A stretch of DNA of 64,000 bases from Candidatus Margulisiibacteriota bacterium (GTDB taxonomy: Bacteria > Margulisbacteria > Marinamargulisbacteria > SXXA01 > SICP01): assembly GCA_009691415.1 (NCBI GenBank), contig SICP01000002.1, positions 36,547-100,546 of the forward strand. The letters run 5' to 3'. Positions 1 to 64,000 of this stretch are shown piece by piece. Numbering within the stretch: position 1 is the stretch's first letter; every line of letters starts with the position of its first letter. A program made the translations under genes and the position numbers. The notes under the pieces were generated by a model. The model searched no databases. It was not told where the DNA came from and was given only the letters and a program-made list of their open reading frames with translations.

Positions 1-2168
1 TGTGTTAGTGGCACCGTGTCTAGGCGGCCATCGGCATGATGCACAACCAAACTCAACTTAGACTCTGGATTAAAGAGGGTTAATCCCAACAAATCTAACG
101 TGTCATCTTCCTGAATTTTTTCATAATCATCTGCATTCTCAAACGTTAGCGCCAACAACCCTTGTTTCTTTAAGTTGGATTCATGAATACGAGCAAAAGA
201 ACGAACAATAACGGCCCTCACCCCCAAATATCGAGGCTCCATAGCCGCATGCTCACGCGACGAACCCTCCCCATAATTCTCATCCCCAATAACAATAGAC
301 CCCAAGCCCTGAGCCTTATAAAATCGGGCCGTATCAGGAACAGCTCCATAACTATGAGTAATCGTATTTTTGACTGAATTGTGTATACCCGTAAACGCAT
401 TCATCGCGCCAATCAATAAATTGTCCGAAATCTTATCCAAATGCCCCCGATACTTAAGCCATGGCCCCGCCATCGAAATATGATCCGTTGTGCATTTGCC
501 TTTAGCTTTAATCAGCAACGGAAGACCCATTAAATCTTTACCTTCAAAAACAGGAAAAGGGGCTAAAAGCTGAAGCCGATCAGACACAGGACTCACCACA
601 ACCTGCACCTTACTACCGTCCGGAACAGGCTCTTGATACCCCGCATCTTTGACATCAAAACCCTTAGGAGGAAGCTCCACACCGACAGGCGCATCCAACT
701 TTACAGATTCACCCGCTTCATTAATCAATGAATCCGTAAGGGGATTGAAACACAAGGTCCCCGCCAAGGCAAAAGCTGTCACAATTTCTGGAGACGCCAC
801 AAACGCATGTGTATTAATATTGCCATCATTTCGTTTGGCAAAATTTCTATTAAACGAAGTCATGATCGAGTTTTTACGACTTGGATCATCCGAATGTCGC
901 GCCCACTGGCCTATACAAGGCCCACAAGCGTTTGCGAGAACCGTTCCGTCAATAGCCAAAAACGCATCAAGAAGGCCATCCCGATCAGCCGTATAACGTA
1001 CCATTTCTGAACCAGGAGTAATGGTAAATTCTGACTTGGCTTTTAGATTTTTAGTGACCGCCTGCTGTGCAATGGATGCCGCTCTCGTCAAATCTTCATA
1101 GGATGAATTGGTACAAGACCCTATCAGACCCACCTCTAATTTTTCTGGCCAACCATTTTCGCGCGCTTTTTGTGCAAACTGAGAAACAGGCGTGGCTAAA
1201 TCAGGTGTAAAGGGCCCATTAATATAAGGCTCCATTTCTGACAAATCGATCTCAATAATTTGGTCATAAAAAGCGCCTTCGTCCGGCACCAAATGCTCTC
1301 GAATCTCTTCTGCCAATTTCACAATATCCGAACGGCCCGTAACATTTAAATAAGCGGCCATTTTGTCGTCATAGCCAAACAAAGAGGTCGTCGCCCCAAT
1401 CTCTGCACCCATGTTACAAATAGTCCCTTTCCCCGTACATGAAATCGTCTCTGAACCTGGGCCAAAATATTCCACAATCGCACCCGTCCCCCCTTCAACC
1501 GTCAAAATACCTGCCACTTTCAAAATGACATCTTTTGGAGACACCCATCCCGACAATTTTCCCGTTAATTTAATGCCAATTAATTTGGGGAATTTAAGTT
1601 CAAATGGCAAGCCCGCCATCACGTCCATTGCATCCGCGCCACCTACACCAATAGCTACCATACCCAATCCACCAGCATTGGGTGTATGAGAATCGGTACC
1701 AATCATCATGCCCCCAGGAAATGCATAATTTTCTAAAACCACTTGGTGAATAATACCCGCCCCAGGCTTCCAAAATCCAATACCATATTTATTAGAAATG
1801 GATGCCAAAAAATCATAAACTTCTTTATTGGTTTGATTAGCTGCAATCAAATCTTCATCGGCACCTAATTTCGCTTGAATTAAATGATCACAATGCACCG
1901 TAGAAGGAACAGCAACCTTACGTTTACCCGCCTGCATAAATTGCAATAAAGCCATCTGCGCAGTCGCATCTTGCATCGCAACACGATCCGGCGCAAAATC
2001 CACATAATCCTTGCCCCGCTCATAAGAAACTGCTGGCAACGAATCTGATAAGTGGGTATATAAAATCTTTTCCGTCAGCGTTAAGGGCCGATTAACTAAG
2101 TTTCTTAATGCAGAAACCCTAGCAGGAAATACAGAATAAACGTGTTTAATAAGATCTAAATCAAACAT
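1..2168 (-). CDS. acnA: aconitate hydratase, mitochondrial-type (AcnA/Acn-mito family). The N-terminus starts at the ATG at 2168..2166; the C-terminus runs off the window start
   Basis: Reverse-strand translation from the ATG at 2168 gives MFDLDLIKH...[17 protein letters not shown]...[13 protein letters not shown]...[11 protein letters not shown]...[10 protein letters not shown]...[15 protein letters not shown]. These are classic aconitase Fe-S and substrate motifs across all four domains. The ORF is open to coordinate 1. A GGAGG Shine-Dalgarno sits 8 nt upstream of the ATG. Confidence 0.9.
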
Positions 2169-2194
2169 AAGAAACGCCTCCTAGTTGATAAAAA

Positions 2195-2992
2195 CTAAAG
2201 TGTATACGGCTTCAAAGCCCGACACAACTGCTCAAACTCACTCAATGATAAAAGCTCTCCACGAATAGCGAGTCGCCCTTCAAAAAAAGGCAACGCTTCG
2301 ATCCCTGGCTTCAAATTCAAAAACGGACTCTTCCGCAAACAACTTAACAATGGCTTACGACGCCCCCAAAAAGAGGTCTGCACCACCGCCGAAAAAAACG
2401 CTGGATCTATATCCATGGGACGCTCTACACGGGGAATCAAAAGCAACATCGCCGAATCAATTTTGGGAACCGGTCGAAATGAATTCTTAGAGATTACAAA
2501 TTCCAAGCTAGGTTTAAAATAAAATTGCGTATACACCGCCAAAGACGAATACAGTGCGTCTCCTGGACCCGCCACCAATTTTTGCGCGAACTCTTTTTGA
2601 AGCATCAATAAAGCCGAACTCACACGGTCACAATGGGCCACGATTAACTGAATAATTTTTGCTGAAATATAATACGGAATATTGGCTACGATTTTAAATG
2701 TTGGCGCCGAAACTCCCTCAAATTCTACCTTCAAAATATCGCCTCTTACAAACGTGACATTATTTCGATCCGACAGGCGCTCTTGCGTATCTTCCAACCA
2801 CCGTTCATCCAATTCTACAATCGTTAAAGACCCTGCCGATTCTGACAAACGTCGCGACAACCAACCCTCGCCACACCCAATTTCTAAAACAGCATCATCT
2901 AAAGTTAAGTCTGCGAATCGAATAATTTTTTCTATAATATTTTTGTCTTTAATAAAGACCTGTCCCAATGCCTGCCTAACGCGATATTTCAT
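2195..2992 (-). CDS. rsmA: 16S rRNA (adenine1518/1519-N6)-dimethyltransferase RsmA/KsgA. The start is chosen at internal Met MKYRVRQALGQVFIKD; the ORF is open further upstream to 3103
   Basis: SAM-binding motif LEIGCGEGWLS, then IVANIPYYIS. Length and order match KsgA. The MKYR start gives the canonical N-terminus and a 17-nt overlap with the pdxA stop. TAG stop at 2195-2197. Confidence 0.85.
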   Translation of the reverse strand: MKYRVRQALGQVFIKDKNIIEKIIRFADLTLDDAVLEIGCGEGWLSRRLSESAGSLTIVELDERWLEDTQERLSDRNNVTFVRGDILKVEFEGVSAPTFKIVANIPYYISAKIIQLIVAHCDRVSSALLMLQKEFAQKLVAGPGDALYSSLAVYTQFYFKPSLEFVISKNSFRPVPKIDSAMLLLIPRVERPMDIDPAFFSAVVQTSFWGRRKPLLSCLRKSPFLNLKPGIEALPFFEGRLAIRGELLSLSEFEQLCRALKPYTL

Positions 2993-3959
2993 TAGTTCCC
3001 AAACGCACAGCCAATTGCATCGCCGCCACAATAGACGTTGCCGAGGCTTGTCCGGTATAAGCAATATCAAACGCTGTCCCATGATCCGGAGACGTCCGCA
3101 CATAAGGCAATCCCACCGTCACATTCACAGCTTCTTCAAAGGCCAACAACTTAATCGGAATAAGTCCTTGATCATGATACAAAGACACCACCAAATCAAA
3201 CCGGCCATCATAGGCTAGGCGATACACCACATCCGGCGGAAATGGCCCCGATAAATCCACACCTTTTTCACGCATTTTTTCTGCAAATGGAATCAACAAA
3301 CTCGCTTCTTCTGTTCCAAAAAGCCCCCCTTCACCCGCATGCGGATTCAAACCCGCCAACGCTAACCTAGGAGCTAAAATTCCCAAAGTCTGACAAAACA
3401 AAAGTGCGTGATCTACAGTTTGTGTAAGCAAGGCCTCCGTCAAAAGACTACTCACTTTCATCAAAGGCACATGAACCGTCGCCAAAATAGTCTTAAGTTT
3501 CGGCGTATAAAACGCCATACTCACAATTTCGTCGCCCGCCAATCGGCCCAGCAATGTCGTATGGCCAGACTCCAAAACCCCCGCCATTCGCCAGGACGTT
3601 TTAGAAATAGGAGCCGTCACCAACACATCAATTTCTTCCAATAACGCATGAATCGCCGCACATTCAACAGATCGGCAGGACACAGCGCCATTATCAGAAT
3701 TGGGTTTTCCAATCTCCAATTCCGCCTCTAACGGAATGTCCATCCAATACCATTCACCGGCAACAACATGCTTGCGCCCAGACCAAGGCAAAAATTCTCT
3801 CTTAAGAAACGACACCAAAAAGGGGTGCTTTAATATTGATTTAGGCCCAAACACAACCGGAACAATATCAGACCCAAAATCAAACCCCGCCAAAGCCTTC
3901 AACACAATCTCCGGGCCAACACCCCCAGGATCTCCCAACGTTACCCCTAAAATTCTCAT
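2976..3959 (-). CDS. pdxA: 4-hydroxythreonine-4-phosphate dehydrogenase PdxA
   Basis: 327 aa. MRILGVTLGDPGGVGPEIVLKAL N-terminus. HAGEGG and DQGLIPIKLLAFEEAVNVTVGLP motifs typical of PdxA. Conserved pdxA-ksgA linkage. Confidence 0.9.
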   Translation of the reverse strand: MRILGVTLGDPGGVGPEIVLKALAGFDFGSDIVPVVFGPKSILKHPFLVSFLKREFLPWSGRKHVVAGEWYWMDIPLEAELEIGKPNSDNGAVSCRSVECAAIHALLEEIDVLVTAPISKTSWRMAGVLESGHTTLLGRLAGDEIVSMAFYTPKLKTILATVHVPLMKVSSLLTEALLTQTVDHALLFCQTLGILAPRLALAGLNPHAGEGGLFGTEEASLLIPFAEKMREKGVDLSGPFPPDVVYRLAYDGRFDLVVSLYHDQGLIPIKLLAFEEAVNVTVGLPYVRTSPDHGTAFDIAYTGQASATSIVAAMQLAVRLGTNEISR

Positions 3960-4178
3960 AACACTATACTACTCAAAAGAAGCCAAAAAGAGAAATAGTG
4001 AAATTTTTTACAAAAAAAACGACACCTAAAAAGCCCCCCCCTCACACTATTTAAAAAAGATTGGCCAAAGGATTCCGAAATATCAAAAGAAACGGTCAAA
4101 TCAATAAGCACTTCCATTCAAGAATTTCAAAAAGCAGATACCAAACCATTACGAACCAATTTCCTATTACTCTCTGCA

Positions 4179-4990
4179 ATGCACGAAAAAAGTACAGACA
4201 ATAACGAAAAAGAACAATTAAACATCTTAATGGCAAAAGCAATCGCAACACGTGTCGAAGACGATCCTATGCCGATCATATTAAGAAAGACTCTTATTCC
4301 ACCAATTTGGATACCAAAAACTGCAACAGAAAAAGAAGCAGTTACAACTTTTATGGCCCAACAAATGACAGCCCTGAACGAAGCGACATTTACAGCATTT
4401 GCACAAACCAGAATTCTAGAACAACCACTTGAAGCCGCTTCTAACAAAACCCTATACAATTTACAAAAGGAGATTTCGCCTCCGCATTTCAGATTTATAC
4501 AGCACTCCTTCATAACTCAGTTCAACGACTAAGCGCCATCAAAACCTATGTAGAAATGGAGGTTTATAATGCAAACAAAACCGCACAAACTGTATTTAAT
4601 CCTACAAAAAACTTTAGCGCACTTAATAGTGAAATAGCAAAACACGAAACCTATACTCCCATGATTCCCCAATGGTTTGGTCACCTAGAAACTGCTCGAA
4701 TTATCTCTAATCAGAAAGAAGCCAGCCGCTAGACAAAATGTTATTATTTAAGCCCCTCATTAAGCAACAAAAACTTAGAAAGGCTTCCAAAAAGAAATCG
4801 CCCAAGCAGCACTTGATTTTGCATATAGAGAAACAAAGGAAAGAATACGCAAAATTAGCGAAAATACACACACAGAAAATTCAACAGCTACAGCACCACT
4901 TATGCAGAAAACGATGAGCAGAGCATTCAGTGGCATTTGGACAAACAATCCTCTTTCCCAAGCTTTGGAAGAAGCATCCAAACTAGTGTA
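4179..4990 (+). pseudogene. Possible frameshifted gene remnant (hypothetical protein, about 270 aa if contiguous)
   Basis: Three consecutive same-strand protein-like ORF fragments: 4179..4532 in frame 0, 4535..4732 in frame +2, and 4779..4990 back in frame 0. Frame 0 between them contains stops. No recognisable family. Confidence 0.3.
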
Positions 4991-4995
4991 AGGTT

Positions 4996-5706
4996 CTAAA
5001 TGATCCTCACATCCCCAACCCCGCGGGTATGCAATAACCGTTTAATAAACAAATGATGCGTCAAGGATGTCGCTGTATATGTGACATCCAAATGTAACGA
5101 GTCTTGCTTCATCATCCGCTTTTGCTCAACTATTAATCCAAATTTCTCAATCATATCTTCTACTACCGCTAACGCACTCATTGTCCTAGCATCAATACTC
5201 AGCGAGTATAAATTCTGTATCGACGCACTCTTGCAAAAAACCCAGCTTACAAGTGAGCAACACAACGACACAACAGTTAACAAAATAGCCGCCTGCCAAA
5301 ACATCCCCCCCAATAAAACCCCCACCGATCCCGCCACCCAAATCCCCACCGCATACTTCAACCCTTTCAAAAATTGACGGGCATACACCATCACCGCACC
5401 ACCCAAAAGACCCACGCACAAAATCACCTGAGAAACAACATGCCCCGGATCAGATTTAGAAGACAAATGAAACGCAAAATACGTTAAAACAGTTGCCACA
5501 AAACAGATCAATAATATAGAGCGAAAACCAACAGGTTTCTGCCGATATTCCCGCTCCATCCCCAAAAGCCCCCCACAAAACAAAGCCCCCAGACACACAC
5601 TTAAAAAACCCATTTGGTCAGAAAAAGAAAGTAACATAAATCGATTATACCAACGCATGCAAAGACACACAAAGAAAATAACACTCATCCCCACCTTGTG
5701 TAACAT
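4996..5706 (-). CDS. MgtC/SapB family membrane protein
   Basis: 236 aa, with several TM helices. GGLLGMEREYRQKPVGFRS matches the MgtC signature GxEREx3KxAGxRT. The alternative start MSVIFFV at 5688 is possible. Confidence 0.7.
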   Translation of the reverse strand: MLHKVGMSVIFFVCLCMRWYNRFMLLSFSDQMGFLSVCLGALFCGGLLGMEREYRQKPVGFRSILLICFVATVLTYFAFHLSSKSDPGHVVSQVILCVGLLGGAVMVYARQFLKGLKYAVGIWVAGSVGVLLGGMFWQAAILLTVVSLCCSLVSWVFCKSASIQNLYSLSIDARTMSALAVVEDMIEKFGLIVEQKRMMKQDSLHLDVTYTATSLTHHLFIKRLLHTRGVGDVRII

Positions 5707-5760
5707 TCATCCCCCCCTCAAATTCCCGAATGGGAATTTGAGGGGGGGATGAATGTTACA
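5699..5760. promoter_or_regulatory. 29-bp perfect inverted repeat with a 4-nt loop (tgtaacattcatccccccctcaaattccc-gaat-gggaatttgagggggggatgaatgttaca)
   Basis: Read directly: arms 5699..5727 and 5732..5760 are exact reverse complements. It spans the stop codon of the M32 carboxypeptidase (5756-5758) and the annotated start codon of the MgtC-family gene (5704-5706). It contains C7 and G7 homopolymer tracts. Confidence 0.8.
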
Positions 5761-7231
5761 AATATTTCCCCAAAAGATAAGCAATAAACGCCTCCTGAGA
5801 CAACGATTTTCCGGTCACATCTTTCACCAATTCCTGAGGTGTTTTCCCGCGCCCAACACCATGAATATTTTTTCTCAGCCAAGACGTAATCGGCGCAAAT
5901 TCTGCTCGCGAAATACATCCGTCCAAATCTAAAATCTCTTCTTTCATTTTTTCAAAAAATTGCGCCGCATATAAATTCCCCAACGTATACGTCGGAAAAT
6001 ATCCAAAAAGACCACAAGACCAATGCACATCCTGTAATACACCTTGACTTGCATCCGGCGGACAAATCCCTAAATAATCTTCATACTTTTTATTCCAAGC
6101 AGCCGGTAAATCTGACACTTTCAATGTCCCGTCCATTAACGCAATTTCCAATTCATACCGAATTAAAATATGTAAATTATAAGTCACTTCATCCGCGTCT
6201 ACTCTAATCAACGACGGCTTCACGCGACACACAGCTTTATAAAAAGTTTCCCAATTAATATCTGACAAAGCTTCAGGAAATAATGCCTGGAAACGACCAT
6301 ACTGCCCCTTCCAAAATGATGCGCTCTTCGCAATTTTATTTTCCCACATCCGAGACTGACTTTCATGAATACCCAACGACATCGCCTCGCCCAATGGCGT
6401 CCCAAACCAAGCAGGATCTAGCCCTTGCTCATACAACGCATGGCCTCCTTCGTGCACCGTACTCGAAAACCCATCCATCACATGATGCGCATCCAAACGC
6501 GTCGTAATCCGTACATCATGCGGATGGAACTGCGTCGTAAACGGATGTGTAGATTTGTCCTGACGGCCATGCGAAAAATCAAATCCCATCTGCGTCAAAA
6601 ACCAGATGCCAAAATCCCATTGTTTATCAACCGGAAACACACGATCAGACAAAACATCTTCATGAGATGGAAGACGATGTAAAATCTCGACAAGCCCTTC
6701 TCGCAATGTCGCAAAAAGCGGGGTCAAATAGGCCGTAGTCATGCCAGGCTCATACGTATCTAGCAAGACATCATAGGCCGGTTTTTGAGCATCGATATAC
6801 GCTGCTTTTTCTCTGCTTTTTTCGACCAGCTTTTCTAAGTGGGGTTGAAACAAAGTAAAATCAGATTTTTCCCTCGCCTCTTGCCAAACATGCTGGGCAT
6901 GAGACACCAACTGGCTATACTCCGACACAAAAGATGTGGGCAAACATATCGCCCGTTTCCAATCGCGATGGACTTCCATTAATAATCGCTTTTCTGAATT
7001 AGAAAAATCGTCCATATCGCTATTCATTAAATCTGAAAGAAAACCAGAAAATCGGTCCCCCGTAAATTTTTCGTGCACCAAACTTGCCAAAAGCGCAGAC
7101 TGCTCCGACCGTACACCGATGGCACCCGAGGGCATATACGTTTCCTGATCCCAAGACAACAAAGATCCCACCCCAACCAACAGACCCATTTCTCGCAATT
7201 CTTTAACCAACACTTCAAGACGATGATGCAT
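5756..7231 (-). CDS. M32 family metallocarboxypeptidase (carboxypeptidase Taq-like)
   Basis: 491 aa. HEGGHALYEQG zinc motif (HExxH). HPFTTQF and DVRITTR motifs typical of peptidase M32. Confidence 0.9.
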   Translation of the reverse strand: MHHRLEVLVKELREMGLLVGVGSLLSWDQETYMPSGAIGVRSEQSALLASLVHEKFTGDRFSGFLSDLMNSDMDDFSNSEKRLLMEVHRDWKRAICLPTSFVSEYSQLVSHAQHVWQEAREKSDFTLFQPHLEKLVEKSREKAAYIDAQKPAYDVLLDTYEPGMTTAYLTPLFATLREGLVEILHRLPSHEDVLSDRVFPVDKQWDFGIWFLTQMGFDFSHGRQDKSTHPFTTQFHPHDVRITTRLDAHHVMDGFSSTVHEGGHALYEQGLDPAWFGTPLGEAMSLGIHESQSRMWENKIAKSASFWKGQYGRFQALFPEALSDINWETFYKAVCRVKPSLIRVDADEVTYNLHILIRYELEIALMDGTLKVSDLPAAWNKKYEDYLGICPPDASQGVLQDVHWSCGLFGYFPTYTLGNLYAAQFFEKMKEEILDLDGCISRAEFAPITSWLRKNIHGVGRGKTPQELVKDVTGKSLSQEAFIAYLLGKYL

Positions 7232-8045
7232 AAAAACTCCTTTAGTAAAAACATATACTACCCTAATATAAAAACTAACTTATGGCAGGATTAGCATGGA
7301 GTATAACAAAAAGAGCTACAAGAATAGCCCCCCAGATTTATCGTAGCTTTAGCAGTAAGGCTGCGTGAAGATCCCGTCTGGATGAGATTAAACCCATCAA
7401 TTACAACATAATCATCCCAATTAGAAAAACACCCCTTGAAGCAATGTCATTTCGACCTTTTTGACCTCCACTCGATAACGAAACCCCGGATGCTTATGAT
7501 GCAAGATTAGCAGCACAACCTAGTGTTCTCTGAAAGGACAAAAATCCAAATTTATGCTCGAATGAACACAAAATGATTGTGAATAACATTCACGAAAATG
7601 ATATGTTTCTTGGCACTCATACCAATCCTATAACACATGCAGAAGAACGCTATCTCGTTAAAGGATTCCCAAAAGAAGACCTGTTTGTATTACGTCAATT
7701 TGTACGAGGAATGGATATACGCCATATTATTGACATCCAAAAAAATCCCAACACATATCGTCAGCACGCTTTATCTTGTACACGTTTTATTTCAAGAAAA
7801 CGATATCGATAATATCAGAAACGCAATTATTACCCACAACTCAGCAATTGTTCATCAACCACTGATACATAAACTTCGAAAATCCTACGATTTTTCAATC
7901 GTCCATAGCTCATGTTTTTCTGCCACTTGATTCCTTATTTCTTGAACAAAATACGGCGCTAAAAATACTTATATGAGAGTCCAAAAAAAACAGTCGATCT
8001 GACCCGTAAGACCTTAAAAAAAAGATAGGATTTTAGAATTGAAAG

Positions 8046-11000
8046 TTAGCGATTCGGTCTAAATCTAAGCAACCACTCACGCAATCGCTCGATATAGCCA
8101 TAGGCCGCAGGAACCACTACTAACGTCAATAACGTCGAGCTAAATAATCCGCCAATAACCACAACCCCCAAACTCACCCGTTGCTTCGACGCTTCATTCA
8201 ATCCTAAAGCAATCGGTAACGTACCTGCAATCAATGCAAATGTCGTCATCAAAATAGGTCGAAGCCGCACTTTACCGGCCTGTATTAGAGCGTCTGTTTC
8301 TGACATACCCGTCTTAACCAATTGACGCGTATAATCCACCAGCAATATCGAATTCTTGGTTGAAATTCCCAACAACATCACACACCCAATCATCGAGAAA
8401 ATATTTAACGACTCTCCAGTAATAAACAATGCATAAAAAGCCCCACAAGCTGCCAACGGCAACACCAACATAATCGTAATCGGCGTAATAAACGATTCGT
8501 ATAAACTAGCCAAAACCAAATAAATAAACAAGACACCTAAAAGAGCTGCAATCGCCATATTTTGGCCCAATTCTTTAAAGTTTTCAGCCTGGCCTAAAAA
8601 GTCATAGCTCATTCCTTCAGGTAATTTTATATCTGTCTGAAACATCTTTTTGATATCAGAAACTGCACCACCTAAACCAGGGCCTTTGGGTGCTACGTCA
8701 GCAGAAATTTGTATATATCGTCCGCGATCTTGACGCGTAATATTCGCAGGCCCCTCTGCTTCCACCGCAGAAGCAACATCAGCCACATGGATCAACGACT
8801 GATTAATGTTGGGAATATACGTTTCTGAAAAATCACGCTTCAAATTACGCTGATCATCTCGAAGTCTAACCCGAATATCGTACTCAACGCCACCATCACG
8901 AAACACCGCCGGCAAAGCCCCTTCAATTTGTGTTCTTAATTCTTGCCCAGCCATTAATTTCGAAACCCCCAATCGCCCCACTTGTTCATCACTAAACCTC
9001 ACCTGAATTTCTGGTTTACCTGGCTTATAACTGGTCTCAACATCCGAAAGTGCCGGATGCTTTTTCAATCTCGCCAACACGATCATTGAAATACGATCCA
9101 ACTCTTTAAAATCATGTCCAATAATAACCAAATTAAATTGACGATCACCCCCACCACTAATATCACTTTCTTTCACAACTGGCTGCGCATAGGCAAATAG
9201 TTTCATTTGCTCACGAACACGATCTTTAAACTGAGACGTGTTCATCTTTCTCTGCTTAGAAGAAACCAGGGTCACATACATAGACGCCACGTTTGCTTGC
9301 CCTGCATCCCCACCTACCGTAAGCACCGTATTTACGACTTCTTTATTAGTGTGTAACTGGTAATCCACTTTTTTGGCAATCACATGCATCGCGCTTAAAC
9401 TTGTACCCGGCGGCATTTCTAAAGACACCACAAATTCACCAAAATCTTGCGCCGGCAAAAAAGTCTTAGGCACATGCTTCATCACCTGAATACTTACCAC
9501 AAAAATACCAATCGCAATTAAAATAACAACAACCCGATGTCTAAGCGTAAACCGCAGCACATGCTCATACCCGCGCTCTAAAGCGACCTGAAACTTTCCA
9601 AAATATTTTGGAAATAGGCCAATCGTACTTTCCAAAAACACAGACAAAAACCCTGATTTATCTGTAGAACGTCCCGCGAAATAAGCAGATAACATCGGGG
9701 CAATCGTTAGCGCATCAAACAAACTAATAATCATGACAAAACAAACCGTCAGTCCAAATTCTTTAAAAAATTGACCAACAATTCCATGTAAAAACGCAAT
9801 AGGTCCAAATACCGCTAACACCGAAAAAGTCGTCGCAACCACCGCTAACGTCACCTCTTTTGTCCCTTCTAAAGCCGCCTGAATCGGTGTTTTCCCCATT
9901 TCCAAATGCCTAAAAATATTCTCCCGAACCACAATCGCATCATCAATTAAAAGCCCAACCGAAAGACTCAGTGCCAACAACGTCATAATATTGATTGAAA
10001 ATCCAAATAAAGACATCAGGACAAAAGCTCCCAGCAAAGAATTAGGTAACGCCAAGCCCGTAATCACCGTCGAACGCACACTCCCCAAAAAGAGATACAC
10101 CACAATAATCGTCAATACTATTCCAAACAAAATAGACTCTTTGACATCCAACACGTTCGCACTAATTCGCAATGACCCATCTCTAACAACAGTCAAAGAC
10201 GGATGTCCCGGACTATCTTTAATTTGAGAATTAATCACAGCCAACCGTTTCTTTAACGCATCCGCAACAGCAATCGTATTAGACCCAGATTGACGATAAA
10301 TATTCAAAAATATCGCCTTCTTCCCATTCACAAATGCACGGCCCGTTTCATCCGCCAACGTATCTTTTACCGTCCCCAAATCAGACACCCTCACAGGCAC
10401 ATCATTCCCCAAGAAATTAACAATCGCAGAACCCACATCAGACAAATGCTTGTAGTCCCCCAATGTACGCAAAACCGTCTCTTTCTCTTGCCCTTTTATT
10501 TTTCCAATCGGAACATTTTGACCAGAGGCAGCAATCGCATTACTCACGCGCGTCGCAGAAAGTTCTCTCGCCTTCAATTGATTTCGATCTAATTCGACCA
10601 AAATCTCTCGCTTACGACCCCCTCTCAAATCGACCAGACCCACATGATTCACTTGCTCAAGGCGAGGCTTAATCCGTTCATCTGCCAAATCAAAAAGGGC
10701 CCCTTCCGGCAAGTCTGCATTCAAAGCCAACACCAAAATCGGCTGATCCGCAGGGTCCAAACGACGAATGACAGACGCTTTCGCCTCCATAGGAAATTTA
10801 TTTCTAACGGCAGTCACCCGATCTCTCACATGTTGTTCTGCATCTTTAATATCCGTCTCTAAAGCAAACTCCACAACAACCGTACTCAACCCTGCCTGAC
10901 TCGTCGAACGAATGCGTTTAATCCCAGAAAGAGAACTCAACTCATCTTCCAAAACTTTCGAAATTTGCGTCTCAATCTCGCCAGACCCCGCCCCCGGATA

Positions 11001-11150
11001 AGGCGTATTGACCATTACTACAGGAAACGTGACATTAGGAAACAAATCAACAGGGATTTTCTTGATCGCAAGCACACCCAACGCCAACATCAAAATCACC
11101 AGACACGTAATAAAAATCGGTCGTTTTACAGATAAAGTGGCCAGATCCAT
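8046..11150 (-). CDS. RND family efflux transporter permease (AcrB/HAE1-like), 1034 aa
   Basis: 12-TM architecture with two large periplasmic loops. N-terminus MDLATLSVKRPIFITCLVILMLALG...FPNVTFPVVMVNTPYPGA is typical of AcrB-type pumps. Confidence 0.9.
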   Translation of the reverse strand: MDLATLSVKRPIFITCLVILMLALGVLAIKKIPVDLFPNVTFPVVMVNTPYPGAGSGEIETQISKVLEDELSSLSGIKRIRSTSQAGLSTVVVEFALETDIKDAEQHVRDRVTAVRNKFPMEAKASVIRRLDPADQPILVLALNADLPEGALFDLADERIKPRLEQVNHVGLVDLRGGRKREILVELDRNQLKARELSATRVSNAIAASGQNVPIGKIKGQEKETVLRTLGDYKHLSDVGSAIVNFLGNDVPVRVSDLGTVKDTLADETGRAFVNGKKAIFLNIYRQSGSNTIAVADALKKRLAVINSQIKDSPGHPSLTVVRDGSLRISANVLDVKESILFGIVLTIIVVYLFLGSVRSTVITGLALPNSLLGAFVLMSLFGFSINIMTLLALSLSVGLLIDDAIVVRENIFRHLEMGKTPIQAALEGTKEVTLAVVATTFSVLAVFGPIAFLHGIVGQFFKEFGLTVCFVMIISLFDALTIAPMLSAYFAGRSTDKSGFLSVFLESTIGLFPKYFGKFQVALERGYEHVLRFTLRHRVVVILIAIGIFVVSIQVMKHVPKTFLPAQDFGEFVVSLEMPPGTSLSAMHVIAKKVDYQLHTNKEVVNTVLTVGGDAGQANVASMYVTLVSSKQRKMNTSQFKDRVREQMKLFAYAQPVVKESDISGGGDRQFNLVIIGHDFKELDRISMIVLARLKKHPALSDVETSYKPGKPEIQVRFSDEQVGRLGVSKLMAGQELRTQIEGALPAVFRDGGVEYDIRVRLRDDQRNLKRDFSETYIPNINQSLIHVADVASAVEAEGPANITRQDRGRYIQISADVAPKGPGLGGAVSDIKKMFQTDIKLPEGMSYDFLGQAENFKELGQNMAIAALLGVLFIYLVLASLYESFITPITIMLVLPLAACGAFYALFITGESLNIFSMIGCVMLLGISTKNSILLVDYTRQLVKTGMSETDALIQAGKVRLRPILMTTFALIAGTLPIALGLNEASKQRVSLGVVVIGGLFSSTLLTLVVVPAAYGYIERLREWLLRFRPNR

Positions 11151-11153
11151 AAT

Positions 11154-12611
11154 CTAATTTCCAAACATCTTAAGTTGTGTAAACAAACGCAATAAATCCG
11201 CCTCAATACGAATTCGAGAAGAGTACGCAGTAGTATAATCTTGCTCAAACAAAATCACCTGATACGTCGTCGTACGACCTTGACGATGACGATCCAATTC
11301 ATAAGACCATTTTTCTTTTTGAATCTCTTCCATTTTCTGAGAGATTACTAACCGTTTTTTTGTATCTTTAAATTTCTGTGTTAAATCTTTCCACTCACGA
11401 TCTTGCTCAAACACCTTACGGTCAAAACTCAAAGCCGCCGATTCTACTTCTTTTAAAATCCCCTGATGCACATCCGAAAGTCGCGTCCCGTCCAAATACA
11501 TCTTGTACTTCACCCCCACCATATCCGTCGGATAAGACAAAGAAAACGAACTCAGCACCGCATCTATCCCATTATTATCCCGACGATTTAGCGCAAAAGA
11601 CGCCACCAAATCCAAACTTGGCGCATGCACCGCATCCGACAATTTAGCATTTAAACTAGCCAACCGATACAATTGCTTCGCGACCAAAACATCCTCTCTA
11701 AATAGAGCTCGATTAGGAATCTCTAACATACTCAAAGCAATACTACCCAAAGAAACCAAGTCTTCCGAAACCGTCTCGGCTTCTTCACCACGTGCCACAT
11801 TAAAAGCACGTGAAGCAGCAGACAATTCATCTTTAGCAGACTGTAAATCCAACTCACGTAATTGCACTATAGCGTTCACCTGTAACAAATCAGACCGGTC
11901 CGCCAATTGCAATTTCACACGATTAGCACTCCAGTCTCGAATCTGATAGGACTTCTGCAAAATACGCGTCTGAATATCCACCATCTCATTCGCCAAAATC
12001 AAACGCCAATAGGCCGTCTCAGCATCGGCCAAAAGCTGCTTCACTCTATACGATTCCGAATGGAATTTAACTAAAGACTGGGCCTCAATCAAATCAAAAG
12101 CCGCCCGCGTTTCTTTGCCACCAGCATTACGCAACAGTGGATAATTAAGAGACACCAAAGGCCGAGCTTCAACATACTTAGACTCTGGAATAAAAACAGA
12201 ATTAGCACCCATTACAGATATATAAGAAAGCTGATAACTCAACGACGCTTGAAGACCAAATTCAGTCTGAATCCCAACCCCAGAAGCACCCATCATATAA
12301 TCCGTTTTAGACCCTTGAAACGTAGGATTCTGTGGCTTTTTGGAATCAGAAATTGCCTGAAAATCAGCAAAAAAAGTAGGTGAATACAAAAACCCCGCCT
12401 CTTTCGCCCGCAACACAGAAGCCTCCACCGACATCATCGACGAACGCACGGCCTGATTCCCCAATTGGACTTGCTTTAAATAGACATCCAACGAAAGCGT
12501 TTCCGCAACACTTATACCAGATAAAAAACAAAAAAAGACAAAAACACCCCGTCTAAAGAAAGAAGAAAATAACATCTCTCGAAAGATAAAAGAAAGCCCC
12601 CAGTCTGTCAA
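11154..12611 (-). CDS. TolC-family outer membrane efflux protein (OEP), 485 aa
   Basis: Signal-peptide-like N-terminus (alternative start MLFSSFF at about 12575). Two-repeat alpha-helical/coiled architecture typical of outer membrane factor proteins. Lies 3 nt upstream of the RND gene. Confidence 0.8.
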   Translation of the reverse strand: MTDWGLSFIFREMLFSSFFRRGVFVFFCFLSGISVAETLSLDVYLKQVQLGNQAVRSSMMSVEASVLRAKEAGFLYSPTFFADFQAISDSKKPQNPTFQGSKTDYMMGASGVGIQTEFGLQASLSYQLSYISVMGANSVFIPESKYVEARPLVSLNYPLLRNAGGKETRAAFDLIEAQSLVKFHSESYRVKQLLADAETAYWRLILANEMVDIQTRILQKSYQIRDWSANRVKLQLADRSDLLQVNAIVQLRELDLQSAKDELSAASRAFNVARGEEAETVSEDLVSLGSIALSMLEIPNRALFREDVLVAKQLYRLASLNAKLSDAVHAPSLDLVASFALNRRDNNGIDAVLSSFSLSYPTDMVGVKYKMYLDGTRLSDVHQGILKEVESAALSFDRKVFEQDREWKDLTQKFKDTKKRLVISQKMEEIQKEKWSYELDRHRQGRTTTYQVILFEQDYTTAYSSRIRIEADLLRLFTQLKMFGN

Positions 12612-12704
12612 ACAAACCTTTACCGTTATACTGACTTTCCAAACCTGAAATTAACCAATAAGATAAGGTAAAATTTTATTTACAAAAGAAAAGGAACCTT
12701 CCTT

Positions 12705-14390
12705 ATGAAAAAAAAAACCAGAACCTATTCATCCCAAGTTGTTGACGGCGTCGACCGCGCTCCCTCTCGTGCCATGCTTAGAGCCGTTGGATTTAAAGAC
12801 GATGATTTCCAAAAACCACAAATCGGCATCGCCTCCACATGGAGCATGGTCACCCCCTGCAACATGCATATTCACGACCTCGCAAAAGCAACTGAAGCTG
12901 CCACCAATTTAGCCGGGGGAAAAGCCGTCATCTTCAACACCATCACCATCTCCGACGGCATCTCCATGGGCACAGAAGGCATGAAATACTCACTCGTTTC
13001 TCGCGAAGTCATCGCAGATTCCATCGAAACAGTCACCGGCTGCGAAGGCTTTGACGGCCTCGTCACCATCGGCGGCTGCGACAAAAACATGCCCGCCTGC
13101 GTCATGGCCATGATCCGCCTCAATCGCCCTTCTATCTTCGTCTACGGCGGCACCATCTTACCTGGCTGTCACAACAATAAAGACCTCGACGTCGTCTCCG
13201 TTTTCGAAGCCGTCGGTGCACACGCCAACAAAAAAATAACCGATGCCGAGCTCTACGCCATAGAAAGTTGCGCCATACCAGGCCCAGGTTCCTGCGGCGG
13301 CATGTACACAGCCAACACCATGGCCTGCGCAATCGAAGCCCTAGGACTCAGCCTTCCAAACAGTTCTGCCCAAGCAGCCATCTCAGATGCTAAAAAAATC
13401 GATTGCGCAAATGCCGCAAAAGCCGTCCTATCTCTACTAGAAAATGGCATCGCCCCACTCAACATTCTCACTAAAAAATCCTTCGAAAATGCCATCACCG
13501 TCGTCACGGCACTAGGTGGATCAACTAACGCAGTTCTCCACCTACTTGCCATCGCAAGCACCGCAGATATAGACCTCAGCATCGATGATTTTACACGCAT
13601 TGGCGCAAACGTCCCCGTACTTGCCGACCTCAAACCAAGTGGCAAATACACCATGTCCAAACTCGTCGAAATCGGCGGTGTTACCCCCCTCATGAAACTA
13701 CTTCTTGAGGCAGGCCTATTACATGGCGACTGCCTCACCGTCACAGGAAAAACCCTCGAAGAAAATCTAGCCAACGTCGCACCCTACCCAGTCGGACAAG
13801 AAGTCATCAAACCGCTTACAGATCCCATCAAAAAAAATAGCCACCTCGTCATCTGCTACGGCAACCTAGCACCAGGCGGCGCGGTTGGAAAAATCTCCGG
13901 AAAAGAAGGCCTACAATTCACTGGCATTGCCCGCGTCTACAATTCCGAAGAAACCGCCCTCACCCAAATCCTAGACGGCACCATACAAAAAGGAGACGTC
14001 ATCGTCATCCGATACGAAGGCCCCAAAGGCGGCCCAGGCATGCGAGAAATGCTCTCCCCCACTTCCGCAGTGATGGGCAAAGGCCTAGGCAAAGACGTCG
14101 CTCTCATCACAGACGGACGCTTCTCCGGCGGCAGCCACGGATTCGTCATCGGACACATCACCCCCGAAGCCTACGAAGGCGGCCCCATCGCACTCCTAAA
14201 AGACGGAGACACCATCACCATTGACGCCGAAAAACGCGAAGTCAACGTCCACCTCTCCGAAAGCGAACTCGCCTCACGCAAACTCACCTGGAAAAAACCA
14301 GAACCCCTCTACACAAGAGGCGTCCTAGCCAAATACGCCAAGCTCGTCAGTTCCGCGTCAGAGGGTGCTGTTACAGACAAAAATCTATGA
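12705..14390 (+). CDS. ilvD: dihydroxy-acid dehydratase IlvD
   Basis: 561 aa. CDKNMPA, GSCGGMYTANTMA and PGMREML motifs of the IlvD/EDD family; short-form IlvD length. Confidence 0.95.
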   Translation: MKKKTRTYSSQVVDGVDRAPSRAMLRAVGFKDDDFQKPQIGIASTWSMVTPCNMHIHDLAKATEAATNLAGGKAVIFNTITISDGISMGTEGMKYSLVSREVIADSIETVTGCEGFDGLVTIGGCDKNMPACVMAMIRLNRPSIFVYGGTILPGCHNNKDLDVVSVFEAVGAHANKKITDAELYAIESCAIPGPGSCGGMYTANTMACAIEALGLSLPNSSAQAAISDAKKIDCANAAKAVLSLLENGIAPLNILTKKSFENAITVVTALGGSTNAVLHLLAIASTADIDLSIDDFTRIGANVPVLADLKPSGKYTMSKLVEIGGVTPLMKLLLEAGLLHGDCLTVTGKTLEENLANVAPYPVGQEVIKPLTDPIKKNSHLVICYGNLAPGGAVGKISGKEGLQFTGIARVYNSEETALTQILDGTIQKGDVIVIRYEGPKGGPGMREMLSPTSAVMGKGLGKDVALITDGRFSGGSHGFVIGHITPEAYEGGPIALLKDGDTITIDAEKREVNVHLSESELASRKLTWKKPEPLYTRGVLAKYAKLVSSASEGAVTDKNL

Positions 14391-14821
14391 AACTCACACA
14401 CAGCGCCGGCGGCATTGTCATCAATCCCTTTGGAGAAATTCTCATCGTCAGCCAAAGAGGTAAATCTTGGACTCTCCCAAAAGGACACCTCAATAAAAAA
14501 GAAACACACCTAGCCGCCGCAAAACGTGAAATTCACGAAGAAACCGGGGTCACAGAACTCACTCTCATAGAAGAACTGGGATCCTACGAACGACACAAAT
14601 CAAGTAAAAATAACGGAGAAGATCCCAATGAACTAAAAACAATCACACTCTTTCTCTTCACAACAACACAAATGGCCCTCTCCCCTCTCGATCCCAAACA
14701 TCCAGAAGCCATCTGGGCAGATCGAGACACTATCCTTGATCTACTCACTCATCCCAAAGACAAAGAATTTTTTAGCACAGTTCTAGAAAAACTACCTACC
14801 AAAGAACAATGCAACGCCTAA
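14387..14821 (+). CDS. NUDIX hydrolase
   Basis: Nudix box GHLNKKETHLAAAKREIHEETGV (Gx5Ex7REUxEExGU). 4-nt overlap with the ilvD stop. Confidence 0.85.
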   Translation: MKLTHSAGGIVINPFGEILIVSQRGKSWTLPKGHLNKKETHLAAAKREIHEETGVTELTLIEELGSYERHKSSKNNGEDPNELKTITLFLFTTTQMALSPLDPKHPEAIWADRDTILDLLTHPKDKEFFSTVLEKLPTKEQCNA

Positions 14822-15132
14822 TCACTATCCTAACCACCATACCAGACAAGAAAACGGCTCAACTTATAGCTAACAAACTACTACAAAACAAACTCGCAGC
14901 ATGCGTCCAAATATCGGGGCCTATTGAAAGTCACTACACTTGGAATAACAAGAAAGAAATCTCTAAAGAGTATCAATGCACCATCAAAACACAATCTCAC
15001 TTATATAAAAAAATAGAAGCCCTAATCAGTGCTAACCACCCTTATGAGACACCTCAAATAATAGGCATCCCAATTTTAAATATAAGCCAAAATTATGCCG
15101 ATTGGATAAGAAAAGAAACTACAATTTCTTAG
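14809..15132 (+). CDS. cutA: divalent-cation tolerance protein CutA
   Basis: 107 aa. AACVQISGPIESHYTWNNK and HPYETPQIIGIPI match the CutA1 fold signature. Confidence 0.85.
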   Translation: MQRLITILTTIPDKKTAQLIANKLLQNKLAACVQISGPIESHYTWNNKKEISKEYQCTIKTQSHLYKKIEALISANHPYETPQIIGIPILNISQNYADWIRKETTIS

Positions 15133-16555
15133 AAAGCTGAGAACGCTTTAGATCTGAAACTTTGGCATTAAATCGGCCAATTGCCGCTTGAACCTGATGC
15201 AGACGTGCGCCATCTTTAGATTTTTCAAATAGTTTCTTTAAGGTATTCAAAGACACAATATCCAGCTCAGCTGTTTTGATCGCACGATCATATTCTGCAT
15301 CCACCAAAGCCGACTCACCATTTTTCTTGTACAAATCCACGAGAGTCAAATGCACAACCGACAAATCAACACTAGGAAGCAATTCCCCTTTCACCTCTGC
15401 ACGCTTGAGTTCTTCCAAAGCTTTCTTTTCATCTCCCGCCGCCATATATACCTTTGCAAGCATATAATGGGGAATAGGAGATGTCGGAGATTGAGAAATT
15501 TGTGCTTGATACGCAGCCACAGCCTCCTGAATATCCCCCTTCATCTTCGCCTGATAAGCACGTAGAGTCACGTCCAAAACTTTGAGTAAATTCTGATTCA
15601 AAAAAGTCTGCACATACGATTGCAACACATATCCACGCTTCGCCGCCAGTATAGATTCTTTTTCTTTTCCATAGTCCAAATCTAGTGGGCGCGGGCGATC
15701 TCTACGGTCTAAAACTTGTACAATTTCATATCCCAACGACGTCTGAATAGGCTCTGACACTTGACCATTTTTTAGAGAAAACAAAACATTATCAAGTGAA
15801 ATTTCGGTTGAACCACCCGCTACCCATCCCAAATCCCCACCAGAAGCCTTGGTTGAAAGATCATCAGAATAGAAACGAGCAGCCTCTTGAAAAGACAACC
15901 CTTTAGTTATTTTTTGAGTAATATCCAGTGCTTTCGCTTTTGCGGTAGCATCCATCGTAGGAGACGTCACGCGTACAATTAAATGTCTTACTTTCAGTTC
16001 CGTATATTTTTTGTCTACATCTTCATCTGAAACAGACAGCCCATCTTGCAATTTCTTAGAAAATTTTTGCACCATGTACTCATTTTCTTGGTTTTCCAAA
16101 AACGTATTATAAGTAATATTTCGAGACGCCAAAAGTGCTTTCAATTCTTTCTTACCTGATAATTTTAATTGCAAATAAACAGAATCCAACAACTGACTCC
16201 GCTCAGACCGACTTACACTAATATCTGCTTTCTTTGCACCCTCTAATAAAACTTCAAATTGAAGCGCTCTTAAGAAAGAATTCCATTGAAAAACTTCTAA
16301 ATAATCCGGCGTCAAATTTTCATACGGTCGTTCCTGACGAAATTGCTCCAAAATAACAGATAGGTTCTGGTAATAATGAGCTTGACTAACAGCAAGATTC
16401 CCCGCCATTGCAACCATTTTAGATAAATCTTGAGGCGTCGATTTTTTAGAAAAAGAATTACCAAAAAAAACAGCCCCCACAAACATCGTTACCCCAAATG
16501 CAATGACAATAGACCAAACAATAAACGATGCTTTTTCTCTAAAAAATTTCAACAT
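15119..16555 (-). CDS. membrane-anchored parvulin-type peptidyl-prolyl isomerase (PpiD/SurA-like periplasmic chaperone)
   Basis: N-terminal TM anchor, then a parvulin domain (VRHLIVRV...ASGGDLGWVAGG...GYEIVQV), then a C-terminal TPR-like segment. Overlaps cutA by 14 nt in convergent orientation. Confidence 0.75.
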   Translation of the reverse strand: MLKFFREKASFIVWSIVIAFGVTMFVGAVFFGNSFSKKSTPQDLSKMVAMAGNLAVSQAHYYQNLSVILEQFRQERPYENLTPDYLEVFQWNSFLRALQFEVLLEGAKKADISVSRSERSQLLDSVYLQLKLSGKKELKALLASRNITYNTFLENQENEYMVQKFSKKLQDGLSVSDEDVDKKYTELKVRHLIVRVTSPTMDATAKAKALDITQKITKGLSFQEAARFYSDDLSTKASGGDLGWVAGGSTEISLDNVLFSLKNGQVSEPIQTSLGYEIVQVLDRRDRPRPLDLDYGKEKESILAAKRGYVLQSYVQTFLNQNLLKVLDVTLRAYQAKMKGDIQEAVAAYQAQISQSPTSPIPHYMLAKVYMAAGDEKKALEELKRAEVKGELLPSVDLSVVHLTLVDLYKKNGESALVDAEYDRAIKTAELDIVSLNTLKKLFEKSKDGARLHQVQAAIGRFNAKVSDLKRSQLSKKL

Positions 16556-16566
16556 TTAGCACTCCT

Positions 16567-17454
16567 TTAAAACGTGGTTTTCAACGAACGTGATACCGCA
16601 ATAAATGCGCCAATCACACCCAAGAAAACCCCCATACCTGCTAACATCAAATAAATGGTTCGTAACGTATTTACATCATACATAAGCGGAAAATACGGAA
16701 TCGTATCCTGAAACCATTGTACAAAAAACACATAAAAAAACTTTAAAATAATAATTGAAACACCCGACCCTAAAGACCCAATAATTAACCCTTCGATTAA
16801 AAAGGGCCAGCGCACAAATTGATTGGTAGCGCCCACAAGCTGCATAATCTCAATCTCGTGCTGCCTAGCAATAACCGTCAAACGAATCGTATTCATCACA
16901 ATAAGCAACGTCGCTAAAGTTAATAATCCAACCAACACAAACCCACTATAACGCAAAAAATTAGAGACCGTTTTAATCTGCTGCGCAATTACACCGCCAT
17001 AAACAACATCATCAATTAAAGAATCCATACGCCTAAAATAAGCCGCCATCGATTCAATATCTTTCTGATCAATCAACTTCACATAAATGGTATCTGGCAA
17101 TGGATTTGAGCGCACCCAATCCGCCAAAGGCATGTTCGGATAATTCGTCTGAAACTTCTTCCAAGCCTGATCACGTGTCACCAATTTAACCGACTTTACT
17201 TCTTTCATTTTTGCAATGCGCGCTCTCAGATCAGATTCCCCACCTTCCGAAGCAGACTGCCTCAAATACAAACGAATCTCCAACTTAGACGCCATAAAAT
17301 CACCCAAATTTGCAATATTGGCTGACATCAACAAAAACATACCCAACACAATCAAAGAAACCGAAATCGTTGCAATAGAAATTAAAATCATAAGACCAGA
17401 ACGACGCATTCCCGTAATCGCTTCAGAAAGAAAAAAAATAAAATCCGTCATCAT
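16567..17454 (-). CDS. ftsX: cell division permease-like protein FtsX
   Basis: 295 aa, four TM segments with a large periplasmic loop. Overlaps ftsE by 4 nt. Confidence 0.85.
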   Translation of the reverse strand: MMTDFIFFLSEAITGMRRSGLMILISIATISVSLIVLGMFLLMSANIANLGDFMASKLEIRLYLRQSASEGGESDLRARIAKMKEVKSVKLVTRDQAWKKFQTNYPNMPLADWVRSNPLPDTIYVKLIDQKDIESMAAYFRRMDSLIDDVVYGGVIAQQIKTVSNFLRYSGFVLVGLLTLATLLIVMNTIRLTVIARQHEIEIMQLVGATNQFVRWPFLIEGLIIGSLGSGVSIIILKFFYVFFVQWFQDTIPYFPLMYDVNTLRTIYLMLAGMGVFLGVIGAFIAVSRSLKTTF

Positions 17455-18131
17455 CCTTCGTACGGCCCCAATTCTTTATCTCGCACTACTTTGCCATTTT
17501 CAAGACCCACCACACGCTTTCTAATATCATCAACAATGCTCTTATTATGTGTCGCCACAACCACTGTCGTTTGACGCGCATTAATCTTGCTCAACAATTG
17601 CATAATTTCCCAAGAGGTATCAGGATCCAAACTACCCGTAGGCTCATCTGCAAGCAAAATAGGTGGATTATTCACAATAGCACGTGCAATACAAATACGT
17701 TGCTGCTCACCACCCGATAACTCGGAAGGATAATGGTTCAATTTCTCAGAAAGCCCCACCAATTCTAAAACCTGTGTCACCTGACGTCTAATCCGCGCCC
17801 GAGAATAGTGCATCACTCTTAATGCAAAGGCAATATTTTCATACACCGTACGACGAGGTAATAACTTGTAATCCTGAAAAATCATACCTATTCCACGACG
17901 AAAATAAGGAATTTGATTTTTCTTAATCGAATTAAGCGCAAAATTATCAATATATATCTCACCCGAGCTGGGTACTTCAGAACGAAAAATCAAATTCAAT
18001 AAACTAGACTTTCCAGCACCAGAAGGCCCGACCAAATATACAAACTCACCTCTGCCAATATGCAAGGTTACATCTTCTAAAGCAACAAATCCATTAGGGA
18101 AAACTTTACTAATATTTTTAATCCGAATCAT
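17451..18131 (-). CDS. ftsE: cell division ATP-binding protein FtsE
   Basis: Walker A GPSGAGKSS, ABC signature LSGGEQQR, Walker B ILLADEPTGSLD. 226 aa. Confidence 0.9.
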   Translation of the reverse strand: MIRIKNISKVFPNGFVALEDVTLHIGRGEFVYLVGPSGAGKSSLLNLIFRSEVPSSGEIYIDNFALNSIKKNQIPYFRRGIGMIFQDYKLLPRRTVYENIAFALRVMHYSRARIRRQVTQVLELVGLSEKLNHYPSELSGGEQQRICIARAIVNNPPILLADEPTGSLDPDTSWEIMQLLSKINARQTTVVVATHNKSIVDDIRKRVVGLENGKVVRDKELGPYEG

Positions 18132-18138
18132 ACGCCTA

Positions 18139-20124
18139 CTATATCCTCACTTTTCGCATACGCTCTACAATGGCTTCCAAAGTAAATCCAAAATGTTTCT
18201 TCAAAACAGGTGCGGGAGCACTCTCACCAAATGTATCAATAGAAACCACATGCCCCTCACGTCCTACAAAACGATGCCAACCAAAAGATGTCCCTGCCTC
18301 AATAGCCCAAAACTGCTTCACATTCCCATCAAAAATTGAGGCCCGATAGGCCGAATCTTGACGATCAAATAATTCAAAAGAAGGCACCGAAACAACCTTT
18401 ACAGAATATCCCTGCTCTTCCTGATATGTCGCAACGTCCAACGCCAAAGACACTTCTGCTCCAGTCGCAAACAAACAATAATCGATATCTATTCTAGAAG
18501 GCGTCTTCACAACATAAGCGCCGCGCGAAACCCCCTCAAACGAAGACTGTGTCAAATCCGGAACAGAAAGCCGACTTAAAATCAAAGCCACAGGCCCCTC
18601 TTCACGTACTGCTGCAGCCCATGCACCACGAACTTCAGTCACATCTGCAGGACGAATCACCACAAGCCCTGGCATCGAACGAAGCGAAGCAACATGTTCA
18701 ACAGGTTGATGTGTCGGACCATCTTCACCCAAAAACACACTATCATGCGTAAAATGATAAATCACTTTTTGCTTCATCAGCGCAGACAATCGAATCGCAT
18801 TACGCATATAATCCGAAAACGTTAAAAACGTGCCGCACGTTGCAGACAACATCCCATGAAGAGACAATCCCGTACTCATCGCACCCATCGCAAATTCCCG
18901 CACACCATATTTAATATTTCGACCCGAAAATGACGTGGTTGCAACCGTACCCATACCAGCCAAAAGCGTATTATCCGAAGACGATAAATCTGCAGATCCC
19001 ACCACCAACCAAGGCAACGCTTTCCCAACAACCTGCAACACTGCATTAGAAGACTGCCGCGTCGCCAAATTAGGTTTAATCTGAACAGACTGAATCTGAG
19101 CATCCAAATCCGAAACAAGCGATTTTTCAATGCACTGTTTCCACAATCTTGATTTCTCAAGGTTCACGGTAGACCATGCCAAAAAACGACGATGCCACTC
19201 TGTATAATATGCCGCATCACGCGCCTGCTTCTCTTTAAAGTACGCCTTAACCGTACCAGGCACATCAAACAGCGAAGTCGTCGAAATTCCTAAAATTTCT
19301 TTTGCACGTAAGGTTTCTTCTGTTCCCAAAGCTTTACCATGTGCCTCATTAGAACCCTGCACAGAAAGAGCCCCATATCCAATCACCGTTTTAGCAATAA
19401 TAAGAACAGGCCGATCTGCTAACTGAGCTTGCAAAAATGCATCATGAATTTGATCAAAATCATGTCCATTCGTCTCTAAAACAAACCACCCATAGGCCTC
19501 ATATCTAGCACGCGTATTCTCAGTAAAACACTCCGCTGTTGTTCCATCTAAACAAATATCATTAGAATCATAAATCACTACCAAATTATCCAAATTTAAA
19601 TGTCCAGCCAGAGAACTTGATTCAGAAGTAATCCCTTCCATCAAATCCCCATCTCCCACTAACACATACACCTTTGCATCCAATAATTTATCAGCAGCAA
19701 CATCAAAACGTGCTTGCACCATTTTCTGAGCAAGCGCAATACCAGTAGCAGTCGCCAACCCTTGCCCCAAAGGGCCCGTAGTCGTTTCAACCCCAGGTGT
19801 TAACAAATATTCAGGATGTCCAGGCGTCTTAGAATGTAACTGTCTAAATTGCTTTACTTCATCAAGAGAAAGATCAAATCCAGCTACATGTAAAGTCGCA
19901 TACAAAAGGGCACTCCCATGTCCCGCAGACAAAACAAAACGATCCCGATTAACCCACTTTGGATCTTTTGGATGATGCCTTAAAACAAAGCCATACAGAT
20001 AAGCCATTAAATCTGCACATCCCAATGGTAATCCTGGATGCCCACACCCCGCAGCTTCTACCGCATCGATAGATAACCCACGCAAAGTTTTTGCAATATC
20101 CCGCAATCCTAACCATTTATCCAT
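18139..20124 (-). CDS. tkt: transketolase
   Basis: 661 aa. TPP-binding N-terminus ...AGCGHPGLPLGCADLMAYLY...LSAGHGSALLY, and GDGDLMEG motif. Confidence 0.95.
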   Translation of the reverse strand: MDKWLGLRDIAKTLRGLSIDAVEAAGCGHPGLPLGCADLMAYLYGFVLRHHPKDPKWVNRDRFVLSAGHGSALLYATLHVAGFDLSLDEVKQFRQLHSKTPGHPEYLLTPGVETTTGPLGQGLATATGIALAQKMVQARFDVAADKLLDAKVYVLVGDGDLMEGITSESSSLAGHLNLDNLVVIYDSNDICLDGTTAECFTENTRARYEAYGWFVLETNGHDFDQIHDAFLQAQLADRPVLIIAKTVIGYGALSVQGSNEAHGKALGTEETLRAKEILGISTTSLFDVPGTVKAYFKEKQARDAAYYTEWHRRFLAWSTVNLEKSRLWKQCIEKSLVSDLDAQIQSVQIKPNLATRQSSNAVLQVVGKALPWLVVGSADLSSSDNTLLAGMGTVATTSFSGRNIKYGVREFAMGAMSTGLSLHGMLSATCGTFLTFSDYMRNAIRLSALMKQKVIYHFTHDSVFLGEDGPTHQPVEHVASLRSMPGLVVIRPADVTEVRGAWAAAVREEGPVALILSRLSVPDLTQSSFEGVSRGAYVVKTPSRIDIDYCLFATGAEVSLALDVATYQEEQGYSVKVVSVPSFELFDRQDSAYRASIFDGNVKQFWAIEAGTSFGWHRFVGREGHVVSIDTFGESAPAPVLKKHFGFTLEAIVERMRKVRI

Positions 20125-20152
20125 TATCAGTTGCCTACTTTTAATTTAATTT

Positions 20153-21235
20153 TTAAGGAAATAACCGCTTAAACAAATGCATACGATCTTGCCAATGCAC
20201 TACATCATTGATCAAAATGATCACCATAAGAGACACTAAAATTACAATGCCCGCAGCATTAACACGCGCTTCCCATTTTTTATTGATCGGTTTCCCAATG
20301 ATCGCTTCCAAAAATAAAAAAACCATATGACCCCCATCTAAAACAGGAAAGGGAAATAAATTAAATACACCAAGACTGATACTAATCATGGCCATAATAT
20401 TCAAAAAGTAGACCACTCCCTGATGTAACCCAAAAGCCGCAAATTGAACAATACCAATCGGCCCCGACATTTCTTTTAATCCCGCTTTGCCATGAATCAA
20501 ATAAGAAATACTGTGGAAAACACCCCAAATACGATTCCCAGTCGCTTGGATACTTAAAAGAATCCCCTGAAAAACCCCATAATGCTTAACTTCTTGTTTA
20601 AAGATAATCCCTATCAAAGCCTCTTTAGACTCGGCCTTCAAAATTTCAGGTTGAATCAAAACAGAAGACAATGTTCCGTTACGAATAAACTCAAAATTCA
20701 ACGATTTTCCTGCAGACTGATGAATCACCCGCACCATATCCGAAACATGCTCAGAATCAACTTTCATAGTCTCAAAGCGAACAATCTTATCACCAGAAAT
20801 CAACCCCGCTCTTGCCGCAGGAGAAGCAGGGACAACACCAGACACAATAGACGTTTGCACAGGAACTCCCAAACCTATATACATCACAAGAAAAATAACA
20901 AACCCTAAAAATATATTCATGAGGGAACCAGCAGAAATAGTCAAAAGACGTGCAGGAACTGATTTTTTATAATAATTTAAATGATCAGGAACATCCGCAT
21001 CTGTTTCATCCATACCAGCCAGTTTTACAAATCCCCCAAAAGGGAAAATACGCAAAGAATAGTCCGTCTCGCCAACTTTTTTCCCACAAAGACGCGGACC
21101 CATACCAATACTAAATTCCAGAACACCTACGCCAGCTCTTTTAGCCGCCCATAAATGTCCTAATTCGTGGATAAAAATAACAAAACCCAACGACAAAATT
21201 GTAATCAAAAAACCCATATAATGATCATACCCCAA
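20153..21235 (-). CDS. rseP: RIP zinc metalloprotease RseP (site-2 protease, M50 family) with PDZ domain
   Basis: HELGHLWAAKRAG (HExxH) in TM1, a central PDZ-like segment, and the LDGGH motif near the C-terminus. Confidence 0.85.
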   Translation of the reverse strand: MGYDHYMGFLITILSLGFVIFIHELGHLWAAKRAGVGVLEFSIGMGPRLCGKKVGETDYSLRIFPFGGFVKLAGMDETDADVPDHLNYYKKSVPARLLTISAGSLMNIFLGFVIFLVMYIGLGVPVQTSIVSGVVPASPAARAGLISGDKIVRFETMKVDSEHVSDMVRVIHQSAGKSLNFEFIRNGTLSSVLIQPEILKAESKEALIGIIFKQEVKHYGVFQGILLSIQATGNRIWGVFHSISYLIHGKAGLKEMSGPIGIVQFAAFGLHQGVVYFLNIMAMISISLGVFNLFPFPVLDGGHMVFLFLEAIIGKPINKKWEARVNAAGIVILVSLMVIILINDVVHWQDRMHLFKRLFP

Positions 21236-21238
21236 CTA

Positions 21239-21904
21239 TTATCCTAACGTCGAGCATGAACTCCCTGCCTCTATAAAATCAGACGTCTTTTGCTTCAAAA
21301 CCTCTTCTGAATCAACACCCAATTGTCTCGCTATGTTCACAATAGAAAACAGCATGTCCCCTATAGACTCTTTCAAAACCAACAAATTATCCTGGTCGCA
21401 CAATTGTTTTAACTTCTGAAGCTCTAAAGAAACATCAGAAAAAACAGAACCATTTCTCTCTGCACGCTTTAGCACTTTATGAGCACGCATTAAAGAGGGC
21501 AAAGCCTTCGGAATAGAGGCATAGATTCCAGTATCTTTCTTCTCTTCTTTTTTTATACGCTCCCAATTTTCCCAGACCTCTGAAACCGTAGAAATTTCAG
21601 CATCAGAAAAGACATGTGGATGCCGACGAATCATTTTCTCCGTCACATCCTCCACAACATCCAAAATACCAAAAACGCCCATCTCTTTAGCCATGCCAGA
21701 CAACATCACAACATGAAACAAAACATCCCCCAGCTCTTCCCGCATCGCCGACAGATCACTCTCACGAAGAGACTCCGCCAATTCATAAGCTTCCTCCAAG
21801 ATATGAGGGAGCAACGAAGAAAAAGTTTGCTCACGATCCCAAGGACACCCGTCAGGCTCCCTAAGGCGCCTAACGACCTCAACTAACCCATCAAATACTT
21901 GCAC
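21239..21904 (-). CDS. mazG: nucleoside triphosphate pyrophosphohydrolase MazG
   Basis: CPWDREQTFSSLLPHILEEAYE and the tandem EExxE motifs of the MazG family. Confidence 0.85.
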   Translation of the reverse strand: MQVFDGLVEVVRRLREPDGCPWDREQTFSSLLPHILEEAYELAESLRESDLSAMREELGDVLFHVVMLSGMAKEMGVFGILDVVEDVTEKMIRRHPHVFSDAEISTVSEVWENWERIKKEEKKDTGIYASIPKALPSLMRAHKVLKRAERNGSVFSDVSLELQKLKQLCDQDNLLVLKESIGDMLFSIVNIARQLGVDSEEVLKQKTSDFIEAGSSCSTLG

Positions 21905-21916
21905 AAAAAGAAAAAA

Positions 21917-22378
21917 CTATCCGACAGCAGCTCGCTTGAAAAAGACTTCCTTCTCTTCTTGCTCAACACCTTGTTCAAACGTTGTTTTTTCTGAAGCATC
22001 TGCAATCATAATATTCGATGGGGTAAATATAAATATATTCTCACCAATCTTCATCATATGCCCATTAATCGCATAGGCTGTTCCACAAACAAAATCAATC
22101 AAACGACGGCCAGAATCTGCATCTAAATATTTCAAGTTAACAATAACCGGCTTACCCTCTCTCAGACATGTTGCAATATTTAAAGAATCTTCATAAATAC
22201 GTGGTTCTTCCACCTTTATTTCAGAAGCACCAAATTTCTGAACTAACGAATTATTAGGGTTAATCAAAGACCCTTTGAATGATTTAACCACAGGCTGTCT
22301 CTCTTGCACTACAGGAGATTCATCATGAAAATCCTCCTCAAAACCAAAAAACTCACGCATTTTTTTCCAAGAACTCAT
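21917..22378 (-). CDS. sepF: cell division protein SepF (YlmF-like)
   Basis: 153 aa. C-terminal REGKPVIVNLKYLDADSGRRLIDFVCGTAYAINGHMMKIGENIFIFTP matches the SepF (DUF552) core. Overlaps yggS by 4 nt. Confidence 0.75.
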   Translation of the reverse strand: MSSWKKMREFFGFEEDFHDESPVVQERQPVVKSFKGSLINPNNSLVQKFGASEIKVEEPRIYEDSLNIATCLREGKPVIVNLKYLDADSGRRLIDFVCGTAYAINGHMMKIGENIFIFTPSNIMIADASEKTTFEQGVEQEEKEVFFKRAAVG

Positions 22379-23025
22379 TTGTCATCTCCTTCAAAAATTA
22401 AGCTACCTATTCTCACAAAATTTGCACCGCATGATATTGCCATTTTATAATCTTCACTCATACCCATACTCAAAGTATCCACACTAGGAAAACGGCGTTT
22501 CATCTGTTGAAATATAGCATGTATTTCTTGAAAATAACGCATTTTTACTAAATCATCATCTTCACTGGGAATTATGGCCATTATACCTCGAATTTCTATA
22601 TTTAAAAATGTATTAGAGTATTTCGATATAAACTGCTCAAAGACACCTCGATCAAACCCATGTTTTCTTGAATCTTGCGCAATGTTTATTTGGAATAGAA
22701 TGGGCATAACCTTGCCAATGGCAAGTGACTCAGAATTAATCTTCTCAAGCAAAGCTTCACTATCTACAGACTGCAAACAATCAAACAACTTAACAGCACG
22801 CTTTATTTTATTACTCTGCAAATGACCTATCATATGCCACGACACAGGATAAACTCGTAAAGTCTTTATTTTAATTTCGGCATCTTGAACACGGCTTTCA
22901 CACAAAACTGTCGCGCCCGCTTGAATAACAGACTCCGTAGCCTCTATAGAAGCCGCCTTACTTACCACACCCAATTGAACAGGATAAACAACAGACCGAA
23001 TCGCACAAAAATTATTCGAAATCAT
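22375..23025 (-). CDS. yggS: YggS/YlmE family pyridoxal-phosphate homeostasis protein
   Basis: 216 aa. ...VSKAASIE...WHMIGHLQSNK...LSMGMSEDYKMAISCGANFVRIGSLIF, the alanine-racemase-N fold signature of PLPHP. Confidence 0.85.
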   Translation of the reverse strand: MISNNFCAIRSVVYPVQLGVVSKAASIEATESVIQAGATVLCESRVQDAEIKIKTLRVYPVSWHMIGHLQSNKIKRAVKLFDCLQSVDSEALLEKINSESLAIGKVMPILFQINIAQDSRKHGFDRGVFEQFISKYSNTFLNIEIRGIMAIIPSEDDDLVKMRYFQEIHAIFQQMKRRFPSVDTLSMGMSEDYKMAISCGANFVRIGSLIFEGDDK

Positions 23026-23040
23026 GGTTCATTTTCTCCC

Positions 23041-23076
23041 AAAAAAAAACGGCCTGCCAAATTGACAGACCGTTTT
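23041..23076 (-). terminator. intrinsic terminator downstream of cspA
   Basis: On the minus-strand transcript: a 10-bp stem (23049..23058 / 23064..23073, with two G-U wobbles) and a 5-nt loop, followed by a 9-U tract (plus-strand A9 at 23041..23049). Lies 26 nt after the cspA stop. Confidence 0.65.
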
Positions 23077-23101
23077 TATCAAAACAAGATAGACTCTAAA
23101 A

Positions 23102-23317
23102 TTAAGCTTTTAATTTAACGTCTTTGGCCTCTAAGCCTTTTGCGCTAGTTGCTACATGAAACTCAACTTGCTGACCTTCTTCCAAAGTGCGGTAACCACT
23201 ACCTTGAATAGAATTAAAGTGAACAAAAACATCATCACCGGACGAACGGCTTACAAAACCGTATCCCTTTGTTGCATTAAACCACTTGACTGTACCTATT
23301 TCGCGTTGTTCTGACAT
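23102..23317 (-). CDS. cspA: cold-shock protein (CspA family)
   Basis: [38 protein letters not shown]... The RNP1/RNP2 motifs KGYGFV and VFVHF are present. Start taken at MSEQ rather than the longer ORF, which extends to 23353. Confidence 0.9.
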
Positions 23318-23503
23318 ATGACTACCTACCTTTAATGATAACTTGCCACCCATAAAGAGGGATAGCGTAGAAAATTTTAAGGCGAAATTTATAGTATGTC
23401 AAGCTTTTTCTAGAGACCCCACAAAAATAAAATGCAAGTTCTCCAGAAAAACTTACGATACTACAGCCATACAAAGAAAAAAATAAAATGAAGGCAGATT
23501 AAA

Positions 23504-24133
23504 ATGAGTACAATTAAAACAAACATCCTAATACAAACATCCCTCACAATCCTCAGCATCATTGTATTAGGCTCTAGTTTTAACACTTCATCTGCAGAGA
23601 CGATCGACACAGAGATCGACACAGACAAGAGCTCACTCACCATAGACACACTTCTTCACTTTGGATCTGGCTTCAGCGATACTTTTCAAGCCCCTAGCGG
23701 CAGCAAAGATTCTGTTAACCTCAACAACAAAACCAACTCATTATCCATACTCAGCGCCGGCTTTAAAGTGCTCGCGCAAGAAATGGATCAATACAATCGT
23801 GAGGCAAGCAGTACAGCAACAGGTACTGGCCCAGCAAGAGTAACCAGCCCCCCACTCGTCTACCCCAATCCTTTTCGCCAAAAAAACGGCGCAAAATTAG
23901 GTTACGGGCTAGCTGGAGAGATCAATGAAATTGAAATACAAATCTATGACATGATGGCCAATTTAATCACCAAAAAAACATTCAAAGATCAAGGCGCAAG
24001 ACAAGGTTACAATTTTATCGATATTAATCTCCAAACATTCGATGGCCACTATCTTTCTGCAGGCGTTTATTTCTTACTCATCCTAAACGACGGGAAAGTA
24101 CTAGCTAAAGGAAAGGTTGCGGTGATCCCATGA
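23504..24133 (+). CDS. small secreted protein with a C-terminal FlgD-Ig-like / T9SS-type (Por_Secre_tail-like) beta-sandwich domain
   Basis: Signal peptide MSTIKTNILIQTSLTILSIIVLGSS. C-terminus ...LVYPNPFRQKNG...IEIQIYDMMANLITKKTF...LSAGVYFLLILNDGKVLAKGKVAVIP resembles the YPNP...IxIYD...GVYF...K motif set of TIGR04183 and FlgD_ig domains. Confidence 0.6.
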   Translation: MSTIKTNILIQTSLTILSIIVLGSSFNTSSAETIDTEIDTDKSSLTIDTLLHFGSGFSDTFQAPSGSKDSVNLNNKTNSLSILSAGFKVLAQEMDQYNREASSTATGTGPARVTSPPLVYPNPFRQKNGAKLGYGLAGEINEIEIQIYDMMANLITKKTFKDQGARQGYNFIDINLQTFDGHYLSAGVYFLLILNDGKVLAKGKVAVIP

Positions 24134-25059
24134 AAAGACTAGCGCTAGCAACATGTATCGCAGTGCTTCTATTGAATACTTCTGCAAAAGCAACGGGAGA
24201 CTTCTTCATCTCAACAGATGTAGGATCGTCAGCAGAAATGATTGGCCAAGCCAACATAGAAGGCTTCACCGACAAAGCCAATAACGTTTTCGACAATCCT
24301 GCAGGCCTTTATAGGATAAATCAATTTTCCACCAGTCTCTTCACCACAACATTTTTGAACGAAGTGACTTATAAAAATCTATCTGTCGCAATGAGATTGC
24401 CAGAAGGCATTTTGGGATTAGGATACATGTCTACAGAGGTAAGCGGACTGATCTCAACAACTGCCAGCAGAAATGAAAACCAAGAAATCACAGAAATCAC
24501 ATCAGATGGCAACACGTTCGGTTATAATAACACCATGATCAAAGCAAGTTATCAATGGTCTCAAACGGAACATCTCCATTGGGGAACATCCGCAGTATTT
24601 TATACAACTTCCATAGGGAATGTTACCGGAAAAGGTATTAATCTAGACGCAGGAGTTATCCTAGATTACTATCCTTTAGTACTTTCTATATCAGCAAAAA
24701 ATCTACTTGGGGGCAAAGCAAAGTATTCTAATGGGGGCGAAGAAAATCTTCCAGTACAAACTACTTACGGGGCACAATATAATTTTAATGAATTCCAAGT
24801 TGCTGGACAATTAAAAAGCAAAGGAAGCAATCACAACATGATAAAATCAGCATCGATTGCTTACCACCCAAGCACGCTACCTTTTCTAGAATTATCAGGT
24901 GGTTACAAAGAGTACAGCGTATTAGATGCAGTAAAGAGTAATTTAACATTTGGATTCGGATTAAACCTCTCAACAATCAGCTTCAACTATGCGTATGAGT
25001 CTAGCGAGAACATTCAATTCAACCACAAACATTATTTTTCAGTCAGCCTTTCTTTGTAA
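24130..25059 (+). CDS. predicted outer-membrane beta-barrel protein (possibly PorP/SprF-like)
   Basis: Signal peptide MKRLALATCIAVLLLNTSAKA. Alternating amphipathic beta-strand pattern throughout and an aromatic-rich C-terminal strand. The NVFDNPAGLY segment weakly resembles the NPAxAG signature of PorP/SprF. 4-nt overlap with the upstream gene; lies 17 nt upstream of giant gene 1. Confidence 0.45.
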   Translation: MKRLALATCIAVLLLNTSAKATGDFFISTDVGSSAEMIGQANIEGFTDKANNVFDNPAGLYRINQFSTSLFTTTFLNEVTYKNLSVAMRLPEGILGLGYMSTEVSGLISTTASRNENQEITEITSDGNTFGYNNTMIKASYQWSQTEHLHWGTSAVFYTTSIGNVTGKGINLDAGVILDYYPLVLSISAKNLLGGKAKYSNGGEENLPVQTTYGAQYNFNEFQVAGQLKSKGSNHNMIKSASIAYHPSTLPFLELSGGYKEYSVLDAVKSNLTFGFGLNLSTISFNYAYESSENIQFNHKHYFSVSLSL

Positions 25060-25075
25060 AAAATGAGGACATAGC

Positions 25076-28000
25076 GTGAAACGCAAATTATTACTCACAC
25101 TTTTAACCTGGCTTATCCTCTTCGCAACAGCTGAATTTGCGCAAGTCACCTTTACATTTAAAGGCAGTTTAATGCGCGCAGACAAAACGTTCATAAATGG
25201 CACCTACAACAACGTAAAAGTAGGCATATATTCTGACGTTGATGAAAGCGTTGCTGACGTTTGGTCAGAAATACAAAATGGAGTGGTCTTTGAGACAGGC
25301 CGTTTCAGCATTCTTGTAGGCAATGTAGACCCAGTTGCGAACCCCCTTAGAATCAGAACGTTCAACATCAACCTCCCCCACTTAGGATTTACAATCAATG
25401 GCAGCGAATTCTTCATCCCTTTTACCTCAACCCCTTATAGTATGCGAACAAAAGTAGCAGAAAAAACAAGCGCCGTTTCAGCACAATACATCGTAGGAAC
25501 ATTCACAAAGCCCGTTGCCATAAAATCTACATTAACCATTACAAGTGGCAATACAACATTACTTAAAACAACCGCCTTAAGCCAAGTAGGAATCGGCAAA
25601 GACAACCCCTTAACAAAAATCGTCAATGGTAAAACTGTCGCAGCAGCACAACTGGACGTCAATGGCCCCGTCAATAGTAGTAGTGGCTTTAAACTAAATG
25701 GCATTGATATCGCAAGAACATTGTCCTGGAAACAGAATGCCCCTATTACTAAAAATATTTATTATGCCAGCGGAAATGTAGGAATCGGACTTCAAAATCC
25801 ACAGTATGCTCTAGATGTGCAAGGAACACTCAATGCAACACAACTACTTCTAAAAGGGAAACGCTTATCTGCCGGACTAGATTGGCAACACGAAGTAAAT
25901 GCCAGTCAAAATTTATACTTCAAAACAGAAGCAGACAATCGCGTGGGTATCGGTAGAGTAGACCCCCAGCAATCGCTTGATGTTAACGGTAGCATAGCAG
26001 TGTCGAGCAACATCACTGATCAAACTACACCACTCCGCGGCATGATCAGAATGTCCCCCACAAGCAATGAAATACAAGGCTTCCGAGACAACCAATGGAT
26101 TCAACTAACAGGATTGAGAGGGCAAGGTCAAAAAAACCAGATCAGTTTTTTCACAAATAAATTTGTACTTTCTGGCTACACACCCTTTTCTTGGAAATCT
26201 CAAACAAACTTACTAGGTATCGGAACCACCTCGCCTCTATCCCAATTGCATTTAGTTAAAACCGAGACCCTCGCCCCATCGCTATACATACAAACAGCAA
26301 CAAACCTCCCTCTATTGGTAGTAACCTCAAATGGAAATATTGGTGTAGGAACTTCTAATCCCAACCAAAAATTAGTTGTAAAAGGAACCCTCAACTCAGA
26401 ACAACTAACAGTAAATGGCCTAGACTTATCATTAGCCGTCTCAAATTCATCTGTATGGATATTGAACAAACAGAGTAGTCTCTTTTACAAATTAGGAAAC
26501 ATAGGAATTGGAAAAATCGACCCGAACAGTCCACTTACTATCGCACAAAGAGTGAATCATCCTGATGAAGACCCAGCCATCACCTTTCGTCAAAACAGTG
26601 GCAACAGCTACACAATGGGCATAAGCAGTAAAAGACCTGATATTTTCCGAGTAGAACGCGGCGACAAATTAAATACCACAACACCCCTATTCGTCATGAA
26701 AAATTACTCTTTTGGCACGGGACTAACTGATCCGTTAGCGCTACTTCACGTTAGCGGCAACGAAGGCGCCGTCTTCAATGGGAAGTTCTTTGGCGTCATA
26801 GACGAAACTTTCCCTGATGTAGACTCAGCAGGAAAACCCATTCTTCCACAAGTAGTACAAGAGGGGGAAGGAACACGTTTTATTTGGCATCCATTACGCG
26901 CTGTTTTGCGAGCGGGTACAGTAACAGGAAATCAATGGAACAATATTAACCTTGGCAAATTCTCCGTAGCATTTGGGTTAAATAATACTGCCAGTGGTAA
27001 TTTCACAACCATCCTAGGCGGAAAAAACAACCTCGCCACGGGTGCGTATTCCACAATATTAGGAGGCGAAAACAACAAAGCTATGGGCGATTTTTCTTTA
27101 GCCAGCGGATACCGAGCAAAAGCACTTCACCATGGATCGTTTGTCTGGGGAGATCGTTCAGGTACAGCATTAAGCACCATCGCACTTAATCAATTTTTAG
27201 TAAAAGTCTCAAATGGTGTAGGAATAGGAACAGCCCTTACCTCAATAGAAGGCAAAAAAAGTACATTAACAATCAAAAAAGTAACCCCCAGTGGTAATAT
27301 TTTTCAAATAGTCGGCAAAAATCTAGCTACTGACATCTTTCAGGTAAGTACTTCTGGCAATGCCATTATAGGATCTAGATCCAGAACAACAGCAGGTTTA
27401 AGCGTCATGGGTAAAACCCAATTTGGAAACAAACAAGTGCCCCCCACGATCAATAGCTTCTTAACCATTTCCAGCGAATCCCCAACCCAAGCCATTTGGA
27501 TTTCAAATAGTAATGAAGATATCAACACCACTCCCAATTTTATTCTTACAAGCTCAGGAAATTTAGGCACCAACATCATTCCTTTGCCAGACGTTATTAC
27601 GAAATTTAAAAATGGAACAGTACAGATAGGAAGAGGCGGCATATTAGGCAATAGTTATGAACTCCCTGATGGAACAAAAATCGGGACAAAGGCTACAGAA
27701 GTCTGGGGCTTAGACGCAGCACCCAATGTCTATTTCACCACTGGAAATGTAGGTATTGGGACAACACGACCTACAAGTCTTCTAACCATTTCAAACGTTG
27801 CCAGCAAACTCTTTCAATCACCCAAAAATCCTGCCATCACATTCTCAAAAAATACAACCCACTACATTTTAGGAATAGAAAATAATGTACCCGATACATT
27901 AAAAATGTTATCTGGTTACGACCTAGCACAACCATCAAAACTTGCGTTTAAATATTCAGAAAATACGCTTGGAAGAATAGGCGTAGGAACAGAAAATCCA

Positions 28001-31000
28001 AGAACTGTATTTCACGTCAATAATCCCGCAATCTTAGGAAAAAGGGTATCCATTGCTACTACAAATACCAATGTAAAATACAACTTAATTACAGGATCCG
28101 CTTCTTTTAGGCCTCTATTTTTAGACAAGCAATTTATGTCTGCATCTGGAACACCTTGGACAACAACAAGAAATTTTAGCCTATATTTTACAAATGGGAA
28201 AATTGGAATTGGCACAACCGCGCCAACAGTAGCTCTCTCAATAGCAGGAAATATAAAAGCAACAGCCGTCCGCATCAAAGATGCATTTACTGTCAAAGAA
28301 ACAGCAACTTTAATTCGACTTGATTTCTTAAATCCCGATGGCATCTCATTAAAATTAGGGGTAAGCGCCTCGAAGTTACGCCTTGGAGACATCTCTATTT
28401 CAGACATACTCTCAAGGGGAAATAATACAGCACAAACAAAAGGGCCATTACTCTTATGGCAAAGCGCCAATATCATAGGAGACACAAACCTAATATGGTC
28501 ATCTGATTCCGCACCCCCCCATCAAACGGGCACCTTAACCTCTACTAAAAATATCCGAATCCCAACAACACTAACCAAAACAAACTCATTCCAGCAAACA
28601 ACATTGGTACAAGTAGGATCTGCGAACATTACAAACGTACTTAATGTCGCCTCAGATCTCACCCATAACGGAAATTTCTCTAACTCAGAATCACATGCCA
28701 GTCAAAAGATAACCGTCAATTTAGAACCTGGTAATTGGGCAGACCCTATCAATACGACACAACCTATATTCACAGGACTCGACATAAGAATAGTTAATAA
28801 GGCTAATCTAAGTGGTGCTACAAATTTTACAACACAAGCACAAGCAATAGGATTAAATATTGATGTAAGCAAAATAAATACCCAACAAACTGGAGAACCC
28901 GGATTCAATTTTGCCGCTCTTTTTAATGGTAACGTGGGCATTAATACATTCCCATCTCCAACTACTCCAACCAGAGCCATATTGGATATAAAAGGCACCG
29001 TACAAGCAGATTCATTTATCATATCCAAAAGACTCAGCATTTCCACGCTGAACGTAACAGGAGACACGTTAACAATAAAACAAACAAGACCTATTAAAAT
29101 TGGAAATCCTAAACCAACAAACCCTATCTACGATCTTCTGGTACAAGGAACTGTACAAGCAACAAACGGCATTATTGGAACATTAGAATCTGGAGCACTA
29201 AATGCTGCAAATGGGGCTCTTCTCGTAAATACATCCGGGCAAATAGGGATTGGCACAACAGCCCCAGAAGGTACCTTTCACATCAAAAAATTATTTACCA
29301 CAACAACAGGCAGAGATTATTTCGCTAACAGAGTGCATAGCACCGTTGATATTCTGGAAAACCCAAAAAAATTAACAGAAAATCTTACAGGCCTGGGACT
29401 CAATCTAAACACAAAAACAAACAATAAAGTAGGGACGCCACAAACACCTCAAACAGCAACAGGCTTATCCATCAATCTCAGCAATATGACTTCAAACGAT
29501 AATGGTACGGTAATCGGGATTTCCAGCAAAACCAATAAAACCAAAAACCAAACGAAATCTGCCATATTTTCAGGAGGAAATGTTGGCATCGGCGTCACAC
29601 AACCAACCGACACACTCGTTGTAGTTGGAACCATCCGAGCCAAAGCGGTAGACAATACACGCTTATTAACACAACAAGAAGCCGCCTCATTTAATAGACT
29701 TGTTGTAACTAGTAATGCACTCTTTAAAGGCCACGTAACTGCAAACGCAATCTTCGCTACAACCATCATCACCAAAACCGATCAACTCACCATTAACGGT
29801 AGTATCCTTCTCCCTTCAATCGCACTAACTATACAAGAAACTCCAGGATTATTAATTAGCAGAGCACTTTCAATAACAGCTAACACAAAAATAAACGCCC
29901 TCTCCCTCAACGAAAAGCTCGTAGGTACAGCCGCAACATTTAACAAGCTTACTTTGACCAATTCACTCACCACCACCACGCTCAATATCTTGAGCTTACA
30001 AGCAAGTGCCTCTATTGAATTAAATGCCGCACAAGCAAACTTAAATTCACATACAATTATTGCCAGCGGAAAAGTTGGCATTAGCATAACAGACGCAACA
30101 GAACGCCTCGCTATCGCTAGCGATAAAAAAGAATCTACAATCTTCCGTGCTCAAAACCTCTCAGCAACTAAAAATACTGCAGCAGGAATTTTATTGGTTC
30201 CTGACATCAAATCAGACCAAAATACAGGCTCCGGCATTGCAGCCATTAAAGTCACCGCCGCAGGTTCAAATTCACCGGGCTCAGAACTGGCTTTCATCAC
30301 AGATCCCATCAATGGATCTCCTACAGAACGCGCACGTCTTACACAGATCGGAAATTTTGTAATTGGCACAAAAAATGCCTCCAGTACATTATATGTAAAT
30401 CAAACTTCCCTAATACAAGGAGCGGCTACATTTAATACAAAGGTCACCACAAAAACCCTAGCTTCAGCAAGCGACATCATCATCAAAAAAACAACCGTAT
30501 TTAACAACCCAACTGAAATAAGTACGCTCTTAACACAAAAACCTATCCAGATTAAATTGGCAACACTTGGCACCGTTACATCTGGCACCAGCGCATTAAG
30601 TCCCTCCGCATCCGAAAAATTAATATACAAAACGATCCTAGATGACAACTCAGTGGTCGCATCGGATATCACTTCACTCGTAACAGGTTCTGTCGGAAGA
30701 CTTCCCTATTACAACAGCAGTCATAGATTGACAGATAACACATCTTTGACCTGGGCAACACAAAATATATCCAGCATTCCCTATAGCACCCTCGTTATCG
30801 GAAAAGTAAGTTCCGGTAGCATGGCCATCGTAACAACATTCAAAAATACATTAACCGGTACCCCAACCGCAGAAGATATCCAACTCACATTTAAAGACCG
30901 CACTTCTGATATTTCCACATTTGGAGAAAGAAAATTCTACGGAATGCAAATTATCGCTTCCAAAAATACCAATGCGAGCGTTGCTCCTGGGGAAACAGCA

Positions 31001-34000
31001 AGAGGTCTATCTGTTGACCTCTCCACCCTTAAATCAGAAAGCACCACTTTTCAAGGTAACGGCACTATCCTTAAAGGAACAAAATATGCAGCCCTTTTCA
31101 ATGGTGGAAACGTCGGAATTGAAACAATCTCTCCAAACGCTACATTACAAATTCAACCGAAAGATACTATTACCTCCCTACAAATCGACACCAAAACACA
31201 GGCCGGCACAGTCATCACCAAAGCTCTCATGGTCAATACCAGTGGAAATACTAGCATCGGCGCAACCTCAAACACCAAACTAACCCTTAAGCTATTAAAC
31301 ACAACGTCATCAGACTCCACCCTACTGATCACAGATTCAAACAAAAACTCCCTTCTCGCTCTCAAAAATAACAATAGAATCGGCATAGGAAATGTAGCAC
31401 TTACCACCGAATTTAATGTGGCTGACCCAATCAAAGCCAAAACACATACAGCACGAACATTGCTCGCAAATACACTCACCATCAACACCGATAAATTAGT
31501 CGTTCTAACCAACGGAAATGTGGGCATTGGTAATACAAATCCTCAAGCTCAACTCCATCTGATTCAAAAACTCACCCGACAACCTGCCTCCAACTTTATT
31601 ATAGAAAACTTAGGCCTTACGGTTGGAGGCACTCCCCTTAGAACAACGTTAACAGGACTCGCGTTAACAATTACATCCAATGCTTACAATTTATTAGGAT
31701 TCGAGAACACACCAAATAAAGGAACCGGCATTAAATTTTCTGCAACTTCTTTGGCACTCGCCACAACATCCACTTTAGTAGGTATCAACGTTAATGTACC
31801 AAAAGGCACCAGCTCAAACAGTACATTAATCAGAGGAGGAAACGTAGGGATAGGAATAACCAATCCAAGCGCCACACTCCATATCGCAGGCACATTAAAA
31901 GTAAGCGGAAATATTCTTCAAACAACAACTGGAAACCTGTCTATTCCTGGAGTAACCGCAAATAAATTAACATCAACCGGAAGAAATACATTTAACACGT
32001 TTAAAGTCCGTGGCTCAGTAAAAAAAGTAGTGATTACAAATAGATTAATTATTAAAGAATCTTCTGTTTCTCTTCTACAAAAAGCCCCCACCACAAATTT
32101 CATTTTATTAAAAAGCAAGACGCTTGCTCGCTTTACACAAGCATCAACAGGAACAAGCAACATCCCATCAAAAAGCGTATTCAATATCGCTGCTCAATTA
32201 CCAACACAAACAGCTATGACACTTCAAAAAGGAACCGTTATAGCAACAAACATGTCCACACTTACGACAAACCGAGGACTCGTAACACTCACGCATGATA
32301 GTTCATTAGATACACCCCCAATACCCGCGTTAAAAATCGGAACAACCGTAACCCCAAATGCACTATTCGTCAGTAATACGGGACAAGCCAGCGTCGGAAC
32401 CTCTTCAAGCCTTGCAAAATTAACAATCATAGAAGGAAGTGCACGATCAACAGCAAAAGCACTCTTAATTACAAGTTCTGCTGGATCCCCTTTATTAACA
32501 GCACTCAACAACACAACAATAGGCTTAGGAACAAAAACTCCGGAAGCCTTAATCCATATCGTAGGTCAAAGTACCCAGCCTAAAGTTCTAAAATTAGCTT
32601 CATCCGTTTCTGAAAACATATTAACCATGCTAGCAAACGGTGCCATTGGCATTGGCATAACTGCCCCCGATAGCGCGCTACAGGTTCAAGGCACATTCAA
32701 AGTTTCATCAGTAAGTACCCCCAATCTTATTTCTGTATCTAATGCAGGAAACGTAGGAATTTGGAAGACCGCAACCGCAAACTATCCTCTCTATCTTGAC
32801 CAAAATATGCGACTAGGAAACAGCACCGACGGAACACTTCCTAAGTATTTTAGGGACCAGTCTAGAAAAAACAGAGGCTTTATTACACAGACTGGCAGTA
32901 ACCACACATTCTTTGGACTTAGAGAAACAGTCACCGGAAATAGCAACTACGCTCCAGTCATTTATTGGGGAAGCAGCAATACAGATGCCTTAACATTCGA
33001 AACCAGCGCCGGACTTGAAGCTGCCAGATTAATCAATAAATCGGTAAGTATCGGCGGCATCATACCAAGTGCAACATTACATATCAGCAATATCAATAAT
33101 ACCACCGCAGCACTACTCACCTTAAAAACTGCAAAACTACCCAATCTACTTACTGTCACAGCAAATGGCTCAATAGGGATTGGAATCGCGCCAACAATTA
33201 ACGCCGATGTCTTTGTCTCAGGATCCATCAAAGCCAAAGGCCTCAAACAACCACCAGGAGGTACAGAATTAACAGCGCCTACTATTAACATCGTCAATTC
33301 AACAACAACCTATTCAAGTTTTTCAGTATCCTCAAATATCCTGTCAGATCATGCGCAAACAGCAGAAGCTATAACTCTTCAACTTGATAAAGATTCTACA
33401 GGAACCTTGATTGGAAAAAGCATAACGTTGTTATCATCTGTTACACAAAACAACGTAAACAAACTCGCTACGACACAACACGGACTACGTGTAGATATAA
33501 GCAATCTTTTTATCGACAAAAATCCAACATTTGGAGACAATATCGCACAAAAATTTGCAGCTGCTTTTAAAGGAGGCAATGTAGGTGTAGGCACAAAAAC
33601 ACCCAAAACAACGTTTGAAGTAACTACCAGAAAAAACGCGCCTGGCAATATCGCTAGTTTCCGAGCAACCCCCAACATCATCCCTGGTGGTAGCACTCCC
33701 GTAAAACAAGCTGATCTCACCTTCACAAGCTACGCCACAGTCAATATTTCCGGACAAAAATTATCTGTCCCTACAGACTCCTTTAAAACCATCGCATACA
33801 CACTAAAAAATGGCCAACTCTTTAATGGCGGCAACACATTCTACGTAACAGACGACATCGCAAAAGATATCATGTCAAAACTTATCCAAAGTAACATCAT
33901 TGACCCCACTACTAGAAACGTACTCCAAACAACTAAAGCGGCCCTGATCACGGCGATTGGTACAGGTTCATCTCCCGGATATTTTAGAGACTACATCACC

Positions 34001-35449
34001 ACAAAAAATGTCTTATCTATTCTCTTACCCTTCATCGAAAAACACACCATTGTTCTGCAACATACAGATCTTAGTAGCGCAGCAACTAGTTACAACGTAC
34101 TAAGTTTTAGCTCAGGACTCGTAGCAAGAAGACCCAATATTGATAGTCCCGTCAATACAACCAAATTATTACAAAACGCCTTTAAATTTTCGGGCAGCGT
34201 GGGTATTGATGTTAAAAAAATTGATATACCGTCACAAAACACCACACTAACCGTCAGTGGCAATATTAGGATCGGTACCATCTTCAATACTTTTAGCGTA
34301 GAACCCGTCGCGGTTGGACCTAGTCTTCGATTCTCTGGTGGTTACCTAGTCAGCGACACAGCCCCTAATAGTGACAACAAAGAAGCGTTTTCTATACTTC
34401 GCAACAATATTGAAGACGGAATCTCTCAATTACGTATCACAGTCGGAGCAGAAAGCACCAGACCAAATGCACTATTCACTGTTGGATATAATACAAAAGG
34501 ACGCACTACAGAATTCAGTGGCGGCTCTTGGAAAAATGTACTCAATGTTCTCGCAACACAAAATGGAACAACTCCTGTTGAACGCGTTGGCATAGGAACA
34601 ACAACACCACGGGCTACGTTACATATTGTAGGAACAGGCAGTTTTAACGAGCTTACTGATACCCCCACAAATATCGCCAAAACCGCACTGGCTCTATTCG
34701 AAAACCAATCCTCTTCTGGCGCACAAACATTAGCTATTAAAAATAGTACAGAGGCTGGACTAACCTCAGAAGCCAATTTTATTACCTTCCTAAGTTCAAC
34801 CACCAATACCAGTACAATAGCGACATTGGGATCTATCGAAGGAAATACAGACGGTGGCGTCAAATTTACATCCCCTGAGGGAGACTATGCAGAGTACATT
34901 CTTAAAGAGAATCCCCAAGAAAATTTAGAGCCCGGAACCGTTGTCGGTATTCATAAAGGCACTATCAGTAAAAACACACAGGGCGCTGATCAAATCATGG
35001 TCATCAGTTCCTCACCTATTATAGTTGGAAACGCAACCAAAGAAACACATAAAAACAGTGCTATGGTTGCCTTCCTAGGACAAGTGCCCATCAACGTCAC
35101 AGGAACAGTGAACGCGGGAGATCTTCTCATCGCATCTGGTCAAAATGACGGCTTAGCCATTGCCCTGTCTGCCAACAAAATTACAGCCTCTCAAATCGAT
35201 CTTATTCTGGGTCGCGCTTGGGAAAGTTCAGACCAAGTAACTGTTAAATCTATAAAATCAGCGATCGGATTTTCTTATGGATTACAAATTTTTGGAACCC
35301 AATTGTCAAGCATAAAAACAATGACATCCAATGTAAAAACCCTACAAAAAGAACTCGCACAAAAACGAAAAGACTCCCTAGAAATACTCGAAAAACGTCA
35401 GAATAAAATCAACCTATTAAAAGAAAAAATAGGGACGGCCATCCCATGA
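25076..35449 (+). CDS. giant secreted fibre-like repeat protein, 3457 aa (GTG start)
   Basis: Uninterrupted 10.4-kb ORF with signal peptide MKRKLLLTLLTWLILFATAEFAQV. A degenerate repeat architecture is punctuated more than 30 times by G-N-V-G-I-G-T-x-x-P-x-x-x-L-x-V. There is an SxAxG-rich block around 26860..27200. It is T/N/S/G-rich. The C-terminal module carries a GDYAEY motif and a terminal coiled coil. It is a paralogue of the gene at 37426..47187. Confidence 0.85.
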   Translation: MKRKLLLTLLTWLILFATAEFAQVTFTFKGSLMRADKTFINGTYNNVKVGIYSDVDESVADVWSEIQNGVVFETGRFSILVGNVDPVANPLRIRTFNINLPHLGFTINGSEFFIPFTSTPYSMRTKVAEKTSAVSAQYIVGTFTKPVAIKSTLTITSGNTTLLKTTALSQVGIGKDNPLTKIVNGKTVAAAQLDVNGPVNSSSGFKLNGIDIARTLSWKQNAPITKNIYYASGNVGIGLQNPQYALDVQGTLNATQLLLKGKRLSAGLDWQHEVNASQNLYFKTEADNRVGIGRVDPQQSLDVNGSIAVSSNITDQTTPLRGMIRMSPTSNEIQGFRDNQWIQLTGLRGQGQKNQISFFTNKFVLSGYTPFSWKSQTNLLGIGTTSPLSQLHLVKTETLAPSLYIQTATNLPLLVVTSNGNIGVGTSNPNQKLVVKGTLNSEQLTVNGLDLSLAVSNSSVWILNKQSSLFYKLGNIGIGKIDPNSPLTIAQRVNHPDEDPAITFRQNSGNSYTMGISSKRPDIFRVERGDKLNTTTPLFVMKNYSFGTGLTDPLALLHVSGNEGAVFNGKFFGVIDETFPDVDSAGKPILPQVVQEGEGTRFIWHPLRAVLRAGTVTGNQWNNINLGKFSVAFGLNNTASGNFTTILGGKNNLATGAYSTILGGENNKAMGDFSLASGYRAKALHHGSFVWGDRSGTALSTIALNQFLVKVSNGVGIGTALTSIEGKKSTLTIKKVTPSGNIFQIVGKNLATDIFQVSTSGNAIIGSRSRTTAGLSVMGKTQFGNKQVPPTINSFLTISSESPTQAIWISNSNEDINTTPNFILTSSGNLGTNIIPLPDVITKFKNGTVQIGRGGILGNSYELPDGTKIGTKATEVWGLDAAPNVYFTTGNVGIGTTRPTSLLTISNVASKLFQSPKNPAITFSKNTTHYILGIENNVPDTLKMLSGYDLAQPSKLAFKYSENTLGRIGVGTENPRTVFHVNNPAILGKRVSIATTNTNVKYNLITGSASFRPLFLDKQFMSASGTPWTTTRNFSLYFTNGKIGIGTTAPTVALSIAGNIKATAVRIKDAFTVKETATLIRLDFLNPDGISLKLGVSASKLRLGDISISDILSRGNNTAQTKGPLLLWQSANIIGDTNLIWSSDSAPPHQTGTLTSTKNIRIPTTLTKTNSFQQTTLVQVGSANITNVLNVASDLTHNGNFSNSESHASQKITVNLEPGNWADPINTTQPIFTGLDIRIVNKANLSGATNFTTQAQAIGLNIDVSKINTQQTGEPGFNFAALFNGNVGINTFPSPTTPTRAILDIKGTVQADSFIISKRLSISTLNVTGDTLTIKQTRPIKIGNPKPTNPIYDLLVQGTVQATNGIIGTLESGALNAANGALLVNTSGQIGIGTTAPEGTFHIKKLFTTTTGRDYFANRVHSTVDILENPKKLTENLTGLGLNLNTKTNNKVGTPQTPQTATGLSINLSNMTSNDNGTVIGISSKTNKTKNQTKSAIFSGGNVGIGVTQPTDTLVVVGTIRAKAVDNTRLLTQQEAASFNRLVVTSNALFKGHVTANAIFATTIITKTDQLTINGSILLPSIALTIQETPGLLISRALSITANTKINALSLNEKLVGTAATFNKLTLTNSLTTTTLNILSLQASASIELNAAQANLNSHTIIASGKVGISITDATERLAIASDKKESTIFRAQNLSATKNTAAGILLVPDIKSDQNTGSGIAAIKVTAAGSNSPGSELAFITDPINGSPTERARLTQIGNFVIGTKNASSTLYVNQTSLIQGAATFNTKVTTKTLASASDIIIKKTTVFNNPTEISTLLTQKPIQIKLATLGTVTSGTSALSPSASEKLIYKTILDDNSVVASDITSLVTGSVGRLPYYNSSHRLTDNTSLTWATQNISSIPYSTLVIGKVSSGSMAIVTTFKNTLTGTPTAEDIQLTFKDRTSDISTFGERKFYGMQIIASKNTNASVAPGETARGLSVDLSTLKSESTTFQGNGTILKGTKYAALFNGGNVGIETISPNATLQIQPKDTITSLQIDTKTQAGTVITKALMVNTSGNTSIGATSNTKLTLKLLNTTSSDSTLLITDSNKNSLLALKNNNRIGIGNVALTTEFNVADPIKAKTHTARTLLANTLTINTDKLVVLTNGNVGIGNTNPQAQLHLIQKLTRQPASNFIIENLGLTVGGTPLRTTLTGLALTITSNAYNLLGFENTPNKGTGIKFSATSLALATTSTLVGINVNVPKGTSSNSTLIRGGNVGIGITNPSATLHIAGTLKVSGNILQTTTGNLSIPGVTANKLTSTGRNTFNTFKVRGSVKKVVITNRLIIKESSVSLLQKAPTTNFILLKSKTLARFTQASTGTSNIPSKSVFNIAAQLPTQTAMTLQKGTVIATNMSTLTTNRGLVTLTHDSSLDTPPIPALKIGTTVTPNALFVSNTGQASVGTSSSLAKLTIIEGSARSTAKALLITSSAGSPLLTALNNTTIGLGTKTPEALIHIVGQSTQPKVLKLASSVSENILTMLANGAIGIGITAPDSALQVQGTFKVSSVSTPNLISVSNAGNVGIWKTATANYPLYLDQNMRLGNSTDGTLPKYFRDQSRKNRGFITQTGSNHTFFGLRETVTGNSNYAPVIYWGSSNTDALTFETSAGLEAARLINKSVSIGGIIPSATLHISNINNTTAALLTLKTAKLPNLLTVTANGSIGIGIAPTINADVFVSGSIKAKGLKQPPGGTELTAPTINIVNSTTTYSSFSVSSNILSDHAQTAEAITLQLDKDSTGTLIGKSITLLSSVTQNNVNKLATTQHGLRVDISNLFIDKNPTFGDNIAQKFAAAFKGGNVGVGTKTPKTTFEVTTRKNAPGNIASFRATPNIIPGGSTPVKQADLTFTSYATVNISGQKLSVPTDSFKTIAYTLKNGQLFNGGNTFYVTDDIAKDIMSKLIQSNIIDPTTRNVLQTTKAALITAIGTGSSPGYFRDYITTKNVLSILLPFIEKHTIVLQHTDLSSAATSYNVLSFSSGLVARRPNIDSPVNTTKLLQNAFKFSGSVGIDVKKIDIPSQNTTLTVSGNIRIGTIFNTFSVEPVAVGPSLRFSGGYLVSDTAPNSDNKEAFSILRNNIEDGISQLRITVGAESTRPNALFTVGYNTKGRTTEFSGGSWKNVLNVLATQNGTTPVERVGIGTTTPRATLHIVGTGSFNELTDTPTNIAKTALALFENQSSSGAQTLAIKNSTEAGLTSEANFITFLSSTTNTSTIATLGSIEGNTDGGVKFTSPEGDYAEYILKENPQENLEPGTVVGIHKGTISKNTQGADQIMVISSSPIIVGNATKETHKNSAMVAFLGQVPINVTGTVNAGDLLIASGQNDGLAIALSANKITASQIDLILGRAWESSDQVTVKSIKSAIGFSYGLQIFGTQLSSIKTMTSNVKTLQKELAQKRKDSLEILEKRQNKINLLKEKIGTAIP
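25777..34640 (+). repeat. array of degenerate protein-level repeats in giant gene 1 marked by the ggaaaYgtNggNatYgg (G-N-V-G-I-G) signature
   Basis: Examples at 25777, 26338, 26497, 27739, 29578, 31108, 31513, 31843 and 32749. The units are diverged at nucleotide level, so these are not identical tandem DNA repeats. Confidence 0.7.
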
Positions 35450-35973
35450 ACGAAAAACATATCCATTCCGAACAAATTTATAAGGGCCGTATTATAAATC
35501 TGAAAAAAAATACGGTACTCCTTACCAATGGAAAAACCGCCACCAGAGAAATTGTTGAGCACGATCCCGCAGTCGTTATCATCGCCTACGATACAAATAA
35601 AACAATTCGGCTAGTCAAACAATACCGCACCCCCGTACAACAAGTTCTACTCGAAGCCCCTGCCGGAATAATTAATAAAGGTGAGCTTCCTCTCAACGCA
35701 GCTAAACGAGAATTACAAGAAGAGACAGGCCTCACCGCAACACAGTGGACCTCCTTAGGCGAAGCCTACCCTGCCCCAGGATTTTGCAATGAATACCTTT
35801 ATTTTTTTCTTGCACAAGACCTTCAGCAAGGGCCACCAAATCCAGATGAAGATGAATTTTTAGAACAGGTAACACTCTCAATGCCAGAATACAAACACCA
35901 CATCCAAACAAAACAAATTATCGATGCCAAAACCATTATGTCTTTTTTTTACATAAAGGAGCACGGATTATGA
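35446..35973 (+). CDS. NUDIX hydrolase (ADP-ribose pyrophosphatase-like)
   Basis: Nudix box GIINKGELPLNAAKRELQEETGL. 175 aa. ATGA overlap with the stop of giant gene 1. Confidence 0.85.
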   Translation: MNEKHIHSEQIYKGRIINLKKNTVLLTNGKTATREIVEHDPAVVIIAYDTNKTIRLVKQYRTPVQQVLLEAPAGIINKGELPLNAAKRELQEETGLTATQWTSLGEAYPAPGFCNEYLYFFLAQDLQQGPPNPDEDEFLEQVTLSMPEYKHHIQTKQIIDAKTIMSFFYIKEHGL

Positions 35974-36839
35974 AAAACCATATGCCCGCATTTTTTCACT
36001 ATCTCTCCTATGAAAAAAGAGTCTCTCCCAACACCATAACTGCATACAAACAAGATCTCACACAGTTTTTTGAACGCCACTCAGAACTCTCAGGAAATAC
36101 CATTTCTCAGTTTATAGCAGACCTAACACAACACGGTTACAAAAATGCATCCATCACACGCAAAACATCTTCTCTTAAAACATTCACAACATTTCTCTAT
36201 CGAGAAAAATATATACCCACCCATCCCATCGCACTTTTAACACGTCCGAAACATGAGAAACGCCTCCCAACAATACTACATTCACACGAAATTAATGCTA
36301 TATTGAATACCTCGTCTGATCATACTAAAACCCCACTGAGAGATACCGCGCTAGTCGAAATACTTTATGGATGCGGACTTAGAATTACAGAATGTCTAAA
36401 TATCAAACTCACCGACATCAACAACGCTCAACAAACCTTACTTGTAACAGGAAAAGGGCAAAAACAACGTCGACTACCTATTGGCACCAAAGCCCATGAA
36501 GCCCTTACAACCTACATCAAAAACGAACGTCCCTTGTTAGAAAAAACCAATCCATCGGACTATCTCTTTATCACGCGCTCCGGAAAAAAATTATCCAGAC
36601 AAAACAGCTTCAACCGCATCAAAGCTCTCGCCAAACAAGCATCTATAACCAAAAAAATGAGTCCTCATACCCTTAGACATACCTACGCCACCCATTTGCT
36701 AGACGGCAACGCAACGCTTCTAGAAGTACAATCTCTCCTCGGACACAGTCACATAACAACAACCCAGCTCTATACAAAAGTTTCTACAAAGCGTCTCAAA
36801 GAAAGCTATTACCAAGCACACCCGAGGGCATTAGCATGA
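35970..36839 (+). CDS. xerD: tyrosine site-specific recombinase XerD/XerC-like
   Basis: 289 aa. N-terminal SAM-like core-binding domain (LSYEKRVSPNTITAYKQDL). Catalytic residues sit in GLRITE (R), HTLRHTYAT (H-x-x-R) and LGHSHITTTQLYTKV (H, Y). ATGA overlaps at both ends. Confidence 0.9.
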   Translation: MKNHMPAFFHYLSYEKRVSPNTITAYKQDLTQFFERHSELSGNTISQFIADLTQHGYKNASITRKTSSLKTFTTFLYREKYIPTHPIALLTRPKHEKRLPTILHSHEINAILNTSSDHTKTPLRDTALVEILYGCGLRITECLNIKLTDINNAQQTLLVTGKGQKQRRLPIGTKAHEALTTYIKNERPLLEKTNPSDYLFITRSGKKLSRQNSFNRIKALAKQASITKKMSPHTLRHTYATHLLDGNATLLEVQSLLGHSHITTTQLYTKVSTKRLKESYYQAHPRALA

Positions 36840-37429
36840 TTATAGCCATCAGCATTCTCTCGCTTCTCATAGCCGTTATCTTCCATGAAGTAGCCCATGG
36901 TTATGTAGCCTATCGATTTGGAGATCCCACAGCCAAACTTCAAGGACGAATTAGCCTCAACCCACTTGTTCACATTGACTGGTTAGGCTCTATTATCTTG
37001 CCAGGCATCCTTATCCTTTCGGGAGCTCCATTTCTAATAGGATGGGCAAAACCGGTACCCATCAACCCCAATTATTTTCAAAATCCTCTCCGGGACATGA
37101 TGTGGGTAGCCATCGCAGGGCCACTAACAAATATCACGATAGCCCTCTTTGCCAGCACAGTTTTAAAATTCCATCTCAACAGTGTTCTCGACTATTTTTT
37201 AGTCGTTTCAATTAGTATTAATATCGTACTTGCACTCTTCAATCTTTTCCCCATCCCACCGCTTGATGGATCTCGGATACTCATGTACATAGCCCCAAAA
37301 TCCATCCAACACTTTTTAACATCCATAGAGCCTTACGGGTTTGTTATTCTATTTTTCTTAGTCTATCTCAACGTTTTTCAGAAGATCTTGCCGTTTCTAA
37401 TCCACCCCATATTGGAGGCACTATTATGA
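36836..37429 (+). CDS. site-2 protease family (M50B) integral membrane zinc metalloprotease, 197 aa
   Basis: HEVAHGYVAYRFGD (HExxH) in TM1, LNPLVHIDWLGS, and the ...FNLFPIPPLDGSRIL motif typical of M50B proteases. ATGA overlap with the start of giant gene 2. Confidence 0.8.
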   Translation: MIIAISILSLLIAVIFHEVAHGYVAYRFGDPTAKLQGRISLNPLVHIDWLGSIILPGILILSGAPFLIGWAKPVPINPNYFQNPLRDMMWVAIAGPLTNITIALFASTVLKFHLNSVLDYFLVVSISINIVLALFNLFPIPPLDGSRILMYIAPKSIQHFLTSIEPYGFVILFFLVYLNVFQKILPFLIHPILEALL

Positions 37430-40400
37430 AATGCAAGTTTTTCCAGAAAAGACTCGATATGAAAAATAAGAAAATCAAAAAAAATAAGGGTATAATTGTG
37501 AAAACACTCATGAAAACAAAAACGTTAATCACCCAAGCCCACCTATGGATAGCTATCCTCTTCCTAACTTTGCTTACATCTGTGAGCTTTGCGACTACCC
37601 CAATGGTCTTAACATTTCAGGCTACCCTAGCCAGACAACAAGGAGGACTTATTCAAGGAAGAAACAAAGTAACGATTGGAATATATCCGGGAAATTCAAT
37701 TGAACCCACCTGGATTGAGCCTCACAATAACGTACTCTTTATCAACGGTAGTTGCAGTATCATTCTGGGAAATATACAACCGCTTACCCCAGACCATCTC
37801 AATGTTCCAAATCCTCGCTTCGGACTAAAAGTGGGTAACACTTCACAAATTGCCTATTTTCCTGTTCCATCAACCCCGTATTCCATACAATCTAAACTAG
37901 CTGACAGTGCACTCTCCGTTTCAGCCAACAATATTTCAGGAACCTTCACAAATCCAGTTAGGATTAACGCAAACCTAACTGTAGGCGACACAACCCTATA
38001 TGCCAATCCAACCACAGGAAAAGTAGGTATCGGGACTACCGCCCCCACTTACAAACTGGATGTTGCAGGAATCATTAATGCAACCGGATTTAAAATTAAC
38101 GGCATCGACTTAGAATCTTCATTATCTTGGCAAAAAAAAGCCAATAACGCTCTATACTACACACAAGGAAACGTCGGAATAGCAACACAAAATCCAAAAA
38201 CACGTCTAGAAGTCGCTGGGACCATCAATGCACAAGAAATACGAATCAAAGGCGTTGAACTCTCAATCCTACTTGCCACTCAACTTGCCTGGCGTGAAGG
38301 TGCTAGACCTAAAGACATCTATTTTAATGACGGTACTCAAGAAGGCAATGTAGGAATTGGCACATCGATACCACGATCAAAACTAGATGTTGCTGGAGCT
38401 ATTCGCGTAGGAGAAGCCCAAAGTAACACACTGGGAAGCATTCAATATAAAAACAATGATTTCCAAGGATTTACAAAAACAGGATGGACTTCTTTTGCCT
38501 CTCTATCCGGTATCGGCGCAGCTAATCAAATTCCTTTCTGGACAAATTCCACAGAACTTTCCGGAAGCACTAATTTAGTCTGGGATCGCACACGAAATAG
38601 ATTAGGCATTGGAACAAATAACCCTACAGCACAACTCAGCATGACTGCCATTGACGCCAATCGTGCACTTGTACGCATCGACAATTCATTAGGGAAAACA
38701 CTATTTTATGTAGGCAGTCAAAATGTTGGGATTGGAACATCAACCCCAAATAGCAAACTAACCGTAAAAGGAGTCGTTGATGCGGAAGCCTATCTCGTCA
38801 AAGGGGTTCCTATCGCACAAGCCCTGTCTTCAAACTCATTTTGGGTTTTCCAAAACGATGGACGTATTTACTATGATAAAGGCAACGTGGGAATTGGCAC
38901 AATAAATCCTAAAAATCTTTTAGAACTAGCCGCAGCCCCATCACGAGACCCCATCATTACATTTGATATTGCAAGCAACCCCGCTTTCAGTTTAGGTATA
39001 TCAGCATCAAATCCAAATGCCTTCATATTAGGAAAAGGAGGGGATCTCAAAAACCCAATTTTTGTTTTTAATGGCAATAAAATTGGCGTAGGTCTCACCT
39101 CACCGAGCGCCAATTTACATGTGAGTGGAAACAGCGGCGTTCTTTTCACAGGAACACTAAATAATGGAACTCCCCTTGGCTTAAAAGGTGAAGGCACACG
39201 ACTCGTTTGGCACCCAGGAAAAGCCGCATTTAGAGCAGGTTATGTTAATAGAAAACAATGGGATGAAGAAAATATTGGTCTGTATTCTGTAGCAATGGGA
39301 TATAATCCCTCAGCCAATGGACTTGCATCGGTAGCAGCGGGTGGTTACGAAAGTGATGCAGGCGGAAATTATGCAGTGGTTGCCGGTGGATTCAAAAATA
39401 AGGCAAAAGGTATCCATAGTTTCGCTGCAGGGCACCAAGCATTAGCTCTCCATGCCGGATCATTCGTATGGAGTGATTATTCTCCAACTGCATCAGAAAC
39501 AAGCTTTAAATCAGTAATGTCCAACCAATTTGTTATACGTGCTACAAATGGTGTCGGTATTGGAACAAACCTAACAGCAGGAAATGGGCTCACTGTTGCA
39601 TCAGATTTTAATGACACTTATATCGTAAATGCACTAAAACCAGATGGAACAAGCGCCATGATCATCAACGTATCAGGCAATGTTGGATTGGGAACAACCG
39701 ATCCAGGAATCGCTAAACTTGCTGTCATGAACGGAAAAGTTGGGATAGGAACAACCACACCGATCGCGCAATTAACTCTATCGGGAAGTACACCTGACGG
39801 ATTCCAATTTGTCGCTTATAAAAAAACAGGAGTACCCGCATTCTTTATAAAAAACGACGGCAGAATCGGAATCGGAAAACCTCTAAACTATGTATTCGCT
39901 GATGACATCTATTTGGCTATTTCAGGCGCTATTGTAGGCAATGCCTTTGCCATACAAAATCCAAATGGAAGTCAGACACAGTTAGAAAGTAATCCAGGAT
40001 CACCTTGGGCCATCCCTTCTGAAAATCTTAACAGCACTTTCTTCAATAAAGGCTTTGTAGGAATAGGAACAAAAGCACCTGCAAGTCTTCTGGAATTGTC
40101 CAACGCCGCCTCATCAACTCGAAATCCAGTCATTACATTCGACACAGATGGCGTCAAAAGATTTAGTTTAGGTACAACTGCAAATGTATTTACTATTCAA
40201 AAAGGTGGCACTATCAATAGTAAAAACCCACTTTTCGCACTCACAGATAATGGTAACGGGGGTGGTGGCGTTGGCATTGGCATTGGTTACAAAACCCCCA
40301 GCGCCTCTCTACATGTCAGTGGCAATTCTATGTTTACCAGTAAAGTCGTCATTGCCACAACCAATACCACGCAGATCTATGACTTAACTGTAGAGGGAGC

Positions 40401-43400
40401 AATAAATGTCAAAACACTATTTATAAACGGAGATCAATTTATCCCTCAACCTAACCCATGGAAAACAAATGAACTAGACATCTACTACCCAAGCGGAAAC
40501 GTGGGAATCGGAACAAGAACCCCTAGTGCAAAACTTGAAGTTATTGGAACTGTTTCTGCCAATCAGATCATACAACGTGATGCATTCATACTAAACGGAA
40601 ACCTCACGACAAACAAATTGAGACTCAAAGATACCAGCGCCAATGTAACCCAGTACGGAGAACTTGCAGTCACAAACGAAGAACTGATTTACATAGATCC
40701 CGCTAGAAACCTCAAAGTTATTTCATCTCCATTAAGACGAAATTCTAATGCAGCTTTTGACGGAAAACTTGCGTATTGGATCGACAACTCTACTGTCGGC
40801 GTAAGCAATATTTTATGGAAACATGCAACTAACGAATTAGTCCTATCAGGCAATTTGGTTGTGAATGCCTCTTCACAAGAAACAGATGGATTCACAGCGC
40901 TCTCTCATGTGTCAATGGGACTTCCAAATGCTCTCGAAATCACAAGCACTATCAATCATGGAGGTGATTTAAGAACAGTAAGAAGCTACACAGGACAAAA
41001 CATCCTCGTAAACGTACAGAAAAACTGGGGAAATATTAACTCCGCTGTTTCGGTAAAAGGTCTAGACATTATCATGCAACAAACTGCTAACAATCTCTTT
41101 TTAAACAAAGCCAAAGCCATAGGCCTCAACGTCGATATGTCTAGAGTAAATGTTGATGTAATAGGAGGCGGAAAAAAAGCAGCTGCCATCTTTACAGGAG
41201 GCTTTGTAGGTATTGGCACAACAAATCCTAAAACAGCACTCGAAGTAGTAGGAACTGTTTCCGCAAATTATTTTAACCTAACCGGCGGATTAACTGTTCC
41301 AGAACTCTTTGTTAATACAGATGCACTTGTTGCATACAAAGATGTATCCACACAAACTCCTCGCGTAGGTATAGGCACAACAAGTCCTAGAACAGAATTA
41401 GATATTATTGGAACGGTATCTGCAAATGTATTTAATGTCGCAAATACATTTACAGTAGCAACACTCAATGTAAATAAAGGCGCTTTATTCGTAAATAGTG
41501 CTGGAAATATTGGAATTGGTACCACACAACCCAATGGGCAAATTGAATTAAAGAAAATACTCAGCACCACCCCTAGCTCACCTTTCTTTGCAGAAAAGAT
41601 TGGCGTCACAATAGATGGTGCAGGAAAAGATCAAACCTTTGCCTTCAATAAAAATTTAAGCGGTTTAGACATTACCTTAGACTCAGAAACAGGAAGCCAA
41701 ATTGGAAACGGTAAAATCGCAACAGGTGTAAGTGTCAATTTAACAAATCTAGAACTTGATCCAGCAAGCACCGCTGTAGGACTTAATGTGAATGTAACAG
41801 GCACAACAGGCAAAAGATTTGCCGCCATTTTTACAGGGGGCCGTGTAGGTATAGGCGTCACACAACCCTTAGCAGAACTACACGTAAGTGGCAGTATCAA
41901 AGCAGACAATCTAGTACTTGAAGGTACTTTAGAAGCAAATATAGCCACATTTAACAGACTCACAATCAATCAAACCGGTCTATTTAACAATTCTGTAACT
42001 ATTAATACACTTACTGTACTTGGAAAGCTAAGCGCAAATTCACTTGTACTCAGCACCCCCTTAATAGCCGGACAAGGAACCTTTTCAACCCTTAATGCAC
42101 AAGTCGCATCCTTCAATAAAGTCACGCTAAATACACTCACCGTAAACAGTATAAATGGCAGCGCTACAACAGCCACACTTAATACACTCACCGTTACAGG
42201 AAAAACACGTGCGCAATCCGTCATAATCACCAAGAGCCTAACCCTCACAAATGCAACGATGAACATCAATAACAATACACTCGTGGTCACGACTAGTAAA
42301 AATGTAGGTATCGGTACAAGAACCCCCCTTACCATCCTACATGTCGAAAATGCCAATGCAAACGTATTTTCAGCTGAAAATAACAATACATGGAATACAA
42401 TACGCATTCAAAACAACAACAATGCCGCAAATTCCGCAGCATCTATTTTATTGGTTCCTGATGAGAGACACCCCTCATTCAGCATTGGCTCAGGCATCTC
42501 CGCAGTCAGAAGTAATAGCAGCATAAATTCTGGGTCAGACCTAGTATTTGTCACCGATAGAAATAGCAGTGCTCCAGTAGAGGGAATGCGCATTACAGAA
42601 GCAGGAAATATTGGTATTGGCACATCAACACCCAAAGCCCAACTCGATGTACAAGGAACAGCTTGGTTCAATAGCACTGTAACCATAAATGGCACATTAG
42701 GTGTAGGAACACTCAATAGCACAAACAATTTAACGATTAATACACCCAGGGGGAAAAGTATCTTTCAAAATACCGTTTCTGCCAATGCCAGCATACAAAT
42801 ACAAAACGGTTTATTTTTCAAAGGAACCACACCACCTACAACACAAGCAGGTTATGGAGCTCTCTATATGCTTAGTACAGACAAAAATCTATACTACCAA
42901 AGTCCAGCAGGAACCAGCATTAACCTAACCGCCGCCTATACAGGTAGAAATGGTATTATTCCATTCTTTAACGCCAAAAACAGCCTCGATGATACAGCGC
43001 CCCTTTACTGGAACAACACCAGCAAAACACTCACCGTAGGAACCGGCAATATCGTGAGCAATGTCAAAATTGTCAGTGTGATTGATAACAGTACCAATCC
43101 AACAGAATTTGCAGGACAAAATATATCGCTTGAATTCGGAAACCGTACAACAGCCAGCACCACTGTATTTTCAGGATTAAATATACAGCTTAAAGGCCAA
43201 ACCCCTAACGATCCCTTTACATTCGGACGCTTAGCTCAAAACGAAGTTGCAATAGGATTAAATGTAGATGTCAGTAACCTAGCTGCACGTCGAACCAATT
43301 CTCTAGGAAACAATCTCACAGGATTTAAGTACGCCGCAATATTTACTGGTGGCAGTGTCGGCATCGGCAATAAAACGCCCATTGCATCACTACATATCAC

Positions 43401-46400
43401 TACAGATGTAACAGGAAATCCAAGTCTAATTGTAGATAGCAAAAGTTCTTCAGGAACCCTCATACAAAATGCACTCGTTGTCTCCAGTAACAGTTTTGTA
43501 GGTATAGGAACGGCCGCACCATTAGCAAGACTTCATGTCGTTGGCTCTGACAGCAGCACAAACAATGCCGCCTTAAGAATTGTAGATACTGGAGGCAGCA
43601 CGCTACTAATCGTTAAAAATAACGGTAACGTAGGTATCGGCAAATCCAACCCACAATCCAAACTAGATATCAACGGAACATTAACCGCGACAACCGGTAG
43701 TTTTGATGGTGTGACCGCAACAACATTAAATGTTGGCAATGGAAATCTTTTTGTGAATGCCAGCGGCAATGTAGGTATCGGTACCATAACCCCCACTGGA
43801 AATATTAACTTTTTCAAGAGAATTACTTCATCCAATATCCCTGTTGGAAGCTTCACTTCACAAAAAATGGACCTCATCATATCTGGAGGAACCGTCAATA
43901 ATTTATTTAGCCTTAATAAAGACATTACAGGTATTAATCTATCCCTAAGCTCCGAAGCCAATAACGTCCTTGCTGCCAGTAAAACAGCAACAGGAATTAA
44001 AATTGATATGAGTCCATTAAAAACGGAAACAAACACAACCGTAACCGGGTTAGATATTGATGTAACAGGTACAACGGGCACTCGATATGCCGCGCTCTTC
44101 CAAGGAGGTAATGTAGGAATTGGGCTGACACAACCCACCACCGCACTACACGTCTCTGGAAATATCAAAACAACCTCTTTAATCAGTGATGGAAGTATCA
44201 ACGTCGGGACTGTCACAGCCAATAGCTTACACATAGCAGGAGACGCTAGGTTTACAGGCAGTGTAACCATTAACACATTAGAAGCAACCACCGTGTCTGC
44301 AAACAATTTAACACTCACAGGAACACTCACATTAGAAAAAGCAAATCTTAGTATACTCACTGGCACAACAGCCAAATTCACCCAACTAGGAATCGGAGTC
44401 TCTCCTAATAACGCCTTAGACGTCAGTGGAAACTTAACAGTGGCCAAAGGAAGAATCGGTATCGGAATCACTGCTCCAACAGCCCTGCTCCATCTCTCAT
44501 CCCTCAACCAAAACGCTCTGGTGATTGATGTCAAAAACAGCACAACAACGACACGAAATGTACTCTTGGTAAATAGTATAGGATACGTCGGCATCAGCAC
44601 TGCCAACCCAAGTGCCAAACTCAGCATCGTGGCAGACAATAGCAGCGCCACCAACTATGCCTTAAAAATTAACAACCTCACTAAAAATATTTTAACGTTA
44701 CAAAATGATGGCAACATGGGCGTTGGAACCGCCAATCCACAAGCGATTCTCCACACCGTTGGCACAGCCAGCACGGCTCCACTACGAATTGACACCAATA
44801 CGATCTCCTTTGCATTGGTTGCAAGCCAAAACGGTAGAATTGGTGTAGGCACAGCCAATCCACAAGCATTACTACATATCGTCAACAGTAATATCTCTCC
44901 ATTCAAAGTAGGCACTGCTACACAACCCAACGCACTATTGGTTGATAACAATGGACGTGTAGGAATTGGTAGTAGTAGTTTAACCTTCCCATTAAATGTG
45001 AGTGGAAACATGTTATTAGGATCAGACCCTTCCGGCAGCAGCATAGCCTCTTGGATTAGCAGCTCAAAAACAGCAGGGGTACTCGCAAGTAGAGGAACTA
45101 AATATGCATTCTTCGGAGCGAAAGAAAAAACATCTGGATCCAATAATTACAATGCAGTAGTCAGCTGGAAAACCGGCGACACACTTACATTTGAAAATAG
45201 CACCAACCCATTATTATACATTCAAGGAAATGGACAAGTTGGAATAGGGTCTACCTCAAATGCACAATTAAACGTGAGTGGAAACAGTACTACGCCACTC
45301 CTTCAAATCGGTACGGCAAGCTCACCTTTTGCACTGATCGTTTCAGGAAATGGCCGCGTAGGAATTGCGACTTCCAACCCCTCCGCAGAACTAGCCATCA
45401 ACGGAACTTTAATGGCCAAAAAACTAACCATCTTAAGTGATACAGTCAGTGTATCTACCCTCAACGTCACAAAGCAATTAACAATATTTCGCACGATTAC
45501 AAATGTAACTAAGCCAGCAACAGCGCAAAGTATTACACTCAATTTAGGAGCAGACGTTGCCAACAACATCGTTGGATTAGACATCAATCTCAAATCATCC
45601 TTACACAGCTCTTTAAGTAGAAACAATGCCCTATACAACGCAAATGCCTATGGATTAAAAGTAGATATGACCAATCTTGAAATCACAGATCCCACTCTTG
45701 GAAATTCCTCTAATGGCAATAAATACGCAGCAACATTTACAGGAGGTGCAGTCGGTATCGGAACATCCAAACCATCCGTATTATTCCAAGTCATCGGTGC
45801 TGCGGGTGGAGACATTGCTCAATTTGGCACACTCGAAAATGCAGCCCTCACAATCCAAGATGTGGATACAGGGTTAATGCGAATAAATTTAGTAGATCAA
45901 ACAGATACGTTAAGCAAACACGAAACCCTCGTCTTTTATAAAGACATCGTTGGTATCGGCACAAATACAGACACCATCAAAGCAGAAGATTCTAATACTA
46001 AATTACTTGTAAATGGTGATGTGAGAGTCGGTGTATTAAGAACCACAGGCCAACTTAACATGGCAGGAGTCACAGACCCACTAAATGAACCCAGAGCCTA
46101 TGGAGCAAAACTTTATTTCTCAGGAGCGGCAGACGTATCAACCCAATATGATAACGACAACAATAGTCCTTTATGGATGGCCCGATATAATAGAGGCAAC
46201 GAAATTTCTGAATTACGCGTCAACGTCGGGAATGGAGACGGTGATAAATTTGTTGTAGGTACCGGAATAGGCGGCAGCACCTTCAAACCTATTCTAATTG
46301 CTATTCCAAAAAGTACTTCAGGTGCAAATAGAGTTGGCATCACAGATGGAACCGTCAATAACTTTACCCCCACCGCACCATTACACGTCATCGGTAGTAC

Positions 46401-47187
46401 ATCAGGATCTTCAGGATCCGCATCAAGCCATCTTGTAGTGATAGAAAATACAGGGGGTGCAAGTTCAGACAGTCTTGTTATCTGGCATAATGGCTACCTC
46501 GGATCACCAGGCAATACAAAAGTACCAACCACGTCCAACTTCATTACATTCATGGACAAAACAAATATACTGGGTGAAATCGAAGGGAGTGACGGGAACG
46601 GTGTACGGTTTAAAACAGCCGGAGCAGATTATGCAGAATATCTTCCTAAAATAGACCCTGCCGAAAAAATTAATAAAGGGGATATCGTCGGGGTCTTTAA
46701 CGGCAAGATCAGCAAAAATACAGACGGTGCAACACAAATCATGGTCCACAGTACAGCCGCAGGTGTTGCAGGAAACTGGCCTGGCAAGAAAAATATCGGA
46801 AATTATGAACTCATCGCATTTTTTGGGCAAGTCAAAGTCAACGTTACAGGTCCTGCACATAAAGGTGATTTCATTCTACCGTCCAATAAAAATGACGGGA
46901 CTGGCATAGCCGTACCAGAACAAAATATTCACTCCGAACAAATCTCACAAATTCTAGGACGCGTATGGGAAGATAAGCCTGGAAATGAAACCGCAACCGT
47001 TCTAACGGCAGTTGGATTCAATTTTAGTATCCCATCACTCAGAAGTGAGAGTGCCGCCATTTCAACACTTAAAACTGAACTAGAAAATCTCCAAAATCAA
47101 CAGCAAGAATTAAGTAATCAATTCGAACAAAAACTAGAAGCACAAAATAAAGAAATTGACGCATTGCTACTAAAGCTGAAAAAATAA
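37426..47187 (+). CDS. giant secreted fibre-like repeat protein, 3253 aa (paralogue of 25076..35449)
   Basis: Uninterrupted 9.8-kb ORF. The hydrophobic signal-like segment LWIAILFLTLLTSVSFA follows a Lys-rich 45-aa leader; an alternative start MKTKTL lies at about 37510. It has the same architecture as giant 1. The conserved N-terminal domain (FPVPSTPYSIQSKLAD is equivalent to FTSTPYSMRTKVAE) is present. The SxAxG block is at 39185..39480. The GxVGIGT signature is very frequent. The conserved C-terminal module begins at about 46538, with GADYAEY and a terminal coiled coil. Confidence 0.85.
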   Translation: MKCKFFQKRLDMKNKKIKKNKGIIVKTLMKTKTLITQAHLWIAILFLTLLTSVSFATTPMVLTFQATLARQQGGLIQGRNKVTIGIYPGNSIEPTWIEPHNNVLFINGSCSIILGNIQPLTPDHLNVPNPRFGLKVGNTSQIAYFPVPSTPYSIQSKLADSALSVSANNISGTFTNPVRINANLTVGDTTLYANPTTGKVGIGTTAPTYKLDVAGIINATGFKINGIDLESSLSWQKKANNALYYTQGNVGIATQNPKTRLEVAGTINAQEIRIKGVELSILLATQLAWREGARPKDIYFNDGTQEGNVGIGTSIPRSKLDVAGAIRVGEAQSNTLGSIQYKNNDFQGFTKTGWTSFASLSGIGAANQIPFWTNSTELSGSTNLVWDRTRNRLGIGTNNPTAQLSMTAIDANRALVRIDNSLGKTLFYVGSQNVGIGTSTPNSKLTVKGVVDAEAYLVKGVPIAQALSSNSFWVFQNDGRIYYDKGNVGIGTINPKNLLELAAAPSRDPIITFDIASNPAFSLGISASNPNAFILGKGGDLKNPIFVFNGNKIGVGLTSPSANLHVSGNSGVLFTGTLNNGTPLGLKGEGTRLVWHPGKAAFRAGYVNRKQWDEENIGLYSVAMGYNPSANGLASVAAGGYESDAGGNYAVVAGGFKNKAKGIHSFAAGHQALALHAGSFVWSDYSPTASETSFKSVMSNQFVIRATNGVGIGTNLTAGNGLTVASDFNDTYIVNALKPDGTSAMIINVSGNVGLGTTDPGIAKLAVMNGKVGIGTTTPIAQLTLSGSTPDGFQFVAYKKTGVPAFFIKNDGRIGIGKPLNYVFADDIYLAISGAIVGNAFAIQNPNGSQTQLESNPGSPWAIPSENLNSTFFNKGFVGIGTKAPASLLELSNAASSTRNPVITFDTDGVKRFSLGTTANVFTIQKGGTINSKNPLFALTDNGNGGGGVGIGIGYKTPSASLHVSGNSMFTSKVVIATTNTTQIYDLTVEGAINVKTLFINGDQFIPQPNPWKTNELDIYYPSGNVGIGTRTPSAKLEVIGTVSANQIIQRDAFILNGNLTTNKLRLKDTSANVTQYGELAVTNEELIYIDPARNLKVISSPLRRNSNAAFDGKLAYWIDNSTVGVSNILWKHATNELVLSGNLVVNASSQETDGFTALSHVSMGLPNALEITSTINHGGDLRTVRSYTGQNILVNVQKNWGNINSAVSVKGLDIIMQQTANNLFLNKAKAIGLNVDMSRVNVDVIGGGKKAAAIFTGGFVGIGTTNPKTALEVVGTVSANYFNLTGGLTVPELFVNTDALVAYKDVSTQTPRVGIGTTSPRTELDIIGTVSANVFNVANTFTVATLNVNKGALFVNSAGNIGIGTTQPNGQIELKKILSTTPSSPFFAEKIGVTIDGAGKDQTFAFNKNLSGLDITLDSETGSQIGNGKIATGVSVNLTNLELDPASTAVGLNVNVTGTTGKRFAAIFTGGRVGIGVTQPLAELHVSGSIKADNLVLEGTLEANIATFNRLTINQTGLFNNSVTINTLTVLGKLSANSLVLSTPLIAGQGTFSTLNAQVASFNKVTLNTLTVNSINGSATTATLNTLTVTGKTRAQSVIITKSLTLTNATMNINNNTLVVTTSKNVGIGTRTPLTILHVENANANVFSAENNNTWNTIRIQNNNNAANSAASILLVPDERHPSFSIGSGISAVRSNSSINSGSDLVFVTDRNSSAPVEGMRITEAGNIGIGTSTPKAQLDVQGTAWFNSTVTINGTLGVGTLNSTNNLTINTPRGKSIFQNTVSANASIQIQNGLFFKGTTPPTTQAGYGALYMLSTDKNLYYQSPAGTSINLTAAYTGRNGIIPFFNAKNSLDDTAPLYWNNTSKTLTVGTGNIVSNVKIVSVIDNSTNPTEFAGQNISLEFGNRTTASTTVFSGLNIQLKGQTPNDPFTFGRLAQNEVAIGLNVDVSNLAARRTNSLGNNLTGFKYAAIFTGGSVGIGNKTPIASLHITTDVTGNPSLIVDSKSSSGTLIQNALVVSSNSFVGIGTAAPLARLHVVGSDSSTNNAALRIVDTGGSTLLIVKNNGNVGIGKSNPQSKLDINGTLTATTGSFDGVTATTLNVGNGNLFVNASGNVGIGTITPTGNINFFKRITSSNIPVGSFTSQKMDLIISGGTVNNLFSLNKDITGINLSLSSEANNVLAASKTATGIKIDMSPLKTETNTTVTGLDIDVTGTTGTRYAALFQGGNVGIGLTQPTTALHVSGNIKTTSLISDGSINVGTVTANSLHIAGDARFTGSVTINTLEATTVSANNLTLTGTLTLEKANLSILTGTTAKFTQLGIGVSPNNALDVSGNLTVAKGRIGIGITAPTALLHLSSLNQNALVIDVKNSTTTTRNVLLVNSIGYVGISTANPSAKLSIVADNSSATNYALKINNLTKNILTLQNDGNMGVGTANPQAILHTVGTASTAPLRIDTNTISFALVASQNGRIGVGTANPQALLHIVNSNISPFKVGTATQPNALLVDNNGRVGIGSSSLTFPLNVSGNMLLGSDPSGSSIASWISSSKTAGVLASRGTKYAFFGAKEKTSGSNNYNAVVSWKTGDTLTFENSTNPLLYIQGNGQVGIGSTSNAQLNVSGNSTTPLLQIGTASSPFALIVSGNGRVGIATSNPSAELAINGTLMAKKLTILSDTVSVSTLNVTKQLTIFRTITNVTKPATAQSITLNLGADVANNIVGLDINLKSSLHSSLSRNNALYNANAYGLKVDMTNLEITDPTLGNSSNGNKYAATFTGGAVGIGTSKPSVLFQVIGAAGGDIAQFGTLENAALTIQDVDTGLMRINLVDQTDTLSKHETLVFYKDIVGIGTNTDTIKAEDSNTKLLVNGDVRVGVLRTTGQLNMAGVTDPLNEPRAYGAKLYFSGAADVSTQYDNDNNSPLWMARYNRGNEISELRVNVGNGDGDKFVVGTGIGGSTFKPILIAIPKSTSGANRVGITDGTVNNFTPTAPLHVIGSTSGSSGSASSHLVVIENTGGASSDSLVIWHNGYLGSPGNTKVPTTSNFITFMDKTNILGEIEGSDGNGVRFKTAGADYAEYLPKIDPAEKINKGDIVGVFNGKISKNTDGATQIMVHSTAAGVAGNWPGKKNIGNYELIAFFGQVKVNVTGPAHKGDFILPSNKNDGTGIAVPEQNIHSEQISQILGRVWEDKPGNETATVLTAVGFNFSIPSLRSESAAISTLKTELENLQNQQQELSNQFEQKLEAQNKEIDALLLKLKK
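38166..45400 (+). repeat. array of degenerate protein-level repeats in giant gene 2 marked by the G-N-V-G-I-G-T-x-x-P signature
   Basis: Examples at 38166, 38350, 38722, 38884, 40498, 42298, 42607, 43636, 43765 and 44110. A near-tandem subarray lies at 44700..45000 (VGTANPQAILH / VGTANPQALLH). Confidence 0.7.
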
Positions 47188-47216
47188 AGCGCTAATACAC
47201 AGGAGGATACACCATT

Positions 47217-47681
47217 ATGTATGTCAACAGATCTGTAGAACTATCATCTGAAAACGAACACCGTTTTCAAAATTTCATTGTATTTGAGCCCGCATCATCT
47301 AGGGTTGGCGACTGTGACATCTTGATAAAAAGCGAAAAAGTGAGAGACCTATACGAACGCATTTATACCTCTCTTGAAGAAAGCCACGCCATCAAAGATC
47401 GCATCCTTAAAAACAGACTTGTTAAAATAGGCCAAATGTTAGACCTACTTGTGGTCTATGATCACGTCATTATTACCAAATTTTTCGACCGCATCTGGAG
47501 ACGCTATTCATACATCAGTAGCATCGGCGAACTCTTTTTGGACTACCCTACTTTCATTCATCATTTCCCAGAATACAAAGATAAAAAAACAGAGTTACTT
47601 GCGCAACGCATTGACGATGATGATGACGAAGAAACCGATGGAGATGACGTAGAAATAGCAGACCCTGTAAAAAAAGAGTAA
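47217..47681 (+). CDS. hypothetical protein with a strongly acidic C-terminal tail
   Basis: 154 aa, with AGGAGG RBS 8 nt upstream. Ends with ...QRIDDDDDEETDGDDVEIADPVKKE. No recognised family. Confidence 0.5.
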   Translation: MYVNRSVELSSENEHRFQNFIVFEPASSRVGDCDILIKSEKVRDLYERIYTSLEESHAIKDRILKNRLVKIGQMLDLLVVYDHVIITKFFDRIWRRYSYISSIGELFLDYPTFIHHFPEYKDKKTELLAQRIDDDDDEETDGDDVEIADPVKKE

Positions 47682-47683
47682 CG

Positions 47684-48778
47684 ATGGCCTTATCTGTCGG
47701 TATCGTCGGCCTCCCAAACGTCGGAAAATCTACCTTATTCAATGCCATCACAAATGCATCTGTCGACGCACAAAATTACCCATTTTGTACGATTGAACCC
47801 AATTCTGGAATTGTCCCCATCAATGACCCACGCATCGATAAGCTATCGGAAATAAGCCAAACACAAAAACGCATTTATGCAACCATCGAATTCACAGATA
47901 TTGCAGGCCTCGTCAAAGGGGCTTCAAAAGGTGAAGGCCTCGGGAATAAATTCTTAACAAACATTCGAGAAACATCCGCCATCGCACATATTGTACGTTG
48001 TTTTGAAGACGATAATATTATCCATATAGAAGGGAAAGTAAACCCCATCGCCGATATAGAAATCATTAATTTAGAACTCATTTTAGCCGACTATGATATG
48101 GTCGAAAGATTGGTGGACTCTCAAAGAAAACGTACTAAATCCAATCAAAAAGATGAGGTCAAAAAATTAGAACTCCTAGAACGCATTAAAGCACAACTTG
48201 AAAAAGAAAACCCTATCCGACATCTTCAATTCACAGAAGAAGAATCACTCATATTAAAAGGCATCCATTTTCTAACCGCCAAAAAAGTCATCTACGTCGC
48301 CAATATTTCCGAAGCTTCGATAGGCCAACCCAATCCACTCGTCGATATCGTCAAAAAATATGCAGCTGAAAATGGTGAGCCTTGCTTAGAAATATGCGCC
48401 AAACTTGAATCTGAACTTTCCCAATTAACCCCCGAAGAAAAACAAGCTTATCTACAAGAATTTGGACTAGAACACACAGGTCTAGATCAATTAGCTTCTG
48501 CTTGTTTTACGCTTCTAGATCTTCAAACCTATCTTACAACTGGGGTCAAAGAAACTCGTGCATGGACTATTCCATTGGCATGCACTGCACCCCAAGCCGC
48601 TGGCGTCATTCATACCGATTTTGAAAAAGGGTTTATACGAGCCAATATCATGAGCTATGAACAATTTGTAAACTGTGGCGGATGGAAAAATGGCAAAGAC
48701 AAAGGTCTCGTCAGACAAGAAGGAAAAGAATACATGATGCAAGATGGAGACGTGGTTGAATTTTTATTCAACGTTTAA
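47684..48778 (+). CDS. ychF: ribosome-binding ATPase YchF (Obg family GTPase)
   Basis: 364 aa. G1 GLPNVGKST, FCTIEPN, DIAGLVKGASKGEGLGNKFL, and a C-terminal TGS domain. Confidence 0.95.
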   Translation: MALSVGIVGLPNVGKSTLFNAITNASVDAQNYPFCTIEPNSGIVPINDPRIDKLSEISQTQKRIYATIEFTDIAGLVKGASKGEGLGNKFLTNIRETSAIAHIVRCFEDDNIIHIEGKVNPIADIEIINLELILADYDMVERLVDSQRKRTKSNQKDEVKKLELLERIKAQLEKENPIRHLQFTEEESLILKGIHFLTAKKVIYVANISEASIGQPNPLVDIVKKYAAENGEPCLEICAKLESELSQLTPEEKQAYLQEFGLEHTGLDQLASACFTLLDLQTYLTTGVKETRAWTIPLACTAPQAAGVIHTDFEKGFIRANIMSYEQFVNCGGWKNGKDKGLVRQEGKEYMMQDGDVVEFLFNV

Positions 48779-48806
48779 ACTGCTTCTAAAGGGCATATTG
48801 ATCGGC

Positions 48807-49568
48807 ATGACTGCCGTCATACCTGGTATTAATTTTTCTGCAATGAGTGTAATTACAGGCACCTATGACAAACTCATTCTCTTAATCACGCACCCCACCC
48901 ACAAAAAACCGTGGCCGTTTCTTATCTTTCTGATAACAGGCATTCTATTTGGAGTCTTCTACATTTCAAAAATAACGGACACCCTCCTAACTCAACATCC
49001 CCAACCCTGCTACTTCCTCATGATCGGACTCGTCCTAGGAACCCTTCCAGGCCTATACAAAAGTAAACGTGAGATGAAATTTTCTATCACTAAATGCCTA
49101 GCACTCTTAGCAACACTTGCCATTATCCTAGGACTCAATTTATTCCCAGGCGCAGCAGATGTAAGCACATCAGAACAATTTAACCCAGCATCAACCAGCA
49201 ACATCGCCTACTTATTTATATCAGGCCTCGTCACCAGTGCAAGCCTCTTACTTCCAGGTACAAACGGTTCCTTCATGCTCCTAATGCTCGGCAGCTACCA
49301 CATCATCGCTGGCTCTCTCATGAGCTGGAATATCTCCGTCTTACTACCCTCTGCATTCGGCATGATTATTGGCCTTCTCTTAATCTTTAAACTACTAGAC
49401 TGGGGAATCAGAAAATTCCGAGGACACACACACTATGCATTACTTGGCCTCGTCATTGGCAGCATCCCTAAATTATGGCCAGGTGTAAACTTAGATCTCA
49501 CAACCCTCCTAAGTATCGCCATAGGGATCTTAGGAATTGGAATCGGGTATCAGTTGCAAGAACACTAA
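48807..49568 (+). CDS. DUF368 family membrane protein
   Basis: Two internal repeats with PG(I/T)N(F/G)S motifs (AVIPGINFSAMSV and LLPGTNGSFMLL), similar to the PGISRSG repeats of DUF368. The ORF is open from 48744; the start was chosen to avoid a 35-nt overlap with ychF. Confidence 0.65.
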   Translation: MTAVIPGINFSAMSVITGTYDKLILLITHPTHKKPWPFLIFLITGILFGVFYISKITDTLLTQHPQPCYFLMIGLVLGTLPGLYKSKREMKFSITKCLALLATLAIILGLNLFPGAADVSTSEQFNPASTSNIAYLFISGLVTSASLLLPGTNGSFMLLMLGSYHIIAGSLMSWNISVLLPSAFGMIIGLLLIFKLLDWGIRKFRGHTHYALLGLVIGSIPKLWPGVNLDLTTLLSIAIGILGIGIGYQLQEH

Positions 49569-49578
49569 AACAATATTC

Positions 49579-52200
49579 TTATTTCTGAAAAACAAACACC
49601 TGCGGATTCACCAAATATTTTTTAGCCGTTTCAATCACATCTTCTTTCTTTAATTTAGAAATTTCATCCAAAACCCGCACATAATAATCTTGTCCTAATC
49701 CATACAAAAGATCCGTTGAAGACGCCATCAATTTGGACTCTAACGAAGACACACGATCCTGATAGGAAAATCGTAATTGCGCAATCGCTTCTGAAAATTC
49801 TGTATCACTAATAGGCTTTTGTTTAATATCTTCAATCTGAGCCAACATGATTTTCTGAACCTCGACTACTTTATCGGGACTCGTCAAGGCATTAGCCACA
49901 AAAACCCCTCTTTCTAGGCCCGCCTGACTATCCGCATGCACCATATACACATACCCTTTATCACGCAAAATATGATGAAATCTACCGCCAGGATAACTTG
50001 CCCCAGACAAAACCGCATCTACCAAATCTAATTTTAAAACTTCACTTGGCTCTTCATAAGATACGCCATCAAACGCAATAAAAAGCCCCGAAACATCTTG
50101 AGCAATTTTAGGTCTCTCTAAAGACGATTGCGTATGCAATATACGATCTGTTTTAGCAGTAGCATCAAATAAATTTTGAGAAGGCTTAAACACTAGAAAT
50201 TGCTTCTCAATTTCCTTCAGAACTGTTTTCTCATCAAAATCACCAAAGACACTCACCACCATCGCACCAGGATTAAGTAAATACTGATAATGCGCCTTCA
50301 CATCCGCCAATGAAATTGACTTTACAGAAGCCTCTTCACCTAGGGCAGATAGACCATAGGGATGCCCAGAAAAAAACGACTTACGCGTGTAATAACTACC
50401 ATAACGAAACCAATCATCCTGACGCTGACCAATAGATTTAAGAACCTTACGACGGGTTTCATCACATTCGGCTTTATCCACAAATTTTGCATGTAAAAAA
50501 GTATGAAAAAAAACAGGAAATAATGTTCCTACATCTTCAGACAAGCAATCCAATCCATAATAAAACGTATTTTGCCCCATACTCGCATGCATAATCGCAC
50601 CATTATCTTCCATCAGCGTTTGAATTTTTTGCTTCGAATAAAGATCCGAGTCTTTACCCATTAAATCTGCTAAAAAATTTCCTATGCCATTCTGTGAAAC
50701 CGTTTCTGCACGCAATCCACCCAAAACAAAAATTTTAGTAAACACCTGGGGCAATGCATGATCAGGATAAAGCAACACACGCACACCATTTTTTAATACA
50801 TGCTCATGAGGAGTCGGCAGAACAACACATGCAACAGTTTGATTAGAACTCGCCAACTTACCTTTTTTATCTGGATACATAACGGTACTTACCATGCGTT
50901 CTGCATCCAAATAGTGCGTTGCTACATTCACAACATCTTGCTTTTTCACACTACGAAATCTGCGGATATAATCGTCATAAAAGGATGTCGAATGCCCATA
51001 TAAAACCCCTGTTCCATAACGGGACACACGATCATCAATAGACGTGATAGAGAAAATATCTTCCGAAAATTTCTGCTTACACGCACGTGCCAAACGCGCC
51101 TCATCAAACTTGCCGACCTTAATAGAAGACAAAATAGTGAGGACTTCTTTTTTTGCAGACTCTACTTTATCTGCGTCCACTTCCATCACAACTTCAAAAT
51201 ATCCCGTTGTAAAAGAAGGTGTATACGACGACGCCCTCACCGCATACGCCAATTTCTTCTCTTCCACTAATTGGCGATGCAAAAATGAATCCTCACCCTC
51301 AGATAAAATAAATTCCAACAAATCCAATGCATACAAATCTTTAGAAAATAAATCGATCGTTGGAAAACGCATGCTTACAAACGTCACCGATGTATCCCCT
51401 TTCGTCTCAATCGACCGGGCTGAAAAAGGCATGGGCTCATTACCCACATGTACTATAGGAGGAGCCACTGCTGGCGCTTTTCCAAAAGTTTCTCGAACAT
51501 GCGCCATCACGACATCTTCATTAAAATTTCCGCCTATGACCAACAACATATTCGACGCAACATATCGGGATTGATAATACGCACGCACATTATCCTGTGT
51601 AAGGCGTTTGAAGTTATCCAAATAGCCAATCACCGGATAACGAATCGAATTTACTTTATAAAAATTTTCATTTGAAATTTGATAAAACTTACGATGAACA
51701 CTGGCATCATCTTTTTCAATTTCTTTAATAATCACGTCCCGCTCACGCTTAAATTCTGACGTCGAAAACTCACACTGAAACATCCATTCGGATAACATTG
51801 AAATCGCAGTACCCATTTCAGATGGTACCGTATTAATAAAATACGACGTATGATCTACAGTGGTATACGCGTTATAAGCGCCACCCAATTGAGCGATCAA
51901 ACGGCGATACGTTTCTTCTGAACGGGCCTTCGTCGTACCCCCAGCCACCAAGTGTTCTAAGTAATGCGACACCCCAGAACCCAACACCGCATCTTCGTCA
52001 ATCGAACCCGCCCGAATAAACGTCCGAACCGATACGAGCGACGCACTGGCATCATTAACCAAAATCACTTTCAAGCCATTATCCAATAAAATTTCTTTAA
52101 CCATCTGCTTACCCCAAACCATTGGCGAACCCAAAAAGAGAACACCCAAAAAAATTAATACAAGTCGTTTAACACTAAACATCTCGTGATAGTAAATCAT
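49579..52200 (-). CDS. M16 family zinc peptidase (insulinase/pitrilysin-like), two-unit, secreted, 873 aa
   Basis: Signal peptide. Inverted zinc motif HYLEHLVAGGT (HxxEH) with a downstream E. A second inactive M16-like half. Confidence 0.85.
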   Translation of the reverse strand: MIYYHEMFSVKRLVLIFLGVLFLGSPMVWGKQMVKEILLDNGLKVILVNDASASLVSVRTFIRAGSIDEDAVLGSGVSHYLEHLVAGGTTKARSEETYRRLIAQLGGAYNAYTTVDHTSYFINTVPSEMGTAISMLSEWMFQCEFSTSEFKRERDVIIKEIEKDDASVHRKFYQISNENFYKVNSIRYPVIGYLDNFKRLTQDNVRAYYQSRYVASNMLLVIGGNFNEDVVMAHVRETFGKAPAVAPPIVHVGNEPMPFSARSIETKGDTSVTFVSMRFPTIDLFSKDLYALDLLEFILSEGEDSFLHRQLVEEKKLAYAVRASSYTPSFTTGYFEVVMEVDADKVESAKKEVLTILSSIKVGKFDEARLARACKQKFSEDIFSITSIDDRVSRYGTGVLYGHSTSFYDDYIRRFRSVKKQDVVNVATHYLDAERMVSTVMYPDKKGKLASSNQTVACVVLPTPHEHVLKNGVRVLLYPDHALPQVFTKIFVLGGLRAETVSQNGIGNFLADLMGKDSDLYSKQKIQTLMEDNGAIMHASMGQNTFYYGLDCLSEDVGTLFPVFFHTFLHAKFVDKAECDETRRKVLKSIGQRQDDWFRYGSYYTRKSFFSGHPYGLSALGEEASVKSISLADVKAHYQYLLNPGAMVVSVFGDFDEKTVLKEIEKQFLVFKPSQNLFDATAKTDRILHTQSSLERPKIAQDVSGLFIAFDGVSYEEPSEVLKLDLVDAVLSGASYPGGRFHHILRDKGYVYMVHADSQAGLERGVFVANALTSPDKVVEVQKIMLAQIEDIKQKPISDTEFSEAIAQLRFSYQDRVSSLESKLMASSTDLLYGLGQDYYVRVLDEISKLKKEDVIETAKKYLVNPQVFVFQK

Positions 52201-52229
52201 TTAAGATTGCCATACAATACAACATTCGT

Positions 52230-52925
52230 ATGAAAGACACCCTATTCCAAAACCCAACCAATCGGCCCTTTGCTTTCGACTCCGATGTCACCTCTGTTTT
52301 TGACGACATGATCGAACGCAGCATCCCCTTCTATAACGAAATTCAAAACCAAATCCAAGAACTCACACATCGATTCGCCCAACCCCATACAACTATTTAC
52401 GATTTGGGATGTTCCACAGGCACGACTCTCTCCAAACTCAAACAAGACACACTTACCTTAGTAGGCATCGACTCTAGCGCACCCATGCTTGAAAAAGCCA
52501 AAAAAAAATATCCAGAAACCACCTACATTCTTCATGATCTCAACACCCCTCCCCCACTCCAAAATGCAAGTATCGTCATCATGAATCTATGTCTACAATT
52601 TATTCGACCAGAAAATAGACCTACTCTTCTAGATCATATTTACAAACATTTGTTACCAGGGGGGCTCTTTATTTTAATAGAAAAAATAACGCCAGATAGC
52701 ATAGAAAACACAGCACTATTCGAAACCCTTTATCACGCATTCAAAAAAAGAAATCATTATAACGACAACGAAATTCAAAACAAAAAAAAAGCTTTAGAAA
52801 ACGTTCTGATTCCACTATCACCCCAACAAAACAAAGACCTATTAAAACACAGTGGATTTACCCGGATAGATACCTTTTTTCAATGGTATTCTTTCATAGG
52901 ACTAATAGCCATCAAGGAGCATTAA
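52230..52925 (+). CDS. cmoA: carboxy-S-adenosyl-L-methionine synthase CmoA
   Basis: 231 aa. Collinear with E. coli CmoA: FDxxVxxVFDDMIERSIPFYNEI, YDLGCSTG, IVIMNLCLQFIRPENR, LENVLIP, FQWYSFIGLIAIK. Confidence 0.9.
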   Translation: MKDTLFQNPTNRPFAFDSDVTSVFDDMIERSIPFYNEIQNQIQELTHRFAQPHTTIYDLGCSTGTTLSKLKQDTLTLVGIDSSAPMLEKAKKKYPETTYILHDLNTPPPLQNASIVIMNLCLQFIRPENRPTLLDHIYKHLLPGGLFILIEKITPDSIENTALFETLYHAFKKRNHYNDNEIQNKKKALENVLIPLSPQQNKDLLKHSGFTRIDTFFQWYSFIGLIAIKEH

Positions 52926-52929
52926 CGAC

Positions 52930-54198
52930 ATGAACACCTTATTAGAAAAATTAAAACCATATCAAAAATCAATTGCTATTGCAGTCGTTATACTCATCAG
53001 TCTAACTATGGGGATAAAATATATAATGACTCCTTCTGGATCCATGAAAATCACCCACCAACCAACCCTCCAAAAACCAACAGAAAAACCACAAATGACT
53101 CATATCAAAACCCCTGCCTCCACCCGAGTTATCTACATCACAAGCTGGGTTGCTTCACAAAAACAATGGCGTGAACAACTCATAAAATTTGTTGAAAAAT
53201 CAGAAATTAACAGCGTGATTATCGACATTAAAGATTATTCTGGATACGTCGCCTTCGATACAAAAGATCCGTACATTAAATCCCTCAACACAGAACAAAT
53301 CCGTGTAAAAGATATGAAAGAATGGCTAGCCGACCTTCACAAACGCGGCATATACACCATCGCTCGCATCACCGTTTTTCAAGATCCTATTTACGCAAAA
53401 TCTCATCCCGCAGAAGCCGTGCAAACACGTCAAGGCGCCGTCTGGACTGACAAACATAAACTAGCTTACGTAGACGTCGCTTCAAAAAGTTTCTGGACCT
53501 ATATTGTTCACATCGCACGTGCCGCCGAACAAGCTGGATTCGACGAAGTTAATTTTGACTACATCCGATACCCAACCGACGGCAATTTAAAAGACATCAA
53601 ATTTCCGCTATCCGGCCCCAGCGTACTTTTCAAAGATTCCCGTCTCTATACAAGAGTAACAAGTAACGCAACCACTTCAGCCAAGGCAGGCACAAAAAAT
53701 GTAACCACACGTCTTGTATCCGCTAGAGAAAAACACCTAAGTGAATTTTTTATCTACCTACATAAGGAATTAAAAAATTTGGGAATTCCCATGTCAGCCG
53801 ATGTCTTTGGAATGACCATGACCAACCACGATGACGTAGGTATCGGACAAGTTTTAGAAAGTATAGAACCCAATTTTGATTTCGTGTGCCCTATGGTTTA
53901 TCCATCACATTATCCACCAGGATTTAATAATTTCGCAAAACCTGCCGAACACCCGTACGAAATAGTGCGCTATGCCATGCAACACGGCGCAGACCGTCTC
54001 AAAAAACTAGGGAAAAACCCCAATAAGCTAAGACCTTGGCTACAAGACTTCAATCTAGGTGCAAAATACGATGCCCCCAAAATACGTGCCCAAATCAAAG
54101 CAACACATGATTCTAATCTCAACAGTTATTTAATCTGGGACCCCAGAAATAAATATACACAAGCCGCCTATCTACCCTCAAAGAATGAGCATCTTTAA
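52930..54198 (+). CDS. putative glycoside-hydrolase-like TIM-barrel protein (DUF4015/YngK-like), N-terminally membrane-anchored
   Basis: 422 aa. N-terminal TM helix. Central GFDEVNFDYIRYP motif characteristic of the GH-like DUF4015 family. Confidence 0.55.
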   Translation: MNTLLEKLKPYQKSIAIAVVILISLTMGIKYIMTPSGSMKITHQPTLQKPTEKPQMTHIKTPASTRVIYITSWVASQKQWREQLIKFVEKSEINSVIIDIKDYSGYVAFDTKDPYIKSLNTEQIRVKDMKEWLADLHKRGIYTIARITVFQDPIYAKSHPAEAVQTRQGAVWTDKHKLAYVDVASKSFWTYIVHIARAAEQAGFDEVNFDYIRYPTDGNLKDIKFPLSGPSVLFKDSRLYTRVTSNATTSAKAGTKNVTTRLVSAREKHLSEFFIYLHKELKNLGIPMSADVFGMTMTNHDDVGIGQVLESIEPNFDFVCPMVYPSHYPPGFNNFAKPAEHPYEIVRYAMQHGADRLKKLGKNPNKLRPWLQDFNLGAKYDAPKIRAQIKATHDSNLNSYLIWDPRNKYTQAAYLPSKNEHL

Positions 54199-54536
54199 AC
54201 AATATTTAATAAATGCTCTTGAACAAGATCGCCATGCACAACCAGTAAGTCCAACCGCATGGCACCCTTGTATGTAGGCTGGTTCAAAAGATAATACTCA
54301 GCAGTCTTACGAATGCGTTTTAATTTTGTAGCCGTCACCGCATCAAACGGAGAGACAAAGCTTTTAGATTTATAAGTTTTAACTTCACAAAAAACCAAAA
54401 CATTGTGAGGGTCATACGCAATAATATCTATCTCTCCCAATCGAGAAAAAAAATTAGTCTCGACAATACGATACCCCTTCTTCACTAAATAAAGCCCCGC
54501 AATCCGTTCACCCTCACGCCCCTTTTTCGTTGACAT
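54195..54536 (-). CDS. yraN: YraN family (UPF0102) endonuclease
   Basis: 113 aa. ...GEIDIIAYDPHNVLVFCEVKTYKS... PD-(D/E)xK-like YraN signature. Confidence 0.85.
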   Translation of the reverse strand: MSTKKGREGERIAGLYLVKKGYRIVETNFFSRLGEIDIIAYDPHNVLVFCEVKTYKSKSFVSPFDAVTATKLKRIRKTAEYYLLNQPTYKGAMRLDLLVVHGDLVQEHLLNIV

Positions 54537-55099
54537 TAGAATAAACTCTGCTGCCGATGCAAATTAAACGTCTTTCGATGTACATCAGAAATTCCATGCA
54601 CAAACAAAGCCTCATAATGCAACGACGTTCCGTATCCCTTATGAATCTTAAACCCATACGCCGGAAACTTTTTGTCCAAACAATCCATCATACGATCTCG
54701 TAATACTTTCGCCACAATAGACGCGGCAGAAATTGCTGGAATTAATCGATCCCCATGCACAATAGCCCGCATAGTAAACCCAGGCAAAGTCGGGATTTTA
54801 TTCCCATCAATTAATACTTCATTCGGCTTATAATTTAATGACAAAATACTATGGCGCATTGCAGACAGCGTGGCTTTCAAAATATTTTTTTGATCTACAT
54901 AAAAAGCACTATGGACCCCAACACCAATATAAGACTCAGACGTCTCTAAAATAGCAAACAAAGCCTCTCTCCTAGCCGCTGTTAATTGCTTAGAATCTGA
55001 AAATAAATCAGGAGGAAGTGCAGGATCTAATACCACAGAAGCAGCGACAACAGGCCCAGCTAACGCGCCTCTCCCAGCCTCATCAACCCCCGCAATCAC
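54536..55099 (-). CDS. rnhB: ribonuclease HII
   Basis: MIAGVDEAGRGALAGPVVAASVVL N-terminus with the DEAGRG catalytic motif. 187 aa. Confidence 0.9.
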   Translation of the reverse strand: MIAGVDEAGRGALAGPVVAASVVLDPALPPDLFSDSKQLTAARREALFAILETSESYIGVGVHSAFYVDQKNILKATLSAMRHSILSLNYKPNEVLIDGNKIPTLPGFTMRAIVHGDRLIPAISAASIVAKVLRDRMMDCLDKKFPAYGFKIHKGYGTSLHYEALFVHGISDVHRKTFNLHRQQSLF

Positions 55100-56335
55100 T
55101 TAACTAAATTTTTTAAGAACCAAAACCCCGTTATGACCACCAAATCCAAATGAATTTGAAATCGCCACATTAATATCTCTGGCAATCGCTTTATTAGGCG
55201 TATAGTTCAAATCGCATTCAGGATCTATTGTCTCATAGTTCATCGTAGGGGGCACAATACCATTCTTAATCGCAAGCGCAGAGGCTATCAATTCAATGCC
55301 ACCCGCAGCTCCCAACAAATGTCCCGTCATCGACTTAGTAGAACTCACTGCCATCTTATAAGCATGCTCACCAAATGCAGTTTTAATCGCCGCTGTTTCA
55401 TTTTTGTCATTTAAGTAAGTAGACGTGCCATGTGCATTTACATAATCCACATCTTCAGGAGAAATCTTAGCCATAGCAAGCGCCATCTTTATCGCACGAG
55501 CCGCACCTTCACCTTCTGGTGCTGGAGCCGTCAAATGATACGCATCCCCACTAGATCCAAATCCAACGACTTCCGCATAAATCTGCGCGCCTCTAGCCTT
55601 GGCATGTTCCAACTCTTCAAATACCAAAATACCCGCGCCTTCACCCATCACAAACCCATCTCTGGTTTTATCAAAAGGACGAGACGCATGTTCTGGATCA
55701 TCATTAGCAGTAGACAAAGACCGAGCTGCACAAAAAGCACCTAATCCCAAAGGGGTAATACAGGCTTCAGACCCACCTGTAATCATTGCAACGGCATCCC
55801 CAAGCTGAATCAAACGAAATGCATTACTCATCGAATGTGCTGAAGACGCACATGCCGTAACCGAACAAGAATTGGGCCCTTTTGCACCGGTCTTCATTGC
55901 CACCTGGCCAGCAGCCATATCACAAATCATCATCGGTACGGTAAACGGACTCATTTTGGAAGGTCCTCGATTAAGCAAAACCTCGCAAGCCTGTTCCAAA
56001 ATTTCAATACCGCCAATACCAGATCCAATCTCAACACCAACATGCTCAGGATCTTTAGAAATATCCAAACCAGAATCACGAACCGCCTCTTGAGCTGCCG
56101 CAACAGCGAGCAAAATAAAGCGCGATGAACGACGCACTTCTTTTGCATCAAAAAAAGGAGAAAAATCAAAACCAACTACTTCCGCTGCAATTTGTGTAGA
56201 AAATTGAGACGTATCAAAAGCCTGAATTTTACCCACGCCGTTACGACCTGAAATCAACCCTTCCCAAAAATCAGGAACAGAGGTACCAATGGGGGTAACC
56301 GCCCCCATACCGGTAATAACGACGCGTTTCAACAT
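55100..56335 (-). CDS. fabF: 3-oxoacyl-ACP synthase II FabF
   Basis: 411 aa. Active-site Cys context NSCSVTACASS. HGTSTYLNDKNE and NSFGFGGHN motifs. Confidence 0.95.
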   Translation of the reverse strand: MLKRVVITGMGAVTPIGTSVPDFWEGLISGRNGVGKIQAFDTSQFSTQIAAEVVGFDFSPFFDAKEVRRSSRFILLAVAAAQEAVRDSGLDISKDPEHVGVEIGSGIGGIEILEQACEVLLNRGPSKMSPFTVPMMICDMAAGQVAMKTGAKGPNSCSVTACASSAHSMSNAFRLIQLGDAVAMITGGSEACITPLGLGAFCAARSLSTANDDPEHASRPFDKTRDGFVMGEGAGILVFEELEHAKARGAQIYAEVVGFGSSGDAYHLTAPAPEGEGAARAIKMALAMAKISPEDVDYVNAHGTSTYLNDKNETAAIKTAFGEHAYKMAVSSTKSMTGHLLGAAGGIELIASALAIKNGIVPPTMNYETIDPECDLNYTPNKAIARDINVAISNSFGFGGHNGVLVLKKFS

Positions 56336-56338
56336 AGC

Positions 56339-56587
56339 TTACTTAACAGTAGAAAGAATGAAATCAACCGTTTTCCCAACAGTGGTCAATTTCTCAGCTT
56401 CCTCGTCAGCAATCTCAGTACCGAATTCTTCTTCTAGAGCCATAACCAATTCAACTGTATCCAAAGAGTCTGCGCCTAAGTCATCTGTAAAAGACGCCTC
56501 ACGTGCAACTTCTTCTTCCGACACGCCTAACTGCTCAACGATAACCGATTTTACTTTTTCATAAACTTCTTGTTCTGATAATGCCAT
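56339..56587 (-). CDS. acpP: acyl carrier protein
   Basis: [21 protein letters not shown] phosphopantetheine attachment site. Confidence 0.95.
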
Positions 56588-56642
56588 ATTAGTACACCTT
56601 CCTTAACGAAATTGAGTGATATTGCTAGTGTAACATGCAGAC

Positions 56643-57392
56643 CTACATCTGCATCCCCCCATCAACATGAAGTACCTGGCCTGTTGTGTAAGCTGCCAAA
56701 TCAGAGGCCAAAAATGAAACCATCTCTGCAACTTCACGAGCAGAACCTAATCGCTTCTGAGGGATAGAAGCCATTATAGTATCAAGATAATCTTTAGGTA
56801 AAGATTGAATCATGTCTGTCTCAATAAATCCGGGGGCCACAACATTGCACGTAATATTTTTTGCACCAAATTCACGCGCAATCGATTTGCTAAATCCGAT
56901 AATCCCCGCTTTAGATGCAGCATAGTTAGCCTGTCCAGCATTACCCATCACCCCAACAACTGAACTAATATTCACAATACGACCATACCGATTTTTAAGC
57001 ATGGGTTTTAAAACTGCCTTCGTAAAATTAAACACCGAATTTAAGTTCACAGAAATCACATCCGTCCATTCTTCCAAAGACATACGCAACATTAAATTAT
57101 CCCGAGTAATCCCCGCGTTATTCACCAAAATATCAACACGACCAAATTTTCCTATAACCGTTTTTACAACAGAGGCCCCATCTTCAAAAGAAGAAACATC
57201 CGCCGCAATCCCTATACAAGCTACGCCATACGTTTCTTGCAACGCAGCCGCTACTTCATCACACACCGATTGCCGCGTCGACACACACACGATATTGGCA
57301 CCATATGACGCCAACGTATCCGCAATCGCATACCCAATCCCGCGCGACGCACCTGTAACAATCGCTATTTTATTACTGAGGTCCATTTTCAA
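56643..57392 (-). CDS. fabG: 3-oxoacyl-ACP reductase FabG
   Basis: SDR fold: TGASRGIG, NNAG, YAASKAG. 249 aa. Confidence 0.95.
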   Translation of the reverse strand: MKMDLSNKIAIVTGASRGIGYAIADTLASYGANIVCVSTRQSVCDEVAAALQETYGVACIGIAADVSSFEDGASVVKTVIGKFGRVDILVNNAGITRDNLMLRMSLEEWTDVISVNLNSVFNFTKAVLKPMLKNRYGRIVNISSVVGVMGNAGQANYAASKAGIIGFSKSIAREFGAKNITCNVVAPGFIETDMIQSLPKDYLDTIMASIPQKRLGSAREVAEMVSFLASDLAAYTTGQVLHVDGGMQM

Positions 57393-58299
57393 TTCCTTTA
57401 ATACTTTCTAAGTCCGACACCGAAACCATCGGCAACTCCGGCACAATCTTTCGACACAATCCCGATAATACTTTACCTGGTCCACATTCGACCAACCGAT
57501 CTACATGCTGCGCCATATACTGAATCGAACCAATCCAGTTAACAGGAGAAATCACCTGCAAAGACAAATTCTCTTTTAACTGAGTCGCGTCTATTTCTGA
57601 AAGCGCAGTACGATTTAAAATGACAGGAATCTGAGCAGAAGAAAAAAAATTATCTTGCAAAAAATCGCCTAATTTTTGAGATCCAGAAGCCATCAAAGGT
57701 GAATGAAAAGCCCCACTCACATTCAATACAATCGCACGACCACCCTCTTTAGATAAGAGCTCGCAGGCTTCAGCTACCCCAGCTTTTTTACCAGAAATAA
57801 CAATCTGACCTGGGCAGTTCAAATTGGCAGCAACCACGGGCCCTTCTTTGACAGAAGAAACAATCCGTTGAATCACTTTCAACTCCACTTTCATAATAGC
57901 CGCCATAGCAGAATCGTCGGACGGATAAGACGCCGCCATAGCCGCCCCTCGCACCTGAATCACGCGCAACGCATCTTCAAAACTAAGAACGCCCGCCGCA
58001 TAATACGCTGTAATTTCACCCAAGCTATGTCCAGCAACCATCGCAGGCACAATTCCGGATCTCTTCAACAACAACAACAAAGCTGCTGATACCAAAAAAA
58101 TAGCAGGCTGGGCATTAGCAGTCTGTGTTAAAATCTCATCCGGCCCGTCAAAACAAATAGACGAAATATCGTAGCCCAACACTTTATTCGCGCTTATAAA
58201 TAACTCTCGTACTTCAAAATATTGATCATAAAGATCTTTCCCCATCCCCACTTTTTGAGAGCCCTGCCCGGGAAAAACAAATCCAATTCGTGTCATCAA
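57373..58299 (-). CDS. fabD: malonyl CoA-ACP transacylase FabD
   Basis: GQGSQ and GHSLGE active-site motifs. 308 aa. Confidence 0.95.
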   Translation of the reverse strand: MMTRIGFVFPGQGSQKVGMGKDLYDQYFEVRELFISANKVLGYDISSICFDGPDEILTQTANAQPAIFLVSAALLLLLKRSGIVPAMVAGHSLGEITAYYAAGVLSFEDALRVIQVRGAAMAASYPSDDSAMAAIMKVELKVIQRIVSSVKEGPVVAANLNCPGQIVISGKKAGVAEACELLSKEGGRAIVLNVSGAFHSPLMASGSQKLGDFLQDNFFSSAQIPVILNRTALSEIDATQLKENLSLQVISPVNWIGSIQYMAQHVDRLVECGPGKVLSGLCRKIVPELPMVSVSDLESIKGIENGPQ

Positions 58300-58361
58300 A
58301 ATGCCATCCTATTCATTAAAATAAAGTCACAAAATCATTCTAACAAACAAGATGGCTTTTA

Positions 58362-59074
58362 GTAACTAACGACTCTGCGTTTCCAACCGAACCATACGCT
58401 TCAACAAATCGTCCTGATCCTCTTTCAATTTCTTATTTTCTTTTTCAAGCGCAATCACATAAAGCGTCAATTCTTCAATTTTCTGCATATACAATTTCTA
58501 CATCGCACCCACACTCACCCCCTTCGCAACAACTACTTTTTCCGAAGGCACATCAGACAAGTGTTTTTGGATCAAAATAAACGATAATAGTCCCAACCAA
58601 TTCAAGTTTTTGTGTGGGCGCAACCATCACATCTCGAAAACCATACCGTGTTCCATCATAGTATTGAGGCTGGAATTTTATAATCCCTGAGTATCCACCC
58701 AGACTCGCTTTTCCGACGGAAATTCTTGCAACTCCAAACGTTTCTCTATTCCAACCACCTACCATTTCAAGAGAAACATCTTGTTTATTACTTACGTCTA
58801 CAATAGACAGTTTTGATGTTGGAGATGTAGTCCCAACCCCAACATTACCAGCATCTTTTATCCGGACAAGCTCCCCAGATCGGTGCTTTGTACTTGATAA
58901 AAATATAATATCTGCCCCCTGTCTATTTTGTATATATGTCGCACGCCTATCTCTATTATGATAAATCTCAGACCCACTATTATTCCCATTCAAATAAATA
59001 GAACTACTCTGCACGAAAGCAAGTGACTACATGCCACAGAAAAGAAAATTTAAACTTAAGTTTTTGATTTTCAT
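58362..59074 (-). pseudogene. decayed miniature paralogue of the giant fibre-protein family (signal peptide + one GNVGVGT unit + C-terminal coiled coil) inserted in the fab operon
   Basis: On the minus strand, ATG 59074 with an AAGGAG RBS gives MKIKNLSLNFLFCGM, then an in-frame TAG (59027-59029). The same frame then continues as the 153-aa ORF 58553..59014 containing AGNVGVGTTSPTSKLSIVDVS. After a TGA and a +1 shift, a second in-frame TAG is followed by MQKIEELTLYVIALEKENKKLKEDQDDLLKRMVRLETQSR (58488..58365). This mirrors the coiled-coil C-termini of the giant proteins. Confidence 0.55.
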
Positions 59075-59083
59075 ATATCTCCT

Positions 59084-59123
59084 TTTTCTTGCAAAGATAT
59101 ACGATGATACAAAGTAACGTCAA
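59084..59123 (-). promoter_or_regulatory. putative sigma70-like promoter (TTGACG -16- TATATC) plus AAGGAG RBS upstream of the mini-paralogue remnant, inside the fab operon
   Basis: Read from the minus strand: ttgacgttactttgtatcatcgtatatctttgcaagaaaaaggagatatATG. It could also act as an internal promoter for fabD-fabG-acpP-fabF. Confidence 0.35.
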
Positions 59124-59154
59124 TGCTTTTTTAATACAAATAAATACTTACGTC

Positions 59155-60114
59155 CTAATAGGCCCAGCGGAGCAATGTCGTACCCCAGGTAAACCCTGCG
59201 CCAAAACCTGCCAAGAGTACTACGCTCCCCCGCTTTAGACGTCCACCCTGTTTCGCATCGCATAAGGCCATAGGAATTGACGCCGCTGACGTATTACCAT
59301 AGATCTCAATCATCTTCATGACATGATCTTCAGGAATACCCAAACGCTCCCGTGTGGCCTCTATTATACGCAAGTTGGCTTGATGCATCACAAGCAAATC
59401 CACGTCCGAACCCACCAGTCCATTTTTTTTCAAAATCGCCTCTACTGCAGGAACAACCGCATTGACAGCCACTTTAAATACAGCGCGTCCATCCATATAA
59501 ATATGAGACGGCCCGTCTGGCTTTACTTGTAAAATATCTGCATAAGATCCATCAGAATATAATTTCGAATCAATCAGCCCAAAACCGTCTGGAACCCGGC
59601 CAACAACACAAGCCCCTGCACCATCCCCAAACAAAATACAAATACTACGATCCGTCCAATCCACATGACGACTCAGCACATCTCCTGCCACAACCAAAAC
59701 GTATCGACAAGCTCCCGTCGCTACATATTGCTCCGCCATAGAAAGCGCATAGTTAAATCCGGTACAGGCAGCAGAGACATCTACTGCCCCAATATCTGTT
59801 CGTAAACCCAAACGATCCTGAAGTAAACAAGCCGTCGAAGGAAACAATGCATAATCGGGAGTCGAAGTTGCCACAATGACCATATCAATATCTGTAGGCT
59901 GAATCCCTGCATCTTTAATAGCTTCTTGAGAAGCGCCATACGCCAAATGAGACGTCCGAGTCTCAGCGTCCGCGATACGTCGCTCACGAATACCTGTACG
60001 CGAAACAATCCACTCATCTGTTGTATCCAAACCACCAGCCACTAGATCCTGATTAGTCACAATAGTATTGGGCACGCATTTTCCGACACCTACAATGCCG
60101 ACAGGGAAATTCAC
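59155..60114 (-). CDS. fabH: 3-oxoacyl-ACP synthase III FabH
   Basis: 319 aa. Active-site AACTGF Cys context, and HQANLRI / GNTSAAS motifs. Confidence 0.95.
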   Translation of the reverse strand: MNFPVGIVGVGKCVPNTIVTNQDLVAGGLDTTDEWIVSRTGIRERRIADAETRTSHLAYGASQEAIKDAGIQPTDIDMVIVATSTPDYALFPSTACLLQDRLGLRTDIGAVDVSAACTGFNYALSMAEQYVATGACRYVLVVAGDVLSRHVDWTDRSICILFGDGAGACVVGRVPDGFGLIDSKLYSDGSYADILQVKPDGPSHIYMDGRAVFKVAVNAVVPAVEAILKKNGLVGSDVDLLVMHQANLRIIEATRERLGIPEDHVMKMIEIYGNTSAASIPMALCDAKQGGRLKRGSVVLLAGFGAGFTWGTTLLRWAY

Positions 60115-61112
60115 GTACGCAATGCAGCAGAAATCTGCTGAACAATCTGACCTTCAACCGAACGCATCGCTGTACCAATAGCATTCTTGATAGCTAACGC
60201 GCTTGAGCTTCCATGAGCAATAATAGAAACGCCATCAACACCCAATAACGGCGCCCCACCATACTGCTCATGATCATATCGTTTTATAAATTTCTTTAAA
60301 CTCGACTTCAATAAAAAAAGACCCAACATAGAGAGAAGAGATCTTTTAGCTTCTGTTTTAAAAAAATTCATAAAAAGAGACGTCACCCCTTCTCCAAATT
60401 TCAATAACGTATTTCCCACAAACCCATCACACACCACTACATCTACACTTCCAGACAAAATATATTTACTCTCAATATTACCCACAAAATTCAGAGGTAA
60501 TTGCTGCAATAATTCAAAAGCAGCTTGTGTTTGCTGATTCCCTTTTTCAACTTCTTCACCAATATTTAACAACGCCACCCTGGGTTTTTGAACACCCAAC
60601 ATAATTTTTGAAAAACAATTCCCCATCGTCGCAAATTGCGCCAAATGCTCCGGCTTACAATCAATAGAAGACCCAATATCTAACAAAACAAACGGCGTGG
60701 TCTTTGTCGGCAAAACAGACGCAATAGCAGGACGTTCTACATTGGGAATTCTACCCAATATAAACGTAGACGCCATCATTACAGCTCCCGTATTCCCAGC
60801 AGACACAAACGCATCTGCACCGCCCTCTTTGACCAACCGCAAACCTACCTGGATGGACGACTCTTTTTTCTTACGAAAAGATACCGCGGGAGATTCCCCC
60901 ATACCCACCACATCTGGAGCATGGTGAATTGAAAGACGTGGATGGGGCCAACACGATTTAAATTCAGATACAGAAAGAGCAGCCATAAGCTGCTCTTGGG
61001 GACCCACTAAAATAATTTCAACCGAAAATTCATCAACCGCTAGAAAAGCCCCCTTAAGAACTTCTCCAGGGGCATAATCACCGCCCATCGCGTCTAGTCC
61101 GATTTTAAGCAA
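60111..61112 (-). CDS. plsX: phosphate acyltransferase PlsX
   Basis: 333 aa. MLKIGLDAMGGDYAPGEVLKGA N-terminus typical of PlsX. 4-nt overlap with fabH. Confidence 0.95.
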   Translation of the reverse strand: MLKIGLDAMGGDYAPGEVLKGAFLAVDEFSVEIILVGPQEQLMAALSVSEFKSCWPHPRLSIHHAPDVVGMGESPAVSFRKKKESSIQVGLRLVKEGGADAFVSAGNTGAVMMASTFILGRIPNVERPAIASVLPTKTTPFVLLDIGSSIDCKPEHLAQFATMGNCFSKIMLGVQKPRVALLNIGEEVEKGNQQTQAAFELLQQLPLNFVGNIESKYILSGSVDVVVCDGFVGNTLLKFGEGVTSLFMNFFKTEAKRSLLSMLGLFLLKSSLKKFIKRYDHEQYGGAPLLGVDGVSIIAHGSSSALAIKNAIGTAMRSVEGQIVQQISAALRT

Positions 61113-61310
61113 TTAATCTGCCTTTTTTGTTTTTTCTTTGATAACCAATACCTGTTTCCCGTTATAGACACCACAGTCAGGACACACACGATGTTGAACA
61201 ATCAACGCGCGGCAAGCTGCACAAGGAACCAAATTTGGTGTTTCAATTTTCCAATTAGCGTGATGTGAACGTTTTTTAGACTTGGATCGTCTACGTTTTG
61301 GTACTGGCAT
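61113..61310 (-). CDS. rpmF: 50S ribosomal protein L32
   Basis: MPVPKRRRSKSKKRSHH... C4 zinc ribbon: CxxC...CxxC. Confidence 0.9.
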   Translation of the reverse strand: MPVPKRRRSKSKKRSHHANWKIETPNLVPCAACRALIVQHRVCPDCGVYNGKQVLVIKEKTKKAD

Positions 61311-61386
61311 TTTTTTTCCTACCTACTAAAAATTAAAAACAAGAGAACTCATAATACGGGCTCTCACAACTATCGTCAAGAAAGGT

Positions 61387-62808
61387 CTATACGTCATAAT
61401 ACAGCGCGAACTCCCAAGGATGTGGACGCAAGTTCATTTCATGCACTTCTTTAGTCATCTTATACTGAATCCAAGTTTGGATCACATCTTCCGTAAACAC
61501 ATCGCCCTTCAATAAAAACGCATGGTCTTTTTCAAGTTCAGCTAAAGCTTCTCTTAATGTCTCTGGAGTCTGAGGAATCTTAGATAACTCTTCAGGCGGA
61601 AGCTCATAGATGTCTTTGTCCATAGGTTCGCCCGGATCAATCTTATTAGCAATACCATCAAGCGCCGCCATTAAGATCGCTGAAAATGCCAAATACGGAT
61701 TGCTACTTGCATCTGGACATCTAAACTCAAACCGCTTCGCCTTCTCTGAAGAATGGTACATCGGAATGCGAATAGCAGCGCTTCTGTTACGTCGTGAATA
61801 CGCAAGATTAACAGGGGCTTCAAATCCAGGAACCAACCGCTTGTAGCTATTGGTCGTAGGGTTTGTAAATGCCAACAACGCTCGTGCATGCTTCAAAATG
61901 CCACCAATCGCATACATCGCCATCTCGGTCATGCCACCATACCCATCGCCTGCAAATAAATTTTTATTGGCTTTCCAAATTGAAAAGTGAACATGCATGC
62001 CCGATCCATTATCGTTATACAAAGGCTTAGGCATAAAAGTAACCGTCTTATCATGTTGATTCGCTACATTTTTGATAACATATTTATATTTCATCAAATT
62101 ATCAGCCATCGTCACAAGAGAGTTAAAGCGAATAGCAATTTCGCCTTGTCCACCTGTAGCAACTTCATGATGCTGGGCTTCTGTCTCAATACCAACATCT
62201 TGAAGAGTCAACATCATCTCACTGCGAAGATCATGATGTTTATCCGTAGGCGGAACTGGAAAATAACCTTCTTTGTTACGCGGCTTATATCCCAAATTAG
62301 GATATTCTTCACGACCTGTATTCCATCGTCCTTCCACAGAATCCAAATGATAAAAACCTTGATTTTGTGTTTGGTCAAACCGAACATCGTCAAAAATAAA
62401 AAACTCTGCTTCCGGTCCAAAAAAGGCAATATCCCCTACACCCGTAGAAGCCAAATATTTCTCTGCTTTTTTCGCAACATTACGAGGGTCACGACTATAA
62501 TCTTCGCCTGTAACGGGGTCGCAAATATCACAAACCATCACCAATGTTTTATGCTCCATAAACGGATCCATAAACGCCGTATTGGCAACAGGCTTAACCA
62601 ACATGTCAGACTCATTAATCGCCTGCCAACCACGTATACTGGATCCATCAAAACCAAATCCTGTTTCAAATGCATCTTCGTCAATACGATGTGAAGGAAC
62701 TGTAAAATGCTGCCAAGCCCCCAAAAAATCAACAAACCTCAAGTCAACCAGAGCAATTTCTTCTCTCTTAAGTAAATCCACAACATCTGTGGGTAATTTT
62801 ATATCCAA
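61387..62808 (-). CDS. glnA: glutamine synthetase type I
   Basis: 473 aa. ...[16 protein letters not shown]..., [28 protein letters not shown]. Confidence 0.95.
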
Positions 62809-62884
62809 AACAAGTCTCCTATTTGATAAAACAGAATATTTAAGAGCATTATAGCGATAACTTTATGGATTTTGAATAGGCCGA

Positions 62885-64000
62885 TTAGGCTTTTAAAGAG
62901 GCTTTGATAAAATCACGGAACAACGGATGTGCTCTATAGGGACGTGACTTAAATTCTGGATGAAACTGACACGCTAAAAACCATGGATGGTCTGTAAGTT
63001 CGACAACTTCTACCAAAGTACCTTCGGGAGAAAGTCCTGAAAAAACCAACCCGTTAGCTTCTAACAATTGTTTAAATTCATTGTTAAATTCATAACGATG
63101 CCGATGCCGTTCCTGAATTTTTGTCGTGTTATATGCTGCAAACAACAACGTATCTTTTTTAACTTTACAAGGATATCCACCCAAACGCATCGTGCCACCT
63201 TTTTGAGAAAGCGTCCGTTGGTCAGGAAGAAAATCAATCACAGGGTAAGGCGTCCCATCATTAAACTCAGAACTATGCGCAGCTTCAAGACCCGCCACAT
63301 GGCGCGCAAAATCAATCACCGCTACATGCATCCCCAAACACAATCCAAAATAAGGAATCTTATGTTCTCGTGCGTATTTAGAGGCCAAGATCTTGCCTTC
63401 AATGCCACGGTCTCCAAACCCACCAGGCACCACAATACCATCTGCATACTCCAAGAAATGCTTCGCGCCATGACGCTCTACTTCTTCCGCTTCCACCCAC
63501 AAAATTTTGGCATGACATTGGTTAGCTGCAGACGCATGATGAATCGCTTCTACAACACTCAAATAAGAATCTGACAAACTGGTATATTTCCCAACAATCG
63601 CAATTTTTACTTCTGGAGAATCTTTTTTATGAATCATTTCTACATAAGATCTCCACTCTTCCATCTGATTCGGACGATGAGTTAATCCCAATTTTTTACA
63701 CACGGTTTGATCTAATTTTTCAGCTTCCATCATCAAAGGCACATCATAAATGCTAGGCGCATCCACACAAGCAACAACCGCCTCTGGAGCGACATCACAA
63801 AACAACGCAATTTTATGACGCACTTCTAAAGTAATCGGCGCTTCTGAACGACATACAATCACATCTGCATGAATACCAATTTCGCGAAGCTCTTTAACGC
63901 TGTGTTGTGTCGGTTTTGTTTTAAATTCACCTGAAGTTTTTAAGAAAGGCACCAACGTCAAATGCAAATGCGCGCAGTCATCTCTATGAATATATTGAAA
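62885..64000 (-). CDS. pyrG: CTP synthase PyrG. The C-terminal glutamine amidotransferase domain is within the window; the N-terminus lies beyond the window end
   Basis: ...LTLVPFLKTSGEFKTKPTQHSVKELREIGIHADVIVCRSE... GLCLGMHVAVIDFARHVAG (GATase Cys). The reading frame stays open upstream of the first Met through to 64000. Confidence 0.9.
   Translation of the reverse strand, partial: FQYIHRDDCAHLHLTLVPFLKTSGEFKTKPTQHSVKELREIGIHADVIVCRSEAPITLEVRHKIALFCDVAPEAVVACVDAPSIYDVPLMMEAEKLDQTVCKKLGLTHRPNQMEEWRSYVEMIHKKDSPEVKIAIVGKYTSLSDSYLSVVEAIHHASAANQCHAKILWVEAEEVERHGAKHFLEYADGIVVPGGFGDRGIEGKILASKYAREHKIPYFGLCLGMHVAVIDFARHVAGLEAAHSSEFNDGTPYPVIDFLPDQRTLSQKGGTMRLGGYPCKVKKDTLLFAAYNTTKIQERHRHRYEFNNEFKQLLEANGLVFSGLSPEGTLVEVVELTDHPWFLACQFHPEFKSRPYRAHPLFRDFIKASLKA

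What the first reader, a model, noticed from the sequence alone, without database searches (positions are those of the whole stretch)
34771..35449. Shared roughly 230-aa C-terminal module with a G(A)DYAEY motif and a terminal coiled coil in both giant proteins
Giant 1 (34771..35449) and giant 2 (46538..47187) end with collinear sequence: NFITF(L/M)..T...G(S/E)IEG..(D)G.GV(K/R)F.(S/T).(E/A)GDYAEY(I/L).K..P.E...G.(V/I)VG...GKISKNT.GA.QIMV.S.......N........A(F)(L/F)GQV..NVTG....GD.(L/I)......DG..IA........(S/E)QI..ILGR.WE... Each then has a 40-aa heptad-like coiled coil (LKTELENLQNQQQELSNQFEQKLEAQNKEIDALLLKLKK / KTLQKELAQKRKDSLEILEKRQNKINLLKEKIG). A conserved globular C-terminal domain plus a trimerising coiled coil is what one sees in phage tail fibre and spike C-terminal assembly or chaperone domains and in some adhesin tips. 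I do not see the SDxRLK hallmark of the peptidase S74 intramolecular chaperone. This may therefore be a distinct, possibly undescribed, terminal assembly or receptor-binding domain.
Basis: partly seen in the sequence, partly recalled or inferred. Interest (0 to 1): 0.65.

Follow-up and report, generated by a model that had tools for sequence, protein, structure and literature searches.

The report
Self-cleaving chaperone domain on giant fibres
Both giant proteins end in a divergent copy of a known phage tail-spike domain (peptidase G2, as in phage phi29 gp12), which most likely helps three chains fold into a fibre and then cuts itself off; the domain is therefore not new, though its use on giant bacterial surface fibres is little documented.

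Summary
G1 (25076-35449) and G2 (37426-47187) share a collinear C-terminal module of about 220 aa with a G/A-DYAEY motif and a terminal heptad helix. The proteins are paralogues over their whole length, so the module is not a special shared piece.

The module is not undescribed. It is a divergent Peptidase_G2 (PF11962) intramolecular-chaperone, autoproteolytic domain, the type found in phage phi29 gp12 domain D4.
- Pfam hits it (27.4 bits for G1, 20.1 for G2; cutoff 25).
- A family profile hits the solved gp12 and Dpo31 D4 chains, which both start at the D of D(F/Y)AEY.
- hhalign gives 93.7% probability.
- An AlphaFold2 model (pLDDT 90) finds 3suc and 3gqh first.
- D-[YF]-A-E is invariant in 94 of 94 homologues.

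GADYAEY is therefore the predicted cleavage and catalytic motif: the cut falls before the Asp and releases about 188 aa (G1) or 186 aa (G2).

This clade differs from phi29. It lacks a 45-aa insertion, adds a helix of about 55 aa, and sits on signal-peptide-bearing chromosomal proteins of 200 to over 5,600 aa in many phyla. An exhaustive search found 9,262 cluster representatives.

The window is a housekeeping chromosome related to the MAG "bacterium UBP8_UBA817" and to Marinamargulisbacteria. Verdict: new member of a known kind, modest interest.

The parts
25076..35449 (+). G1, giant fibre-like protein (3457 aa). It has an N-terminal Sec-type signal peptide (MKRKLLLTLLTWLILFATAEFA) and 7 'VGIGTxxPxxxLxV' repeat motifs.
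   Evidence: ORF; sequence and motifs; identical to database protein P0127; full-length paralogy with G2.
37426..47187 (+). G2, paralogous giant fibre-like protein (3253 aa). It has a signal- or anchor-like N-terminus and 11 'VGIGTxxPxxxLxV' motifs.
   Evidence: weak beta-helix (Bactofilin) Pfam hit.
34691..34882 (+). G1 conserved pre-cleavage segment (residues 3206-3269, ALFENQ...NFITF...LGSIEG...GGVKFTSPEG). This is the predicted C-terminal cap of the mature fibre after processing.
   Evidence: Conserved across the family (A1, A3); beta strands 29-36, 43-51 and 57-60 of the model; coordinates.
34880..34897 (+). G1 cleavage and catalytic motif G-DYAEY. The predicted scissile bond is Gly3269|Asp3270 (34882|34883); the catalytic pair is Asp3270 and Glu3273.
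   Evidence: Aligns to phi29 gp12 S691|D692-F-A-E695 and to Dpo31 A|D664-YAEY; D, A and E are invariant in 94/94 homologues and the residue before the cut is A, G or S.
34883..35281 (+). G1 globular beta-rich chaperone domain (residues 3270-3402), gp12-D4-like and consistent with tandem beta-tulips. It includes the conserved blocks VAFLGQVPINVTG..AGD and ILGRAWESS.
   Evidence: AF2 model with pLDDT mostly above 90; Foldseek top PDB hits 3suc and 3gqh; BFVD hits to phage preneck-appendage and tail-fibre proteins; hhalign.
35276..35440 (+). G1 C-terminal helix of about 55 residues (3401-3455) with a heptad pattern; a probable trimeric coiled coil.
   Evidence: Helix 196-250 of the model; heptad analysis; an L/E/A/Q/K/R-rich tail of median 52 aa is present in 137/137 top family representatives.
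46435..46626 (+). G2 conserved pre-cleavage segment (residues 3004-3067, VVIENTG...NFITF...LGEIEG...GVRFKTAGA).
   Evidence: Alignments; coordinates.
46624..46641 (+). G2 cleavage and catalytic motif A-DYAEY. The predicted scissile bond is Ala3067|Asp3068; the catalytic pair is Asp3068 and Glu3071.
46627..47028 (+). G2 globular chaperone domain (residues 3068-3201).
   Evidence: 38-42% identical to the G1 module; Pfam PF11962 at 20.1 bits, E 4.7e-4.
47029..47184 (+). G2 linker plus C-terminal heptad helix (residues 3202-3253, ...AAISTLKTELENLQNQQQELSNQFEQKLEAQNKEIDALLLKLKK).
   Evidence: Heptad analysis; alignment to the G1 helix. The helix itself was not modelled for G2.

Best explanation
The shared C-terminal module is a divergent Peptidase_G2-type intramolecular chaperone, the autoproteolytic domain type defined by domain D4 of the phage phi29 tail spike gp12. 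Here it is extended by a C-terminal coiled coil. The proposed mechanism has four steps. First, each giant protein is exported through Sec (inferred from the signal peptides). Second, the terminal helices and the beta-rich domains of three chains associate, which sets the register at the C-terminal end and nucleates folding of the long trimeric beta-helical shaft (inferred by homology to gp12 and Dpo31 D4 and to trimeric Bdellovibrio fibre repeats). Third, once the trimer has formed, the invariant Asp and Glu of D-Y-A-E hydrolyse the peptide bond just before the Asp: Gly3269|Asp3270 in G1 and Ala3067|Asp3068 in G2. Fourth, a fragment of about 188 aa (G1) or 186 aa (G2) is released, and the mature fibre ends in the conserved ...NFITF...LG.IEG...GV.F... 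cap. What is shown here is homology, fold, position at the C-terminus and conservation of the catalytic motif. Cleavage, trimerisation and export are inferred.
For: Pfam PF11962 hits G1 at 27.4 bits (cutoff 25, E 2.7e-6) and G2 at 20.1 bits (E 4.7e-4), and many homologues carry a precomputed PF11962 annotation. A family profile searched against PDB sequences finds the Dpo31 chaperone domain D4 (E 3e-6), the phi29 gp12 C-terminal fragment 3gqh (E 4e-5), full-length Dpo31 and gp12 (6qz9, 3suc). The D of DYAEY falls on the first residue of the 3gqh chain (DFAEYFE) and on the Asp of ADYAEYFE in full-length Dpo31. hhalign of the family profile against the phi29 gp12 C-terminus gives 93.7% probability and E 1.9e-7, aligning TWS|DFAEYFE and VGLLGQIAVRI with GA|DYAEYL and VAFLGQVPVRV. 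The AlphaFold2 model has pLDDT 90.1. Foldseek ranks 3suc first and 3gqh third in the PDB, followed by beta-tulip capsid decoration proteins; this is expected because gp12 D4 is a tandem beta-tulip (bioRxiv 10.1101/216911). In BFVD there are 42 hits at E<=1e-3, including 'preneck appendage protein', a Campylobacter phage tail fibre and 'Peptidase G2 IMC autoproteolytic cleavage domain-containing protein'. D, A and E of the motif are invariant in 94/94 aligned homologues and the preceding residue is small; D[YF]AE is present in 135/137 top representatives. The module is always at the C-terminus. Mature phi29 gp12* ends at residue 691 (PMC6542822). Dpo31 D4 is traced from Asp664, is trimeric and is lost from expressed protein (PMC13317679). 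The shaft repeat VGIGTxxPxxxLHV matches the trimeric Bdellovibrio fibre Bd2133 (8ond).
Against: The Pfam support is borderline. The match covers only model positions 29-100 of 228, full-length G1 scores 21.7 bits (below the cutoff), and G2 is below the cutoff in every test. Single-sequence searches of the PDB found no G2-family hit. Foldseek TM-scores are moderate (0.37 normalised by query, 0.56 by target; rmsd 5-8 A). The clade differs from phi29 D4: it has no 45-aa insertion and it has a long terminal helix that phi29 lacks. Release of phi29 D4 is ATP-dependent (Xiang et al. 2009, from my own knowledge; ATP site mentioned in PMC13317679). A Sec-exported protein would fold where there is no ATP, so that step cannot be the same. 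Cleavage and trimer formation were not tested; only a monomer could be modelled.
Confidence: 0.78

Rival explanations
1. The module is a permanent, uncleaved distal tip that serves as a receptor-binding or adhesive domain.
For: It is globular, terminal and follows a fibre-like shaft. Cleavage has not been shown. Some Bdellovibrio fibres end in non-cleaving tip domains (PMC10769870).
Against: Receptor-binding tips are usually variable. This module is conserved at 35-50% identity across many phyla, on carrier proteins of 200 to over 5,600 aa. The catalytic D-x-A-E is invariant. The module is homologous to domains that are removed from mature spikes (PMC6542822).
Confidence: 0.07
2. The module is a gp12-D4-like beta-tulip trimerisation cap that has lost proteolysis. 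It would stay attached as a foldon-like clamp together with the coiled coil.
For: The added coiled coil and the absence of cytoplasmic ATP for release could fit a permanent clamp. Related beta-tulip domains serve as stable trimer interfaces in capsid decoration proteins (bioRxiv 10.1101/216911).
Against: Strict invariance of Asp, Ala and Glu and of a small residue before the cut in 94/94 sequences is hard to explain without catalysis.
Confidence: 0.1
3. The module is a peptidase S74 (endosialidase, T5 pb1 or MYRF-type) intramolecular chaperone.
For: It has the same position and the same general role, and S74 domains do end cellular fibres in Bdellovibrio (PMC10769870).
Against: There is no PF13884 hit at E<=1, no SDxxxK motif, and the predicted fold is beta-rich rather than helical.
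Confidence: 0.01
4. The giant genes are prophage or phage tail-fibre genes rather than cellular genes.
For: The domain family was defined in phages, and structural relatives are common in phage tail fibres.
Against: The window carries housekeeping genes throughout (KsgA, PdxA, AcrB, IlvD, FtsEX, transketolase, RseP, SepF, FabF/D/H, GlnA, YchF) and no phage structural genes. The proteins have signal peptides. The locus is syntenic in related genomes. A pattern scan of IMG/VR found no relative of this clade, against 149 in bacterial genomes.
Confidence: 0.03

Closest known systems
Bacillus phage phi29 gp12 (pre-neck appendage) domain D4; MEROPS family G2, Pfam PF11962
   Same: It is a C-terminal domain of a fibrous or beta-helical protein. 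It has the same D-(F/Y)-A-E-Y motif at the cleavage site and the same LLGQ(I/V)xVR(I/V) block. The beta-rich fold is recovered as the top PDB match. The predicted role is trimerisation chaperone followed by self-cleavage.
   Different: phi29 D4 has a 45-aa insertion between the two conserved blocks and no C-terminal coiled coil. It folds in the cytoplasm and needs ATP for release. Here the carriers are Sec-exported chromosomal giants. Sequence identity is only about 29% over 89 aligned columns.
Tail spike Dpo31 of the marine podovirus Carin-1, chaperone domain D4 (PDB 28nb, 28lx; PMC13317679)
   Same: This is the best PDB sequence hit (E 3e-6). It has an identical ADYAEY motif, D4 starts at that Asp (Asp664), and D4 is trimeric and is lost from expressed protein.
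   Different: It is a phage depolymerase spike of 828 aa, and one search aligns only the beta-rich blocks. Whether it has a terminal helix was not examined.
Bdellovibrio bacteriovorus MAT (mosaic adhesive trimer) fibres (PMC10769870)
   Same: These are chromosomal, signal-peptide-bearing trimeric surface fibres built from beta-helix repeats. The VGIGTxxPxxxLHV repeat of G1 and G2 matches Bd2133 (8ond) and 8ojn. In that paper 13 of 21 MATs end in a self-cleaving chaperone.
   Different: The MAT chaperone is S74, with a Ser-Lys mechanism and a helical fold, not G2. MATs are about 1,000 aa, whereas these proteins are 3,250-3,460 aa. Homology of the N-terminal domains was not tested.
Peptidase S74 intramolecular chaperones (endosialidase, T5 pb1, MYRF ICA)
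   Same: They follow the same logic: a C-terminal trimerisation chaperone that removes itself.
   Different: The fold and the catalytic residues are unrelated. Tested here and not met.

Membership tests
Peptidase_G2 IMC autoproteolytic cleavage domain (PF11962 / MEROPS G2) | Sequence match to the family model at or above Pfam's gathering score | tested here: inconclusive
   The G1 C-terminal 399 aa score 27.4 bits (cutoff 25), but full-length G1 scores 21.7 and G2 scores 20.1. Only model positions 29-100 of 228 are matched. Many homologues carry a precomputed PF11962 annotation.
Peptidase_G2 IMC autoproteolytic cleavage domain (PF11962 / MEROPS G2) | Profile-level homology to structurally characterised members (phi29 gp12 D4, Dpo31 D4) | tested here: met
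   hmmsearch of the family profile against PDB sequences gives E 3e-6 (28nb), 4e-5 (3gqh) and 1.5e-4 (6qz9). hhalign gives 93.7% probability, E 1.9e-7.
Peptidase_G2 IMC autoproteolytic cleavage domain (PF11962 / MEROPS G2) | Catalytic Asp and Glu spaced D-x-x-E, with the Asp immediately after the scissile bond | tested here: met
   DYAEY aligns with phi29 D692-F-A-E695 and with Dpo31 D664-YAE, and the 3gqh chain starts at this Asp. The motif is invariant in 94/94 homologues. The catalytic role of these two residues rests on Xiang et al. 2009, MEROPS and Pfam, from my own knowledge.
Peptidase_G2 IMC autoproteolytic cleavage domain (PF11962 / MEROPS G2) | gp12-D4-like beta-rich (tandem beta-tulip) fold | tested here: met
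Peptidase_G2 IMC autoproteolytic cleavage domain (PF11962 / MEROPS G2) | Location at the extreme C-terminus of a trimeric fibrous or beta-helical protein | tested here: met
   The module is C-terminal in G1, G2 and all 137 of the 150 listed representatives that were re-analysed. The trimeric beta-helix shaft is only inferred, from the match to Bd2133 repeats and weak beta-helix Pfam hits.
Peptidase_G2 IMC autoproteolytic cleavage domain (PF11962 / MEROPS G2) | Autocatalytic cleavage after trimerisation, followed by ATP-dependent release | not testable with these tools
   This needs protein expression and mutagenesis. ATP dependence is doubtful for an exported protein.
Peptidase S74 intramolecular chaperone (PF13884) | Model match and the Ser-Lys catalytic motif S-D-x-x-x-K | tested here: not met
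   There is no PF13884 hit at E<=1 and no SDxxxK in the last 400 aa of either protein.
Bdellovibrio MAT-type cellular trimeric fibres | Signal peptide, then a conserved N-terminal beta-rich domain, a beta-helix shaft and a variable or chaperone C-terminus | tested here: inconclusive
   The signal peptides and the shaft repeat matching Bd2133 and 8ojn are present. Homology of the N-terminal domain was not tested, and the chaperone is a different type (G2, not S74).
Type IX secretion cargo | C-terminal T9SS sorting domain on the cargo protein | tested here: not met
   G1 and G2 end in the G2 chaperone plus coiled coil, and no Por_Secre_tail hit was found. Only the small upstream protein 23504-24133 has such a domain.

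The most novel reading that the evidence does not exclude
The module may define a distinct, largely cellular clade of G2 chaperones. Its features are a compact beta-tulip core, a conserved pre-cleavage cap of about 65 aa (about 90 aa counting the last shaft repeat) and an obligatory C-terminal coiled coil; in some members a C-terminal membrane anchor follows the coil. This clade would work outside the cytoplasm, without ATP, to fold surface fibres of up to 5,600 aa or more in many bacterial phyla. In the Marinamargulisbacteria-like lineage it would be part of a dedicated, translationally coupled fibre operon (PorV/PorQ-like barrel, CTD protein, two giants, small M50 protease) that amounts to an undescribed fibre export and assembly pathway.
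Probability: 0.2. Interest if true: 0.55.

Novelty: new member of a known kind. Interest (0 to 1): 0.3.

Why it matters
The result gives a function to the ends of two otherwise unannotated 10-kb genes. It predicts exact processing sites: Gly3269|Asp3270 in G1 and Ala3067|Asp3068 in G2. It also implies that both giants are trimeric surface fibres, and each of the two sites can be tested with one expression construct plus Asp/Glu mutants. More broadly, the phi29-type self-cleaving chaperone is very common on chromosomal fibre proteins that are mostly named "hypothetical protein": 9,262 cluster representatives at E<=1e-3. Pfam detects these only marginally. A dedicated model for this coiled-coil-bearing clade would improve annotation of giant bacterial surface proteins. 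It is not a new kind of domain.

Tried and rejected
- Single-sequence phmmer of each C-terminus against the PDB found no G2-family hit. It found only weak hits of the upstream shaft to a xylanase CBM and to 8ojn. The profile search was needed.
- NCBIfam gave nothing for the module. PHROGs gave only weak families of unknown function.
- A scan of IMG/VR viral contigs with the clade's AFLGQVPV pattern found no relative. The test depends on that pattern, so distant phage relatives are not excluded, and BFVD does show them.
- Xiang et al. 2009 (the phi29 gp12 structures) is not held in the paper library. Statements about the catalytic Asp and Glu and about ATP-dependent release rest on my own knowledge plus PMC13317679, PMC6542822 and bioRxiv 10.1101/216911.
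- A trimer model was considered, using three linked copies.
- S74 membership, a prophage origin and a T9SS-cargo reading were all tested and rejected.


Full report
**Observation.** The window holds two very long ORFs on the + strand: G1 (25076..35449, 3457 aa) and G2 (37426..47187, 3253 aa).
blastp gives 33% identity over 435 aa with E 1e-49.
- A global alignment from NFITF to the stop has 85 identities in 224 and 216 residues.
- NFITF begins at 34775 in G1 and 46537 in G2. GDYAEY lies at 34880-34897 and ADYAEY at 46624-46641.
- D[YF]AE[YWF] occurs nowhere else in the six-frame translation of the window.
- Two corrections are needed. The giants are also paralogues over their whole length (32% identity over about 2,900 aa), so the module is simply the end of two paralogues.

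**What the module is.** Five lines of evidence place it in the Peptidase_G2 family.
- Pfam places both C-termini in PF11962, "Peptidase_G2, IMC autoproteolytic cleavage domain". G1 scores 27.4 bits against a cutoff of 25 (E 2.7e-6) and G2 scores 20.1 bits (E 4.7e-4). The match covers only model positions 29-100 of 228, and full-length G1 falls to 21.7 bits. By Pfam alone the assignment is borderline.
- A profile built from the two modules and 13 homologues, searched against all PDB sequences, finds the chaperone domain D4 of the marine podovirus tail spike Dpo31 (E 3e-6), the phi29 gp12 C-terminal fragment 3gqh (E 4e-5), and full-length Dpo31 and gp12.
- The Asp of DYAEY aligns with the first residue of the 3gqh chain (DFAEYFE) and with the Asp of ADYAEYFE in Dpo31. 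Mature phi29 gp12* ends at residue 691 (PMC6542822), and Dpo31 D4 is traced from Asp664 (PMC13317679).
- hhalign of the trimmed family profile against the phi29 gp12 C-terminus gives 93.7% probability and E 1.9e-7. It aligns TWS|DFAEYFE...GKIRK and VGLLGQIAVRI with GA|DYAEYL...GKISK and VAFLGQVPVRV.
- An AlphaFold2 model of the last 252 aa of G1, built from a 95-sequence alignment, has mean pLDDT 90.1. It shows about eleven strands followed by one 55-residue helix. Foldseek against the PDB ranks 3suc (premature gp12) first and 3gqh third, followed by capsid decoration proteins. That pattern is expected, because gp12 D4 is a tandem beta-tulip related to those proteins (bioRxiv 10.1101/216911). 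Against predicted viral structures there are 42 hits at E<=1e-3, including "preneck appendage protein", a Campylobacter phage tail fibre, [quoted passage not shown] of Synechococcus phage S-SM2, and chlorovirus proteins.

Peptidase S74 is excluded. There is no hit at E<=1, no SDxxxK motif, and the fold is beta-rich rather than helical.

**Conservation.**
- In the 95-sequence alignment, D, A and E of D-[YF]-A-E are present in all 94 sequences that cover the site. The preceding residue is Ala (53), Gly (28) or Ser (5).
Of these, 135 carry D[YF]AE. The module is always followed by a tail with a median of 52 aa that is rich in L, E, A, Q, K and R. Nine add a hydrophobic segment plus a basic anchor after that tail.
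- Such strict conservation of the catalytic pair argues that the domain is an active self-cleaving unit rather than a relic.

**Distribution and context.**
- The exhaustive HMM search found 9,262 cluster representatives at E<=1e-3 and 1,636 at E<=1e-30. Carrier proteins range from about 200 to 5,651 aa, and many are 3,000-4,800 aa giants.
- In one-genome-per-species contigs, 149 places encode the module. They come from Marinamargulisbacteria, UBP8, Bacteroidota, Ignavibacteriota, Planctomycetota, Acidobacteriota, Desulfobacterota and others.
- The same kind of pattern scan found none in IMG/VR viral contigs.
- The closest locus is a MAG named "bacterium UBP8_UBA817". Its module is 81% identical at the amino-acid level, with most aligned DNA positions identical over the module region, and it has a second module 11,765 bp downstream, against 11,767 bp in the window.
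- The window itself is a housekeeping chromosome: KsgA, PdxA, AcrB, IlvD, FtsEX, transketolase, RseP, MazG, SepF, YchF, FabF/D/H and GlnA, with no phage genes.
- Both giants start with signal-peptide-like sequences. They carry 7 and 11 copies of a VGIGTxxPxxxLxV motif, which matches the trimeric beta-helix fibre Bd2133 of Bdellovibrio (8ond; 8ojn).
- Bdellovibrio MAT fibres are the nearest cellular analogue. They are signal-peptide-bearing trimeric fibres, and 13 of 21 end in a self-cleaving S74 chaperone (PMC10769870).

**Mechanism (inferred).** After Sec export, the terminal helices and beta-tulip domains of three chains associate. This fixes the register and nucleates folding of the trimeric shaft from its C-terminal end. 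The Asp/Glu pair then cuts the bond before the Asp: Gly3269|Asp3270 in G1 and Ala3067|Asp3068 in G2. A fragment of 188 or 186 aa is released. The mature fibre ends in the conserved cap (...ENxS...NFITF...LG.IEG...GV.F...), which is itself conserved across the clade. The mature tip is therefore probably not the variable receptor-binding part.

**Differences from phi29 D4.**
- This clade has no 45-aa insertion between the two conserved blocks.
- It has a terminal helix of about 55 aa, which phi29 lacks.
- Its setting is extracytoplasmic, so the ATP-dependent release described for gp12 cannot apply.
- Cleavage, trimerisation and export were not tested. Only a monomer could be modelled.

**Verdict.** Interest is modest.

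Noticed in passing
window 23504-47681: The genes p209, p309, G1, NUDIX, XerD-like recombinase, small M50 protease and G2 look like one translationally coupled operon. Successive ORFs overlap by 4 nt (24130-24133, 35446-35449, 35970-35973, 36836-36839, 37426-37429), and G1 starts 16 nt after p309. The order giant, [NUDIX], Xer, M50, giant is kept in UBP8 MAGs, Marinamargulisbacteria SAGs and several marine MAGs labelled Rickettsiales or Actinomycetota, although Xer is only 32-39% identical. It is unknown whether this reflects function or only lineage synteny.
   Followed up: partly
window 24130-25059 and 23504-24133: The 309-aa protein just upstream of G1 has a signal peptide and matches the PorV/PorQ family over its full length (48.7 bits, E 8e-13, below the cutoff of 90). 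The 209-aa protein before it carries a T9SS type A sorting domain (TIGR04183, 28.3 bits, cutoff 23). T9SS-like parts next to giant fibres in a Margulisbacteria-like genome are unexpected. The giants themselves have no such sorting domain.
   Followed up: partly
window 36836-37429: A small (197 aa) M50-family membrane metalloprotease with an intact HEVAH motif sits between the two giant genes. It is distinct from the full-length RseP at 20153-21235.
   Followed up: no
P0010, P0160, P0164, P0177, P0196, P0200, P0204, P0213, P0221, P0257 (homologues from other genomes): In a subset of family members the coiled coil is followed by a hydrophobic segment and a basic tail (for example LLPGVGIVMGSLGLFWMDRRRKRS). 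The chaperone would then be membrane-tethered, and cleavage would release the fibre, a topology reminiscent of MYRF.
   Followed up: partly
L080 6001-6780 (P0014), L081 6001-6702 (P0035): The module also occurs in short proteins (233-263 aa) without a signal peptide that begin right at the IENTS cap motif. They lie in ordinary chromosomal contexts, one of them next to a DDE transposase. These may be gene remnants or stand-alone units.
   Followed up: partly
window 47217-47681: A 154-aa protein with an acidic tail (DDDDDEETDGDD) and no family match follows G2. It is conserved in the same position in L018, L026 and L009.
   Followed up: no
window 1-64000: GC skew is negative and AT skew positive in every 2-kb bin, whichever strand the genes are on. 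The whole window probably lies on one replichore with strong strand compositional bias.
   Followed up: no
window 41881-42030 (G2 residues 1486-1535) and 26966-27115 (G1 residues 631-680): There are weak Pfam hits to beta-solenoid families in the shafts: Bactofilin at 35 bits in G2 and a grass antifreeze beta-roll at 18.5 bits in G1. These are consistent with a beta-helical fibre.
   Followed up: no

Follow-up and report, generated by a model that had tools for sequence, protein, structure and literature searches.

Introduction

The closest described counterparts of the gene considered here encode the MAT fibres of Bdellovibrio bacteriovorus, which are defined by a signal peptide, an N-terminal beta-rich domain of ~130 amino acids (aa), capping-loop beta-helix repeats, and an S74 chaperone or other tip (PMC10769870). 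The ~130-aa beta-rich domain follows the signal peptide in 21 of 21 MATs (Caulton et al. 2024, PMC10769870). The same fibre repeat and capping loop are found in S74 phage tail fibres and spikes, among them the K1F endosialidase and the T5 L-shaped fibre, and in MyRF of animals.

Here we describe the remains of a gene for a small fibre protein between fabH and fabD in a Candidatus Margulisbacteria metagenome-assembled genome (MAG; GCA_009691415.1). The whole stretch of DNA that was analysed, 64,000 nucleotides (nt) in length, is referred to as the window. The family to which this gene belongs resembles the MAT fibres in combining a signal peptide with an intertwined beta-helix fibre and a VG..xxPxxxL capping loop, in its mosaic evolution with exchanged modules, and in that a non-S74 C-terminal domain can stand in for the S74 chaperone. 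Unlike the MATs, its members lack the ~130-aa beta-rich domain, with the first capping loop lying at residue 33 in three orthologues of the gene (family median, 36). They are also 200 to 416 aa long, against ~1000 aa for MATs, they carry a C-terminal module that is a distinct fold and ends in a coiled coil, and the host here is not a known predator. Set against the S74 systems, the small family shares the fibre repeat, and its C-terminal module begins exactly where the S74 domain of MyRF begins.

Remains of a gene in the fabH-fabD spacer

Read on the minus strand from fabH to fabD, the locus is laid out as follows (L084, L086 and L087 are the corresponding loci of three related genomes).

59155-60114, minus: fabH (beta-ketoacyl-ACP synthase III), the upstream flank, with TAG as its stop codon (NCBIfam PRK09352, 402 bits; TIGR00747, 374 bits)
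58300-59154, minus: fabH-fabD spacer, 855 bp
59096-59123, minus: promoter-like element, TTGACG (59123-59118), 16 nt, TATATC (59101-59096)
59084-59079 and 59074-59072, minus: Shine-Dalgarno AAGGAG and ATG of the dead gene; AAAAAGGAGAT is kept in L084, L086 and L087
59027-59071, minus: signal-peptide remnant MKIKNLSLNFLFCGM and first nonsense codon (TAG, 59029-59027), which is CAG (Gln) in L084 and L086 in the DNA alignment
58586-59026, minus: body remnant in the original frame, making up most of the annotated 153-aa open reading frame (ORF), with one intact capping loop (GNVGVGTTSPTSKL)
58553-59014, minus: 153-aa ORF, with TGA (58555-58553) as its stop codon
58584-58585, minus: junction of the 89-nt deletion, with 90 nt in the orthologues versus 1 in the window
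58369-58583, minus: C-terminal module remnant (SFILIQKHLSDVPSEK...KIEELTLYVIALEKEN... coiled coil) in the +1 frame; homology resumes at 58584
58500-58498, minus: second nonsense codon (TAG), which is CAG in 3 of 3 orthologues
Up to 58368-58366, minus: 40-codon coiled-coil ORF MQKIEELTLYVIALEKENKKLKEDQDDLLKRMVRLETQSR, ending at the stop codon TAG 58368-58366
58292-58368, minus: the stop codon TAG (58368-58366) followed by an RNA hairpin of 31 pairs
57373-58299, minus: fabD (ACP S-malonyltransferase), the downstream flank, likely starting at the ATG at 58296 (TIGR00128, 306 bits)

The initial annotation had described this locus, on the minus strand, as an 855-bp insert comprising a ribosome-binding site (RBS), a TAG, a 153-aa ORF, a TGA with a +1 shift, a second TAG and a 40-aa coiled coil. 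That observation was real, and all of these elements are present, as are the TTGACG-16-TATATC hexamers and the strong AAGGAG RBS that it had reported. The reading frame of the gene is interrupted in the window by two TAG codons, one TGA and the frameshift, and the spacer is more AT-rich than the genes on either side of it (GC, 0.32 to 0.43 versus 0.45 to 0.49). GenBank lists the 153-aa ORF as a hypothetical protein (EXS67_00980). A search for terminal inverted repeats or target duplications around the insert returned short chance repeats only, and insertion as a mobile element was ruled out on that basis. Compared with known RNA families, the spacer gave only a sub-threshold snoRNA match (E = 0.47).

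Intact orthologues at the same site and loss of the gene in this genome

The initial annotation had pointed to the syntenic fab operons of related genomes as the place to look for an intact small copy. Three sister genomes of Candidatus Margulisbacteria carry one between fabH and fabD:

L084 (GCA_945898045.1), between fabH and fabD: 308-aa orthologue (P0004)
L086, between fabH and fabD: 404-aa orthologue (P0002)
L087, between fabH and fabD: 294-aa orthologue (P0003)

The fabH and fabD genes of these loci are ~86% identical to those of the window at the nucleotide level. When a stop-bridged reconstruction of the window gene was used as a protein query, it returned 923 protein matches, with P0002, P0003 and P0004 the nearest. 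The N termini (MKIKNLSLIFLFCGMQSLAFAQSS) and C termini (…SMQKLHMQKIEELTLYVIALEKENKKLKEAQDDLLKR…) of these three proteins are nearly identical to the corresponding window pieces. At the N terminus, the window's MKIKNLSLNFLFCGM-TAG-SLAFV/QSS, interrupted by the first nonsense codon, aligns with the orthologues' MKIKNLSLIFLFCGMQSLAFA/QSS.

DNA alignment with the orthologues places an 89-nt deletion between GGx-xCx-ATT and TCG-TTT, where ~30 codons (KATDIIISQASWADFVFEPGYRLRPLPELE) have been removed. The frame does shift here, as the reported "+1 frame change" implied, and the cause of the shift is this deletion. The lost stretch held the family-invariant residues D219 and V221 and the near-invariant F222, Y226, L228 and L231, and with them went the first half of the C-terminal module. 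Where the ends can be aligned, 13 further replacements in the window copy fall at positions on which the three intact copies agree, against equivalent counts of 0 in L084, 1 in L086 and 5 in L087. Nine of the 13 fall in the C-terminal remnant, including a change of the near-invariant HLP to HLS, and the -1 Ala of the signal-peptidase A-x-A site has become Val. The ratio of nonsynonymous to synonymous changes is 13:4 in the window copy versus 6:10 in the three intact copies pooled (Fisher p = 0.037).

In the window, a profile built from 53 members of the family (profile A1) recognizes only three parts: the N terminus, a single fibre unit and the latter half of the C-terminal module. The C-terminal remnant matches profile positions 244-314 (E = 2.9e-30), the one intact loop, VGVGTTSPTSKL, lies in the match to positions 68-147 (E = 5.7e-13), and the last window loop lacks the GxVGIG core. 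The capping-loop pattern [VIL]G[VIL][GN]xxxPxxx[LVI] occurs intact once in the window and two to four times in the orthologues; the "one-unit body" of the initial annotation is accordingly a product of decay and not the original architecture. The body of the window gene has no nucleotide similarity to the bodies of the orthologues, and lesions within it, such as the missing GxVGIG core, are probable ones, read from the protein profile only.

We interpret the spacer as a unitary pseudogene, the remnant of one ~265-codon gene that underwent an ordinary, recent loss in this genome (probability, roughly 0.9). Two C-to-T nonsense mutations (CAG to TAG) broke the gene, the 89-nt deletion shifted its frame and cost it the first half of the C-terminal module, and unconstrained amino acid replacements have accumulated afterwards. 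A functional fibre is presumably no longer made from the dead gene, although in a formal sense a truncated product of the 153-aa ORF could still be. The locus should be annotated as a pseudogene and not as a 153-aa hypothetical protein. By itself the pseudogene matters little: one strain has recently lost an accessory surface protein.

A hairpin over the fabD ribosome-binding site and a promoter-like element

The 66 nt between the pseudogene stop codon and fabD fold into a hairpin of 31 base pairs, 8 of them G.U pairs, a feature that the initial annotation had not mentioned. Folding is strand-specific (-29.9 kcal/mol in the sense versus -7.2 kcal/mol in the antisense orientation), and in context the hairpin reaches -37 kcal/mol (z = -4.8), ranking 3rd in stability among 25,570 stretches after GC correction. 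Its sequence is unique in the window. In the predicted structure, pairing takes up the whole of the fabD Shine-Dalgarno sequence AGGAUGG (58310-58304) and of the UUGAUG start region, and the stop codon of the remnant lies at the first base pair. Standard terminator prediction found no terminator between fabH and fabD; the segment 54190-54545, folded as a terminator reference, gave no useful comparison because it is a coding region.

An identical hairpin is present in L086, where the gene upstream of it is intact, and none is present in L084, where a toxin-antitoxin pair separates the fibre gene from fabD. At 58235-58479, the window is identical to L086 at 242 of 245 nt, within surrounding DNA that is ~88% identical; this block takes in the codons of the coiled coil, the spacer and ~65 nt at the start of fabD. 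The block may be a recent recombination tract or may reflect unusually strong constraint. The identity with L086 was rejected as proof of selection on the hairpin, being part of this 245-nt near-identical block.

The predicted geometry would suit translational coupling by hairpin opening, and we put forward such a role as a hypothesis. A ribosome that finishes translation at the foot of the hairpin, where the stop codon lies, would open the stem over the fabD Shine-Dalgarno sequence and start, and the remnant would then not be inert, since its terminal 40-codon ORF and the hairpin would serve as a translational coupler or regulator of fabD. The strand specificity, the G.U pairs and the outlying stability of the hairpin are consistent with this proposal, as are the position of the stop codon, the pairing of the start region, and the distribution of the hairpin between L086 and L084; the overlap of fabH and fabD in relatives without the insert also suggests ancestral coupling. 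However, the upstream ORF is broken here and its terminal 40 codons have no recognizable Shine-Dalgarno sequence. There are, furthermore, only two distinct hairpin-bearing sequences, both identical and thus offering no covariation; their identity may simply be that of a recombination tract, and leaky termination or stabilization would be alternative roles for the hairpin. On balance we consider a present-day regulatory role for the remnant unlikely. A broader scenario, in which a horizontally acquired fibre gene was wired into the fab operon and coupled fabD translation through the hairpin, its promoter-like/RBS block, short ORF and hairpin being kept as a leader after its death, and in which the C-terminal module may be a new trimerization or anchoring device replacing the S74 chaperone, is speculative, and we would hold it with little confidence. 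On the reading that we prefer, an ordinary unitary pseudogene, the promoter-like/RBS block and the 3' end probably stay because fab-operon transcripts must cross both. How an operon accommodates an inserted gene could be tested concretely on the hairpin that covers the fabD ribosome-binding site.

The promoter-like element was read by our scan tool as TTGACG-18-TATCTT, with 9 of 12 positions matching. Promoter-like matches are not enriched in the surrounding region (9 in 57300-61400 versus 8.1 +/- 3.3 in shuffles). The -35 hexamer is identical in 4 of 4 orthologous loci and the spacer between the hexamers varies. Conservation of the -35 hexamer and RBS with a varying spacer would fit a working promoter, and an internal promoter is plausible on these grounds.

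Among all local structures of the window, the most stable by a wide margin is a perfect hairpin of ~29 bp (-56 kcal/mol) at 5696-5770 on the plus strand. On one side it overlaps the beginning of a minus-strand ORF (4996-5706), and from there it extends across the short gap into the ORF at 5756-7231.

A large family of small fibre proteins with a distinct C-terminal module

The intact gene would have encoded a Sec-exported, phage-tail-fibre-like protein consisting of a signal peptide, a body of beta-helix repeats and a C-terminal module of ~100 aa. The body repeats are of the intertwined beta-helix type solved in the Bdellovibrio MAT fibres, closed by the V-G-I-G-T-T-x-P-x-x-K-L capping loop, and the module ends in a long helix (coiled coil). 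Signal-peptide cleavage and Sec export of the product are likely from its N-terminal sequence, and a trimeric fibre with an adhesin function would be in keeping with this architecture.

The assignment of the body to the MAT and tail-fibre fold is based on both sequence and structure comparisons. The family profile matched Bd2133 (8ond) in the PDB at E = 3.7e-29, followed by 8oml (6.4e-15) and 8ojn (7.3e-11), and it also matched Bd1334, Bd3182 and Bd2439. For an AlphaFold monomer model (pLDDT 77), the top Foldseek matches were MAT fibres at probability 1.0, and the top matches in BFVD were S74-type phage tail fibres. The PHROGs tail-fibre families match the repeat region only, and MyRF matches the family profile at positions 184-214 only. 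Neither the window pieces (Pfam and NCBIfam) nor the intact members (Pfam) gave any match above cut-off.

The complete C-terminal module (W-x-D-[FY]-V-F...Y-x-L...KHLP-x-VPS...KIEELTLY plus the long helix) is represented in the window by its second half only. The module was modelled with confidence (pLDDT 89); it matched no solved structure by sequence or fold (best E = 4), and no model in a 2025 copy of Pfam matches it. A profile of the module alone (A2) has 34,346 representatives at E<=1e-10 among 1.84 billion cluster representatives (50% identity). A few of the proteins matching this profile carry two or three copies of the module.

The module also stands apart from the S74 chaperones, with which it has no structural match. 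C-terminal segments gave no match to Peptidase_S74 (PF13884) at E<=10, and S74 is absent from the 25 most-matched Pfam families listed for the 53 members at E<=1. The catalytic SDxxxK motif occurs in 0 of the 53 members, and the closest orthologues carry Ala at the position of the S74 Ser. Taken at the level of profiles and motifs, the gene belongs to a separate, undescribed and very large family defined by the KHLPxVPS...KIEELTLY module.

Tandem arrays of up to eight same-strand paralogues were found at 23 of 82 sampled loci (L094, L096, L108, L141, L156, L159 and others). The array at L094 adjoins a DUF6443/ribonuclease (Rhs-like toxin) gene. Small secreted proteins with repeats of the MAT/tail-fibre type occur in Margulisbacteria, Bacteroidota and others, and their genes often form tandem arrays. 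Despite its great abundance, the C-terminal module that these proteins share has no counterpart in Pfam or the PDB.

Relation to two giant fibre-repeat proteins

The window also encodes two giant fibre-repeat proteins, and the initial annotation had viewed the spacer gene as a miniature of these, either a small paralogue in decay or a minimal unit of ancestral type:

25076-35449, plus: giant ORF, 3457 aa, fibre-repeat protein
37426-47187, plus: giant ORF, 3253 aa, fibre-repeat protein

There is a real resemblance. The motif AGNVGVGTTSPTSKL recurs in both giant ORFs, a strict regular expression finds 14 capping loops in the first and 23 in the second, and the giants likewise have VGIGTTxPxxKL units, a signal-peptide-like N terminus and a terminal coiled coil. 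Intact small proteins align with them at 27 to 38% identity over 100 to 350 aa, with E values down to 5e-10.

The likeness does not extend beyond the repeats, however. Each giant has its own long N-terminal domain and an intramolecular chaperone (IMC) of the Peptidase_G2 type (PF11962, 28.4 and 20.2 bits), for which the small family scores nothing, and neither giant carries the small family's C-terminal module. Alignment of the family profile with the last 300 aa of the giants by hhalign recovered one capping loop only, and blastn of the insert against the window returned only chance-level similarity, with nothing longer than 18 to 40 nt. The best relatives of the small gene are instead hundreds of proteins of 200 to 416 aa from other phyla that carry its own C-terminal module. 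Descent of the gene as a paralogue or ancestral unit of the giants is therefore very improbable. The part of the earlier view that stands is the common fibre repeat and capping loop; the part that does not is membership in the giant family, since the N-terminal and Peptidase_G2-type domains are absent from the small gene. By these comparisons the small gene is related to the giants at the fibre-repeat level only. Gene conversion from the giants was also considered and was ruled out by the lack of nucleotide similarity in blastn.

In the giants, the Peptidase_G2-type domain lies ~150 aa ahead of the terminal coiled coil. Their sequences suggest auto-processed giant fibres of the MAT or tail-spike kind.

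Recoding and assembly error as alternative explanations

Reading of TAG as glutamine occurs in some recoded phages and bacteria. Were this the case here, together with a programmed +1 frameshift, the gene could be alive; its in-frame TAG codons do align with Gln (CAG) codons of the orthologues, as TAG-to-Gln recoding would give, and its RBS and start codon are intact. Yet fabH, on the same transcript, ends at TAG, the orthologues use CAG at these positions, and a TGA also stands in the way. The frame change, moreover, coincides with the 89-nt deletion of invariant residues of the C-terminal module, and the excess of replacements at conserved sites indicates relaxed selection. The initial annotation had called recoding unlikely, and with fabH ending in TAG, the deletion, and CAG in the orthologues, we would go further and regard it as exceedingly improbable.

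Sequencing or assembly errors in an intact gene, which do occur locally in metagenome-assembled genomes such as this one, are a scarcely credible explanation, given that the Logan assemblies of three runs (SRR8561391, SRR12053440 and SRR12053441) are 100% identical to the window, with L003 covering the whole insert, that an ENA assembly has identical 153-aa and 40-aa ORF calls, that loss of 89 nt is atypical of a consensus error, and that the window copy has its 13 extra replacements. As three separately assembled runs are identical here, the stops and the frameshift therefore belong to the organism and not to the assembly, which bears out the earlier call of a pseudogene. The three identical assemblies may nevertheless sample one population, and an intact allele could segregate elsewhere.

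Age of the insertion and mosaic structure of the intact genes

In relatives whose FabH is 56 to 59% identical, fabH and fabD are adjacent or overlapping, and the fibre gene is carried only by a clade with FabH identity of at least 93%. Because fabH and fabD are adjacent or overlapping in the distant relatives, the insertion is derived, recent and clade-specific. The gene was inserted between fabH and fabD in the forebear of a narrow clade of Candidatus Margulisbacteria, and in the three sister genomes it is intact to this day.

The toxin-antitoxin pair of L084, of the FitA-like/PIN type, lies at 8969-9645 between the fibre gene and fabD, and a near-consensus promoter-like sequence, TTGACA-17-TAAAAT, lies ahead of it at ~8934-8962. 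Given this pair, the fabH/fabD junction has taken at least two insertions in the clade. The closest relative beyond the clade, whose FabH is 65% identical (L088 3301-3912 and L089 1220-1781), has ~520 nt downstream of fabH in which no gene is called. The gene beyond this stretch is not fabD, the fab operon being broken at the same junction in a different way.

The three intact copies are constant over ~110 nt at the start and ~310 nt at the end, whereas the body is mosaic, with some blocks shared and others not. Surface or receptor-binding proteins typically show this combination of fixed ends and an interchangeable middle, and we infer that diversifying selection has acted on the body. The clade thus keeps a variable gene inside an essential lipid-synthesis operon, despite its surface-protein-like mosaic body.

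The idea that the family habitually lands in housekeeping operons was set aside as anecdotal, as the survey of 82 loci found mostly tandem arrays (23) or singletons beside other secreted proteins. One member, in Roseivirga sp. (L095, 7001-8185), prompted this idea: much like the gene in the fab operon, it lies within a row of arginine-biosynthesis genes, with argG, argC, argD and argF on one side of the fibre gene and argB, argE and argH on the other.
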